Shown: piece by piece, positions 1 to 64,000 of the stretch
Layout of the letters: every line of letters starts with the position of its first letter
Position numbering within the stretch: the stretch's first letter is position 1
Made by a program: the position numbers and the translations under genes
Notes under the pieces: generated by a model
Told to the model about the DNA's origin: nothing
Databases searched by the model: none
The model's input: the letters and a program-made list of their open reading frames with translations, nothing else
DNA from: a candidate division FCPU426 bacterium
GTDB lineage: Bacteria; Oederibacteriota; Muellerivitia; Muellerivitales; Muellerivitaceae
Direction: 5' to 3'
DNA length: 64,000 nt
Assembly (NCBI GenBank): GCA_963771075.1
Contig: CAVYSE010000020.1
Coordinates: 1-64,000 of the forward strand

Positions 1-852
1 GTAGGACCAAAGGGGCCATCAAACTCAGTCTCTTACTGGATAATCAGGGATACTTGCCCTGCTGGGGGACTCGTAACGGAGGGAGGCATGCATGACGTGA
101 AAGTGGCTCAAAAGCTGGATTTTCCGGTGGATTCAATCGTAGTGATGGATCGGGGATATGTGGATTTCTTTGTTCTGGCCGATGGACGTTCCAAGGCGTG
201 TGGTGGGTGACCCGTGCCAAGATCAACATGGCCTACGAGGTGGTGAAGAACCTGCCGGTTCCTGAAAACGGGCAACGTCCTGAAGGACCAAGTGATACGG
301 TTAACAACGTTTCGGTCACAGGAAGCCTACCCGAAAGAGATGCGACGAGTGGTGGTATGGGACGAAGACCAGAAGCGGGAATTCGATTCCTTACCAACCA
401 CATGGGTTTTGCTGCCTCGACGGTGGCGGCCATTACAAGGAACGTTGGCAGATCGAGTTGTTCTTCAAGGCTCTCAAGCAGAACTTACGGGTGAAGACTT
501 TGGTAGGGACCACTGAGAATGCTGTTCAGACGCAGATTTGGACAGCATTGATTGCCATGCTGCTGTTGAAATTCCTTCAACTGAAGAGCCATATCGCCTG
601 GAGCCTGTCCCACTTGGCGGCCATGCTGCGGATGAATCTATTGACCTACCGCGATTTGTGGGCTTGGTTGGATGCACCATTCCTGGTGGCGAGATTGGAA
701 CCGGCGGAAAAACAGATGGAATTAATACCCTCGTGATTTGGACAGCATCCGGACGAAAGGGGGGGGTATCCCTGGAAATTGACAAACCTGTCCAAAATCG
801 CTTGTTTTTCTTGGGGGGCAGCGGTCAGATTGAGTTGTTTAGGATAGCAGTG
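1..852 (+). mobile_element. IS4-family insertion sequence, right part (window starts inside the transposase)
   Basis: Frameshifted pieces join to ...FLTNHMGFAASTVAAI-Y-KERWQIELFFKALKQNLRVKTLVGTTENAVQTQIWTALIA, the IS4 YREK signature; stop at 736. Probable right end ...TTTAGGATAGCAGTG at 838-852, after which the sequence turns AT-rich. The left end is outside the window. Confidence 0.85.
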
Positions 853-1170
853 CCGCGAACCTTTAAATTCGATATATAAGAAAATTCTAATGATCTAATT
901 CTCTTGCCTTTGAAATCCGCAATTTTTGCGTTAAGTTACAAAAATCGAAAAAATTACGTTTACCTTGGATTTTTTTCCCCATTTTGGGTATTATTTGCCA
1001 CCTGCAAGATTATGATTTTAGTCATCTGTACAAAGTACCTAGTTTTTTTGTTTAGTTGTAATGGTCAAACAACACCCTGCAAGAAACTCATTTAAGACAA
1101 AAGATCGAAGATGAAAAAATTCTCTGTGATATCTGCGCCGAAAACTGCCACGACTGGTGAGGAAATTTTG

Positions 1171-4100
1171 GTGTTTAAACAGAAAAAATCAGGGTTTAAC
1201 AACCTCTTTTTCTCCTTCTGATTCTTGCCTTTGTGGCGAAGGGGGTATTCGCCATCGCCCCGCCCAATCCGTTAACAACGGGTACGACTTGAACACGGCG
1301 GTCACGGCCATTAACGCGGCGGACTCCGTCTACCATTACCTTTGAGAGCAATCCCATCGACCTTTCCGGCCTGACGCTTCCAACCCTGGGCCAGAACGTC
1401 CTAATTTGGAATTTCGGATCAGCCCCAGTCACCCTTCTGAACTCCACGGGTGCCGCGGTGAGTTTTATTTCTTGGCGCAACTGACCTCGATAACGACGTA
1501 AACCTTTCCTTGAGTGGCGGGACAAGCCTGGCCTCCTGGGGAACGGCAACGGCCTGTCGGGCACCTCCGCCCTCCTCAACACGGGCTCCTTTCAGCAAAA
1601 CTCTGGCAGTGCGTTATTTGTCCTGGGTGGTAATGGCACCGCCGTCACGACGATCGGCAATATCAGCGGGAACGGCGGAGCGGCTTCAATTTCACGGGCG
1701 CGGTCTCCATTTATAACAGTGAGAACCTAGTGATTGCGGGTTCCGCGGTGTCCGGTTTCGGCAACGCGGTTTCGGGTACGGGTGCCGCGGGTGCGGTGGA
1801 AGGCTCGGGCGGAAACGCGACGGCCAGCATGGCTTCCCTCTACGCCGAAGACAGCAACGTGAACGTGAGCGGCGGGAACGGAGCGGCGGATTTCAACTTG
1901 GCCCAGGGCGGGAACGGCGGTAACGCAACCTTGAACGTGGCGGGAGCGACTTCCATTTATGGCACCGAGGTGGAAGTGAGCGCGGGATCGGGCGGAGATT
2001 CCGCGGGCGGCAATAGCGGCAACGGCGGCAGCGCCTTGATGACTACCAGTTCCGTGACAGGGGGGACGCCAGCTTGTACGTGTATGGCGGCGACTCCGGT
2101 AGTGAAATGGCAATGTCGGTTATGGCATCAGCGGGACGGGCGGAAACGCGACCTTAAACGTGGGCGGAGCGGTTTCGTCGGATTCTTTCGATCTCTATGT
2201 GGACGGAGGCTCCGCGAGTGAAGGTTGGGGCTTGAAGGGCTCGACGGATGGGGCGGGCGGAAGCGCCTCTGCGACCATGACGAGCCTGACCCTGACGGGA
2301 AATGATTACGATTCTTATATGCAAGTGGAGGGTGGCGAGGGTGGTTATGACGAGAACCTGGGTTCGGGCGGCGCGGGTGGAAGCGCGGGCCTGACCGTCT
2401 CGGGGGCGGTTTCCATTGACGGTACGGAAATCGACGTGGAGGGCGGCGAAGGCGGTTATTCCTACGCGACCAACGGCGGCAACGGCGGCAACGCCAATGT
2501 CCAACTCGGCTCGGGCTTGACCCTGACCGGCAACGCGGACTATTCCGAACTTTACATTAGTGGGGGCGAGGGCGGCTATAACGATGGCGACGCCTACGGC
2601 CTCAGCGGCAAGGGGGGCGACGCGACTCTGAACGTGGCGGGCGCGGTTTCCGTCGATTCGAGCGAAATTGATGTCGAGGGCGGAAGCGGTAACGAAAGCT
2701 ACGGCCTATCGGGCACGACCACGGGGGCGGGCGGAAACGCGACCGCCAACCTAAGCGGAAACCTGATCCTGACCTCCAGCACCGGCAACATCTCCAAATT
2801 TCAGGTGGAGGGTGGGGGTGGAGCCTATGATTACCACCTTGCAAACGGCGGCAATGGCGGAAATGGCGTCTTGACGTCTCGGGCTCGGTTTCGATGGATT
2901 CCAGCGATCTGAATGTCTATGGCGGGTCTGGTGGGGAATCCTATGGCGGTAACGGCGGCAACGGCGGCAATGCGACCCTGAGCATCGGGTCCAATTTCAA
3001 CCTGACCGCGGATAATCGTTACTCCTCGGTTTATGTCGAGGGCGGTTACGGCGAGTATAACGATGATGACGCCCCCGGGGTTAGCGGCAAGGGCGGGGAC
3101 ACCCTCTTGAGCGTGGGTGGCGCGGTTTCGATGAATTCCAGCGATATTTACGTCAGGGCGGAAGCGCGGATGACGGCGAGGGCGCCGCGGGCATGGTTCA
3201 GGCAATGGCGGCAACGCTACCATGACGGTCGGCACCGGCCTGACCATGACCTCCACCGGCAACGATTACGCCTACCTGTCCCTCGAGGGCGGGGAGGGCG
3301 CGGAGGATTACGGCTATGCGGGCGTGAACGGGGGCAATGGCGGAAACGCGAACCTGACCGTTTCCAAGTCGGTTTCCATGGATTCGAGCGAGATTTACAT
3401 GGAAGGCGGCGAGGGGGGTTATTCCTATTCCGGCATGGGCGGCAACGGCGGCAACGCGGCCATGAACGTCGGCGGCAACTTGACCCTGACGGCCAGCAAG
3501 CGCTATTCGGAAATCGAAATTGAAGGCGGCGAGGGCGGCGAGGGGGATGAATATTTCAGCGTCAGCGGCAACGGGGGCAACGCGGCCCTGAATGTGGCCG
3601 GCGGGGTTTCCATGGATAGCTCGGTTATTGACGTGTACGGCGGTGATGGGTATGAGGGTTATGGTCTCCAGGGCCAGACTGAAGGCTCCGGCGGAAACGC
3701 CTCGGCCACCATGACTAGCCTATCCATGACCGATTATTCAACCATGACTTTGAAGCGGTATGGCGCGTACGATTACAACTACAACGGGGCGAACGCCGGC
3801 AATAGCGGCAATGCTTCCCTGAACGTCTCGGGTTCGGTCTCCATCGATTCCAGCGAGATCAACGTGGAGGGCGGGGATGCGGAATATTCCTATGGTGGTA
3901 ACGGCGGGGCCGGTGGTAACGCCACCGTCAATATAGGGGGTAACCTGACCCTGACAGCATCCAACCGCTGGTGCGAACTCTATGTGGAGGGCGGTTACGG
4001 AGACGGTAACGATGAGGAATATGGGTATGGCATGGGCGGTAAGGGCGGCGACGCGATTCTGAACGTGGCGGCGCGGTTTCCATGGATTCCAGCTCGATCT

Positions 4101-7100
4101 ACGTTGAGGGCGATGACGCGGATGGCGGCTACGGCGCCCCGGGAGCGACGGAAGGTGCGGGTGAAACGCTACCGCCACCATGAACAGCCTGGTGATGACT
4201 TCAACAATAGCAACGATTCCTACATGGAAATCGAAGGTTATGAGGGTGGTTCCGACTGGCGTTATTTTGGAGCCAATGGGGGCAACGGTGGAAATGCCAT
4301 CTTGACGGTCGCCAAGGGCGTCTCGATGGATTCCAGTGAGATCGACGTTTACGGTGGTGAGGGAGGCTATACCTACGGCGGTAACGGCGGCAATGGCGGC
4401 AACGCCACGGTGAACATTGGCGGTAATTTGCTAATGACCGGCAGCAACCGTTGGTCCGAACTCTATATTGAGGGTGGGGAGGCGGTTACAGAATTACGAA
4501 GATTACGGGTATAGGCCTCAGCGGCAAAGGAGGCGACGCGACCCTGAACGTGGGCGGCGCGGTCTCCATGGATTACTCGGATATTTACGTGGATGGCGGT
4601 GAAGGGAATGAGGGGTACGGGGCCCATGGCACTACCGATGGGGCTGGCGGCAACGGCACCATGACCGTCGGGTCCAACCTGACCATGACGGGCGTGAATG
4701 GAGCTTCCTTCCTGCAAGTGGAAGGCGAGGACGGGTCCTATGATTACCGTTATGGCGGGGCGAACAGCGGGGCTGGCGGCAACGCGACCTTGAGCGTGGC
4801 GGGTGCGGTCTCCATGGATAACTCCGAAATTAAGGTCTATGGTTATGATGGCGGCGACTCCTACGGCGGCAACGGCGGCAACGGCGGCAAAGCCACCATG
4901 ACCGTCGGGAGCAACCTGACCCTGACCTCGGTCAACGGTGAGTCTTCCCTTTATGTGGAAGGTGGCGAGGCCGGTTACAACGACGAAGACTATAACGGCC
5001 TGAGCGGAAAGGGCGGCGACGCAACCTTGAGCGTGGGCGGGGCAGTCTCGATGGATTCCAGCGAGATCGAGGTCATTGGCGGCGAGGGGAACGAAGGTTA
5101 CGGACTGGCGGGCCAGACCGAGCCCAATGGCGGGAATGGGACCATGACCGTCGGCTCCAACCTAACCTTGACCTCCAATAACGGGCCTTACTCCTACCTT
5201 GAAGTAGAGGGAAGTGAAAGTTCTTACGATTACGGCTACATTGGAACCAACGGCGGCAACGGCGGCAACGGGATATTGAACGTGGCTGGCGCTGTCTCGA
5301 TGGACTCCAGCGAAATTGATGTTTATGGCGGCGAGGGAGGATACTCCGAAAGCGCCAACGGCGGCAACGGCGGCAACGCGACCCTGAATATCGGCTCCAA
5401 CCTGACCATGACCGGAAACAACCGCTATTCCGAGCTCAATATTGAGGCTGGGGAGGGCGGCGAGAATAGCGATGATTACGGTTTCGGCGTCAGCGGCAAG
5501 GGAGGCGACGCGACCTTGAACGTTGCGGGCGCGGTCTCCATGGATAACGCTGACATCTACATTTATAGCGGGGAAGGAAATGAAGGTTACGGATTGGCGG
5601 GGCAGACAAATGGGGCGGGCGGAAACGCCACCATGACCGTCGGGTCTAATCTGACCTTGACTGATTATGAAGACTCGTCCTATCTCGAATTGGATGCTTA
5701 CGATGGCGGCTACGACTACAACTACGGCAATGGCGGAGCGGGCGGAAACGCAACCTTGACCGTGGGCAAGGCCGTATCGATGGATTCCAGCGAAATCGAC
5801 CTGTACGGTGGGTCGGGTGGCTCCGCCGATGGCGGTAACGGCGGTAACGGTGGCAACGCCACCATGACCGTTGGAAGCAACCTATCGCTGACCAATATTT
5901 ATGAGGATGGCGCTTCCTCCATTTATATTGAGGCAGGCGATGGCGGATACAACGATTACGACGAGTTGGGCATCAGCGGCAAGGGAGGCGACGCGACCTT
6001 GAACGTGGCAGGCGCGGTTTCCATGGATTCCGGTTATATCGAGATCGACGGCGGAAGCGCGGACTATGGTTACGGCGCACCTGGGCAAACCGAGGCGGTT
6101 GGCGGCAACGCCAGCTTCTCGGCCGCATCCCTGAATATGGGCAACAGCAATGGGATAGCGGATCAAGCCAGCACCATTTATATGTCGGCTGGCAGCGGCG
6201 CCTGGGACGGCGCTGGCCTCGCGGGCGGCAACGGCGGCAACGCCACCCTGAACATTTCGGGTGGGGCCACCTTGAACAACGCCTCGGCTATCGAGGTTTA
6301 CGGCGGATGGGGCGGCGGCGCGACCGCCGGCGTCACGGGCCTGGCGGGCACGGCGACGGCCAACTTCGGTTCCTTGAACTTGGTGGATGCCAGCTCCCTG
6401 GTGGACGTGGAAAGCGTCACCCAAACGGGCGGCAGCGCCTACGTTAACGTCGGAACCCTCACCGGTTCCGGGTCCATCACCATGTACGGCCAGACCAACA
6501 GCCTCTTGACCGTCTCGGCGGGTAACTTCTCCGGTACCTTAAACGGGAACGAAACCCTCTTGAAGACGGGTTCGGGCGCCTTGACCTTGAGTGGGGTCAA
6601 CGCCTACACGGGCCCGACCAGCATTACGGCGGGTACCTTGGCCGTCGGCGGATCAGCGTTCATCCCCGGCGACGCGGCCCTCACGGGCGGCACGCTGGAG
6701 ACCTTTAACGGCCCCGGCTTGCTTTATGTGGCAGGCAACTATACCCAAGGGCCCAAGGGCAACCTGCAATTGAGCCTCTATGGGAACAACCCGGGTGACC
6801 TGGATATCCTGTTGGTGGGCGGTAACGCATCCCTGAAGGGCAACTTGACCGTTGGGGACGGCCTCGCGGGCCTCAAGCCGACCCTGGGATCCGAGTACCT
6901 GGCGGTCGTGGTGGGCGGAACCATGACGGGCAAATTCGATAACCTCTTGAGCGGTTTCCAGGGCGAGAAATGGTTGGCCCTCTACGGCTCGAACAGCGTG
7001 ACGGTGGAAGCGGAAGCCTTCACTTTCGCGGGTTTGAACCCGACGACCTCCAACGGGAAGTCGGTCGCGGCCGCTTTGGACGCCTTGAGCGCCGCCGGTC

Positions 7101-8218
7101 CTTCCACGCTGGCCTTGGAGATCCAAAACCTGGCCACGGAAGACCCGAAACTATTGGGCGACCTGGCTCCGACGGTCCTGACCTCGGGTATTCAGATGGG
7201 CTTCTTCAACGCGCAAGCCACCAACCTGGTGATCGGCCAGCGGTTGGATGCGCTCCTGGGCGGGGACGGCTTCAGCTGGGGTTCCAGCACGGCCTGGAAC
7301 CATTACGGCTCCAACCCCATGTTCGCGGGCGACATGCCGGCCTCGGATGAGGCCGCCATCGCGAAAAACGCGAAGGCCAAGGAAGTGGAGGAAAACGGCG
7401 GATGGGACGGCTTCTTGAGCGGGCAAGGCAACTTCGGCACGCTCTCGGGAGACGGCAACGCCCTGGGGTACAATTATTCCAACGGCGGTATGGTGGGTGG
7501 CGCGGATACGCGCGTCGCTCCCGGCGCCATGATGGGTATCCTGCTGGGGTACAACCAGTCGATCATGACCGACGCCAACAACAGCTCGGTGACCATGAGC
7601 GGCGGCCAGGCCGGCTTGTACGGCGGATTGAGGATGGAGGAGTTCCATATTGGGGCGGTCCTGTCGGGCGCCCTGAACAACTACAATTCGAACCGCGCGG
7701 TCATGGGCCAGATGGCCACCGGCACCTTCACCGGCCAACAGTGGAGCGGCCAGTTGTCCATGGGCATCGACATCCCCTCGGGCGGCGGCCTGCAGATCGG
7801 ACCCTACGCGATGGGCCAGTACACCAGCGTGAACATCGGCAGCTTCACGGAAACCGGCTCGGCGGTGAACGAAACGATCGCCCCGCAGGGCCAGTCCAAC
7901 CTCTCGAGCGATTTGGGCGTGAGGGCGGGAACCGGGTTTGACTGCGGCGGCGGGTTCATCCTGACGCCCAGCGTCAACGTGGCCTGGATGCACCAGTTCC
8001 AGGGCAACAACCCCACGATGAACGCGGCCTTCGTCGCGGGCGGGTCCACCTTCGCGGTGACCGGCCCCTCGACCGGTACCGACGGATGCTCGCTTGGAGC
8101 CGGCTTAAACGCCCAGGTGATGAAGGGCTTCAACCTCTATGCCCAATACCAGGGCGTGGTGGGGATGACCAACTTCACCTCCAACGACATCGCGGGCGGA
8201 TTGACCTTCGGTTTCTAA
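1171..8218 (+). CDS. Giant autotransporter AT1 (~2350 aa once frames are joined), acidic Gly/Tyr/Asp/Glu-rich repeat passenger
   Basis: ORF pieces 1157, 1730, 2160, 2894, 3222 and 4550..8218 continue one repeat protein. Signal-like LLLILAFVAKGVFA near 1210-1255; passenger repeat LLKTGSGALTLSGVNAYTGPTSI; C-terminal beta-barrel ending GGLTFGF. Start approximate (GTG 1171 after GAGGA). Confidence 0.85.
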
Positions 8219-8244
8219 GCCGAAAGCTAACAATCTACGATTCG

Positions 8245-8283
8245 AAAGGCCCGGCCCCCTTAGGGGGCCGGGCCTTTTTTTGT
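8245..8283 (+). terminator. Rho-independent terminator after AT1
   Basis: Perfect 16-bp inverted repeat AAAGGCCCGGCCCCCT-T-AGGGGGCCGGGCCTTT running into a T tract. Confidence 0.9.
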
Positions 8284-8434
8284 TTTGGGGGGCTTCTTTT
8301 ACTAACAAATTGGGGAAGATTTTTGGAATAAAGGTTAATATTTAGTAGCCGGTTCTCCTAGGGAAAGGTCCATCGTGAGATTCGAGGGAACATCTAAAAA
8401 TTCACCCCATCCGCATGGTAATGGGGAGAAAGAC

Positions 8435-11400
8435 ATGTTTGGGGGTATCGATCACCTTCCCCGAAATATTTTTAGGGGCGCTTTTCAATCCATGAGCCGT
8501 CTATTGGGCCTGATGGTCCTTTGCGTTTGGGGTTGGCCTTGTCTCGTTCGAGCCGGGGTGGATGGGTCAAATTCCAATTATTTGGAATCTGTGCCCTTCA
8601 GCATCCTCTCCAATTCGTTGGACCTTTCGGGTGGGGAGGGACAAGGTTCTGCAACCACCAGCGGTGGGAATGGCGGCTATTCCCTCGCCACATTCTCGGA
8701 TTCGGTCTCCGCGGATTCCAGCTTCGTCAATTTTGGCGGCGGGATGGGCGGGCCTTCCAGCGCGGGGAACGGGGGCGACGGTGGTTCCGTCACCCTTTCC
8801 ATCGGGACTACGCTCTCTATAACAAGCCTCCTGAGTCCTACGACCTTCTCGATCCTCGGCGGGGAAGCGGGTTCCTCTTCCAGCCTGAATGGGCTGGGCG
8901 GCCCGGGAGGCAACGCCTCCTTAGCCGTTGCAGGCGGAGTTTCAATGGATTCAGGGAATTTTTACCTGGACGGCGGGGCCGCGGGTTCGGGCCAGGGCGC
9001 CTCCGGCTCGGTTGAAGGAAACGGCGGGAACGCCTTGGCGACTCTTGCCGGTCTGACCGTCACCGGGGATAACAACGATTCCTACGCTGAGATGGGCGGC
9101 GGCGCGGGCGGGTCCGACTCGGGTTCCGGTTCCGGGGGAGCGGGCGGAAGCCTTGGGCTGACGGTCTCAGGTCCGGTTTCCATCGATTCCAGCGAGGTGA
9201 CCCTTTATGGCGGGAACGGTGGATTGGCCGTGGCCGCCACAGGAGGCAATGGAGGGTCCGCTACTGCATCGATCACCAACCTCACCCTGACCGCCGAAAA
9301 CGACGCGAGCTTCCTATATATCAGCGGTGGAGGGGGCGGCGCTAATAGCGGATCGGGATTAAGCGGAGTCGGCGGGAACGCCTTCCTGGCGGTATCGGGC
9401 CCGGCCTCATTGGACGGAGGGGGGCTTTACGTCCTTGGTGGAGATGCGGCCACCGGCGCGGGTGCCGCCGGAACCACCGAAGGGTCGGGTGGGAGCGCCA
9501 CGGCCCTCTTGTCCAGTCTGGCTCTCACCGATGATTCCGATGATGCCTATGCCATCATGATCGGCGGGGCGGGAGCGTCGGATACCGGTCTTGCCTCAGG
9601 CGGGAACGCGGGTGGCACGACGTTGAGCGTCGCGGGCGCGGTTTCCGTGTTCTCCGGCAATGTGACCCTCTTTGGGGGAAGGGGGGGCTCCTCCGAGGGC
9701 GGCAATGGCGGCTCGGGCGGAAGCGCCTCCGCGGGCCTGGGAAGCTTGTCCCTGGTCGCCGACAGCGGCAACGATCCGTCTTTCTTTTTCCTGGATGGGG
9801 GTTCGGGCGGGGCCAACAGCGGGGTGAACGGCATGGGCGTCGGGGGGAATGGGGGAGGGGCCCACCTATCGGTTTCCGGCTCGGTTTCCCTGGACAGCAG
9901 CCAAATGTTCGTGGTGGGCGGAAACGCGGTTTCCGGGGTTGGCCCATCCGGAAGCGCCGAGGGTTCGGGAGGCGACGCCACCGCGTCCCTAGGCGATTTG
10001 ACCCTCACCGCGACCGACCCGCATGTCCATTCCTGCCTCGTCAGCATGGGCGGGGGAACGGGCGCACAAGACTCGGGTTTGGGACAGGGCGGGAATGGGG
10101 GTTGGGCGGAGTTAATCTCCTCTGGCGCGGTTTCGCTGAACGCCGGCCTGTTGGATGTGGACGGGGGGAACGGCGGTTCGGCCGAGGGCGCCCAGGGCGG
10201 CGACGGTGGAAACGCCTCAGCCACCATGGCCAGCCTTTCCCTGACGCCCCTAAGAATCGGTGCCCGCTACTATTTGAGTTATTTCAACCTGCAAGGCGGC
10301 ATGGGAGGTTTCAACAGCGGAGCGGATGGGACGGGTTTGGGCGGGAACGGAGGTTCGGCTTTCCTGACGGTGGGAGGCGCCGTCTCGATGTACGGCGGCA
10401 CCTTGACGGTGGAGGGGGGAAACGCAGTATCGGGCATTGGGACCCCGGGACAGGTGGAAGGCTCGGGCGGGAACGCCACGGCGTCTTTATCCGGTTTATC
10501 CATGGCTTCGGTCTTCATATCCGCTTCCGCCAACGTGACCGGAGGATCGGGGGCGCAGGATAACGGCTTGGGCAACGGGGGAAATGGAGGCGACGCGGTC
10601 ATGGATTCGTCCGGGGCGGTCTCCCTGGACAATACGAACAATTTAGGCACTCAACTGGTGGTGGAGGGAGGTGGGGGGGCAACGCCCGACAGTCCAACGG
10701 AGGGAACGGCGGCGCCGCAGGCGTTTCCTTGACCAGCCTCGACCTGGTCAATAACGCCATCCTGGATGTTTCGGGAGGCTTGGGCGGCCAGGGCGGAGGC
10801 CAGGGGGTATTCGGGAATGGCGGGAGCGCGGGCCTTACGGCATCCGGGGTGGTTTCGCTTATCACCAGCGACCTGTATGTCCTGGGCGGGTCCGGGATCT
10901 CGGGGGAGGGTGGCGCTGGAATGACGGAAGGGAGCGGAGGGAATGCCTCTGCCATCCTGGCCAGTTTAACGGCGGTATCCAACTCCTCCTTCGACCTGGA
11001 GGGCGGTGAGGCCGCGAACGACTTGGGTTCAGGAAATGGCGGCACGGGTGGGAACGCGGCGATGGTGGTATCGGGCCCGGTCTCAGTGGATGGGACCCAA
11101 GTTTTGGTCAAGGGAGGGGCTGGGGGCAATTCCAGTTCCGCCAACGCCGGCAGTGGAGGCGATAGCGGTCTTTTTCTTGGTTCCGCTTTTACCCTGACCG
11201 GGGTGCAGGGAAGCTCCACCTGGATCGTCATCGGCGGGGAAGGGGGCATCGGAAAAGGTTCGTCGGGTGGAAGCGCAGGAATCACGGCTTCGGGGCCCCT
11301 GTCGCTGGATGCCAGCACCATCGATTTGACCGGGGGCAACGGGGATATGGGGGGCGGCGTCGCCCTGACCCTGAATTCAGCATTCTTGAATCATTTCTCC

Positions 11401-14187
11401 GATTTAAGGTTGACGGGCGGGAACGGCTGGTCGGGCACGGGGGGAAGCGTCCAGGTTTCCATCGGCGCCCTGGACCTGGCGGACTCGGGTTCGGAATTGA
11501 GCGTGCAGGGAGGTTTCGGCCCCGCAAACGGGTCCGCGGACGTCACGATCGGCGCCCTGACCGGCGCGGGGGTGCTTTCCATCTCCAGCAGTGGACAGAG
11601 CGGCCTGCAAATCGCCAGCGGGGATTTTGCGGGGGTGATCGGGGGCGACTCGGGTATGGAAAAGACCGGCCCGGGTGCCCTGACCCTGACGGGCGCCTGC
11701 ACCTACGCGGGCCCCACCACCCTCACCGGGGGAGTCCTCAATGTCCAGGGGGACAACAACCTGGGCGATAGCGGCCAGTTGCTATTCAACGGGGGCACCC
11801 TCCAAGCCGGGGCCGGTTTCGCCACCACCCAGACCGCATCCATCAATGCCCCCCTGGGCACCGTGGACCTGAACGGCAACTCGGTCACCTGGAACGGAAC
11901 AATCGGCGGAACAGGAACCCTGGCGGTGGACAACAGCGCTTTTCTTGTAAGCAACCGGCTTTATTTGAACAATCCCAATACCTATTCGGGGGGAACGAGC
12001 GTTGCCTGGTGTGAACTTTGGGTATCCAGCGATTCGGCCTTGGGCGCCAATACCGGTTCCCTGAGCCTGAATGACGCTTACCTATCGGCGACGAACAATA
12101 TCGGTTTTAACGCCTCCAGGAACCTGAACCTGATTGCTTCGGGTTTCCTGGACCCCGAGGGCTTCCAACTCACCTGGAACGGCGTGATCAGCGGTTCCGG
12201 AGGACTGGGAATCAATGACCTGAGCGGTTCCACGACGGGCTGGGTTCTTTTGACGAACAACAATACCTATACGGGCATTACCAGTGTTTTTTCCGGTACC
12301 GGCTTGGCCCTCGCCGGCCATGGGACCCTGGGCACCGGGAACCTGATCAACGACGGCTGGGTGGATTTCAGCCAGACCAACGCCTCGGCCGTTTCAGGAA
12401 CTTCCGTAACCGTGTGCGGCATCTTTGGTTATGGAAATCTTAACCTGGGACAAATCGATCTGGTGACGGGAACGAACAACTCCAACGGCCAAATAGGCGG
12501 TGTCATCGCCGACGGCGGCATCGCCGGGGGCGTGGGGGCTTCCCTCACCAAGGTGGGTTCGGGCTCCCTGACCTTGACAGGGGCCAACACCTATAGCGGG
12601 GGTACGGTCCTGCAGGACGGCATGATCCTGGCGGAAAACCAGGCGGCGCTGGGTACGGGGAATGTGGCCGTCAACGGGGGAACCCTCTTCGTCGGCAACC
12701 TTTTTTCCCTGAATATCAGCGGCCATTACACCCAAGCGGCCGCCGGCACCCTGCAATTGGCCTTGGGACCCTTGGGCCAGGACGATACGCTCCGGGTTTC
12801 GGGCGCGGCCAGCTTGAACGGCACACTGTCCCTCGCCCCGGCCAGCGGTTTTACGGCCCAACCCGGGAATAGCTTCTTGCCGGTCACGGCGACTGGCGGG
12901 GTGGACGGGCGATTCACCAGCCTGGATAGCGATATCGGAGGCATCCGGTTTTATCCCCTCTACCAGCCGGATGACCTGATCCTGGAATGCCTTCCCGCCT
13001 CCTTCGCCTCCGTCGGCGTGACCCCGAACCAGCAGTCGGTCGGAGGAGGGTTGGACGGCCTTTACGGCAATTCCACTTATAACAACCTGATGCAATTCTT
13101 GGGAACCCAAACCACGGCGCAATTGACGGGCGACATGGAAAAATTGAGTCCGGAGGGGTTGACCCCCCTCTTCCGCATGGCCTTCGCCTCCGAGGAAGTG
13201 CAGGGCCAGGCCATCAACGAACGCTTGGAAGACCTCCTGGGGTTGACCAGCATCTGGGGCAACGGCTACGCCCGGTACGGGGAAGAACCCGCCTTCGCCT
13301 CGACGATGTCGGCGGGCCAGGAAGCCTCGATCGCCCGTCGGGTGAGGGACGTGAACCGCCTGGGCGGATTTGTGAGCGGGCTGGGAAATTTTGGCACCGT
13401 CACCGGAAGCGGGGATGAGGCGGGTTATAGTTACTCCACAGGAGGGGTCCAGGCGGGCGTGGACTATTGGCTGAACTGCTCGCTGGTGGCCGGGGTGCTG
13501 GTGAGCTACGACACGCAGGGCACCCGTTCAGGAACCGCAGGCTCCGTCAGCGGCAGCGGTGAGCGGGCGGGGTTGTACGGCGGGTATAAGCAGGGGGTAC
13601 TGCGCGTGATGGGGGAATTGGACGGCGGCGTGAACAATTACAGCACCCAGCGCCTGACCCTGGGCCCGGGCGGGGCCAATGCCACCGCCACGGGTTCGCC
13701 CCAGGGGGAACAACTGGACGGAGAATTGGAAGTGGCCCTGGACCTGACCGGTTCGGGCCTGATCCTGTCGCCTTTTGCCTCGGGCCAATATGGGTACGTT
13801 CAAGTGAACGCCTTCCAGGAATCGGCCAACGCGCTTGTTGGCGAATCGTTCCCGACCCAGGGGCAATCGGACTTGGAAAGCCGGGTGGGGTTGAGGGCGG
13901 GGACAAGCTGGCCCCTGGGCCTTTTTAGCCTGGCACCTTCCATCAGCGCCGCATGGGAACATTTTTTTCAGGGTAATCAGGACCAACTCACGGCGAACTT
14001 CGGCGCCCCGGGCAGCGCCTTTACCGTGGCCGGCCCCGCGACAGGCACCGACGACATGGACCTGGCCGCCGAGTTGGAAGCCCAGGTCTCCCGGCAGGTC
14101 ACCTTCTTCGCCCAGTTCGAGGGCAAGGTGGGATTGGCGAATGTCGATTCGAAGGACATAACCGGCGGGGTGAATTGGGGTTTCTAA
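8435..14187 (+). CDS. Giant autotransporter AT2 (one frameshift near 10675)
   Basis: ORFs 8375..10732 and 10729..14187 join if the G7 run at 10673-10679 is G8. Hydrophobic signal, Gly-rich repeats, passenger repeats (LTKVGSGSLTLTGANTYSGGT), barrel ending GGVNWGF. ATG 8435 has GGAG upstream. Confidence 0.88.
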
Positions 14188-14573
14188 CCGCGCTGACTCA
14201 AACCGTTCTTAGGACCACCTGGGCCGGTGGATGGGGTAGGTGGGTAAAATAGGTACCACGAACTCAGCCCCTGCGGCTCCATTCAGAAGCTGAAAAAAAC
14301 TTTGCTCTTCATCGCGATCTTCGCGGAAATCGTTTGAGGCAAGTTACCGGTAATAGATAAAAACAGGGCAGTTGTCAAATCGATAATATTTGTATTCATC
14401 CATAATTGTAAGAATCTTCCCTTATTTCCGTTCAATTCGAGGTAAGATTTGAAAGCTGTTCCTTTCGCCCCCCTTCAGGGCAACCGGTGCCCCGGTTGCC
14501 GAATGGGGATTCATTCAAAAAACCAAAATTCAAACAATCCAAATCACTTAATCTCCACGAAAAGGGAAGAACT

Positions 14574-17500
14574 ATGAAAAACCTCTTTGGGATACCAGCG
14601 TTGAAAATCTCCGCGTTTGCGGTCGCGGCTCTTGGGTTCATCCTGGGTCCAGGGTTGGGTTGGACCCAATCGAATTACCAGATCACTGACGCCAGCGACC
14701 TGGCCGCGGCCATCCCGGCCATCAACTCGGGCGCCGTTTCCTCCACCCTGACCTTCCAGGATTCCTTGATCAACCTTTCCACCCTGTCGGGCCCCCTGAG
14801 CGTGATCGGGTACGACGTCAACATCCAGGCCGCTCCGGCGGGCAACTATTTGAGCGTCTATAACGCCACTTTCGGGGCCACGGCCAGCCTCAACTCCACG
14901 GCCTTGGTGGCGGTCAGCGCCTCCAACCTGGTGAACTTATCCGGCGGCGGATATTTCGGGACGGACGGGTCGGGAAACGGCCTGGCGGGAAACGCGGACT
15001 CCCTGGGCGCGGGAAGCCTCGCCTTGTCCCCGGGAGCTTCGCTCAACCTGCAGGGTGGCAACGGCGATAGCGGAACGGGCACGGGCGTGGGCGGCGCCTC
15101 GGGGAGTTCCACCCTCTCGGTGGCCTCCATGCTTTCGATGGATTCCAGCTCGGTCGCGGTCGCGGGCGCGGGGGGCGGCTCGGGAAATGGGACCTTGGGT
15201 AACACGGAAGGTTCGGGCGGCGACGCCCTCGTGACCCTGGGGCCCCTCAGCGAAACCTCGGCCAGTTACCTGGGGAGTTCAACCGGAAATCTTTCCACCT
15301 TCACCCTCACGGGCGGCAATGGCGGCGGGGACAGCGCCCAGGGTAACGGGGGCAATGGGGGCGCGGCTTCCCTGAGCCTTTCCGGCCCGGCATCGGTGGA
15401 TACAAGCACCGTGATTCTTACGGGAGGCAATGGCGGGTCGGTCAACGGATCGGCTATTGACGCCAACCTAGGCAACGGTGGCCAGGGCGGCGCGGCGGGC
15501 CTGATCCTGTCCGGTGGATTGTCCCTTCGGTCCGGCAGTGCCATCGTGACGGGCGGTAAGGGGGAAGCACCCAAAGTGGCGCGAATATCGGGGGCGTTAT
15601 CGGCGGCGCGGGCGGCGCGGGCGGCGATGCCGTTGTTTCCATCGGATCGGATGTGTCCCTCAGCGCGGCGAGCGGGGCCTCCACCCTCGGGATCGCCGGA
15701 GGGAAGGGCGGCAACAACGTGAGTGAGGATTGGGGGGCCGGAGGCACGGGCGGCAGCGCTGTGCTATCGGTGGCGGGGATGGTTTCGGTGGATTCCAGCG
15801 CCATCCAGGTATCCGGCGGGTCGGCCGGCCAGGGAAACAACCAGACGGGATCGGCGGGAAGCCAGGGTGGGAACGCGACCGCGTCCCTGACCTCCTTGGT
15901 CATGACCTCCAACAGTTTCGCCGCTAATTCCGCTATCGGCACCCGGTCCAGTTTCTCGCTTGCCGGTGGGAATGGAGCGGTGGAATTCGGCGATGGCAAC
16001 GGGGGCAACGGGGGGCAGGCTCTCCTGACGCTTACCGGATCGGGCTCGGTGGATTCCAGCGACCTGGAAGTGGCGGGGGGCGGGGGCGGGTCTTACGACG
16101 GCTATGACAAATTGGGGGGCCCGGGGACCGGCGGCATTGCCGGTAACGGTGGGGATGGAACGGTTTCAGCAAGCTTGGGACTCACCCTGACCGCGGCGAA
16201 CCAATCCGCCACCTTGAGGGTGTCGGGCGGCGGGGGCGGAACCGGAAGCGAGGCGGGTAACGCGGTTCCGGGGGTGGGCGGTTCGGGGGGCACAGGGAGC
16301 CTGGAAGCCGGGCCGGTATCGATCGATTCCAGCACCCTCCAGGTCCTGGGCGGGGTGGGCGGCGCGGGGAACGGCCAAAGCGGCGTGACAGAAGGCATGG
16401 GCGGGGATTCGAACGCCATGGTCCAGGGGTCCCTGGTCCTGACCTCAAACCAGTATTTCACCCATTCCGGGGTCGGGGCTTCCTCCAATTTGATCCTGGG
16501 CGGGGGTTCCGGGGGAAGTGACCTGAACCTGGGCCAGGGGGGGACGGCGGTTCGGCGGCCCTGACGGTTTCGGGCGGTGTATCGTTGGATTCCAGCAACG
16601 TGACGGTCTCGGGCGGTTTGGGCGGCACGGCGGTAAATGGCAATGGCGGCAACGGCGGTGGGGCCTCGGTTTCCCTCGCGTCAGGCTTGTCCCTCACGGC
16701 GGGATATGGCGCCTCCAACCTCGATGTGCTCGGAGCCAATGGCGGAACGAACAACGGCACCGCCGCAGGCGTGGGCGGGTCGGGTGGCTCGGCGGAACTG
16801 TGGGTTTCGGGCCCAGTCTCGGCGGATTCCAGCTCGATCAACCTTTCCGGCGGTAATGGCGCTTATGGCGTGGGCTCAACCCAAGGCCCGGGGGGTGATG
16901 CATCCATGAACGTTGGATCATTGGTAGTCACTTCCAACCAATATTTCGGGGGCCTCGGCAGGGGAGTTCAATCGGGAATCACGGTCACTGGCGGCGAGGG
17001 CGGTTTTACAAATCAGGGCAACGCGGGCGCCGGGGGAGGCGAATTTCACCTCGTCCAGGGCGGTGTCGGTGGATTCGGGGCTCGTCCAAATCACCGGCGG
17101 GGCCGGAGGCAGCTCCACGAACGGAGCGGGGGGCCAAGGCGGCGGCAGCTCCATGACGGTTGGGACCGATTTGAATTTGACCGGGACCCACCAGGGTTCG
17201 GTCTTGACCCTATTGGGTGGGGCTGGAGGCAACGGGGCCGATGGCGGCGGTACGACCTTGACGGTCGGGGGCAACCTCTTATCGGATTCCAGCGTCGGAA
17301 TGATCACCGGTGGCGCGGGCGGCAATGCGGCCAGCGGGAACGGCGGCAATGGGGGCAACGCGGCGGTCCTCGCCGGTGGGAATTTAAACCTGACTTCAAC
17401 CATTAGCGATGACACTTTCACATTGGCGGGTGGGAAGGGGGGGCAGTCGAATGCCTCCGGCGTGGGGGGGATGGGCGGCAACGCGCTGCTGTCGGTGAAT

Positions 17501-20500
17501 GGCGCGGTCAATGTAAACGCCGGGTCGTTGGAAGTCGCGGGGGGCGCGGGTAATTCGGACTATGGTTCCGCTGGTTCCATGGACGGATCAGGCGGGAACG
17601 CGACCGCCCTACTGACCAATATGACCTTGACCTCGGATAATTATTTCGGTGGGCCCAACGTGGGTTCCCAAGCCAGTTTCACCCTCGCGGGGGGACAGGG
17701 CGGAAGTGACCTCAACCTGGGCAACGGGGGCGAAGGAGGCTCCTCGGCCTTGACGGTTTCGGGATGCGGTCTCGTTGGATTCGAGCGAATTGGCCCTTTC
17801 CGGCGGGGATGGCGGCGGCACCACTAACGGTACGGGCGGCACCGGTGGTAGCGCGACGGCCTCCTTTGGATCGATCTTGACCCTGACCGCCGCCCACGGC
17901 GATACCACTTTTACGGTGGCCGGTGGGGCGGGTGGCCAGTCGAATGGTTCCGGAACGGGCGGAACGGGCGGCGACGCGCTCTTGTCGGTCAATGGGGCTT
18001 TATCGATCGATTCCGCCAATGTGACCGTGGCAGGGGGGATTGGCAATGTCGGCGTTGGTTCCACCGGGTCCATGAACGGCGCGGGCGGAAACTCAGGTGC
18101 CGCTATGTCGGGCCTGTTTATGACCTCGAATAGTTATTTTGGGGGCCCGAGCGCTGGGTCCCAGGCCAGTTATGTCCTCGCGGGGGGAAACGGGGGGAGT
18201 GACACGGGCTTGGGCAACGGGGGCAAAGGGGGCTCGGCGGCCTTGACCCTCTTGGGCGGAGTTCAGGCGGATTCCAGCCTGGTTCAAATAACAGGAGGCA
18301 GCGGTGGAAGTTCCAGCGCAGGCGTGGCGGGCCAGGGTGGCGACAGTTCCTTGACCACCGGAACGGGTATCAGCCTGTCTGGAACCTACCAGAGTTCGGT
18401 TTTGGATATCGCGGGAGGGTCGGGCGGCAATGGGGCCGATGGCGGTTCGGCGGCCTTGACGGTCGGGACGGCGATCACGGCCCATTCCAGTTTCGTGACG
18501 GTTTCGGGAGGGTCGGGTGGCAATATCGCCAGCGGAAACGGGGGAAAAGGGGGCGACGCGACGGCGGTCCTCGGCACCTCTTTAGACATGGTCGCGGACA
18601 ACAGCGATACCGGGTTCTCGGTGCTCGGTGGGAAGGGCGGCCAGACCAACGGATCAGGGGTGGGCGGGGCGGGCGGTGAGGCGGTTTTGACGGTCGCTTC
18701 CTCGGTGTCGGCGGATACCAGCCAGGTGAACATCCTGGGCGGCAACGCCAACTCGGGTTACGGTTCGAGCGGCGTTACCGAAATGGCGGGCGGCGACGCG
18801 AACGCGTCCCTGGGTTCCATGAACCTGACCTCCAACCTTTATTACGGAAATCCCGGGGCCTATACCGGACCGGCCGCCCTAAACCTGACGGGTGGGAATG
18901 GCGGTTATGACAGCAACGCGGGCAACGGCGGCCAGGGCGGTTCGGCATCCCTGACCGTTTCCGGGGGGTTCTCCATTGATTCCAGCCAGGTCGGTTTAAG
19001 GGGAGGCGTGGGCGGTAACGTGTCCAGCGGAACCGGGGGGCAGGGGGGAAACGCGTGGGTTTCCATCGGCACTGACTTGACCCTGGGTTCAACCTACGGG
19101 AGTTCGGGCATGAACCTGTACGGAGGGGGCGGCGGGAGCAGTTCCTCCGGGGTCGGGGGGGCGGGCGGCGACGCGACACTCCTGGTTTCGGGCGCCTTCT
19201 CGGGAAGCAATATCAACGTATTGGCGGGTAACGGCTCCAACGGTGGCAACGGCGGCAACGCCATTTTTGACGCGAATTCCGCGGCCTTGAACGGTAGCGC
19301 CACCCTGACCCTCCAGGCGGGGAATGGGGGCTCCGCCGGCAATGCGGGGGTCACCCTTGGTTCCCTCGACCTGGTGGACGCGGGTACCTTCATGAGCGTG
19401 CAGGCGGGAACGGGCACGTCCAACGGCGCGGCGAACGTCCAAATCGGATCGCTCGCGGGAGCAGGGGGACTTTTCGTCAACAGCGCGGGCAACAGCAGTT
19501 TGCAGGTTTCCAGCGGCGATTTCACCGGCGTCATTTCCGGAAATACGGGGCTGGACAAGACCGGCGCCGGGGCCCTGACCCTGACGGCCGACAACACCTA
19601 TTCGCAGGCCACTACCCTGGATGGGGGCGTCCTTCAATTCGGGGCTGACGCCAACCTGGGCGCCAGCGGCCAGCTGGTTTTCAACGGGGGAACCCTGCAG
19701 GCGGGCAACGATCTCATCACCAACGAGACGGCGACGCTGGCATCTACGGCGGGAACCATTGACCTGAACGGCAACGCCGTGACTTGGAACGGAGTGATCG
19801 GCGGGCCGGGGTCCCTCAACGTGATCTCCTCGGCGGCGGGTTCGGGCCTCCTGACCCTTTCCAACACGAATACCTATGCGGGGGCCACATCCATCGTGAA
19901 TACCGCGGTGGGTGTTTTTGGGGATTCCAACCTGGGGACGGGCGGGATTGTGCTTAATGGCGGCACCCTGGCGGCTTTGGACAACCTGACCCTTTCCCAT
20001 TCCATCACCCTTCTCGCGAACGGCGGGACCGTGGAGGATGACGCGAATAACATTACTTTGAGCGGAATCATCAGCGGTTCCGGCGGATTGAACCTTGAGG
20101 GCACCCCTTTTCACGGGGTTCAAGTTCTTAGCTTGACCGGGGCCAACACCTATTCGGGCGGGACAACCATCGGAGCCTTGTATTTACAGATCCAAAGTGG
20201 AGCCGACTTGGGGACGGGGACCGTTGTGTTCAATGGAGGGATATTACAGGCGGGCGCCAGTTTCGCCGCCAATCAAGACATCGCACTTAATAACGGGTCG
20301 CGTGAGATTGATCTCAACGGCAACTCGGTCACCTGGAACGGCGTTATTAGCGGGAATGGGGAATTGGAGGTAGGGGATTCCTCTGGAAGTGGAAATGGGG
20401 TTTTGCGGCTGACCAATTCCAATACCTATACGAATGGGACTTTAGTGAATGGGGCTAATCTTTGGGTTTCCAGCGACGCCAACCTGGGCGCGGCCTCTGG

Positions 20501-22649
20501 CACCCTCAACCTGAGCGACGGCCAACTTTCGGCCTCCGACAACATCAATTTCAACGCCTCGAGAAACTTGGACCTGACCGGAAGCGGCGGCTTGTTGGAT
20601 ACCGAAGGCAACCAGATTACCTGGAACGGTGTCATTAGCGGCTCGGGAAACTTTGAGATCGGGGATGGCAGCCATTCCAGCACGGGGGCGGTGACCCTGA
20701 CCAATGCCAATACCTATACCGGTTCCACCGTGGTCGATTTGGGCACCAGTCTGGTCCTCTCCGGCAATGGGACCTTGGGCGAGGGTATGCTGGGAGCTAA
20801 TGGAACCGTCGATTTCAGCCTGACTAACGCCTCGGCCGTGGCGGGCACGCCCGTAACGGTTTCCTCCATCATCGGGAACGGCAACCTCTACCTGGGCCGG
20901 ATCGACCTGGTGACGGGGACCGATAACGCCAACGTGGAATTCGACGGGGTTATTTCCGACGGCGGGGCCGCAGGCGCGGGCGTCACAGGCGCCTCGCTGA
21001 CCAAGGTGGGTTCCGGGGCCTTGACCCTGACGGGCGAAAACACCTATAGCGGCGGCACGGTCCTTCAAAGCGGAACTCTCGTGGCGGGAAATAGCCAAGT
21101 GTTCGGCACTGGCGATGTGGCCCTCAACGGGGGTACCCTTCAGATCAGCGGGCCCCGGTCCCTGAACGTGGGGGGCAATTACACCCAATCGGCCGGGGCG
21201 ACCCTGGCCCTGGGCTTAGGCCCCATCGCGACTTCTTGGGACACCCTGGTGGTCGGGGGCACCGCCCACCTGGGCGGAACCCTGGAAGTGGTTTCCTACG
21301 GGGGGTTCGCCATTCACGACAACGAGACCTTCACCATCGTGGAGGCGGCCGGCGTGACCGGAACCTTCGGGAGCGTACAGGATTCCGTGCCCGGAGACGC
21401 GGTGTCGGTGGCCTACAACCCCACCGACGTGATCCTTTGCACACTGGCCAACGCGCCTTCATTCCATTCGTTGGGCACGACTTCCAACCAAAAACAGGTC
21501 GGCTCGGCCTTGGATAACCTGGCCACGGGTTCGGGTTCATCCGCCCTGATCACCTTCCTGAACAGCCAGTCCAATTCCGCCCTCCCGGGCGAAATGGAAA
21601 AATTGAGCCCGGCGGGATTAACTCCCCTTTTCCAGATGGGATACGCCTCGGCGGAAGTGCGGGGGCAGGCCATCAACGCGAGGCTGGAGGACCTCTTGGG
21701 TCTCACCAGCGTCTACGGCAACGGCCTGGCGAGGATGGGCGGAAGCCCGATGTTCGCCTCGACCCTGCCGGCGCGGGAGGAAGCGGGGATCGCCCGGCAT
21801 GTTTCCGAGGACAACCGCCTGGGCGGGTTCCTGACCGGGCTGGGCGATTTCGGCACCGTCTCGGGCGATGGCAACGCTCCCGGTTACAGCTTTTCCACGG
21901 GAGGAGTGCAGGCGGGCATCGACTATTGGTTCGACCGCTCCCTGGTGGCCGGTCTTCTCTTCGGCTATGACCAGTCGGGAACCGGCACGGGAAGCACCGC
22001 CAGCGTCAGCGGCAGCGGGGAAATGGGAGGCCTCTACGCCGGATGGAAGGCGGATGAGCTTCGGATTTTGGCCCAGGTGACCGGCGGGCTGGACAACTAC
22101 AGTACCCAGCGCGAGACGCTGGGCATGGGCGGGGTCAACGCCGTCGCCACGGGTTCGCCCCAGGGGGAACAACTGGGCGGGGAACTGAAGGTGGCCTTGG
22201 ACCTGACCGACGCCGGCCTGATCCTCTCTCCCTTCGCCTCGGGCCAGTATGGCTACGTGCAGGTGAACGCCTTCCAGGAAGCGGGAGGCGGGGTGCTGGC
22301 GCCCGAGTCCTTCCCGAACCAGGGGCAATCCTCCCTGTCGAGCCAATTGGGCCTCAAGATGGGGACGAGCTGGTACCTGGGAGACTTCAGCCTGGCGCCC
22401 TCCATCAGCGCCGCCTGGGAACATTTCTTCCAGGGCGACCTGGACCAGATAACGGCTAATTTCGGGACCTCGGGTTCATCCTTCATGGTGAGCGGACCCG
22501 CCACCGGGGCCGACGACGCCCTCTTGGGCGCCGGCTTGGAAGCACAGTTCTCCCGGCAAGTCACCTTTTTCGCCCAGTTCCAGGGCAGGGTGGGCATGAC
22601 GAACGTGGATTCGAAGAATATTTCGGGCGGGGTGAACCTGGCTTTTTAA
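14574..22649 (+). CDS. Giant autotransporter AT3 (~2690 aa joined; about four frameshifts)
   Basis: ORF pieces 14487, 15653, 16585, 17063 and 17775..22649. Signal MKNLFGIPALKISAFAVAALGFILG; Gly-rich repeats; several LTLxxxNTYxGxT repeats; barrel ending GGVNLAF, very similar to AT2. Confidence 0.88.
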
Positions 22650-22715
22650 GCGCCAGGTTGGGATGGGATCTTCTTGAGATCGGAAACAGTTGGAATATAC
22701 ACGGGATAGGCGGTC

Positions 22716-23399
22716 ATGAAGGGAAAACGGAAAAAAAAGCCGAAGGGTAAAGGAATCAACTGGAAGAGGGGATGGCCCCTTCTTTTGGCTTTTGGGGCGG
22801 GCCTTTTGGCTGGCGGCGGCCTGATCGCCCTCTTGGAACACGCCTGGGCCCCTCCCCCCCTACCCTCCGAAACCGAGAAGATCGAGTCCACGGACGTCAA
22901 ACAATTGTTAAGCCAGGCGGTTGAGGCTTTTCACCTCAAAAATGACCCCCGCAAGACCTTGCGGCTGTTCCAAAAGATATTGACGATCGACCCGAACAAT
23001 TATGACGCGAACCTCTATTGCGGCACCCTCTACGCCCAACAGATCGATCCGCCCGATTTCGGCGCGGCCATTTACCACACGAACCGGGCGTTGAAAGTCA
23101 AAAAGGACTACATCATCCTCATGGCTTATGGCGGCCTGTTGTGGCAAGACCAGGACTGGGCCGAGGCGGAAACGGTTTTCAGGGATTGCGTGAATGAAAA
23201 ACCGGGGGATTATTACGCATGGTGGTCCCTGGCCTTCATGCTGGAACAAGAGGGAAAATACGCCGAGGCCTTGGCGGATTACACCCAGTCCGAAACGCTG
23301 ACGAAGGATGCCGCGGTAGTGGCCCGGATCGAAGCCCAGCGGATGTCCTTGATGAAAAAGATGGGGGCTGTCAAAAAGCTGAAGGGGGAGCGGGGTTGA
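22716..23399 (+). CDS. Membrane-anchored TPR protein
   Basis: Basic N-terminus and one TM helix, then TPR-like motifs (AWWSLAFMLEQEGKYAEALADY). Confidence 0.75.
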   Translation: MKGKRKKKPKGKGINWKRGWPLLLAFGAGLLAGGGLIALLEHAWAPPPLPSETEKIESTDVKQLLSQAVEAFHLKNDPRKTLRLFQKILTIDPNNYDANLYCGTLYAQQIDPPDFGAAIYHTNRALKVKKDYIILMAYGGLLWQDQDWAEAETVFRDCVNEKPGDYYAWWSLAFMLEQEGKYAEALADYTQSETLTKDAAVVARIEAQRMSLMKKMGAVKKLKGERG

Positions 23400-23465
23400 A
23401 AGATGGTTTCCTGCAGTTGGGTAACCCGCAGTGGGGCGGGTCTGCGGGGAGCGACGACCGGAGGA

Positions 23466-24656
23466 TTATTTCAATTCGGGGTGTTCGGTGGTCAGCCTTT
23501 GCAGGTTGGAGATGGCCTTTTCGTTGTTGGGGTCTAATTTCAGGGTTTCCACCCAGTTTTTCTTCGCCCCGGCCCAATCATTGGTACGGTAACAATTGAA
23601 ACCCAGGTTATAAAATTGATCGGCTTGGGCAACGTTGTCGTTGCCGGACGCGGGTGTTTGGATATTATCCAGTTGTTTTTTCCAATCGGATAATTGGGGG
23701 TTATCGGGGTCCAGGGTTTTGAGACGGTCAAACGCGGTTTTTGCCTTGGATGCGTTTTTGGCCTTCAGGGCGGATTCAAACTTTTCCAAGGCGAGTTTCC
23801 GGTTGATTTTATCTAGGGAAGAAGTCCAATCCGTTTGATCCGGTTTTAAAACCAGGGCTTTCTTATAAAGGCTCTGGGCTTTGGCCAAGTCCCCCGAACG
23901 CTCAGCCTTTTTTGCCCGTGCGGCTAAATCGTTCGCGGAATCCCCGTTTTGTGATCCCTCTTCTTGACCATTGGAGGGTGTGGCCGCCGTACTTGCCTGG
24001 GATTTCGCTGTTTTATTTTCACCGCCGGCCTGGACCAATTGCCGGAAAGCTTGAACTTGGGGTTGGGCGGGATCCAAATCGACGGCTTTATTCAAGTAAT
24101 TTAACGCGGATGCGCGATCGCCATTTGTATAGGCTTGAACCGCTTGGTTGTATAGGCTTTTGACCACACCATTAAAGGAATGGTCGGGGTTTTCCTGGAA
24201 GTCGGGAATGAAAGAATCGGATATTCCATTCGATTCCTTTTTTTCCATTTGGGGAAGAAGGTTCACGACCACCGGTACCTGGTCCTGGTCGACCTTGACC
24301 AGGAGGGTCAAGCGATACCCGTTCTTGAACCCCCTATTTATTTCGGCCGTGAAGCTTTTTTGGTTGGTCAATCCGCCCTTTTGGACAACCTCGTTGGTAG
24401 TGGCATTTCTCAGGATCCAACCGCATAAAGCCGCATCACTTGAGACCATTAGATTAAATCCGTCTTGGTGGTCACGGACCGTCGTGTCCAGGTGTGCCCA
24501 AACCGCGTCCTGGTGGAACTTGTAGGTCGTGGACATGTTTTGAATGGCGAGAGGCGACGCGGAGGGCGTGGGGTTGGGGGAGGCATCGTCGCATTGGCAC
24601 GGCAAGGGGTTAAATGAAAATAGAAGGGCGCAAAGGTAAAGGAGCCGGAGGGTCAA
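23466..24656 (-). CDS. Exported TPR protein
   Basis: Signal-like N-terminus; TPR motifs (LYNQAVQAYTNGDRASALNYLNKAVDLDP; FYNLGFNCYRTNDWAGAKKNWVETLKLDP). Overlaps the upstream gene by 4 nt. Confidence 0.75.
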   Translation of the reverse strand: MTLRLLYLCALLFSFNPLPCQCDDASPNPTPSASPLAIQNMSTTYKFHQDAVWAHLDTTVRDHQDGFNLMVSSDAALCGWILRNATTNEVVQKGGLTNQKSFTAEINRGFKNGYRLTLLVKVDQDQVPVVVNLLPQMEKKESNGISDSFIPDFQENPDHSFNGVVKSLYNQAVQAYTNGDRASALNYLNKAVDLDPAQPQVQAFRQLVQAGGENKTAKSQASTAATPSNGQEEGSQNGDSANDLAARAKKAERSGDLAKAQSLYKKALVLKPDQTDWTSSLDKINRKLALEKFESALKAKNASKAKTAFDRLKTLDPDNPQLSDWKKQLDNIQTPASGNDNVAQADQFYNLGFNCYRTNDWAGAKKNWVETLKLDPNNEKAISNLQRLTTEHPELK

Positions 24657-25861
24657 AACTCCACCCCGGTGCGAATCAGGAAAGCGACTTGGTTATAGGA
24701 CGCTGAGCGCAACCCGGTCCCTGGACCGTTAGTTTCATTCCCGGGCCCAAAGGAACCATTGAAGGGAAGGGCGAGGGCGGAGGGCGCGAGCCTGTCTAAA
24801 GTAAAGTCGTTTTGGTTGTTGGTGGCGTGGATTTCCAGGAATAGCACTTTGAGCCGCATTCGAAGTTTGGCGTATACGGAAACTTGCGGCTTTTGGGCAA
24901 GGGAGGGAATGAAGTTATTGCCGCCCGTAAAGGCATCGTCGAGGGAGTTGCCCATGGGGATTTGCGCTTCCAGGACGAATTGATCAATGGACAAGGCTCC
25001 CCAGGTCCCGAGTTGTTCTTCTTGTAAACCTAACGCGAGGGCGCTGGTATCACTGAAGTGGGAAGTGTTTTGAACCCCGTATTCGGCGGTCAAGTCCGTG
25101 TTTTGATGCATATCGAGGTCGGCCGAAAGGGAGGCGGAAGGGCCTCCGTTGAATGAGGAATAATCGAAGAAATCGGTGGCGGTACCGCCCACATTCGCTT
25201 TTAAGGTCAAGTCCAAGTCGTTGGAATCGATCCGGCACCGAAGCTGGCCCAGGCTATAGGCCTGGGTGGTATCTTCCTGCACCTGTTGGGCAGAGAAAAG
25301 GCTTGGGGTATAGAAGAAGCTTAGCGCCAAGGGCGACGAACCCTGGCCCTGGGTGTTTTTTGAATCTCCAAAGCCGAAAAATAGCGAGATCGGTATCGTC
25401 GCCCAAACCCCGTCCACGCGGTGGATGCCCATGATGGGATAGGCTCCAAAAAAAGCGTTGTTGGTCAAGGTTTGAAAGAGGTCAAAACGGCCCACCGAAA
25501 CCTGGAACGAGGGGTCCAGGTAAGAGATTTTCGCCAATCGAAGGTCGACTTCGGAGGCTGAATCGGAAGTTGAAAGGCTTTTCCTAAAGCGGATCAAGCC
25601 ATCTGCTGATACGGAATTCTCGTCCAATGAACGCTTGGCGGAAAGGTCGAACATGGAAAAGGCTTGGCCTTGCAGATCGGCGTCCTGCTGGAAATCCGCT
25701 TGGAGAAGAAATTTGATTTCGCGGGAGCTTTCACTGACTGGGGGCGGGGCCACCCATTTATTTTCTTGTCCCGTTTCTAAAAACGAATTTTGGGAAAACG
25801 TTTCTTCGGCCAGCAGGAGAGTTGGAAGACAGAATAATATAAAGAAAGTTCTGATTTTCAT
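24653..25861 (-). CDS. Putative outer-membrane beta-barrel protein of unknown family
   Basis: Signal peptide, amphipathic strands (SFQVSVGRF), C-terminal FLIRTGVEF with terminal Phe. Confidence 0.65.
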   Translation of the reverse strand: MKIRTFFILFCLPTLLLAEETFSQNSFLETGQENKWVAPPPVSESSREIKFLLQADFQQDADLQGQAFSMFDLSAKRSLDENSVSADGLIRFRKSLSTSDSASEVDLRLAKISYLDPSFQVSVGRFDLFQTLTNNAFFGAYPIMGIHRVDGVWATIPISLFFGFGDSKNTQGQGSSPLALSFFYTPSLFSAQQVQEDTTQAYSLGQLRCRIDSNDLDLTLKANVGGTATDFFDYSSFNGGPSASLSADLDMHQNTDLTAEYGVQNTSHFSDTSALALGLQEEQLGTWGALSIDQFVLEAQIPMGNSLDDAFTGGNNFIPSLAQKPQVSVYAKLRMRLKVLFLEIHATNNQNDFTLDRLAPSALALPFNGSFGPGNETNGPGTGLRSASYNQVAFLIRTGVEF

Positions 25862-25977
25862 TTGACACCTGATATGACTAAAAAATGTTGCTATTTTTTT
25901 GTTTAAAAAAATGCTGTTTTATTGTACATTTTTTAAAGTTGTTGGAAACAAAATTTTTACAATATTTGGGGCGGGAT

Positions 25978-27096
25978 ATGAAGAAGTGGCGGGTGGTTGA
26001 AACTACGGCGTTCCTAATTGCCGTTTTGGCTTTGCTTTGGGGAGGGCAAGGCGGCTGCAAGAAAAGCAATTCACCTTTTGGCGTCAACGCGCCCCAGGGG
26101 TTGGATGTGCCTACGCCTACTCCGACACCTATTTCGGGCGCCATAGAAGTTTTTGTTCAGGATAATTTTGTTGCCATGCAGGGTGTCACCGTATTTATCA
26201 TCAACCCTTCGGGTGTAACCTTTGGCCCGTCTTTAACCCAACCTACTGTTGGGATGGCCCCTATTAATCCTCCTAATGTTCAGCCCGGCGTTTGGACTGC
26301 TTTTTTACCAACCCAGGGGGTTAGTTTTATGGTTGGTTTAAATAATAACCTGGAACCATATCAGCGTTATTATTACAACTCTACTCAGACATTTAATGTT
26401 TCGCCTTCTGGTCAAGGATCGGTTTCTTTTCTTTCAACAGGGAATAACAGTGTTTCTTTGTCACCGGTTTCTCAGATTTATCCTTATGCCTATCCTTACG
26501 ACATACCTTTAACAGCGACTTATATTAATAATGGAAATATTAATGTTCCCGTTTCAGTGAGTTGCGCTGGTTTGCCGGTAGGAATGAATAGTTCGCCAAC
26601 TAGTTTTATTTTAGGTGAAGGAGTAACAGTTCAACCGATTAATATTGTTAAAACTGCTTGTTATTCTTCTGATTTGCCCTTCTCTGTTAATGTTGTTGAT
26701 TTTATGAACAGGTCGGTTTCTTCTTCTGCTACGACTCTATATCACGATTATTCTGTTCCTGTTTCCATTTACTACTACTACAACCCAGGCGGCGGCTGTT
26801 CATCTTATGACCCCTGTACCGGTGCTGGCGCCTGTTATTGTTATAACTTTGGGATTCAACCCTCGAATGATTGTGGGGTTACGTGGACTTATTCGATGGA
26901 TACAGGTTGTGGTAATTCCGGTAAAGGGACAATAACCTCAGGATCAAGCGGGGAAGTATCCTATTGTCTTAAATCTGGGTGGTTTGTCTGTTTCACCATT
27001 ACCGAACCCTTTTCCTCAACTTCTTTTCAAGCGTGTGGAACTCTCAATAGTACGGGGTCAATCACTAATTTGATGGTCACTAATTACACGAATTAG
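25978..27096 (+). CDS. Putative lipoprotein with Cys-rich C-terminal domain
   Basis: Signal ending QGG-C, PT linker, beta-rich domains, about 10 Cys in the last ~100 aa; AT-rich codon use. Confidence 0.65.
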   Translation: MKKWRVVETTAFLIAVLALLWGGQGGCKKSNSPFGVNAPQGLDVPTPTPTPISGAIEVFVQDNFVAMQGVTVFIINPSGVTFGPSLTQPTVGMAPINPPNVQPGVWTAFLPTQGVSFMVGLNNNLEPYQRYYYNSTQTFNVSPSGQGSVSFLSTGNNSVSLSPVSQIYPYAYPYDIPLTATYINNGNINVPVSVSCAGLPVGMNSSPTSFILGEGVTVQPINIVKTACYSSDLPFSVNVVDFMNRSVSSSATTLYHDYSVPVSIYYYYNPGGGCSSYDPCTGAGACYCYNFGIQPSNDCGVTWTYSMDTGCGNSGKGTITSGSSGEVSYCLKSGWFVCFTITEPFSSTSFQACGTLNSTGSITNLMVTNYTN

Positions 27097-27109
27097 AAAG
27101 GAAACTTTT

Positions 27110-27861
27110 ATGTTTTCTGCTCGTTTGGTTTTGTTGGTTTTGATTATTGGAGTTTTACCTGCTTGTACTGGTAAAACAGGACCTGCTGGTCCTAATGGTT
27201 CAAACGGCACATCGGCGCCGAATACATTTGAGGCCATGTTCCAAAACGGTGTTTTCCCTTCGACTTCCTATACAGGTGAACTTGACACTTGGGTGAACGG
27301 TGGTGCGCCAGGGCAAACGAAATCGCTTCGCCTTATCTTGAACTTAATACAGGTTCGGCCTATTCAGATTATTCAAGAATCTTGATACGTTTTAATGTTT
27401 CTACGCTTCCGTTAAACGCTTCAATTGTTTCTGCTGAATTGTTACTTACAACGGAAACCCAAACAACTGTTAGTTCAAGCCCTATTACCATTGGTTTGCA
27501 TAATTTAGCAAATGATACCTTTTCGGCCTGTAATTGGCTATTTAATGCTAATTGGGGAGGGTGGAGCGGTAGTCAGAGTTGGAATTTATGTACAGGGGAT
27601 ACCACTCCGCAACAGGAGGGATATATAAACCCAACCACGATCAGCACCGTTGTTTTCACATCCGCCAACAATTCCAAATCCCAAGTATTCAAGTGGAGCA
27701 TCGACCCGACCATTGTTCAGGCCTGGGTGGCGGGTACTTACAACAACGGGTTAATTCTTAAGTCAGAGGGTGAGTTTGGCGAACCGACTTCGGCGGTGGA
27801 TTTCTACCCCTACACGGATACAACGGGCAAAGCGGCGCAACTCATTGTTGAATATCAATAA
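27110..27861 (+). CDS. Lipoprotein with short collagen-like stretch and DNRLRE-like beta-sandwich (one frameshift near 27312)
   Basis: Lipobox LPA-C; GKTGPAGPNGSNG; SRILIRFNVSTLPLNASIVSAELLL...VQAWVAGTYNNGLILKS. The two ORFs join by adding one G. Confidence 0.65.
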
Positions 27862-27876
27862 ACTAAAAGGTTAAAA

Positions 27877-28335
27877 ATGAAAAAATTACTCAGCCTCATT
27901 CTCTTGGTGATGTTCCTGATGCCAATCGTTTCGCATGCGGAATCGTCCATTCGAGTGTTGGTAACTATTCGTGATGACAGCGATTCGGCGAGTCAGTTTA
28001 AAAGTTTGATTATGGAACGGTTAACCGACATGAAAGATATTAGTGTCATGAATGACCCGAAAACCCAGACCGAAGATATGGAACTGAAAATGGTATTGCT
28101 GGAACAGAAGAATGACAATGGCGATATCATCGGGTTCACCCTATCGATCGATACTTACAAAAACTGCAAATTTAACATACTGGAAATCATGACCGCCGAT
28201 AATATCGACCGTTTAGGAAACATGGTTCTGGATTATTTGAAGACCAAAATATTTAAACCCTACCTGGATAATAAATTGTGGATTGACCCGAGTTTGAAGC
28301 CGAAACCCGCTGATGATAACGATATCAACCCTTGA
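27877..28335 (+). CDS. Exported hypothetical protein
   Basis: Signal peptide MKKLLSLILLVMFLMPIVSHA; 152 aa. Confidence 0.7.
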   Translation: MKKLLSLILLVMFLMPIVSHAESSIRVLVTIRDDSDSASQFKSLIMERLTDMKDISVMNDPKTQTEDMELKMVLLEQKNDNGDIIGFTLSIDTYKNCKFNILEIMTADNIDRLGNMVLDYLKTKIFKPYLDNKLWIDPSLKPKPADDNDINP

Positions 28336-28362
28336 TTTTTAATAAACAGGCAGGAGGATCAA

Positions 28363-28812
28363 ATGCTTTTTGACCTATTCAAGAAAAAAGAAGAAATCGG
28401 CAATCAAGTCGAAATCGACGGTTTTTTTAAAAGCCTCGGCGATTCAACGAGCCCCCAAAGGTTCGATAAGGCGGCGGAAGCCTTCCGCGCATCCCTTCAA
28501 GTTGTCCTGAAAGAATCGGCGGACAACGCCCGGGAAGTCGTCATTGATTTCATGAATTTTCTCAGTGACGACGGCTTAATCCAGAACTCTGATACCCCCG
28601 CTTGGGAAGTGCCCTATGGATGCCGGGTAGAAGGTTTCAAACGCTTGATGGCCAAAGATTGGGCCGGTCTCTCAAAGAAGTTCAGCGAACCCGGTGCGGT
28701 GCAAAAGGTCCTTTCGGATAGCCTGGAACAGGACTTCCCATTATCCAAACAGGCCCAGGCTTTTTTTGGCCTCAAGAAAGACCGGGACCCTTTGGATTCA
28801 TTTCCGGGCTAA
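28363..28812 (+). CDS. Hypothetical protein
   Basis: AGGAGG ribosome-binding site; 149-aa ORF with no recognised motif. Confidence 0.7.
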   Translation: MLFDLFKKKEEIGNQVEIDGFFKSLGDSTSPQRFDKAAEAFRASLQVVLKESADNAREVVIDFMNFLSDDGLIQNSDTPAWEVPYGCRVEGFKRLMAKDWAGLSKKFSEPGAVQKVLSDSLEQDFPLSKQAQAFFGLKKDRDPLDSFPG

Positions 28813-28827
28813 GCGGCCCGAAGCCCC

Positions 28828-30010
28828 TCAACGGACCAGCAGGACCTTCTTCATTTTGTGGTCGAGCGGTTCCACCAAATAAATCAGGTAAATCCCGCTG
28901 GCGCAGGGGTTGTTGGCGTAGTTGGTGCCGTTCCAGGGGGGGCCGGCATAGGTGATGGGCTGGTTCGCGGTTTGATTGGGTACGAGTGCCTTGATGAATT
29001 CACCGGCGGTGTTGTAGATCTTCAACGAATAAGGCCCGGGGAACTGGGAATAGCCCACGAAAATTGAAAGCGGCCCCTGCGCGGGTCTGAAAACATTCTG
29101 GCTGACATAAAAGTTGTCCTCATAAGGTATGGTCGCCGTCGGGGTCAAGGTGACGGTCGGCGACAAGGTGATGGTGGGCGTCAGGGTGACCGTCGGCGTG
29201 ATCGTGATGGTGGGAGTTGAAGTGGGGGTTAGGGTTTGGGTGGGGGATGGGGTGGTTGTTGGGGTGAGTGTCGAGGTGGGGCTATCGGTGGCAGTCCAGC
29301 TGGCCGTCGGTGTCACCGTAAAGGTCGGGGTGGGGGTTGGGGTCAAGGTTTGGGTCGGTGTGATGGTGGGTGTGATGCAGGGGGGGACATAGACCAATTC
29401 ATAATTGGCCCCCGTCGATCCGACTTCCCCATCCGTCGCCGCGAAGTCCAGCAGGTTCGTCCCCCCGATGTTCAAGTCCGCCGCCGGCACATTGACGGGG
29501 GTATTGAGCGAACCGGGGCCTGTCACACAACCTCCCGCCCAAGCCGATCCGCAGGTAGTGATCTCATTCCCGTTGAGGGTGACCGCCGCGAAATCATCCG
29601 CCTGGTAATAGAAGATAAACGACCCCGTACTCATCCAGGAGGGGATGGTGAAGGTCTGGTAGATGTGGTAAGTCCAAGGCGCGGTCGGTTCGGGTGAATC
29701 CGCGGAGTTGTCGAAGCTGATCCAGTTAGAACCGGGATAGGGGGGCGGCTCCGGGTTATCCGTGACGACCACCGCTGGCATGGGGCTGGGAAAGACGGTG
29801 CCCGACGAATAGATATAATCCGCCCCGTTGCCGCTGTAGAAAACCAGCTGGGACGAACAGGAGGGGACCTGCGTTTCGGTTGGAAAGGGAGTCGCCGTAA
29901 AAGTGGGGATTTGGGCTTGGGAAGGCAATGCCGTTAGGCTCAGGAGACCCAGGGCCAGGCAAGTGCCAAAGAATAGGTGTTTTTTCCTAATACCTGAAGC
30001 CAAGATTCAT
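28828..30010 (-). CDS. Secreted lectin-like protein with Thr/Pro linker and FlgD-Ig / T9SS-CTD-like C-terminal domain
   Basis: Signal peptide; ADDFAAVTLNG...LNIGGTNLL galactose-binding-like domain; PT repeats; LKIYNTAGEFIK..WNGTN..ASGIYLI..KKVLLVR. ATG 30010 with GAGGAG is one frame off the ORF that starts at 30003. Confidence 0.75.
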
Positions 30011-30173
30011 ACTCCTCGCCAAGATGGCGATATTTTACCAGAACCTGTGCCTTTCAATCGCAAGTTCGAAGGGTGTCATGTTGTAAGCCAAGTAGTTTAA
30101 CTGAAATACTTTTGTTTTTTACGCGTGTTAATAAGAGAAGTTAGGCTTTTAGGGTGGGCGCCCTGGTAAAAGG

Positions 30174-30824
30174 CTAATTGATCCGGTTGATGAAATTCAT
30201 GACAGCGGCCTCGCTCACGAAGCCCGTCATCTGGGTGGCGGGCCCATTGTCTGGATATTGGACCACCAAGGTGGGGAAGCCGGTCACGTGGTATTTGGCC
30301 TGCAGGTCGGCGACCTCCGGCGGGTTCTGGCCCTGTTCCTGTTTCGCGTCCCACACCGCCACCGGCACATAATTTTCGTTGATCTTCGAGGCGTCCTGGG
30401 TGTTCTCGAAAACATTCTCCCTCATGCGTTTGCAGTAACCGCACCAATGGGCCGTAAAGGCGTAGAGGATCGGTTTCCGGCTCTGTTGGGACAAAGCCTG
30501 CCCCTGGGCGGGTTGTTGCCAGTCAATCGTGCCGCTTCCTAAGGAGCTTCCTCCAAAGGCCTTGGAAATCAAACATAATGGGAACATTTGTCCGTGGTAA
30601 CAGGCGGCCAGTATGTCGGTGAAAAGAAAACCCGACAGGCCCAGTGCCAAAAGAACCCTGCCAGCTTTCTTTTTGAACTCCGGGATGCCCCAAATTATCG
30701 AGAAGCAGGCCGGGAGCAAACCCACTAGCGGTATTAGGGAAGCGGCTCCCACGGCGAAATGCCATTTTCCGATGGGGTTTCGGGGCGCTTGGTTACTTTT
30801 CCTGCGAACTTTGCGAGGTGTCAT
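30174..30824 (-). CDS. Membrane-anchored thioredoxin-fold protein (WCGYC)
   Basis: N-terminal TM helices; FTAHWCGYCKRM; cis-Pro loop VTGFPT. Confidence 0.85.
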   Translation of the reverse strand: MTPRKVRRKSNQAPRNPIGKWHFAVGAASLIPLVGLLPACFSIIWGIPEFKKKAGRVLLALGLSGFLFTDILAACYHGQMFPLCLISKAFGGSSLGSGTIDWQQPAQGQALSQQSRKPILYAFTAHWCGYCKRMRENVFENTQDASKINENYVPVAVWDAKQEQGQNPPEVADLQAKYHVTGFPTLVVQYPDNGPATQMTGFVSEAAVMNFINRIN

Positions 30825-31056
30825 GGGCGTATTTTACGTGGAATTAGTTCGGGGACCAGCCCCCTCAAGAAAATATAAAGAGAACCCCTCGGCCTTGACC
30901 GCGAAGCCAAGGATCACTTTGGAACTGCCCCCCCAAGTTCTATGACAAAACACTTGTTTTCCAGCGTCCCCCTCCCGAAAAACGATTTAGGAACGCCGAT
31001 CAAAGTTTTGACATGGGCCATTTCTTGGCGAGTAGCCCTTCCGAAGGATGGCCGAT

Positions 31057-31342
31057 ATGGTGGTAAAAGGTTACCAGGAACATGTTCCAATCCATTCCGC
31101 CTTGGGTGTCATGGATCGTCGCGGCTGAGAATTAAAATCAATCGGACGAATTATTTTGAAATTTACATTCCCGCCTCCGCAAGCTTGATAGTATCATTCA
31201 TCAGGTTTAACGCCCCTTTTTGAAATTGAGGGGAAAGAAAAATAAAAAAATTAGGGGAGCCGCCATGAAGCATCAAGGGTGGACTTTATTTCTCGTGTTG
31301 GTATTAGGCCAAGCCTTGGTCCTGTCCCACCTGGCCTGCGGG
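31057..31342 (+). repeat. Direct repeat copy 1: upstream region plus lipoprotein signal peptide
   Basis: Near-identical to 33448-33731; the 78 nt from the ATG through the codons for LACG are identical. Confidence 0.95.
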
Positions 31343-33358
31343 AACGGCAATACCCCCACCAGCGCCCCCGCACCCGTGACGGTCGTTCAACTGGTGACGG
31401 CCACACCCACCCCCACAACTTCAGGCACTGCCCTATTCACGGCTACCTCCACAAAAACGATCACTTTAAGCCCCACCGTCACCAATTCCCTTACGATTAC
31501 CTTCACGCCCACCATCACGGGAACCTTCACCCAAACGAACACTCCCACGGTAACGAATACCCCCACCGCGACCTCGACTCCCATGATCCTGTCGGTGGCA
31601 ACCGTCCTCGGCACACCCGCGGACTCGACGCAGGCCCCCGGGGCGCAGAATGTGCCCATGATGCAGTTCAGCGTTAACAATCCCGGACCTGCCCCGGTGA
31701 CCCTTTACGGATTTATTTTTCAATCCGTGGATTCAAGCAATGGGTCGCAAATATCGGGGGTCGCCCTTTTGAATTCCCAGGGAACCCTGTTGGATAGCCG
31801 GGATTACAATTCGGGCTATGTGACGTTGGGAGGCGCTCCGCTAACGATCCTCGCAGGCGGTTCGGCTACTTTTGTGACGAATTATAATTTTCAGGCGACG
31901 GCGGCGACCGGGGAATACAGCATGTCCCTGATGGGCATCAAGGGCCGGGATGACACCGGGCAGCTGGTCCAGGTCACAGGGGTTCCCGTGAGGGGCGCCC
32001 TGATCACGGTCGCGCAGTCGACCTTGGTCCCGACCAATAGCCCGACCAATAGCTTCACCTTCACTCCAACCTATACGGGAACCATCACCCCGACGATCAC
32101 CATGACCCCTCCCTTTACGGCGACTCCCACCCCGACTTCGACCCCCTACCTTTTGTCGGTGGCGACCCTCGCGGGTACGCCCTCGGCTTCGTTACAGATT
32201 CCCGGGGTGCAGAACGTGGCGGTGATGCAGTTGAGTGTGAACAACGCTGGATCAGCCCCAGTTACCTTATACGGATTGGTATTACAGGCGGTCGATTCCA
32301 CCTATGGGTCACAGATCGAGGCGGTGGATCTTTTAAACGCCCAAGGCGCCTTATTGGATAGCAAGCCGTTTGGCAATTCGGGTTATGTGACCTTGGGAGG
32401 CGCACCCCTGACAGTGCCGGGGTCTGGCGCGGTGACCTTCGGGGTGAATTATGACTTTCAGGCGTCGGCCGGGAATGGAACCTACACGGTGGGTTTGACG
32501 GGTTTGCGGGGAGTCGATGACACCGGCCAACCGGTACAGGTATCGGGGATTCCGGTGACGGGCGCGGCCATCTCGATCGCCCAACCAACGGTGACTCAAA
32601 CGGTCACCCCGACCAGCAGTCCCACCATCACCTTTACGCCCGCCAATACCTCCACGCCTTCTTGTCCAAGTGGGGAGTACAATTGCGGGGGCCAGTGCGT
32701 CAATTTTCAAACCGACAACAATAATTGCGGGGCCTGTGGGTTTGCCTGCGCCGCTGGACAAGTTTGTTCGGGCGGTTCTTGCCAATTAAGCTGTGAGACC
32801 GGCGAGACGAATTGTTCCGGGCAGTGCGTCAACCTTCAAACGAGCGACCAAAACTGCGGGACCTGTGGACATGCCTGCGCCGCTGGACAAGTATGTTCGG
32901 GTGGTACTTGCGCCATTAGTTGTCAAAGTGGCTTAACGAATTGTTCGGGGGAGTGCACCAACCTGCAAACCGACAACAGCAACTGCGGAGCCTGCGCTCA
33001 CCCATGCGCGGCCGGGCAAATATGTTCGGGCGGTTCTTGCCAATTAAGTTGCGAGAACGGAGAAACCGCTTGTTCCGGGCAGTGCGTCAACCTTCAAACG
33101 AGCAACCAAAACTGCGGGGCGTGTGGGGTTGCCTGCGCCTCTGGACAAGTATGTTCGAGCGGGAAATGCACAATTACCTGTCCTTCGGGCGAAACCGCAT
33201 GCCCTTCTTCTAGCCCGACCGGTTGTTTCAATCTCTCCAATGATGTCAACAACTGCGGGTCGTGCGGGCATGTGTGCGCTCCCGGCCTGGATTGTGTTGG
33301 CAGTAGTTGCGTCAATACGGTGCCAACCGTAACACCGACCCCGACCGCCACGCCCTGA
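31265..33358 (+). CDS. Lipoprotein with Thr/Pro linkers, two Ig-like domains and five Cys-rich repeats
   Basis: Lipobox LA-C; duplicated domain (PGAQNVPMMQFSVNN / PGVQNVAVMQLSVNN); repeats of the form CVNLQTxxxNCGACGxACAAGQVCSGGxC. Confidence 0.85.
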   Translation: MKHQGWTLFLVLVLGQALVLSHLACGNGNTPTSAPAPVTVVQLVTATPTPTTSGTALFTATSTKTITLSPTVTNSLTITFTPTITGTFTQTNTPTVTNTPTATSTPMILSVATVLGTPADSTQAPGAQNVPMMQFSVNNPGPAPVTLYGFIFQSVDSSNGSQISGVALLNSQGTLLDSRDYNSGYVTLGGAPLTILAGGSATFVTNYNFQATAATGEYSMSLMGIKGRDDTGQLVQVTGVPVRGALITVAQSTLVPTNSPTNSFTFTPTYTGTITPTITMTPPFTATPTPTSTPYLLSVATLAGTPSASLQIPGVQNVAVMQLSVNNAGSAPVTLYGLVLQAVDSTYGSQIEAVDLLNAQGALLDSKPFGNSGYVTLGGAPLTVPGSGAVTFGVNYDFQASAGNGTYTVGLTGLRGVDDTGQPVQVSGIPVTGAAISIAQPTVTQTVTPTSSPTITFTPANTSTPSCPSGEYNCGGQCVNFQTDNNNCGACGFACAAGQVCSGGSCQLSCETGETNCSGQCVNLQTSDQNCGTCGHACAAGQVCSGGTCAISCQSGLTNCSGECTNLQTDNSNCGACAHPCAAGQICSGGSCQLSCENGETACSGQCVNLQTSNQNCGACGVACASGQVCSSGKCTITCPSGETACPSSSPTGCFNLSNDVNNCGSCGHVCAPGLDCVGSSCVNTVPTVTPTPTATP
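32663..33310 (+). repeat. Five tandem ~129-bp (43-aa, 8-Cys) coding repeats
   Basis: Read directly from the translation; resembles Stig1-like / myxobacterial Cys-rich repeats. Confidence 0.9.
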
Positions 33359-33447
33359 CGGGAACTACGTCCAGAGTAAGCCCTCCCCCGACGGGGGAGG
33401 GAAGTGCCGGTTATCCAATCATCCACCGGTGTGAGACGGCTAAAACC

Positions 33448-33731
33448 ATGGTGGAAAAAGGTTACCAGGAACATATCCAAATCCTTTACGCCTTGGGTGT
33501 CATGGATCGTCGCGGCTGAAAATTAAAATCAATCGGTGAATTAATTTGAAATTTACATTCCCGCCTCTACAAGATTGATAGTATCATTCATGAAGTTCGA
33601 CGCCCCCTTTTTGAAATTGAGGGGAATGTAAATAAAAAATTAGGGGAGCCGCGATGAAGCATCAAGGGTGGACTTTATTTCTCGTGTTGGTATTAGGCCA
33701 AGCCTTGGTCCTGTCCCACCTGGCCTGCGGG
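33448..33731 (+). repeat. Direct repeat copy 2: upstream region plus lipoprotein signal peptide
   Basis: Matches 31057-31342; similarity stops right after the lipobox Cys-Gly. Confidence 0.95.
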
Positions 33732-35291
33732 GGCGGAAACAACAACCCGACGACTCCTGGCGGCAATAATAACGGGTCCAACCCAACCTCAACCTTTACC
33801 ACGACCGCCCAAGCGACCAACACCCAGACTTCCAGCCCTACCTTCACGAAAACCCTTGTCAATTCGCCCAGCCCCACCTTGACCCTCACGAACACCCCGA
33901 CCAACTCGCCCACGGGCACTCCCACTGTTACCTCCACCCCGACCTTGACGGGAACCATCACGAACACGCCAGTCTTCACCGCTACCGGCACCATCACCGG
34001 CACGCCGACCTCCAGCTCGACTGAAACGGCCACCGATGTTCCTAGCGGCACCCCCACAACCACGTCCACTACCACGTCCACCCCCATCATGACCGGAACC
34101 CTCACCTTTACCGCGACCGCTGACCCTTCCGATACGCCTACCGCCAGTGGGACCCCAACCGCGACCTTAACCCAAACGGATACACCCACGGACTTGCCCA
34201 CAAGCACGCCGACCGACCTGCCCTCCGCCACGCCCACCCAAACCTCGACCTCGACGGTGGGAATTGGTTCCGCTTGCTCGTACGACAGTGACTGCGCCAC
34301 CGGGGATTATTGCTCGGGCGTGACCTGCGCGGCGAAATTGAACCAAGGCAATGTTTGCTCGGCGGCCGATCAATGTATAACCGGTAATTGTGTGGATGGT
34401 TATTGTTGTAATACCGCTTGCGGAAGTGGTGTTTGTTCGGCGGTCCTAAAGGGCGGAGGATCGAATGGGGTTTGTGGTTGTATAGCGATTGGCCTTCCAT
34501 ACCCCTTGAGTCCCAATCAATGCTGTACCAGTTACGGGGCAGGCGGGGTTTGCCAAAACGCGCCAACACTCACGCCCACCGTTACCCCGACCTCCACGCC
34601 GTCCGCGACCCCCACCTCCACACCCACCGCCAGCCCCACCGTTACCTTAACCGGCACTTTCACTCCCACGCCTGGGTCGAACGGTGTGACCTGGACTTTC
34701 TCGGATTGCGGGTCGGGCAGTTCCGGCCCCACGGACGGATGGATTCAGGCCTCCCCGACATCCCCTTCAACTTTGGTTTCCATTCAAACCATCACGGGTT
34801 TGGGTAGTGGGCTTGTTGGTTCAAGCACTTGCGGATTGGCTTTCTATCTCCCCGGAGGCGCCATGTCGAATGGTATGTGTAGCTGGCAGTCAACGGGGAC
34901 GGACATCGAGACAGTTTCGGCCTACGCTAACTTATCTGTACCCATCAACTGGACCCAAAACGGGTTAACCACGATATCCCTTCAATTTACCTATAATGGT
35001 TATGGAGCCGGTATCCAACCGATCATCGTGGCGGGTTCCGGTCCGACGACTTACAGTGGAACCGTCGTTAATGACAACCAAAGTTCACCCAGTTGGTTGA
35101 CGGCCATCTTTAGTCCATCCTTCAACGGTTCTGATGGAACCCAAGTTTTGGCGGCCGGTTTAGTTGTGAACGAAATGGCTCCACCCCTCTCCATGCCCAA
35201 TCCACATCCCCCCCCCGCTACTATTTGCGCGCCGTCCGGTGAAGAATTGGGCCCTGAAACCATATACGTTGATAACATTGAATTTTATTGA
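33654..35291 (+). CDS. Lipoprotein with long Thr/Pro stalk, Cys-rich domain and C-terminal CBM-like sandwich
   Basis: Same signal peptide as 31265; CITGNCVDGYCCNTAC; ends TIYVDNIEFY. Confidence 0.8.
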   Translation: MKHQGWTLFLVLVLGQALVLSHLACGGGNNNPTTPGGNNNGSNPTSTFTTTAQATNTQTSSPTFTKTLVNSPSPTLTLTNTPTNSPTGTPTVTSTPTLTGTITNTPVFTATGTITGTPTSSSTETATDVPSGTPTTTSTTTSTPIMTGTLTFTATADPSDTPTASGTPTATLTQTDTPTDLPTSTPTDLPSATPTQTSTSTVGIGSACSYDSDCATGDYCSGVTCAAKLNQGNVCSAADQCITGNCVDGYCCNTACGSGVCSAVLKGGGSNGVCGCIAIGLPYPLSPNQCCTSYGAGGVCQNAPTLTPTVTPTSTPSATPTSTPTASPTVTLTGTFTPTPGSNGVTWTFSDCGSGSSGPTDGWIQASPTSPSTLVSIQTITGLGSGLVGSSTCGLAFYLPGGAMSNGMCSWQSTGTDIETVSAYANLSVPINWTQNGLTTISLQFTYNGYGAGIQPIIVAGSGPTTYSGTVVNDNQSSPSWLTAIFSPSFNGSDGTQVLAAGLVVNEMAPPLSMPNPHPPPATICAPSGEELGPETIYVDNIEFY

Positions 35292-35408
35292 TCAGCTTCA
35301 CTAAAGCGCGATCCCTGAAAGGATTTGACCTATCAAGCGGTATCGTTCAATCCCCGGGTTCCCGTTAATTGTGTCGGCAATATTTTCACATGCCTGCGGT
35401 ACCAGTGA

Positions 35409-35431
35409 AAAAAGGGGCAAAACCCCTTTTT
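35409..35431. terminator. Possible bidirectional terminator hairpin
   Basis: AAAAAGGGG-CAAAA-CCCCTTTTT. Confidence 0.5.
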
Positions 35432-35675
35432 CCATCCTGCTACCTCACCCTGAGGCGGCGTGACAAATAACCGGGCCGGAAAAAATTTCAGGTTTTGAAT
35501 TTCTGCTTTCTGCCAAATCACGCCTTCCCATGGCTTCTTTACCAAACACCGACCCACTAGGAGAAACATTTGTTGGCGGCCGAGACCAATGAAAATTAAA
35601 ATCAATCGTACGAAGCCCATCATCTGGGTGGTGTCCACCCAATTGGCCAAAGCCACCCTGTGGGACTCAGTTATC

Positions 35676-36636
35676 AAATTTAAGGGTTTTTTGAAGATTT
35701 TGGTAAATCAACTCTTTTGCCGTTTGATTTCTTCCCCATCGGAAAGTTCGCTTTCCCTCCTGTCCGGCTTCAGGCCGGTCCCAGGGCCTAAAGCGGCCAG
35801 ATGAGGGACGGCATTCTCAGAAATACCCCTAATTCCCTTATTTGAATTCGTGGCTTGGTCACGAATTACCCTCCTTCGGGGCCTACAGCGCCTAATCGTA
35901 CGGCAGAACTCTTCGAAATCCCTTCATTTTGTGTGACCGTAATACGGGCTCGTAAGGCCATCGCTTCGAGGTATGGGAGGGGTAATAGCCGAAGCGCCCG
36001 CCCAACCTTTTCCGAGGCAGACCCTTACCGGTCCGTAATGCGTCTTTGGGTCAGTATCGGGTTGGCGCTTTGCATTGGAATATGCACAATCCGACTGCCC
36101 GAGTCCTCATAAAAGAAAATCCTCAAAAAACCCTTAAAAATGGCATTCGCCCGGCGAATGCGAAAAATAAGGGTTTTTCGCGTGGATGGTTTGGGTACTA
36201 ATAGACCCTTTAAAATAAGGGATTTGCTTGTCCGAGGATCGGACAAGTGGAAATAAGGGAATTGGCCATCTCCTGGGAAAAGCCAGGGCTCGTTGCCAAT
36301 TAACGTCAGGGCCTGACGTTAATTGGCAACAAGAATCACCCCACATCTAAAACAAGGGAGTTCTAATTCGGAGTATCCGATTTATAAAATAAGGGTTTTT
36401 TGAAAACCGAGGGAAGCCTTTTGGCATTGGCCGACCTTTGGGACTAAACCGGCCAAATGGGATAAAGCCAAATCAGAAATACTCAAATTTCCCTTATTTT
36501 TAGTGTTCGTAATACGAACAATCAAATCCCTAGCTTCATGGTTGAGGAGGAGCAGAAGACGATGCGCCCGGGTTACCTTCTCCCGGTCAAACCCTAATCG
36601 GTTTGTAATGCGTCTTTGGGTCAGGATCGGGTTGGC
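35676..36636. repeat. Non-coding array of TAAGGG/CCCTTA motifs, palindromes and degenerate direct repeats
   Basis: About ten motif copies and six short palindromes; blocks 35783-35843 / 36439-36499 and 35916-36066 / 36486-36636 align. Confidence 0.8.
36292..36330. repeat. Perfect 19-bp inverted repeat with 1-nt centre
   Basis: GTTGCCAATTAACGTCAGG-G-CCTGACGTTAATTGGCAAC. Confidence 0.97.
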
Positions 36637-36803
36637 CCGGATCAGGGTTTCGATGGCCTGGTAGTTTGCGAACCAGCCCTTATCACAAACGCCATGGTCA
36701 ATCGGGGTTTATCAGGACTCCATCGTCAGGGGCTTGGTCGGATCGGGTTGAACTATCGCGGGGTAACAAAGGGCCCGGGCTGGATCTTTTGTTCACGAAA
36801 ATG

Positions 36804-36832
36804 AAAAAGCCCGAACAATTTTGCCCAGGCTT
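36804..36832 (-). terminator. Rho-independent terminator after the micro-ORF
   Basis: Minus strand AAGCCUGGGCAA-AA-UUGUUCGGGCUU-UUU. The stem pairs fully only on this strand (three G-U pairs). Confidence 0.75.
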
Positions 36833-36856
36833 ATTTCAACTAAACAATAAAACTAA

Positions 36857-36898
36857 TTACTTCTTTTTCTTCTTGGCGGGTTTCTTCTTCGTGGCCAC
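36857..36898 (-). CDS. 13-aa Lys-rich micro-protein MATKKKPAKKKKK
   Basis: AGGAGGT at 36910-36904, 5-nt spacer, GTG start, TAA stop, and its own terminator 25 nt downstream. Confidence 0.7.
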   Translation of the reverse strand: MATKKKPAKKKKK

Positions 36899-37424
36899 AG
36901 TGGACCTCCTTAAGTTTTAAAATCATATTGATATTAACATACTTTACCGAGAATTTTATATTTTTAATTTCAAAAAAAGAAATGTACTTCAACCGCATTT
37001 TATATTTTTTCGAAAGCAGTCGGAATGTGCGCAGAACTTGGAACAGGAATTCTTTAGAGCTTATATCCTCGGGGGCGTTAAATAGTCACGGAGTTTGCGA
37101 TTAGCCACGACGGGCCATGTAGCTAAGCGCAAGCGCATGCTACAGGGCGGGGAACCACATTGGACATCTCCCAAAACGCTTTTGAACAATGTTTTCTAAT
37201 AAAATCTTCCGCCCTGTAATACCTCTTCATAATTCATTGATAAAACCAGCCTAAATACCATTCTTTTGGATTTGTCAAAATCTCTTAGTGGTGTAATCAT
37301 TGTTTTTACAGGCTTTTTTGTTGAATCCCTAACTGATTGAAAATAACGTAATTTTTTTGGAATAAACGGTTTCCCTCCGTCCTTTAATAGGTAGAGGAGG
37401 GGTTAGGTTAATGGAGGTATCCAT

Positions 37425-38003
37425 TTGGATGACCGGGCCTTGGTTCAAGGGCTCTTAAGTAAGGAGGGGTCTTCCGAGCGGTTCTTCTTCCATACCTACC
37501 GTCCCAAACTTTACCGCATCGCGACCTTCATCCTGGGATACAACGACCCCGAGGTGGAGGACGTGGTTCAGGAAACTTTCCTGGCCGCGCTCCAGGACCT
37601 CCCCAAATTCAAGTTCCACTGCGATTTTTTCCGCTGGTTGCGCCGCATCTGCGTTTACCGGTGTTACGAACGCATCCGCCGGAGGAAACGCCAGGCCGTC
37701 AGCGCCCACGAGGAGCTGGAAAATCTAACCCACCGGGCCGCAGTGGAAAAGGAAGATTCGAGGGCCAGGGAAGTGGAAGAACACGATCTTTTGAAAGTTC
37801 TCCGGGAAGAGATCGCAGGTTTGGGGAAAAAGTGCCGGGAAATTCTCGAGCTGCGGGACCGGCGTGGAAAAAATTACGCGGAGTTATCCAAACTCCTGAA
37901 AGTTCCCATCGGCACCGTGATGTCCCGCCTGGCCCGGTGCAAGGAAACACTGAAGGAACGGGTGTTCAGGGCGGCCCGAAAAAGGGGGCTCCTCGATGGA
38001 TAA
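37425..38003 (+). CDS. ECF sigma-70 factor
   Basis: Region 2 EVEDVVQETFL...FFRWLRRI; region 4 YAELSKLLKVPIGTVMSRLAR; GGAGGT upstream of TTG. Confidence 0.93.
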   Translation: MDDRALVQGLLSKEGSSERFFFHTYRPKLYRIATFILGYNDPEVEDVVQETFLAALQDLPKFKFHCDFFRWLRRICVYRCYERIRRRKRQAVSAHEELENLTHRAAVEKEDSRAREVEEHDLLKVLREEIAGLGKKCREILELRDRRGKNYAELSKLLKVPIGTVMSRLARCKETLKERVFRAARKRGLLDG

Positions 38004-38652
38004 ACTGATCGAGAAATTTTTCAAGTCCGAACTGACCGAGGCCGAGGAAAAGGCCCTGGCACGGAGCCTGGAAAAATCCGAGGAGGTCGCTGGGCAGTTC
38101 TCGGATAGGGCTGAGCGGGCCTATTTATCCTACGGCCTGCCCCAACCCCGAGTGCCGGGTCCCTGGACGCATTTCGTCCATTCGGCCTGGGGGAAGCTGA
38201 TGCCCCTGGTTTTGGCGGTTGGCGGAATCACGGTCATATATCTAGGCACGAAGCCGGTGGTCGAACAGACACCCCCGGCGGTCATCTCGGGCGGGGTGGA
38301 GGGGACTATGCATACACCGACGATACCGAAAGTGAAAGCACGGGTGGTCCGGCCCTCGTCCCCGGTGAAATGGCTGGGAGCGCCTCCAAGAGAGGAACTG
38401 GATACCGATTACCACCACTTGAGGGTGGTCGTGAACCAGGAGGGTGACGGAATCGTCACAGTCAGGGTTTTGGGGCCGGAGGGAAACGAGGTTCGGCGGC
38501 TTTATGACGGGCCGCTGGAAGAGGGTTGGTGGGCCTTCATTTGGGACGGCATATTAGAAAACGGTCATCCGGCCTCGCCGGGGGTTTACCGCATCGAGGT
38601 GGGAAGCGCATCCGGTATCAAAAGCCAGGAAGTTGCGGTTAATACGAAATAA
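37996..38652 (+). CDS. Putative anti-sigma factor with one TM helix and C-terminal FlgD-Ig-like domain
   Basis: Overlaps the sigma stop; helical N-terminus LIEKFFKSELTEAEE; TM; VTVRVLGPEGNEVRRL..FIWDG..ASPGVYRIEV. Confidence 0.75.
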   Translation: MDKLIEKFFKSELTEAEEKALARSLEKSEEVAGQFSDRAERAYLSYGLPQPRVPGPWTHFVHSAWGKLMPLVLAVGGITVIYLGTKPVVEQTPPAVISGGVEGTMHTPTIPKVKARVVRPSSPVKWLGAPPREELDTDYHHLRVVVNQEGDGIVTVRVLGPEGNEVRRLYDGPLEEGWWAFIWDGILENGHPASPGVYRIEVGSASGIKSQEVAVNTK

Positions 38653-38733
38653 AATGCTGTTGGATGGGGCCGGGAGGTGAACCCGGTCGGGGAGCCATCC
38701 TTTTATCGGTTCAAAAGATTGAGGGAGGCTGGT

Positions 38734-41700
38734 ATGAAGTTTAATCCAATGGGCGGGAATGGCTCCACTATAACCCCGGAGGAATCATTTTTGGGTCGTA
38801 AATCCTAAGGATCCCTAGGCGTATTCTGGGCATTCCTTTTAGTCGCCGGAGGGTGGTTGTTGAGCCCGGGCGCCATCGCCCAAACAAATACTCCGACCCT
38901 GACCGTGACGATGACTTCGACCCCGGCTCCCGTCACGGTGGAACTGACGCCGGATGTAGCGCTCTCTAACGCCACCCAAGCCCCGGGAGCGGCCAATGTC
39001 CCGGTCAGCGAGCCCTTTATTATCAACTTGTATGGACAGCAGCCCGTCACTTGGACCGCATTGACCGTGACCGCATCAGGGACGGGAAACACTGCCGGTA
39101 TTACCAGTCTTCAGGTTTATCTGGACAACGATTACAGCGGCACCGTCGATGCGGGGGACACTCTCCTGGGTGCGGGCACTTTCAGCGGTTCGACCGCCAC
39201 TATCCCCCTGAGCTACATTCTTTCCCCCGACGGTTTTGGTTCGTTCCTGGTTGTCGCCAATTTCTCCTCGAGCGCCGTTACTGGCACCTACGCTTTCAAC
39301 ATCACGGGAATGACTGGATCCTCCAATCTGCCCGTGGCCTTTACCGGTTTACCCTTCGCGGGAGTCACCATCACGATCCCCGGCCCCACGCCCACCGTGA
39401 CCAATACCAGAACCATTTCCTCCACGCCGACCTCCACCCTTACTTCGACTATCACCTTGACAGCGACCGTCACCAACACCCCTTCTGGTACCTGGTATGC
39501 CACCCCCTGGACCAACACCCCCATCCCCCCAAATTCCTATACGCCAACCCCTATATTCACTTATACCCCCACGCCGGGATGGTTCAACGTGGCGTTAGGG
39601 CCCAATTCACCGACTTTTAACAATCCCTTATTGGTGGGTACCAGTAATCTCCCGGTGATCCAAGTTGTGTTGAGGAATGATAGCGGCTATTCCGCCACAC
39701 TCACTGGATTGACCTTTACGGATACGGGCTCGGGCACTCCCTCTTCCGGTATTGACAGCTTCCAGCTTTATAACGACCTCAACGGAAACGGAATCGTGGA
39801 CAATGGGGAACCCTTGTTGGGCGCCGCGAGTTTTACCGGTTCGACCGCCACCTTCAGTTTCACCCAGAACCTGGCGGCCGCCACTGGAAGTGTGACCTTG
39901 CTGGCTGTCGCCGAATTCGCGTCAACGGGAAGTACGGGAACCTATACCTTCAGCGTCACGGGAGGCTCCGGATTCAACGGTTTGGGCGGCCCGGAGGGTT
40001 TCAGCAACCTTCCAGCCACCGGTGCGCCTATCACTATCACCTACCCCACGCCCACCCTGACTTCAACCAACAGCTACACACCCACCGCTACCACCTCGGC
40101 CACCCCCAGCCCGACGAGCACCCCGACCAACTTGGGAGGCTTTACCTCCACGCCCACTCCCTGCGTCCCCGTTCTCCAATCCAGCTATACCTTCGACACG
40201 GGAACCGAGTGTTGGAGAACTTGGGGCGGGCCGGTAGGTTCTGTCCTACAGTGGGATTCAGTAGATGGCCATACCAATCCCGGTTCCTTGGAGGCCATCC
40301 TGCCCTATACGTCCGGCAGTGTCAGCCAGGCCCTGATTTTCCTGGACTTGTCCTCCGCGCCCCCGTGACCATTCCGGCGGGAAGCACCCTCAGTTTCTGG
40401 TATAAGGCCTCCACCTCGGTGGGAAACCTGCAAGTTTTCGATGCGAGCGTCACCCAGGGAAGCGGTGGACCCGTTTCCTACGTGTGGAACGATGGCAGCT
40501 GGCAATCCAGCCTGGCCACTTCCTGGACCCCGGTGACCTTTACCATGAACCCGGCGGGCCCCAACGCGGTGGAGGAGTTCGGGTTGCAAGTGCCGGCTGC
40601 GGCTGGCTCCATCACATCGCCGGTGACGGTTTGGGTCGACGATGTGACGATCAACCTGGCCGGATCGTTCACGGCCACACCGACCGTTGGATCTACCTCG
40701 TCCAGTTGCTATCTTTTTGCGACCCAATGGGGAGGTTACGGCACTGGGGACGGTACATTTAGCGAAACCACGGGCGTGGCGGTGGCTCCTTCCGGAAACG
40801 TTTATGTGGTGGACGCCGAGAACTACCTCATCCAGGAATTCACATCGAGCGGGTCTTTCTTGACCCAATGGGGAGGATCGGGTACCGGGTACGGGAAATT
40901 TGCCTTTCCCTGGGGGGTGGCGGTGGCCTCCTCTGGAAACGTTTATGTGACGGATATTGAAGACAACCTGATCCAGGAATTCACCTCGAACGGGACCTTC
41001 TTGACCCAATGGGGAGGCTCGGGAAACGGGTATGGGTTCTTCACGGCTCCCTATGGCGTAGCCGTGGCCCCCTCGGGAAACGTATATGTGGCGGATACCG
41101 AGAACAACCTCATCCAGGAATTCACCTCGAGCGGGTCTTTCTTGGCCCAATGGGGAGGCGCAGGATCCGGAAACGGATTTTTCGACTATTCCTTGGGGGT
41201 GGCGGTGGCTCCCTCGGGAAACGTTTATGTGGCGGATTTCGGGAACAACCTCATCCAGGAGTTCACATCCGGCGGGTCCTTCGTGACCCAATGGGGAGGT
41301 AACGGCACAGGGAACGGGAAGTTTGCCTATCCCTATGGCGTGGCGGTGGCCCTCTCAGGAAACGTATATGTGGCGGATACCGAGAACAACATCATCCAGG
41401 AATTCACATCGAACGGGTCTTTCTTGACCCAATGGGGAGGCTTAGGAGCCGGAAACGGGTTATTCGACTATCCCTTGGGTGTGGCAGTGGCACCTTCGGG
41501 AAATGTATATGTGGCGGATTATGGGAACGATCTTGTCCAGGAGTTCACCTCCTGCCTTTCCCCCACGCCCACGAGCAGCCCGACGGCCACCGTCTCTCCC
41601 ACGCCTACCAGCACCAATCTAGGGGGCCTGACCTCCACCGTGACGAAGACCCCCACGACCACGGTCACCGCGACCATCACGTCCACGCCGGTCTCTTGCT

Positions 41701-44180
41701 CCCCCGCGCTTCTTTCTTCTTATGTTTTCGATACCGGCACCCAATGCTGGACCGCTTGGGGTTCCGTCACGGCCACCGTTTCGCAGGACACGACGAACTA
41801 TTACGCAGGGGGCGGCTCCCTAAAGGTCGTATTGCCCTTCACCAGCAATATCCAACAGGAACAGATCGGCATCCAGTTCCCAGGCTCGGGCGTCGCCATC
41901 CCCGCCGGGAGCACCATCAGCATGGAGGTCATGGCCTCCAACAATGGGAACGCCCTGCAATTGTTTGACCAGAGCGGCGCGAACGCGGTTAGTTGGGACG
42001 CCGGAGGCTGGGTGAACGCGGGAGGCTATGCCGCCGGAACCTGGTTCCCGGTCTCCTACATGGTCAACCCGGGAGCACCCACATCCGTCGTCCAATTCGG
42101 TTTGGAGGTTCCCGCGGGTTCGGGATCGAGCTACGCCAACGGACTTCCGGTCACGGTCTGGATCGACAACGTGACCATCACCCCACCCGTTTATTGCCCG
42201 GTCACGATGGTCGACGCTTTCGCGACTGAGGGCTCGGTCAACCTCTGGGGTGGGACCTGGACGACGATCGGTTCCGCGGACACGATTGGCGTGACCTACG
42301 ACGGCCCCGGGACCAATGGGGATCCCTATTCAGCGGGTGTGACGGGAACCCTGGCCACGGGCGGCTGGGCCAATTGGTACACGTTCCTTTACGCCACCGA
42401 CACGGTCTTCGACGCGGCGGCCAACGGCCTCCAGGGCATCCAGTTTTGGATGAAGGGGGACGGCGGCACCTACCGCATGGTGGTCTTTTCCCAAGCGGTG
42501 ACGGACAACGACTATTACGGTGTGAATGTCACTCCTCCCAACGACGGCAACTGGCATTTTTACCCCGTGCCCTTTTCCTCCATGGTGACCGTGGGATGGG
42601 GAACCCAGACGGGCTTGCCGAGCCACTTCGGGGCCACCGACCTTTTGGGCCTCCAATTTGAGACCGTGACCGCGCCGTCCACCTTCGCATTCTCCGTGGA
42701 TCAGATCGCATTTTATTGTTCCACCACGGCCGTCCCCACCCCGACCTTGACGGTTTCAGCCACGGCTACGAAGAGTCCCACCCCCACCGTGACGCCCACT
42801 CCCACAAGCACCAACCTGGCAGGTTACACCTCCACTGTCACGAAGACCCAGACAGTCACGGCTACATCCACGATGACCCTAACGCCCACCGTCACCTTGT
42901 CTCCCACGGTGACCTTGTCACCCACCGTGACCTTGTCGGTCACTCCCACGAACACCAACCTGGGGGGCCTGACCTCCACCGTGACCCTCACCCCGACCAC
43001 CACCCCCACCTCCGTGGTGGTGGCCGTCAGCTCGGGTTCCACCGGCGCCGTCAATGTCTCGCCCGGAACCAGCAACGTGCCGGCCCTGCAGGGCAACTTG
43101 ATCAACCTCGGCACTGCGCCGGTCACCCTTACCAACCTGACCTTGACCGACTTCGGCACGGGAAACCCCGGGAATATCGTTACCCTCTACGCGGTGATCA
43201 ACGGGTCCTACGTGAGCCCCATCTCGGCCTTTGCCGGAACCACGGCTACGATCAATTTGAACAACTACGTCCTGAATGGTTCCGCGAATCAAACCCTGCA
43301 GATCATGGTGAGTTTCTCCGACAGCGCGTTGGGAACCTACCAATTGTCGATCGGCTATTTTAACGGGATCAGCGGCAATAACGGCCAACCGGCTTCCTTC
43401 ACGGGATTCCCGGTGGAGGGTTATATGGTGAATTGCGAACCGCCCACCTCGACTTTCACATCGACCCCGACGGCTTCCGCGACGGCCACCCCGACGGCGA
43501 CCCTTACGGCCACTTGGAGTGCTACCGTCGTCCCCACGGGAACCATTACGGTGACACCCTCGACCTCGCCGACCGTGACCCGTACGCCCACCATCACCTC
43601 CACCGGCACCTTCACGGCCACCCCGACCTCCACCTACTCGGCGACCCGGACCCCGACATGGACCTTCACCTAGCCCCACCCCTACGTCCACAGCGACTTT
43701 CACGGCCACTTCTACCCCCACACCACAAACACCTCTACGATGACCCCCACGCCCACCTTCTCCGGCACCTGGACGGTCACGTCCACCCCCACGACCACGA
43801 GTTCCCTGACGGTCACCGTCACTCCGACGATCACCGCCACGCCAACAGCGACCTCCACCGAGGTACCCCTGGTGGCCGGGTCTTCCCTGAAAGTATTGCC
43901 TCCACAAGGGGGCGCTTATGTGGCCCCGGACCCGGTCTCGGGGAATACCGCGATGTTGGCCTATTGGATGGCCTCCTCCGGAACGGCCCATATCCGTATT
44001 TTCAACGTCGTCGGCCAGTTAACGGCAAGGCAGGATGAAGAGAAGGCGGCGGGGGCTCAATCCAGCCTGTTGAACCTGGGCGGATACGCCGCGGGCGTGT
44101 ACCTGTACAAGATCGACATGAACTACGACTCGGGCGGGACGGACTCCGTGCCGGTATCGAAGTTTTTGGTGGTGCGCTAA
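38734..44180 (+). CDS. Giant modular secreted protein: Ig-like x3, CBM-like x2, NHL propeller, CIA30/CBM11-like domain, Thr/Pro linkers, CTD (interrupted)
   Basis: ORFs 38857..40368, 40209..43673 and 43740..44180 join through shifts near 40360, 43670 and 43720. ATG 38734 follows GGAGG but an in-frame TAA lies at 38806-38808. Ends IRIFNVVGQ..AAGVYLY..SKFLVVR. Confidence 0.8.
40715..41555 (+). repeat. Six tandem 141-bp NHL repeats (6-bladed propeller)
   Basis: QWGGxGxGxGxFxxxxGVAVAPSGNVYVxDxxNNLIQEFT six times, bracketed by single Cys residues. Confidence 0.92.
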
Positions 44181-44203
44181 TGAGGCCGCAGGGAGGTAAG
44201 TCC

Positions 44204-45595
44204 ATGAAAACCACGGCTTATCAGCTCCTGGGGTGGGCACTGCTCCTGGCGTTCGCTTGGGCGGCGGCAGACAGGTGCGGAGCCCAGGCCCTTTCCACCG
44301 CGTCCATCCAGAACCCTTTTGAAAGCTCCGAGGCCTCGGCCCGCTCCATGGGGATGGGCGGCGCCTTCGTGGGGGTGGCGGACGATTCCTCGGCTCTATT
44401 CTTCAATCCCGCCGGATTAGGAAACCTGAGGGGGATCGACCTGGCGGTCGACCACCAGATTGGTTTGGCTGGCATTACCGAGGACCTCTTGATTCTGGGA
44501 CTCCCCCTGGGCCAGGGCTATGGCCTGGGCATCAGCGGCCAATTCGTGAATTACGGCAGTTTCGACGGCAGGACTGCCGATGGAACCCCAACGGCCAGCC
44601 CCACCGCCTACCAGGCGGGTTTCGCCCTGGGAGGGGGAATGGAACTCGTCCCGGGTTTTTTCATGGGGGCGGGCCTCCAGGGAACCGTTCAACAGTTGTC
44701 TTTGAGTAGCTACACCCTGTTCAATGGAAACGCGGGATTGTTATATGTCATTCCAGGCGGTTGGCGATTGGGGGCCTCATACGGCGGATGGGGAACGGCG
44801 GCGGTGAACGCGAACGCCCCCGCGATCCTTCGGGCCGGGGTTTCGAAACTTTTTTCGGGAAAGGGGCCTTTCTCTCTTCTGGCGGCGGCTTCTTACGATT
44901 ACGAGTCCCAATTCGGCAGTGACGCCCTCGTGGGCCTGGAGGGTGCCTACCGGAAGAACTTTTTCGTGCGTGTGGGTTTCCAGGGGAACCTGCAAGATAG
45001 CGGCATAAACGGGTTCCAGGGCCTCACGGCGGGTGCCGGCCTGGCATTCGCGGACTTCAGCCTGGATTACGCTTTCGAGCCCTTCGGCGACGTTGGTACC
45101 ACCAACCGGGTGAGCCTGGCCTACCGCTTTGGGACCGAACCCACTCCGGCGGCTCCTGTCTCCAAGATTCCCACAACCCGGCCGGTCATCCAGACGACAG
45201 CCCCCAACCCAGGCCAGCCCCAGCCGGTCCAAAGCAACCCGGCAGGAACAGGCCAGTCCTTGACCGTTCAGTTTGACCTGGTTTCCCAGGACATGGCCAA
45301 AGCCCAGACCTTGGAACAGGAGGGCCGCTCGAAGGACGCGGTGAGAGCTTATCTTGCGGTCATCAAGGACGATCCCCAGAACGCCAAGGCTTGGTGGCGT
45401 TTGGGCAATCTCTACTACCATATGAACTACAAAGCCTACGCGGTCCAGTGTTTTGAAACCGTCCTCAAGTTGAAGCCTGATATCAAAACCCTGGCGGATT
45501 GGCTGGAAAAATACAAGGCCTCCCCGGAAAACCCGGCTTCAAACGCCTCTGGGGTGCAAACCCCGGTTATTCCCTCGACCCCCGGGCCCCAATAA
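44204..45595 (+). CDS. PorV/FadL-like outer-membrane barrel with C-terminal TPR
   Basis: ARSMGMGGAFVGVADDSSALFFNPAGL; LDYAFEPFGDVGTTNRVSLAYRF; Pro-rich linker; TPR AWWRLGNLYYHMNYKAYAVQCFETVLKLKP. Confidence 0.8.
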   Translation: MKTTAYQLLGWALLLAFAWAAADRCGAQALSTASIQNPFESSEASARSMGMGGAFVGVADDSSALFFNPAGLGNLRGIDLAVDHQIGLAGITEDLLILGLPLGQGYGLGISGQFVNYGSFDGRTADGTPTASPTAYQAGFALGGGMELVPGFFMGAGLQGTVQQLSLSSYTLFNGNAGLLYVIPGGWRLGASYGGWGTAAVNANAPAILRAGVSKLFSGKGPFSLLAAASYDYESQFGSDALVGLEGAYRKNFFVRVGFQGNLQDSGINGFQGLTAGAGLAFADFSLDYAFEPFGDVGTTNRVSLAYRFGTEPTPAAPVSKIPTTRPVIQTTAPNPGQPQPVQSNPAGTGQSLTVQFDLVSQDMAKAQTLEQEGRSKDAVRAYLAVIKDDPQNAKAWWRLGNLYYHMNYKAYAVQCFETVLKLKPDIKTLADWLEKYKASPENPASNASGVQTPVIPSTPGPQ

Positions 45596-45885
45596 TTGGG
45601 CCTTTCAGCAGGGAGCTAGTCGAGGCTCGACCCGTTTTTGGATGAAATGATGTTCAAATTGATCGTCTGACCAATGCTTTATACTTGTCGAGTGCGTGTG
45701 GGTGGCAGCTTCATTTGGGAGGCGATTGATCAAAAAGTTGGTATGAATAACGGTCCTCTTCAACTCCATCCTCTTGCGGATACCCCACTTTCCCGGACCC
45801 CTTTTCAGCAAATCCACCGAAACCAGTTTAGGCCACAGTTGTCCGGCCACCGGCTGTCAGCAATTATTTAGAAAAAGGAGCGATT

Positions 45886-48270
45886 ATGGAAACGATGAGA
45901 AGGGTTATAAAGATGGCCGGTTTTTTAGCCTTTATTTTTGGAGGCTTGGGAATCGGTTCGGGGCTATGGGCACAATATTCGAATGAGGATGGGAGCGGCG
46001 ATTTATGGACGGGAACGGGCTCCTCCGCCTCCGGGAATTGGAGCACCGCCACCGGTGAGTACAGCACCGCCACTGGGACAAGCAGCTCGGCATACGGACA
46101 GGCTGCCACGGCCAGCGGGCTGAGCAGCATCGCCATCGGGAATCTGAGTAATGCCGGAGCGAGTTGGACTACCGCCGTTGGATCGGAAAGCAACGCCGCC
46201 GGACTGGGCAGCTCGGCCTACGGGGATGCCGCCACCGCCACAGGAACTAGCAGCACCGCCCTCGGCAATAACAGCACTGCCAGCGGGAATTGGAGCACGG
46301 CCACCGGAGAGGGCAGCAACGCTGGGGGAACTTCCAGCGCTGCTTACGGGCAATCCGCCACCGCCACCGGATCGGGTAGCATAGCCATCGGGAATCAGAG
46401 CAACGCCAGCGGGAATTGGAGCACGGCTACCGGAGAAGACAGCAACGCCCTCGGGATTTCCAGCTCCGCTTACGGGCAAGCCGCCACGGCCAGCGGGAAT
46501 TGGAGTACCGCCGTTGGGAATTTAAGCTCCGCCAGCGCGACTGACAGCACCGCCCTCGGCAATAACAGCACCGCCAGTGGAAACTGGACCACCGCCGTGG
46601 GCGAAAACAGCAGCGCCAGCGGGGTTGCCAGCTCTGCTTATGGGCAAGCCGCCACTGCCAGCGGGCTGAGCAGCATCGCTATCGGGAATCAGAGCAATGC
46701 CGAAGGAAACTGGAGTGTCGTTGTCGGCTCGGACAGCAGCGCCACCGGGACTTCCAGCGCCGCCTATGGTCAATCCGCCACCGCCACCGGATCGGAAAGC
46801 ATTGCTATCGGGAACAAGAGTAACGCCACTGGGAACTGGAGCGCCTCCGTGGGTGGAGACAGTACCGCTAGCGGAACTTCCAGCGACGCTTTCGGGCAGG
46901 GTGCCACGGCGAGTGGGAACTGGAGCACCGCCATCGGGAATTTAAGCTCTGCCAGCGCCACCGACGCTACCGCCATCGGAAATTCCAGCACAGCCAGCGG
47001 AAACTGGAGCACAGCCACCGGCCAGGGCAGCATGGCCAGCGGGGCGAACAGCACTGCGATTGGGGTAGGGAGTTCAGCCTCAAATTATGGAAGCTCAGCT
47101 TTTGGAGCTGGCGCCACCGCCACGGGATCCTACGGCACCGCCACAGGATATGAAAGTAATGCGGTTCAAGCGGGCGATACCGCCTATGGTGTCAGCGCCA
47201 TCGCTAGCGGATATTTAAGCACGGCCACGGGTTTTGCAAGCAATGCCAGCGGTTGGGAAAGTACCGCTACTGGAGTAGCCTGCACGGTCATTGGGGATTA
47301 CAGCACCGCCACGGGGTCTTTCAGTACCGCAAGCGGGACTAATTGCACCGCGAACGGATACGGAAGTAGCGCGAGTATTTATAACAGCACCGCCACGGGA
47401 TATGAAAGCATGGCATCAAATTCCTTCAGCACCGCATATGGGGCGGAAGCCATAGCCAGCGGTGAGAACAGCACTGCCACTGGATTTTTAAGCACCGCCA
47501 GTAATACATACAGCACGGCTACAGGATGTAACAGCAATGCGAGTGGGTTGAATAGTACTGCCGCCGGTTTTAGCAGTAACGCCAGAGGTAGCAACAGTAC
47601 CGCTACTGGCTCTTACAGCCAGGCCACCACAACGAATAGTTCGGCTTATGGCGTCAGCGCAATCGCAAGCGGTATCAACAGTACTGCAACAGGAACAAAC
47701 AGCACCGCCGTCAACCAAGGGGACACGGCTTACGGTGGATTCGCCACCGCAAACGGTTCTTTTAGCACATCCCTGGGGGAATACAGCGCCTCCACGGGCG
47801 TCAATAGCACCGCAGTGGGGTCCGGAAGTATCGCCAGCGGAAATAACAGCACGGCCATCGGGGCTAATAGCGTGGCGAGCGCGAACAATAGCGTCGCCTT
47901 GGGGACGGGGTCCTTGGCGAACCAACAAAATATCGTCTCGGTCGGAAACGCCAACACCGGTTTGACCCGCCGCATCACCAACGTGGCGCCTGGAGTAGCC
48001 AGCACCGACGCGGCCAACGTGGGGCAGTTGACCAGTTCCGCCCAGACGGCCGGGGTCATGGTGGGGGCGGCCGCCAACGCTTCCATGGGATTGATGGGGC
48101 TTCCAGGCGCGACTCGGGTGGCCCTGGGCACGAGCGTCATGGGCAACCAGGTGGGGATGGGCCTGGCCGTACAAAGGAGCTTTGATAGTTGGGCCGCCTC
48201 CCTGAGTACCTCCACCGATGGAAATCTTGATTACATGCAGGTAGGCGGCTCGGTCGGTATCAGCTTTTAA
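45886..48270 (+). CDS. YadA-like trimeric autotransporter adhesin
   Basis: 14-aa head repeats (ASGNWSTAxGxxSx); neck RRITNVAPGVASTDAANVGQL; anchor ending GGSVGISF. Confidence 0.9.
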   Translation: METMRRVIKMAGFLAFIFGGLGIGSGLWAQYSNEDGSGDLWTGTGSSASGNWSTATGEYSTATGTSSSAYGQAATASGLSSIAIGNLSNAGASWTTAVGSESNAAGLGSSAYGDAATATGTSSTALGNNSTASGNWSTATGEGSNAGGTSSAAYGQSATATGSGSIAIGNQSNASGNWSTATGEDSNALGISSSAYGQAATASGNWSTAVGNLSSASATDSTALGNNSTASGNWTTAVGENSSASGVASSAYGQAATASGLSSIAIGNQSNAEGNWSVVVGSDSSATGTSSAAYGQSATATGSESIAIGNKSNATGNWSASVGGDSTASGTSSDAFGQGATASGNWSTAIGNLSSASATDATAIGNSSTASGNWSTATGQGSMASGANSTAIGVGSSASNYGSSAFGAGATATGSYGTATGYESNAVQAGDTAYGVSAIASGYLSTATGFASNASGWESTATGVACTVIGDYSTATGSFSTASGTNCTANGYGSSASIYNSTATGYESMASNSFSTAYGAEAIASGENSTATGFLSTASNTYSTATGCNSNASGLNSTAAGFSSNARGSNSTATGSYSQATTTNSSAYGVSAIASGINSTATGTNSTAVNQGDTAYGGFATANGSFSTSLGEYSASTGVNSTAVGSGSIASGNNSTAIGANSVASANNSVALGTGSLANQQNIVSVGNANTGLTRRITNVAPGVASTDAANVGQLTSSAQTAGVMVGAAANASMGLMGLPGATRVALGTSVMGNQVGMGLAVQRSFDSWAASLSTSTDGNLDYMQVGGSVGISF

Positions 48271-48383
48271 ATTGCGGTTTTATGATCTAAATTTTTCTCC
48301 AAGACCCCCGGTTGACCCGCCGGGTGCCTTGGACGAATAGGCCTGTGAAATGCGGTAATAGATTTAGGGAGAGAAACCAAACC

Positions 48384-49052
48384 ATGAAAAAGATATCTAC
48401 TGATGGCTTTCTAAGATGGGTTTTGCCGACCGTGCTATTCATCGGCACCCCCTGTTTACTGGGGGCTCAACCCGCCGTCGATTTCAGCAACATGGACAAG
48501 GGTTTGAGGGCCGAAAAGGCCGGGGATTATCCCCAGGCCCTGAAATGGTACCGGATGGTTGCCGATGAGGGAGCCTCCGCCGAATGCAACATCGGCACGA
48601 TGTACGCCCAAGGGTATGGGGTGACCCGAAATTACCAGGAAGCCATGAGGTGGTTTCTCATGGCCGCAGGGCAAGGGAACGCGTCGGCCCAGTGCAATAT
48701 CGGAGTGATGTTCGAAAAGGGGCGTGGTGTGACGGTGGACAACCAAAAAGCCATTGATTGGTACCAAAAGGCCGCCGCCCAGGGAAACGCCCTGGCGGAG
48801 TTCAATATTGGAAATTTATACGAATCGCGGGGCAGGCCCCAGGATTACCCGGAGGCCCTGAAGTGGTACCAGAAGGCCGCCGCCCAGGGCTTTCCTCCGG
48901 CGGAATGCGGCATGGGGTCGCTGTTCGCCAAGGGCCGGGGCGTGACCCAGGATTATAAGGAGGCCTTGGAGTGGTACCAGAAAGCCGCCGCGCAAGGCTA
49001 CGAGCCAGCCCAAAAGGTGATCGAAGAAATCAAAAAAATAATGGCTAAGTGA
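48384..49052 (+). CDS. Exported Sel1-repeat protein
   Basis: AQCNIGVMFEKGRGVTVDNQKAIDWYQKAAAQG-type repeats; signal peptide. Confidence 0.92.
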   Translation: MKKISTDGFLRWVLPTVLFIGTPCLLGAQPAVDFSNMDKGLRAEKAGDYPQALKWYRMVADEGASAECNIGTMYAQGYGVTRNYQEAMRWFLMAAGQGNASAQCNIGVMFEKGRGVTVDNQKAIDWYQKAAAQGNALAEFNIGNLYESRGRPQDYPEALKWYQKAAAQGFPPAECGMGSLFAKGRGVTQDYKEALEWYQKAAAQGYEPAQKVIEEIKKIMAK

Positions 49053-49271
49053 ATAATTTTCTATTTTCCAAGACGGGGAGCCATCTATAAATCTGGGAGA
49101 AAAATGGAGGTCGACTATAAGTCATAAAAATCTTATGCTCCTTGTTGCTGGATATTTTCTTGCTCTAGCCACCTTTCTCCATGCCGGAGTCGTCTCCTTG
49201 ACAGAGACGGAAGTCTTGCGGCTCAAGGCCCTGGTAAAGTCCATCCCGTAAGCCATTAGAAGGAGTCCAAA

Positions 49272-49643
49272 ATGCCGGACGCAAATATTTATATGGAAAG
49301 GCGGGTTGCCCCGAGGATTAAGGTCAATGTCCCTGTTAAGTACCGTTTTCTTGAGGACGAAAAGGAAATAAAAACCGTATTGGAGCATCGGGAAAGGGAA
49401 AAAAGCGCTCTTGCCATGGATATCAGCCTGGGTGGAATGCAAATTACCACGGACCAGGCGATTGAAGAAGGGGACGTTCTGGAATTTGAAATCATATTGC
49501 CGGATCTTTCCGAAAGCTTGTCTGCTATTGCCCGAGTGGTTTGGGCGAATGAGAACACCGGGGGTATTCATTTTTTAAAGTTAAGCGAAGAGGATTTTTT
49601 GGTGCTAAAAGTTTACGTACATAAGGCCACCATGAATCAGTAG
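49272..49643 (+). CDS. Stand-alone PilZ-domain protein (c-di-GMP receptor)
   Basis: ERRVAPR (RxxxR) and DISLGG (DxSxxG). Confidence 0.9.
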   Translation: MPDANIYMERRVAPRIKVNVPVKYRFLEDEKEIKTVLEHREREKSALAMDISLGGMQITTDQAIEEGDVLEFEIILPDLSESLSAIARVVWANENTGGIHFLKLSEEDFLVLKVYVHKATMNQ

Positions 49644-49755
49644 CATTATTCAAAAGGACGATGGCGTTGGTATCCACGAAGGGGAACTGGATTAGACAAG
49701 TCTTCCCGATGAGAGAGGCACAAGCCCACAGTTGTATGTCCGATAAGGGGCAAAC

Positions 49756-51687
49756 ATGAAAATAACTTTGCCAGCGGCAGTTGTTTGTTTCCTCCTCCTC
49801 GGCTTCGCAAACCCAGTTGGCGCCCAAGTCCCGGCCAATTACAGCCTGGTTTGGAGCGACGAGTTTTCCGGCCCTCCGGGTAGTTCCCCCAACCCCGCTA
49901 ACTGGGCTTATCAAACCGGCGCGACCGGATTCGGGAACAACGATCTTCAAAATTACACCGCCGACCCGGCAAACTCGCAGATTGTGGCCGACCCCAACGC
50001 CACGGACGGCAGCGCCCTGGCCATCATCGCCCTGGACCCGGGCGGCAACAACGGCCAGCTGGGCGATTACACCTCGGCGATGATCCAAAGCCTCGGCCTG
50101 CAGAGTTTCCAATACGGCTATGTGGAGGCACGCATCCAAATGCCCACCGCGCCGGGCATGCATCCCACCTTTTGGATGATGGGCACCGACTACCCAACCA
50201 TCGGCTGGCCCAAGTGCGGCGAGCTGGACATCATGGAAAACAACGGCCAACCCGCCAACCAATCCCTCAATTTCGGTTCCATCCACGGCCCGAACTATAC
50301 TGGCGCCGAATACGGGACCACCTACACGCTTCCGGCCGGACAGCAGTTCCAAAACGCCTACCACACCTTCTCCATCCTTTGGCAGCAGGATCAGATCGCC
50401 TATGGGGTGGATGGCAACACCTACGAAACCTTCACGCCCTCGAACATCGGGGGCAATAGCTGGGTCTTCAACAACCCCTTCTACTTTCTTTTGAGCCTGG
50501 AAATCGGGGGAAGTTGGCCCGGTCCGCCCACCGCCTCCACCTCTTTTCCCCAGACCTTCCTGGTGGATTACGTGCGGATTTATCAGCCCGATACCCCCAC
50601 TCCGACGGGAGTCTGGTTGACTTCCACCCCCACCCTCACTCCCTCGCAGACTTCCAGCCCAACACCCACATTCACCCCGGGTGGGGTGGATTGTCCGGCC
50701 ACGATGATCGACGACTTTGAGAACCAGGCCCTCAACGGTGTGCCCCCGGCCCGCCCCAACCTCTGGGGAGGCGCCTGGCAAACCTATTTTTCTTCCGCCA
50801 CCATCGGCGTTACCTACAACGGTCCGGGGGCAGACGGCACCAACTATTCGGCGGGGATCACCGGAACCATAACTGCAAACAACGGTTATGCGGGCTGGCA
50901 GACGAAACTTTTTTCAAATTCGGCACCATTCAACGCGCCCGCCAACGGGCTCGACCGGATCCAATTTTGGTTCAGGGGGGACGGTAATGTTTACCGGGCC
51001 AACCTCTTGAACGCGGCCGTGACCGACGGCGATGCATATGGGGTGGATTTCCTTCCCCCCACGGGTGTTTGGACCTTTTACCAGGTTCCGTTCAACACCA
51101 TGGCCCGGCAGGGGTTCGGTACCCAAACGGGCTTGCCCCTGCACCCCTCGGGGGCCGACTCGAAGGGGGTGGGTTTCCAGGTCGTCCAAACCCCCGCAGC
51201 TTTCGCCTACTCGGTGGACCAGGTCGCCTTTGCCTGTGATCTCCCGACCGCGACGCCTTATCTTAGCCCGACGGTCACCAACACCCCCACGGCCAGCCTC
51301 ACACCCACTATCACCCTGACGCCTACGATAACTTCCACCCCTACCATCACCTTGACCCCCACCGTCACGGGCACCCCCACGCCTACGGCGGTGATTACTA
51401 CCCAGTCCATCGGAGTGCCCTATCCAAACCCCGCAAAGGGTTTACCAGGGGTGAACTTCAATGTTCAGTCGCCAGAGGCCGCCACCGTGGCCTGGGATGT
51501 CTTCACGACGGCCTTCAGGAAAATAGGTGGTGGAACTCAATCCATCACCGCTAGCGGCACAGTGACTTGGAACTTGAACGATAACCAGGGCAATCCGGTG
51601 TCCAACGGCCTTTATTACGTCCGGGTGAAGGTCAATGACGGGTCGTCAACCATGACGAAGATTTTGAAGGTTCTGGTTATCCGGTAA
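49756..51687 (+). CDS. Secreted GH16 (laminarinase-like) with CIA30/CBM11-like domain, PT linker and CTD
   Basis: LVWSDEF; WPKCGELDIME catalytic motif; FLVDYVRIYQ; PYPNP..WNLNDNQG..SNGLYYV..LKVLVIR. Confidence 0.9.
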   Translation: MKITLPAAVVCFLLLGFANPVGAQVPANYSLVWSDEFSGPPGSSPNPANWAYQTGATGFGNNDLQNYTADPANSQIVADPNATDGSALAIIALDPGGNNGQLGDYTSAMIQSLGLQSFQYGYVEARIQMPTAPGMHPTFWMMGTDYPTIGWPKCGELDIMENNGQPANQSLNFGSIHGPNYTGAEYGTTYTLPAGQQFQNAYHTFSILWQQDQIAYGVDGNTYETFTPSNIGGNSWVFNNPFYFLLSLEIGGSWPGPPTASTSFPQTFLVDYVRIYQPDTPTPTGVWLTSTPTLTPSQTSSPTPTFTPGGVDCPATMIDDFENQALNGVPPARPNLWGGAWQTYFSSATIGVTYNGPGADGTNYSAGITGTITANNGYAGWQTKLFSNSAPFNAPANGLDRIQFWFRGDGNVYRANLLNAAVTDGDAYGVDFLPPTGVWTFYQVPFNTMARQGFGTQTGLPLHPSGADSKGVGFQVVQTPAAFAYSVDQVAFACDLPTATPYLSPTVTNTPTASLTPTITLTPTITSTPTITLTPTVTGTPTPTAVITTQSIGVPYPNPAKGLPGVNFNVQSPEAATVAWDVFTTAFRKIGGGTQSITASGTVTWNLNDNQGNPVSNGLYYVRVKVNDGSSTMTKILKVLVIR

Positions 51688-51960
51688 CGGGAAACTCTTG
51701 TCAAATCCCATAGAATCTGGTCGTTAGATGAGTCAAGCACCCCGAAAATTGTCCAGGTCAGAAATCCGAATTGGACAGAATGATCTTTTGAGATATAGCT
51801 TTCAGGTTAGTTAAAAGGAACTAAAAATCATTTTGGCGAAACCGAGCCGCAAGCGTTGTTTGATGTCAAAGCCATTCGTGGTCGGGGCTCTTCAAGACCT
51901 CTTTGGGCAAGCTGGTTCCCGGTTTTTTTAAAATAGGATTTCCGGGGGAACCGCACCAGC

Positions 51961-53199
51961 TCAATACCGCCGCTGGGGTTTGGGATCCGGCTTACGGTTC
52001 AAGAGATCCTCGATGTAGGACACGAGTTCCTGGGTTTCCATCGCGGCGACTTGATCCGGTGATTTCAAGGGCGGGGTTGGCTCTGCCGGCGCGGCTGGTT
52101 CCGCTGGGGGTGCCGGCTCCAGCGTTATTGGGGGCGGCGGGGTTTCGGCGATCGGGACGGGTTCCGGGTTCTCAACGGGCGCTAATGGCTCCACCGGGGG
52201 AATCGGTTCCACTGCCTTCACCGAAGAGAGTGTTGATTCCGCCTCCGACATTTTTCCTAATTCTTCGAGGCTTGGCAGGGAAGGCATGAGTAAAAGGGGT
52301 TGCTGTGTTTCCGGAAGGGCCACCGCCGGGTCGGGGCCAGACCGCTGGAAATCCGCTATTTTCTCTTTGACCGGTGGTTCGGCCTGATTGACCGCCCCTT
52401 GGGGAACGGGCGGGTTGCCCGGGAAGATAGGCTCCTTGACCGGGATCTTTACCAGATTGGGAGATTCCGAGGAGATCGGCTCGATGGGTGGTTTGGGAGC
52501 AAGGGAAATGGGCGCTTCCTGGGCGGTGGGCAGGTCTTTGGGTGCAGGTTTCGTCTTCATAGCCTCGGCGCTCATTGCCCGAACAGCCTTGGGAGGGTGT
52601 TGGTCGACCGGCAATTGGACATGAAAGGGGGCCAAAAGGGAGTAAAAGTAATATAGAAAGCTCTGGTATTGCCGGGTGGCGAATTGAACCAGGGCATCCT
52701 GAAGCGGTAGGTTGTCGCCCTTGCCCAGCCGGGTCAGCAGGTCCTTGACCGAACGGAAATAGGCCCCCGCGTCCTGGTACTTGACGTCCTTCCAGAGAAA
52801 TTGAAGTGATTCGGCGATGGCCATAATCTCCTGGCACATGCCCATCCGCTCGGTCCCGTCCTGGAAACGGATCCATCCCTGCTCGCGGAGGTTCTCCATG
52901 ACGTAATCTTCCAAGATATCCAGGCGGTCCTCCGGGTCCACCATCCGGTCGAACGATTCCTCCTTCATCGTACGGATCAGGTTGCCCAAGCTGAGGCCCA
53001 ATATCTGCTTGAGCAGAACCTGCTTGGGGATATTCCTCGTGTTCGCACGACTAAACTCGTCCAGGCTTTCCCGCATGCCCGAGACACGGATGAGGTTCTT
53101 GGCGATCTTCAAGCTGGCGCCGTCAAAAAAGATATACATTTCGTTCCTGGTTCGGATGGGAGGATCGTGGGGTAAGGCCATCCCTGACTTCCCTGACAT
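51961..53199 (-). CDS. Hypothetical protein with helical N-domain and Pro/Glu-rich tail
   Basis: 412-aa ORF with coding-like composition; no recognised family. Confidence 0.7.
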   Translation of the reverse strand: MSGKSGMALPHDPPIRTRNEMYIFFDGASLKIAKNLIRVSGMRESLDEFSRANTRNIPKQVLLKQILGLSLGNLIRTMKEESFDRMVDPEDRLDILEDYVMENLREQGWIRFQDGTERMGMCQEIMAIAESLQFLWKDVKYQDAGAYFRSVKDLLTRLGKGDNLPLQDALVQFATRQYQSFLYYFYSLLAPFHVQLPVDQHPPKAVRAMSAEAMKTKPAPKDLPTAQEAPISLAPKPPIEPISSESPNLVKIPVKEPIFPGNPPVPQGAVNQAEPPVKEKIADFQRSGPDPAVALPETQQPLLLMPSLPSLEELGKMSEAESTLSSVKAVEPIPPVEPLAPVENPEPVPIAETPPPPITLEPAPPAEPAAPAEPTPPLKSPDQVAAMETQELVSYIEDLLNRKPDPKPQRRY

Positions 53200-53295
53200 T
53201 CTACCGCCTGGGACCGCGCGATAAAGTCATTCCATGGGGATTTCGCCCCCGGTCGCAATCTCTTTATACTCTTGGTATTAACTTTATGGAAATGA

Positions 53296-55242
53296 GTGCC
53301 GATGCAAGAACCCTCCCAATCCCACCCCCCCGCTCGATCCCGGATCCTCTGGCGCCTGGTCCTATTCCTTTGCTTGATCCTGGTGGCCATTCTGGGCGCC
53401 CGCAAGATCTCGGCCCATGACATGGGGTTCCATCTCAAGGGAGGGGAATGGATCGCCCAACACCGGCAGGTGCCGCAGGTGGATACCTATACCTACAGCG
53501 CGCAAGGCAACCCCTATATCGATTCCCATTGGCTTTACCAACTCGCCCTTTATGGGCTTTACCAGGCCGGGGGTTATGACGCCCTGACCCTGGCCCATGT
53601 CGTCCTCTTGTTTTGCGGTTTTCTTTTACTGGCTCTTCGGTGCCGTAAACCCCGGGCCCCCGACTGGTTGAACCCCGCCCTCCTCACCCTGGCGGCCTTC
53701 ATTATGGAAAGGAGGTTCGTGGAGAGGCCGGAGATCGTTTCCTGGCTTTTCCTGGGCGCCACCCTGTGGGTTTTAGAAACCTATTCTTCAAAACGGAAAC
53801 CGATCCTATGGCTTTTGCCGCTCCTTCAGCTGGTATGGGTCGATATCGAGGGGCTTTTCGTGCTGGGTTGGATCGCCATGGGAGCCTACTGGTTGGGTTC
53901 CTGGCGGGAGGAAAAAAAACCCGATCCCCGGCTGACTATCTTTTCAGGGTTGGCCATCGCGGCCGATTTCCTGAATCCCTATTTCATAAGGGGAGTCGCC
54001 TATCCTTTTTCCTTCATATCCAAGATGCAAGGCGACATCTACAACCAAACCGTCACGGAACTTCGGTCTCTTCCCGATTTTCTTTCTCCTTCGGTCCTTT
54101 CAGGCGATTCTAAAAGCTTCGCCTATTTCTACTGCCTCTACCTGGTAGCCTATCTCTTGGTCACGGCCTTGACCCTCAAAAGGCGCAAGTGGACCGAACT
54201 ACTGGTCGCCGTTGCATTTGGTTATCTCTCCATCAAGGCTGTTCGAAACATTCCCCTGGGCCTGATCGCCACGCTTCCTTCCGCGACGGCGGGGTTGTCG
54301 GACCTGATCGAAAAGATTAAGGGCGGGTGGACCGGCCCAGCCATGGGGACCGATCGGGCCTGGGGGGCCGACCGGGCCTGGAGGGGCTGGCTACAATATG
54401 GCCTTCCCGTCCTTTTCGCCCTGGGGTTAACGGCCTGGGGAGCGAGGGTGGCCACCAGCGCCTATTACCTCGCGGACCTGAGGCCCGAACGTTTCGGCCT
54501 GGGATTGGACCCGGATATGCTGCCCATGGAGGCGGCCCAATATATGGCCCGGGAGCGGTTGGACGGGAAGATCCTGAACTCCCCCAATTTTGGGGGATGG
54601 CTGGAATGGGGGGGGAGTCCGCCCCTATACATGGACGGGCGGTGGGAGGTGATGGGGGATGACCTTTATCGGCGTTACCTGGACATGACCTTCACCCAGG
54701 GAAGGAGTTGGGGGGGATTAAGCGCCGAATTGATCCGAACGGGGGCGGACATCGTGATCTTCGAGCCCAGGGTCGAGGGGTCCTGGGCCGAACAACTCAG
54801 TTCCTTATCCGACTGGCGGCTGGTTTACCTGGACGGTTGCAGCGCCCTTTATTTAAAGAAGGGGTACCGGGACGATATTCCGGATTTTTCCTGGGACGGG
54901 ATGGTCACATCCCTCGGCCTGAGGCCCCTGGCCGAAGGGGACCTGGAGGAAAGCCTGGGTCGCATGGGCCATTCACGAGTTTCCTACTGGTTGGACGGGT
55001 TTATCCATCCCCGGGCTTTTCCCTGGGGGATCTTTAACCGCCGGATACTGCTGACCCATTATTCGCAGGGCCAGGCCGCTTTAAGCCTGGACCTGGAATT
55101 GGCACGCCAAAGCGGAGGGTTTTACGAACCCTTCCTCGGTTGGCTGGCCCAGGATTGCCTCAAACAAGGAAACCGGGAGGGGGCCCGCCGAGTCTACGCG
55201 CGAATCATGGAGTTAAGATCAGGGGATCAACCCGGCCGGTAG
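53296..55242 (+). CDS. Polytopic membrane protein, GT-C glycosyltransferase-like, with TPR-like tail
   Basis: First-loop HDMGFHLKGGEWI..P..DTY..WLYQ; RP motif; many TM helices; FGGWL..YMDGR. Confidence 0.6.
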   Translation: MPMQEPSQSHPPARSRILWRLVLFLCLILVAILGARKISAHDMGFHLKGGEWIAQHRQVPQVDTYTYSAQGNPYIDSHWLYQLALYGLYQAGGYDALTLAHVVLLFCGFLLLALRCRKPRAPDWLNPALLTLAAFIMERRFVERPEIVSWLFLGATLWVLETYSSKRKPILWLLPLLQLVWVDIEGLFVLGWIAMGAYWLGSWREEKKPDPRLTIFSGLAIAADFLNPYFIRGVAYPFSFISKMQGDIYNQTVTELRSLPDFLSPSVLSGDSKSFAYFYCLYLVAYLLVTALTLKRRKWTELLVAVAFGYLSIKAVRNIPLGLIATLPSATAGLSDLIEKIKGGWTGPAMGTDRAWGADRAWRGWLQYGLPVLFALGLTAWGARVATSAYYLADLRPERFGLGLDPDMLPMEAAQYMARERLDGKILNSPNFGGWLEWGGSPPLYMDGRWEVMGDDLYRRYLDMTFTQGRSWGGLSAELIRTGADIVIFEPRVEGSWAEQLSSLSDWRLVYLDGCSALYLKKGYRDDIPDFSWDGMVTSLGLRPLAEGDLEESLGRMGHSRVSYWLDGFIHPRAFPWGIFNRRILLTHYSQGQAALSLDLELARQSGGFYEPFLGWLAQDCLKQGNREGARRVYARIMELRSGDQPGR

Positions 55243-55330
55243 GGTGAATAGCCGGTAAAAGAAAGGGTACCGTAGGAAAACTAAAAACCCGCTAGAATGT
55301 GGCTTCCAATCCATCCCCTGGAGTGAACCC

Positions 55331-55684
55331 ATGCCCGAATTTAAAAAAGCCTATGTCACCCTCATGGTGAACGACCTGGACAAGTCGGTTGACTTTTATA
55401 ACGGAACCCTCGGCATGTACGAGGACCTGCGGTTCGGCGACAGCTGGTCCGAAATGACCACGAAGGGCCTCACCCTCGGGTTGCATCCCAAGCGGCCGGG
55501 GACCCATCCCTCCCCCCATGAAAATCACATTTCCATCGGGTTCGAGGTGGCGGACCTGAAAAAAGCCGCCAGGGAACTGGAAGAGAAGGGAGTGGCCCTC
55601 CATTACCAGGAAAACGACGTGAATTTTTTGGCCTTTTTCAAGGACCCGGATGGAACCCCGCTTTATCTTGTGCAGGTCCGATAG
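55331..55684 (+). CDS. VOC / glyoxalase family protein
   Basis: VTLMVNDLDKSVDFYNGTLG; FEVADL; FFKDPDG. Confidence 0.9.
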   Translation: MPEFKKAYVTLMVNDLDKSVDFYNGTLGMYEDLRFGDSWSEMTTKGLTLGLHPKRPGTHPSPHENHISIGFEVADLKKAARELEEKGVALHYQENDVNFLAFFKDPDGTPLYLVQVR

Positions 55685-55690
55685 GCGGCT

Positions 55691-57748
55691 TTGGTCTTGA
55701 AACCCATTGGAACTGTCCCACGGGCATTGACCTTGGCGCGATTTAACACCTGGTGGAAAGAGCTTTCGGAGGAGGAAGCGGAAGAACGCCGGTTATTGGA
55801 GCCGGACCGGGTTTTCCTCATTTCGGCCCTCATGTCGCTGGATATCGCCATCAATGCCTTTTACCTGGTGTGGCGGGTTCGGAACCAACAGAGCGACCCC
55901 TATTACAATCTGCTGCCGGGCGGATTAACCCTTCTTCTATTGGGCTTGCTCCGGTGGAAGCCGGACCACTACCGGTGGATTGCCCGTTTCTGCCTCCTCC
56001 AAGTTTTCCTGTTTATCATTGCCGGGCCCGATATCTGGAACCCCGGCTATCTGGCCCCCACGATGGTGTTCCTGCCCCTTCTCCCTTTCTTATCCCTGAT
56101 GCTGGACGGCCCCCGCGCGGGCCTGGTGATGATGGCCCTGGAAAGCCTATTTTTCTTGTTTTACCTCCACCAGGTGCCAGGCCTTGCGCCCCGAGACGGA
56201 CAGATGCGGTTCAACCTCTTGTTGAACATCCTGGGATATTTTTGGGTGGGCTGGGCCGCCTGGCGCCAGTTCCAGCGGCTGAATGGAATCCAAAAGGAAA
56301 ATGCCTCGGTCCTGAGGGAACTCAATGACGAATGCGAGCGCAGCTTGAAAAATGTTTTCGAGAAACTGGAGACCCATGTGAGGCAGATGGGCCTTCTCCT
56401 GAATGGGGAGGGGCCGGTGGACCCAACCCTCCTGACCGACCCTGTCGCGTCCATCCATGGGCTTTTGAGGGGATTCGGGCAAAACCCCGGTCCCGGTGAG
56501 GAAAAGGAATCCATCCCGGGCGGCCTTGAGCAGTTGGGGGAAGCGCGCCTGAGGGTCGCTAAAATTCTGGCGGCCGCGATTTTGATCCTTCAGAGCTTTT
56601 CGGTTTTTAGGATCCTGTATTCCCATCCGCCCTTGAGGTTCTATCCGTTCCTGGCGCCGTACCTATTATTGGTTTTCGTGGCCTTCGTTTTGTTAAGGCA
56701 AACCCGCTGGGAAAAACGGTTGGCTTGGCTGCTGGTGATGACCGTCATCGCCATTTTTTTCACGGGATGTCTTTACTGGGGATACGGTGAACCGGCGCCG
56801 GGCCTCGTCTCCCTGCCCGCCATCCTCATGTTCTCGTCCTTGCTGGAATTAGAGGGCTTTTGGCTCCGGGGAACGGCGATGACGTTTTGCCTGGCGGGTC
56901 TCGGTTTTTATAGCCTTACCCCCGCTCCCTTGCCATCCCCCCAACTCAAGTTGTTGGTCTCGCTGATGTTGATGTTGCTGGTGGCCTTGGCCTCGGGCTG
57001 GGTCTTTTGGCGCCTACGCCGCAGGCTTCTCATGCTTTTGGAGGATCAAAATGAAAGATATCGGGTTTCGCTGAGGGTCCGGCGGCGGCTCCTGGGCACC
57101 CTCCGGCACGATATTATCAACCCCCTTTCGGCCATCAACCTGTTTTTGTCCGTCAACCCACGAACTCCCGATTGGGCGCAGATCCGCGCGCTCACGGCCC
57201 GAATGGCGAATATCCTTCGCAACAGCCGGGACCTGCTCGAGACCGGTCCCCAATCGACCGCCGCCCACCTGGGACGGCTGGATTGGAATTTGCTGGTGGT
57301 ACGGGTTCGGGAGGTGTTTGGGGGTTGGCTGGGGCAAAAGGGACTGACCCTGGAGGTCCAAGGGGATACGTCAACGAATTTCGCCTGCCATCCGGAAGTT
57401 TTGTGCGACTCGGTGCTGGCCAATCTGGTCTCCAACGCCATCAAATTCTCACCGCGGGGAGCCAAGATCGAATTGACCTGCGGGGTGGCGGGAACCCAGG
57501 TGTGGATCCGGGTGGCGGACCGCGGGCCGGGCATACCCGGAGCCTTGTTGGACGAATTCCGCAAAGGACACCGCCTGCCCTCGGGCAAGGGAAGCGAGGG
57601 GGAAAAGGGCACCGGGTTGGGCCTGCTCTTGGCCCACGATTACGCCCGCTTCATGGGGGGAGAGTTGGAATTGGGACCCCGGGAGGGCGGGGGCACCGAG
57701 GCTACCTTGCGATTAAGGAAATACAATCCGTTACCCGCCGAAAATTAG
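55691..57748 (+). CDS. Membrane sensor histidine kinase HK1 with duplicated TM block
   Basis: H-box HDIINPL; N-box NLVSNAIKF; G1 DRGPGI; G2 GTGLGL. Confidence 0.9.
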   Translation: MVLKPIGTVPRALTLARFNTWWKELSEEEAEERRLLEPDRVFLISALMSLDIAINAFYLVWRVRNQQSDPYYNLLPGGLTLLLLGLLRWKPDHYRWIARFCLLQVFLFIIAGPDIWNPGYLAPTMVFLPLLPFLSLMLDGPRAGLVMMALESLFFLFYLHQVPGLAPRDGQMRFNLLLNILGYFWVGWAAWRQFQRLNGIQKENASVLRELNDECERSLKNVFEKLETHVRQMGLLLNGEGPVDPTLLTDPVASIHGLLRGFGQNPGPGEEKESIPGGLEQLGEARLRVAKILAAAILILQSFSVFRILYSHPPLRFYPFLAPYLLLVFVAFVLLRQTRWEKRLAWLLVMTVIAIFFTGCLYWGYGEPAPGLVSLPAILMFSSLLELEGFWLRGTAMTFCLAGLGFYSLTPAPLPSPQLKLLVSLMLMLLVALASGWVFWRLRRRLLMLLEDQNERYRVSLRVRRRLLGTLRHDIINPLSAINLFLSVNPRTPDWAQIRALTARMANILRNSRDLLETGPQSTAAHLGRLDWNLLVVRVREVFGGWLGQKGLTLEVQGDTSTNFACHPEVLCDSVLANLVSNAIKFSPRGAKIELTCGVAGTQVWIRVADRGPGIPGALLDEFRKGHRLPSGKGSEGEKGTGLGLLLAHDYARFMGGELELGPREGGGTEATLRLRKYNPLPAEN

Positions 57749-57903
57749 ACCTTGCCTTTATCCTGCCGAATAGAACCCTTTTTCCGGGTAGTTGCATTCT
57801 TCAATTGGGATGCCTGTTAAATGGGGTAAGATAATGAACGCCGCAAATAACGGCGTGTCACGGCGATTCCGCCCCATGCCGGGAATGCCAGGGGAGCAGG
57901 GTT

Positions 57904-59909
57904 TTGAACCTATTTACGGCTTGGTGGAAAAATCTGGGGGAGGGCGAAGAGCTCAACCTCGAAATCCTGGAAGGGGAGCGTTTTAATTTCGTCTCCGCCT
58001 TTTTGATCTCGGATGTTTTGATCAACGGCATTTACGTCTTCTGGCGGGTTTATAACCGCCTTCCTTACGCCTGGTTCCCCCTTGTGGCGGGCCTGGCCAC
58101 CCTGGCCCTCTGGGCTTGGCTCCAATGGAAACCCTACCACCGGACCTGGGTGATCCGGCTTTCACTCGTTGAGATATTGCTGTTCATCGTGACCGAACCC
58201 GGTTTTTGGGACCCCGGTTATTTCCCGCCCACCATGGTTTTTTTGCCGTTGCTGCCCTTTCTCGCCCTCCTTCTGGATGGCCCCCGAACGGGCCTTTGGA
58301 TCATGCTCTTAGAATGCGTCGTTTTTTTCCTGTACGTTGATACCGTCCCCACCCTCGACATTCGTGAAAGCCAAATGCGCCTGAATTTTTTCCTGATGCT
58401 CGTTGGTTTTTTTTGGCTGGGCTGGCTGGCCTGGCGCCAGTTCAACCGGCTGACCGCCCTCCAGAGGGAGAACGCCGGGATTTTAAAAACCCTTAACGAG
58501 GAAAGCGGCCGGAACCTGAAAAATGTCTTTGAGGTCCTGGAGGAGCGGGTGGAGGGGTTGGACCTGCTGCTGGGGGGGAGAGCATCCCGCCCCTTTCCCT
58601 GATCGCGGGAAGAATCCGGGACATGACGGAGGTGTTAACCGGGTTTAAACGGCAATCCCCAGGCATTTACGAAAATCGGCCCATTCCCGCCCGGACGGAT
58701 CTACTGGAGACAACCCGCCTCATCATCGTGAGGGTCTTCACCGATCTTTTGTTGGTCATGTTGGTGATCGCCATTATTCACAATTTGATGGCCTATCACC
58801 GGCCGTGGCGTACCCTCATTTGTTTTTTCATACCCCTGGGTCTCTTCTTTCTTTTCCGGTGCTTCCTGGTCCGGCGCGTTCATTGGAACGATTCCCTCTC
58901 CTGGATTTTCCTGATTCTCTTTTACGCCAATTTCATTTCGGGTTATTTTTATTGGGGTTGGCTCGTCCCGGCGCCCGCGGTCATTTGCCTTCCCGCGGTG
59001 ATCCTCACGGCCACCCTCTTGGAGGTGTCGGGGGGGTGGTTGAGCGCCGTCGGGGTGGGCCTCTGCTGGCTGGTCTACCTGGTTTATTACTTCTCGCCCG
59101 CTCCCCGGACTCTGCTCGAGACCAAGCTCCTTTTAACCCTGATGTTGTTGACGCCGGTCGTCCTGGCCGCAGGCTGGGCCTTTTGGCGCCTGAGGGGAAA
59201 ACTGACCCGGGAACTGGAGACCCAAAACGAGAATTACCGGCGGTCGCTGAATGTCCGGAGGCGCCTTCTGGGCACCCTGCTTCACGACCTCGCCAACCCC
59301 CTCACCGCCTTGCAACTCCATTTGACCCTTCAATCGACCTCGGCGGATGTGAGCCAGGTCCGCGACCTCAACCGGCGCATGCTGAACATCCTCAAGAACA
59401 GCCGCGACCTGTTGGACTCGGAAGACCAGGCCTCGCCCAACCGGCTGGGCCACATGGGTTGGGGCACCTTGGTGGAGAGGATCCGGCAGGTTTTTGGGGG
59501 GCGGCTGGAACAAAAGGGGATGACACTGAGGCTCCAGGGCGACCCTGACTTGAGGTTCATCTGCCTCCCCGATGTGCTTTGCGATTCGGTAATGGCCAAC
59601 CTGGTCTCCAACGCCTTGAAGTTTTCCAACCGGGGCGGAACCATCGAGATCACCTGCGCGGCCGCCGGAGCCCAGGTCCGAATTCGGGTGGCCGACCGGG
59701 GGCCGGGAATACCCGAGGGGCAATTGGATGATTTCCGCAAGGGCCGCCATTTGAAATCGGGCACCGGCAGCGAGGGTGAGCAGGGTACGGGCTTAGGGCT
59801 GCTCCTGGCCCGCGATTACACGCGATTCATGGGAGGGGAACTGGATTTAGGCGTCCGGGAAGGCGGTGGCACGGAGGCGAACCTGCGCTTAAGGAAATAC
59901 GACCCCTAG
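57904..59909 (+). CDS. Paralogous histidine kinase HK2 (one frameshift in a G7 run near 58572-58578)
   Basis: ORFs 57904..58602 and 58623..59909 align along HK1; HDLANPL, NLVSNALKF, DRGPGI, GTGLGL. Confidence 0.88.
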
Positions 59910-60155
59910 ATCATCGAGTTAAGGTACGGCGCTTTTGGCTTAAGACTCCTGATAAACCGAGGGGGCTGTTCGATCGTAGGCCGATCCCATTGTTCGGTGG
60001 TTTGGCTTTGGATGCGATTTTTCCGCTTCCGCATTTACCGCACCGCGAATCCCTGGCCAGCGAGGCATCCCACCCGGCCATCCGGCTCCCTGAAGGAGAG
60101 GCTATAAGGGATTTCGCCAAGCTTGAACGGCCGTTCATCCGTTATCGGTTTGCCG

Positions 60156-61424
60156 CTAATGATCCTTCGGCACCGACAGGGCTAAGAGGCCCGCGAACAG
60201 CAGGGTCAAGGCCAAGGCCAACATGCCGTATTCGAAACGCTGGGTCGCCTCCTTGATATAACCGATGATATTGGGCCCCACGAAGCCGCCCAGGTTTCCC
60301 ACCGAGTTGATCAGGGCCAAGCCTCCCGCGGCGGAACGCCCGCTCAAGAAGCCCGCCGGCAAACTCCAGAAGGGTCCCAGGGTGCTCCAGATGCCGGTGG
60401 CGGCCGCGCAAAGCGCGAAGAAAGCCAGAAGGGGATGGCCCGCTTGGAAGGCCGCTCCCAACCCCAGGGCCGCTGACGCCCCAAAAGCGCATAGGGCCAG
60501 ATGCCATCTTCTTTCACCGGTTGCGTCCGAGCTACGGGCGACCCACACCATCCCGATGGAGGCGCAAAGGTAGGGCAGGGCGGATATCAGGGCCACCGTT
60601 GCGTTGCCAAGCCCGGAAAAGTTCTTCACGATCTGGGGAAGCCAGAAAGCCACTCCGTAAAAACCGATGACGATGGAAAAATAAAGCCCGCAAAGCCTCC
60701 AGACCCTGGGATGAGTCAGGGTTTCCCACAGCGAATAGGGATGCCTGGTCTCAATCTCTTTTTTCTCTTTCTCCATCATTTCCTGAAGCAGGGTCCTTTC
60801 CTCCGCCGTAAGCCACGGGGCCTTTTCCGGGTTGTCGGCCAGGTAAAAGTAGGTCGTGAAACCCAGCAACAAGGAGGGGACGCCTTCCAAAAGAAAGAGC
60901 CATTGCCAACCCATCAGGGACCCGATTCCCCGCATTTGGAGAAGCGCCGCCGAAAGGGGCCCGCCGACGACTCCGGCTAAGGATGTGGAAGTCAAAAAAA
61001 GGGCGAAGGTTCTTGCCCTTTCCCGGGCGGGAATCCAATAGGTGAGGTACAGCAGGATGCCGGGAAAGAAGCCCGCTTCGGCGATCCCCAAAAGCAGGCG
61101 AAGGGCGTAGAAACTGGCGGGAGTTTTGACGAACATCATGCAGGAGGAAACCAGGCCCCAGGTGACCATGATGCGGGTGATCCAGACCCGGGCACCCAGC
61201 CTTTGCATCATCAGGTTGCTGGGGATCTCAAAGAGGACATAACCGATGAAAAAGATGCCGGCCCCCAGGCTGTAGGCGGTATCGCTGAATTGAAGGTCGG
61301 ATTTCATTTCCAGGGCCGCGAAGCTGATGTTGAACCGGTCCAGGTAATTGAGGATGTAGCAAAGAAAAAGATAGGGGATCAGGCGCCAGGAAACCTTGGC
61401 GACGACGTGTTTTTCCAGGTCCAT
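60156..61424 (-). CDS. MFS transporter, anion:cation symporter (ACS)-like
   Basis: LNYLDRFNISFA; FFIGYVLFEIPSN; LRLLLGIAEAGFFPG; INSVGNLGGFVGP. Confidence 0.92.
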   Translation of the reverse strand: MDLEKHVVAKVSWRLIPYLFLCYILNYLDRFNISFAALEMKSDLQFSDTAYSLGAGIFFIGYVLFEIPSNLMMQRLGARVWITRIMVTWGLVSSCMMFVKTPASFYALRLLLGIAEAGFFPGILLYLTYWIPARERARTFALFLTSTSLAGVVGGPLSAALLQMRGIGSLMGWQWLFLLEGVPSLLLGFTTYFYLADNPEKAPWLTAEERTLLQEMMEKEKKEIETRHPYSLWETLTHPRVWRLCGLYFSIVIGFYGVAFWLPQIVKNFSGLGNATVALISALPYLCASIGMVWVARSSDATGERRWHLALCAFGASAALGLGAAFQAGHPLLAFFALCAAATGIWSTLGPFWSLPAGFLSGRSAAGGLALINSVGNLGGFVGPNIIGYIKEATQRFEYGMLALALTLLFAGLLALSVPKDH

Positions 61425-61518
61425 GGCCGCTCCCCGTGAAAATGGATGCGCCGACATTGTAGCCTCGGGTTGATCGGGTTGGTATCCTAGCCTGGAAATC
61501 GGAAAGGGTTCCACGCAA

Positions 61519-62697
61519 TTGGAGAATGAATTCCCATCGGGCGTTCGGAAGAATATGGCGGGCCTTTTGATCCTGACCCTTTTGGCGGGTTTGGGCGAAA
61601 GGCTGGGCGAGCGCTTTTTTCCCATTTATCTTTTGGCCCTGGGCGGCGGCGTTTACGCGGTCGGCCTGCTGGGGTTCTTCCAAAACCTGCTTTCGGCCTT
61701 CGCTTCCTATCCGGCGGGCTGGATGGCGGACAAGTGGGGCGGTAGGAAAACACTCCTTTTTTTCACCCTCCTCGCCTCGGCGGGTTATACCTTGGCCGCC
61801 TTCGCCAACCAATGGTTCCTGGCGGTACTGGGTTCTGTCCTTTTTCTTTCCTGGTCCGCCGTTTCCACCCCCGCTGTCCTGGGCGTAGTCTCAAAGGTAC
61901 TTCCTTCGAAGAAAAGGACCCTGGGCGTCGCCCTGCATTCCCTGGTACGCCGGGTGCCCATGGCTCTTGGTCCCGTCATCGCGGGTTTGTTGATGGCGGC
62001 TTATGGCGAAAAAACGGGGCTTCGCCTGTCTTTTTTAATGGCGCTGGTTTGCTGCGGGGCAGGCGGGCTTTTCCTATGGCTTTTATTGAAGTCGGATGAC
62101 CCCCAAGAGGAAAAGGCGGTGGGTAACCCCAAAAGTCTTTTCAAGATGATGGACCCCCGCCTGAAGAACCTTCTTTTATCCGATATCCTGATCCGTTTTT
62201 GCGAGCAGATTCCCTATCCCTTCGTGGTGATCTGGTGCCTGAAAACAATCGCCCATCCCCTTTCGGCCCCTCAATTCGGGGCCTTGACGGCCATCGAGAT
62301 GGCCACAGCCTTCCTGATCTACCTGCCCATTGCCCGATTGGCCGACCAGGCGGGGAAGAGGCCTTTTGTCCTGGTAACCTTCGTGTTTTTTTCGGCTTTC
62401 CCCCTCTTCCTTTACTACAGCCAGTCCTTGGGATGGCTGGTGGCGGCTTTCGTGTTGAGGGGCTTCAAGGAATTCGGGGAACCGGCGCGCAAAGCTTTGA
62501 TCTTGGACCTCTCCCCCTCGGACCAGAAATCGGGAATGTTCGGGTTTTATTACTTGATGAGGGATTCGGTGGTCTCCCTGGCCTCCCTGGGCGGGGCCTT
62601 CTTGTGGAACATCGGCCCTCAATACAACCTCTTCGTCGCCTTTGGGTTCGGGCTTTTAGGTACCCTTTGGTTCGTAATGAAGGGACGGGATGTTTGA
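61519..62697 (+). CDS. MFS transporter
   Basis: Motif A GWMADKWGGRK and second-half LADQAGKRP; about 12 TM helices. Confidence 0.88.
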   Translation: MENEFPSGVRKNMAGLLILTLLAGLGERLGERFFPIYLLALGGGVYAVGLLGFFQNLLSAFASYPAGWMADKWGGRKTLLFFTLLASAGYTLAAFANQWFLAVLGSVLFLSWSAVSTPAVLGVVSKVLPSKKRTLGVALHSLVRRVPMALGPVIAGLLMAAYGEKTGLRLSFLMALVCCGAGGLFLWLLLKSDDPQEEKAVGNPKSLFKMMDPRLKNLLLSDILIRFCEQIPYPFVVIWCLKTIAHPLSAPQFGALTAIEMATAFLIYLPIARLADQAGKRPFVLVTFVFFSAFPLFLYYSQSLGWLVAAFVLRGFKEFGEPARKALILDLSPSDQKSGMFGFYYLMRDSVVSLASLGGAFLWNIGPQYNLFVAFGFGLLGTLWFVMKGRDV

Positions 62698-62793
62698 GAG
62701 GATTGATTGGGGCGCTGAAAGGGGACCAGGAGCTATGGGATGAAGACCCTGGACGATTTGTTCACAACCCATTTTGGAAAAGAGTGAGGCTAA

Positions 62794-63657
62794 ATGAAAG
62801 AAGTTTGGACAACCCACAAGGCGATTCAATGGGCGGTACCGCTTTTAAAACAAAGGCAAGTTTGGAATCCCCGGTTTAGCGCGATCAGCTTGGTCGCTCT
62901 AGGATTGGGGGTCGACCCCATTCATCTCCATCTGCAATTCAACCGGCGATTGAAACCGGTCGAACTGAAACGAATCCGGGGATATATCCGTCGGCGGATG
63001 GGCAATGAACCCCTGGAATATATCCTCGGGGAGACGCATTTTTTCGGGTTTCCCTTCAAGGTAACACCGGCGGTGCTAAGGCCCCGGCCTGAAACCGGTC
63101 GGCTGGTGGAATTGGCACTGGATTACCTGGCGACCCTCCCAGAGGAAAAACGCAAGGTCCTGGATTTGGGAACCGGATGCGGTTGTATCGCGGTTTCCGT
63201 CGCCCGATATATTCCCTGCAAGGTTTGGGCGGTGGATATATCGGGGAAGGCATTGGCGGTCGCAAAAGAGAATGCCGATAAGTTGGGTGTCGGGAAGGCC
63301 GTTCAATGGCGGAAGGGAAGCTGGTTTTCGGCCTTGAAAAATACGGATCCGGCGCAATTTCAGGTCATCCTCTGTAATCCGCCTTATATCGCCGGCTTTG
63401 ATAAAAAGATTTTGAATAGGGAAATTACTTCGTATGAGCCGACGGTAGCCGTCTTTGGGGGCATATCGGGCTTGAAACCCTACCAGGAAATAGCACGGGG
63501 GTTCGAAAAATGGCTGTCCCCTGGAGGAAAAGCCTTCTTGGAACTGGAGCCCATTCGGGCGGGGAAGATCAGGTCATTATTTAAGAATCAAGCCCGTAAA
63601 AGCTCATTTGGCATGGATGATTACGGGGTGAAACGGGTTTTGGTTTTGGAAAATTAG
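62794..63657 (+). CDS. prmC: HemK/PrmC-family N5-glutamine methyltransferase
   Basis: EPLEYILG; PRPET; VLDLGTGCGCIA; NPPY. Confidence 0.85.
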   Translation: MKEVWTTHKAIQWAVPLLKQRQVWNPRFSAISLVALGLGVDPIHLHLQFNRRLKPVELKRIRGYIRRRMGNEPLEYILGETHFFGFPFKVTPAVLRPRPETGRLVELALDYLATLPEEKRKVLDLGTGCGCIAVSVARYIPCKVWAVDISGKALAVAKENADKLGVGKAVQWRKGSWFSALKNTDPAQFQVILCNPPYIAGFDKKILNREITSYEPTVAVFGGISGLKPYQEIARGFEKWLSPGGKAFLELEPIRAGKIRSLFKNQARKSSFGMDDYGVKRVLVLEN

Positions 63658-63704
63658 ATTTCGGATGTTGAGGTTACCATCATTCGTTTAGAGAACAGTT
63701 ATTT

Positions 63705-63950
63705 TCAAGAAGGAACGAAAACCTCGAGGGGAACCCTCTTGTCGACCTTTCCGTTCTTGCAACGGTAGGTGATCTCCTTGGTGGCTGGGTCGTAATCCAA
63801 CAATGTGACGATTTTGAGTTCGGTCTTTTCCGCCACACTGACCGAGCCCGATAGACCCCTTAAAGGAACCTGTTGATCCTTGGCGTATTTCACGACAACC
63901 TTTTTACCTAACCGGCACACGACCAGCTCGACGGGGATTAATTTTTCCAT
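63705..63950 (-). CDS. Small hypothetical protein (may extend beyond the window end)
   Basis: 81-aa ORF; no motif recognised. Confidence 0.45.
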   Translation of the reverse strand: MEKLIPVELVVCRLGKKVVVKYAKDQQVPLRGLSGSVSVAEKTELKIVTLLDYDPATKEITYRCKNGKVDKRVPLEVFVPS

Positions 63951-64000
63951 TTTGTTCTTTTCCTCGCTTTCCTTGGCGTTACCCGCCCCAAAAACACCCG

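Follow-up and report, generated by a model that had tools for sequence, protein, structure and literature searches.

A mosaic of orphan ParB/Noc-like gene fragments carrying predicted binding sites in an intergenic palindrome array of a candidate division FCPU426 bacterium

The window analyzed here is a 64,000-nucleotide stretch of a candidate division FCPU426 bacterium (positions 1 to 64000 of contig C20 in the 4.39-Mb genome termed G000). It contains an array of short motifs and palindromes at 35676-36750, located between two convergent genes, one of 545 codons with its end at 35291 and one for an ECF sigma factor at 37425. Exact TAAGGG or CCCTTA motifs occur 10 times in the array (35681, 35835, 36022, 36131, 36168, 36216, 36254, 36390, 36491 and 36677), making this the top 1.1-kb stretch of the genome for density of the motif; 1,000 dinucleotide shuffles had a mean of 0.96 and a maximum of 5. 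Units consisting of a motif plus a palindrome numbered seven, representing six sites with the symmetric one counted twice, versus 0.15 (maximum of 2) in shuffles. The array described in a first-pass annotation was borne out, with motifs in excess of shuffled DNA, although two of the listed motifs are variants (CCCTTC at 35920 and CAAGGG at 36353) rather than exact copies. All of the listed palindromes were found, as were the symmetric CCCTTA...TAAGGG unit at 36131-36173 and a pair of diverged duplicate blocks (35904-36066 and 36474-36636, 71% identical over 163 nt). The six sites are centered at 35856, 35942, 36152, 36237, 36374 and 36512, with 16 nt between the center and the TAAGGG-type box, or 17 nt at one site. 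Two supposedly wider-spaced variants, at 35845 and 36365, had an unchanged geometry, with the center 16 nt before TAAGGG, and differed in their bases. One contig from a public run covered 35681-36752 with no gap and with 20 differences, so that an assembly chimera can be dismissed as the origin of the array. Public contigs revealed no joint from an inversion or deletion inside it, the one joint listed being a diverged paralog, and promoter and terminator scans gave signals at the level of shuffled DNA only.

Several other features were observed in the window. A 13-codon Lys-rich ORF with a strong Shine-Dalgarno sequence is located on the minus strand at 36859-36900, with a terminator at 36807-36832. 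A 53- to 62-nt hairpin-like repeat, REP-like in character, is present at 37105-37166 and has 12 further copies in the genome (C3, C5, C11 and C26). Three autotransporter genes lie in tandem at 4550-22649, separated by passenger frames that are broken or split, and a cysteine-rich MXAN_6577/STIG1-like repeat protein is encoded at 31220-33358.

Searches of the array by tblastn with intact ParB-like genes produced matches on the minus strand at 36415-36699 (E of 5e-25 to 9e-25) and 35794-36066 (E of ~1.5e-9), in a region where the first-pass annotation had seen no convincing protein ORF. A hit to a decayed known gene had been named beforehand as evidence against that reading, and fragments of ParB-like genes are what was found. 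The array is a mosaic of approximately eight fragments, in both orientations, of a family of orphan ParB/Noc-like genes. In a comparison with all of the fetched loci, each piece was closest to a different subfamily, and the joins between pieces coincided with the AAATAAGGG box or immediately preceded the AATT arm. The shared block is HTH coding sequence, with ANPILTQRRIT being read backwards, and the TAAGGG box reads AAT AAG GGN, encoding Asn-Lys-Gly (NKG).

The leftmost fragment, piece D (35620-35720, minus strand), is a post-helix fragment of type II ('QKTLK...NKG') in which the palindrome has been deleted out of frame. It supplies the TAAGGG at 35681, translates as AKELIYQNLQKTLK and then, in another frame, as LITESHRVALA, and has 90 to 95% DNA identity to copies on C18 and C3 of the same genome. 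Piece C (35722-35874, minus strand) is a type I fragment without the HTH, comprising the site, the NKG box and the downstream helix (TNSNKGIRGISENAVPHLAALGPGTGLKP), and is 81 to 84% identical to loci L049, L108 and L193; its site (35849-35863, minus strand, centered at 35856) exhibits decay near the center and intact AATT arms. Piece B (35872-36066, minus strand) is a decayed HTH-plus-site module with one stop, paralogous to piece A, with 44% identity over 91 amino acids in tblastn and 76% DNA identity to L094. The site of piece B (35935-35949, minus strand, centered at 35942) has a CCGTAATACGG core and one mismatch per arm relative to the site of the resident C1/C7 genes. Piece E (36088-36180, plus strand) consists of type II pre-site sequence and a site centered at 36152, with 79% DNA identity to the L047 and L104 genes, and its symmetric CCCTTA...TAAGGG unit encodes QKTLKNGIRPANAKNKG. 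A noncoding module at 36181-36290 (plus strand) is common to two arrays on C24 (71 to 75% to C24:143083-143271 and C24:150454-150641) and contains a degenerate site near 36201 as well as site G, centered at 36237, with one base inserted before the NKG box. Piece I (36346-36402, plus strand) is a fragment of the L083-L085 subfamily with 82 to 84% DNA identity to L084 and L085; the left half of its site (36367-36381, centered at 36374) is that of gene L085. This piece is joined across the common AAATAAGGG box to a type II post-site piece (36386-36444, plus strand; NKGFLKTEGSLLALADL) that is 88% identical to L120 over 59 nt. The best-kept fragment, piece A (36426-36714, minus strand), retains a complete HTH and a site; its open frame of 108 codons has no ParB N-domain and is not among the listed started ORFs. 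The piece is 60% identical over 99 amino acids to the C1/C7 genes and 81% identical in DNA over 214 nt to L094. Its site (36505-36519, minus strand, centered at 36512), GTTCGTA-t-TACGAAC, has the half-site of gene L091 from another genome.

A second class of hairpin, TGCCAATT-N19-AATTGGCAAC, is present at 36289-36333 and recurs in other arrays; among 31 genomes it was found at five places in G000, in one array of genome G001 and as one loose match in G015. This class (36289-36333, C1:34206, four places on C24 and L242:2620-2790) has a variable 19-nt core and, in two species, is found in arrays alongside the ParB-site units; its source gene was not found.

The ParB-like unit recurs across G000, with several copies inside long ORFs that start with a ParB N-domain. 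Approximately 13 family genes with both the N-domain and the HTH were present in this genome, which also has incomplete copies and, on C3, another cluster of relics. Matches to the family were detected in 17 of 30 other genomes of the taxonomic family, in 3 of 68 genomes outside it and at 28 metagenome loci; viral contigs yielded 65 stretches matching the pattern, none of which was a relative. The Pfam ParB_N domain scored above its cutoff in four of eight family ORFs of G000 and weakly in one, and TIGR00180 fell below its cutoff in five of five ORFs. A profile search against the PDB gave Spo0J (E of 1e-33) and Noc as best matches, with ParB and KorB also matched, and the GxxR and NPR/K boxes were found in 72 and 60, respectively, of 86 family members. 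A structure model with a pLDDT of 92 (50 for an earlier model) matched Noc, ParB and KorB; residues 118-271 aligned to Noc-NBS (6y93) with a Z of 9.8 and an rmsd of 2.8 over 115 residues and to ParB-parS (6s6h) with a Z of 8.7. The C-terminal part comprised a membrane segment plus a variable domain in 43 of 85 ORFs and a second ParB-like domain in 14 of 85. In many members of the family, among them P0003 (residues 520-670), L005 and L010, the C terminus consists of membrane helices followed by a domain with VirB8/DotI-like atlas matches, which are weak (0.83-0.86 for P0003) and a lead only. The 674 ORFs located within 1.5- to 6-kb flanks of 107 gene loci and 27 array loci contained no ParA-type deviant Walker A motif, and no recurrent recombinase or other partner was apparent, the largest cluster of neighbors being present at 6 of 107 gene loci. 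The 15-mers of resident paralogs occurred exactly only in copies of their own genes, with the exception of the C1/C7 site, which was also present in a C24 array. A search of openly accessible literature found no published account of the family, nor of a helix and a site that covary inside a single gene.

In the intact genes, a 15-bp odd palindrome is situated just after the HTH, 18 to 39 codons downstream of the recognition helix, and is centered on the middle base of one codon. The type I set comprised 48 distinct homologs, exact duplicates having been dropped and eight distant rows without anchors set aside. Pairs 2 to 7 were Watson-Crick in 45 to 48 of these sequences versus an expected 13 to 36, and 38 distinct half-sites were represented. 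The CG-N5-CG pattern, previously taken for a conserved core, was present in only 16 of 48 close homologs. The innermost pair was complementary in 41 of 48 homologs and G-T pairs occupied only 5 of 336 cells across pairs 1 to 7, a combination that fits the dyad symmetry of duplex DNA and not an RNA stem. At least six of seven pairs were formed in 50 of 57 domains from distant subfamilies, with the codon phase kept in 49 of those 50; for random windows of 90 nt, the rate of seven of seven pairs is 3.9%. Predictions were written down before a further set was fetched, and 17 of 18 sequences in it contained the palindrome, 15 in phase. The palindrome was absent from one type I sequence, L100, and from the second, C-terminal HTH-like domains of the same genes.

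Mutual information between 41 protein columns and seven bases in the type I set gave top pairs that all involved HTH columns and were one-to-one. The HTH-base pairs still led after a control for block identity (partial r of 0.84, 0.53, 0.50 and 0.48; median of 0). Arg in helix 1 accompanied G1 in 34/34 sequences, and Arg as the first residue of the recognition helix accompanied G2 in 10/11 versus 0/37. Lys was paired with G5 (33/33), Glu with C4 (15/15), Pro with A4 (6/6) and Trp with G6 (9/10), the last three associations being underpowered on the tree. Since the sequences scored here had also supplied the rules, these were tested on other sets. In distant subfamilies (n = 47), R/G2 held in 4/4 versus 1/43, R/G1 in 16/18 versus 5/29 and Q/A2, a pairing seen before the formal test, in 9/10 versus 2/37. 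The inner rules failed in these subfamilies (K/G5, 1/14; N/T3, 10/14, not significant; W/G6, 0/2; D or E/C2, 2/6). A FastTree phylogeny of 100 rows, limited to in-phase sequences with at least six of seven pairs and built without the helix and site, supported R/G2 (13/13 versus 1/87; eight independent pairs; p ~0.008), Q/A2 (15/16 versus 3/84; six pairs; p ~0.03) and helix-1 R/G1 (47/49 versus 8/51; p ~0.016), with the proviso that, given block swapping, flank-based trees may overcount independence. Three cross-pair controls on this tree were null. The type I tree was too star-like, with one to three independent pairs among those listed. For a protein-only held-out set of 10 hits, decoded from codon pairs, 36 of 40 predictions were right, 3 were ambiguous and 1 was wrong, many of these being majority states and one protein being a training row. 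A blind set gave 6/7 for Q/A2, 4/4 for R/G1, 0/1 for R/G2 (a pseudogene) and 2/4 for helix-1 Q/T1, and piece A of the window breaks the R/G rule on both arms. Further signals linked the helix after the site to base 6 (z of 8.5; 39/48 rows) and helix 1 to base 7 (z of 6.7).

In the alignment with Spo0J, the R/Q column falls on the Arg of GKSR, equivalent to R173 of ParB. Contacts of R173 with guanine 1 and of Gln with adenine 1 are described for ParB/Noc in the accessible part of one report (PMC7383237). At the sequence level, the covariation at this column is the published Arg-G/Gln-A switch of ParB/Noc, and it held on the tree and largely held in the held-out sets. The palindrome is, very probably, the predicted binding site of the protein encoded by the gene in which it lies.

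Two G000 paralogs are near-identical over ~100 codons, but at the recognition helix the similarity breaks off abruptly, even at synonymous sites. For the C11 and C13 copies, differences affected 2 of 33 synonymous codons upstream of the helix, compared with 6 of 12 in the block itself. Other pairs exhibited a similar dip; identity between L108 and L049 was 0.96 upstream, 0.69 in the helix, 0.59 in the site and 0.87 downstream. This abrupt divergence from the recognition helix onward indicates that helix and site move as one block. Units were also amplified in tandem, in frame (L041, L044 and L050).

A search with the unit pattern gave 77 matches in 13 of 31 genomes versus 2 for a backwards control. 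Most of the 20 loci fetched around non-gene matches contained two to five different sites, remains of the HTH being sparse or absent, and stand-alone arrays of two to nine different sites recurred in G000 and eight relatives, adjoining type I R-M, toxin-antitoxin, ORF6N-like and small wHTH genes. A family of small winged-helix genes was observed downstream of arrays at L011:4635-5210, L015:3534-4004 and L201:3002-3472. In the accessible part of an account of programmed inversions (PMC9881135), RhuM, DUF1016 and DinD appear as neighbors only. Nine units with ~63-bp spacing are present at C22:24170-24660 of G000 (L012:2170-2660), downstream of rplI and before an XRE/IrrE-like pair. The unit-pattern search and fetched loci also detected, in G001 (L190-L192), a 63-bp-phased array downstream of rplI, with three or four units between hsdR and hsdM. 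The rplI-downstream arrays of these two genomes carry different sites.

Noncoding units had longer arms than coding units, with pair 12 formed in 32/47 versus 3/35 and pair 14 in 25/47 versus 1/35. A T/C mismatch imposed by Leu-Ile...Asn-Ser was lost by changes on either arm (G-C in 22 and T-A in 10 of 47), and arm changes in either direction are the signature expected of quasi-palindrome template switching. Core pairs of the noncoding units were paired in 40 to 47 of 47; pairs 8 to 11 are fixed by the search pattern itself. In a test for MITE features, which are terminal inverted repeats and a target-site duplication, the shared flanks of G000 copies were patchy upstream blocks of 80 to 700 nt with no common ends. 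No orthologous empty site was identified via the downstream ECF sigma gene, the best relatives being ~49% paralogs. A multi-copy reverse-transcriptase ORF, of the group II intron type by sequence, is present at C3:151219-152808 and at approximately 10 other places, and one copy adjoins the C3 relic array.

Taken as sequence comparisons, these results suggest that the window array is probably a stack of ParB-like gene fragments with their own predicted sites, built by recombination and deletion and mostly relic. A relic origin is the likeliest reading because of the long decaying coding remains, the poor match to resident sites and the one-sided differences between strains. An intact paralog would dimerize on the site in its own gene, load there as a CTP clamp and thereby damp its own transcription; for the half of the copies with a membrane segment, the clamp may tether the locus to the membrane. 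Helix and site, ~60 to 100 bp apart, would move as one cassette, so that one exchange could change specificity and permit escape from repression by a resident paralog. Template switching between the arms may then re-symmetrize point changes. The stack would be built by many rounds of recombination and deletion between the conserved sequences that flank the sites, leaving in the window mostly a relic of cassette traffic between convergent genes and not a selected platform. The relic reading does not explain the 40-to-47-of-47 core pairing in noncoding units or the recurring 63-bp-phased rplI arrays with different sites in G000 and G001.

Recurrence and kept symmetry would be compatible with a functional bank. 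The palindromes might be cognate sites and the array a selected bank of operators or decoys that lets many paralogs, whether resident or incoming, dock on or silence the locus or be titrated by it, in the manner of the SGI1 parS mimics, a proposal that we consider rather unlikely. Symmetric array cores and the identity of one C24 array site with the resident C1/C7 gene site would be consistent with such a bank, but five of the six window sites are two to four mismatches from the half-site of any resident paralog. The recurrence of arrays with two to nine different sites in G000 and its eight relatives, many of them devoid of HTH remnants, and their position beside the R-M, toxin-antitoxin, ORF6N-like and wHTH genes described above would also fit a bank, whereas the window array has long decaying coding remains in both orientations, and array position and content vary between genomes. 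A sister strain exhibited one-sided changes in three stems (three of five differences, in 19% of the length; p of 0.054), which also argues against selection for a bank. A further and speculative reading, on balance unlikely, is that the arrays are silent cassette libraries from which ParB clamps, in part membrane anchored, copy helix-plus-site modules and so switch specificity. If this were true, the stacks would also record the specificities met by the lineage, and the outcome would be a phase-variation-like form of DNA recognition with a natural residue-to-base code and dozens of orthogonal ParB/site pairs.

It is very doubtful that the units are hairpin or cruciform elements, whether hot spots or selfish REP/MITE-like sequences, with symmetry arising from template switching alone and covariation reflecting codon linkage. 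Linkage predicts diffuse covariation, whereas the observed signal joined one column to one base and the cross controls were null. Helix and site do travel as a block, as such linkage would require. Relative to L083/L085, however, L084 has a block that is almost unchanged except for K to R, accompanied by T to G. The covariation reproduced the R/G and Q/A switch known from the literature and also holds in other families (L034 and G078 copies). The frequent complementarity of the pair next to the center, the lengthening of arms in either direction once noncoding and the in-frame tandem amplification would each be expected of such elements, but the C-terminal HTH-like second domains have no palindrome. 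That the locus is a structured RNA or a platform for chromosome partition or replication, ideas along the lines of the first-pass annotation, is scarcely credible and largely refuted: source proteins with a ParB fold, clustered palindromes and hairpins foldable on paper are in its favor, but other contigs carry a canonical ParB (on C25) and, at C27:5522 and 8341, two perfect parS sites, the exact site of each resident paralog is confined, with one exception, to its own gene, the 674 neighboring ORFs contain no ParA-type Walker A, all five Rfam hits (E of 0.27 to 4.4) are far below the gathering score, G-T pairs are rare, the innermost pair would close a 1-nt loop and the pieces are in both orientations. 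The broader proposal of a multi-site protein-binding platform survives insofar as the palindromes behave as dimeric ParB-type HTH sites, but these derive from the coding sequence of the proteins themselves.

The relic reading, like that of a bank, would account for covarying hairpin arrays as ParB-site debris or banks and not as RNAs or REPs. Since the gene carries its own target, each sequence is a paired protein/site data point, and ~100 such pairs would widen the two-state ParB/Noc switch to a larger natural code and may be a source of orthogonal ParB-parS labels.

Among known systems, integron attC sites have RYYYAAC...GTTRRRY ends and a nearby integrase; no match to this motif was found in 35601-36780 on either strand, and none of the eight tyrosine recombinases of G000 is on C20. 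REP/BIME elements have a conserved palindrome, a GTAG/CGTC flank and an adjacent RAYT gene. Dispersed mosaic clusters of short palindromes and arm homogenization are common to REP/BIME, quasi-palindromes and the present arrays, but here the core varies and derives from a coding position. The suggestion of a REP family failed, with no GTAG/CGTC flank at any of the six window sites, no adjacent Y1/RAYT gene and 38 half-sites in 48 genes. Y1 hits number 20 in G000, with none on C20, C22 or C24; 17 of the hits are in mostly 316- to 326-codon frames and three are of IS200 size.

In Bacillus subtilis, a parS site lies inside the spo0J coding sequence and is one of several identical centromere sites, whereas the intragenic site described here is the sole exact genomic copy for most paralogs and varies between them. 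The KorB operator is of odd length. KorB governs a regulon through many copies of one operator, and no such regulon was seen here. As in the present family, KorB-OB of IncP involves a ParB-fold repressor on a palindrome, according to the accessible text of one report (PMC7022226), and the fold match to 8qa9 had a Z of 13.4. ParB-parS and Noc-NBS likewise combine a ParB N-domain containing GxxR with an HTH domain and a palindromic site, and the first residue of the recognition helix is matched to the second base of the half-site as Arg-G or Gln-A, as far as the available portion of that account extends (PMC7383237). The family differs from both in having a 15-bp odd site instead of a 16-bp even site, one per gene and inside the gene; in its dozens of specificities, to which a further switch located in helix 1 of the HTH belongs; and in its many copies per genome with no adjacent ParA. 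A ParABS system was rejected on the lack of an adjacent ParA and on the 15-bp odd sites being confined, with one exception, to copies of their own genes. SGI1 carries parS mimics, two copies of one site of a known plasmid ParABS, which resemble the present sites in that both are orphan sites for ParB, lie in accessory DNA and could serve to capture the ParB of another element (PMC10954446, accessible part). Here, in contrast, there are many different sites, and coding remains are present. By analogy, and within what is accessible of that account, the SGI1 mimics are the nearest precedent for orphan sites, while the intact genes would represent a ParB-parS-like system reduced to one gene with one internal site.
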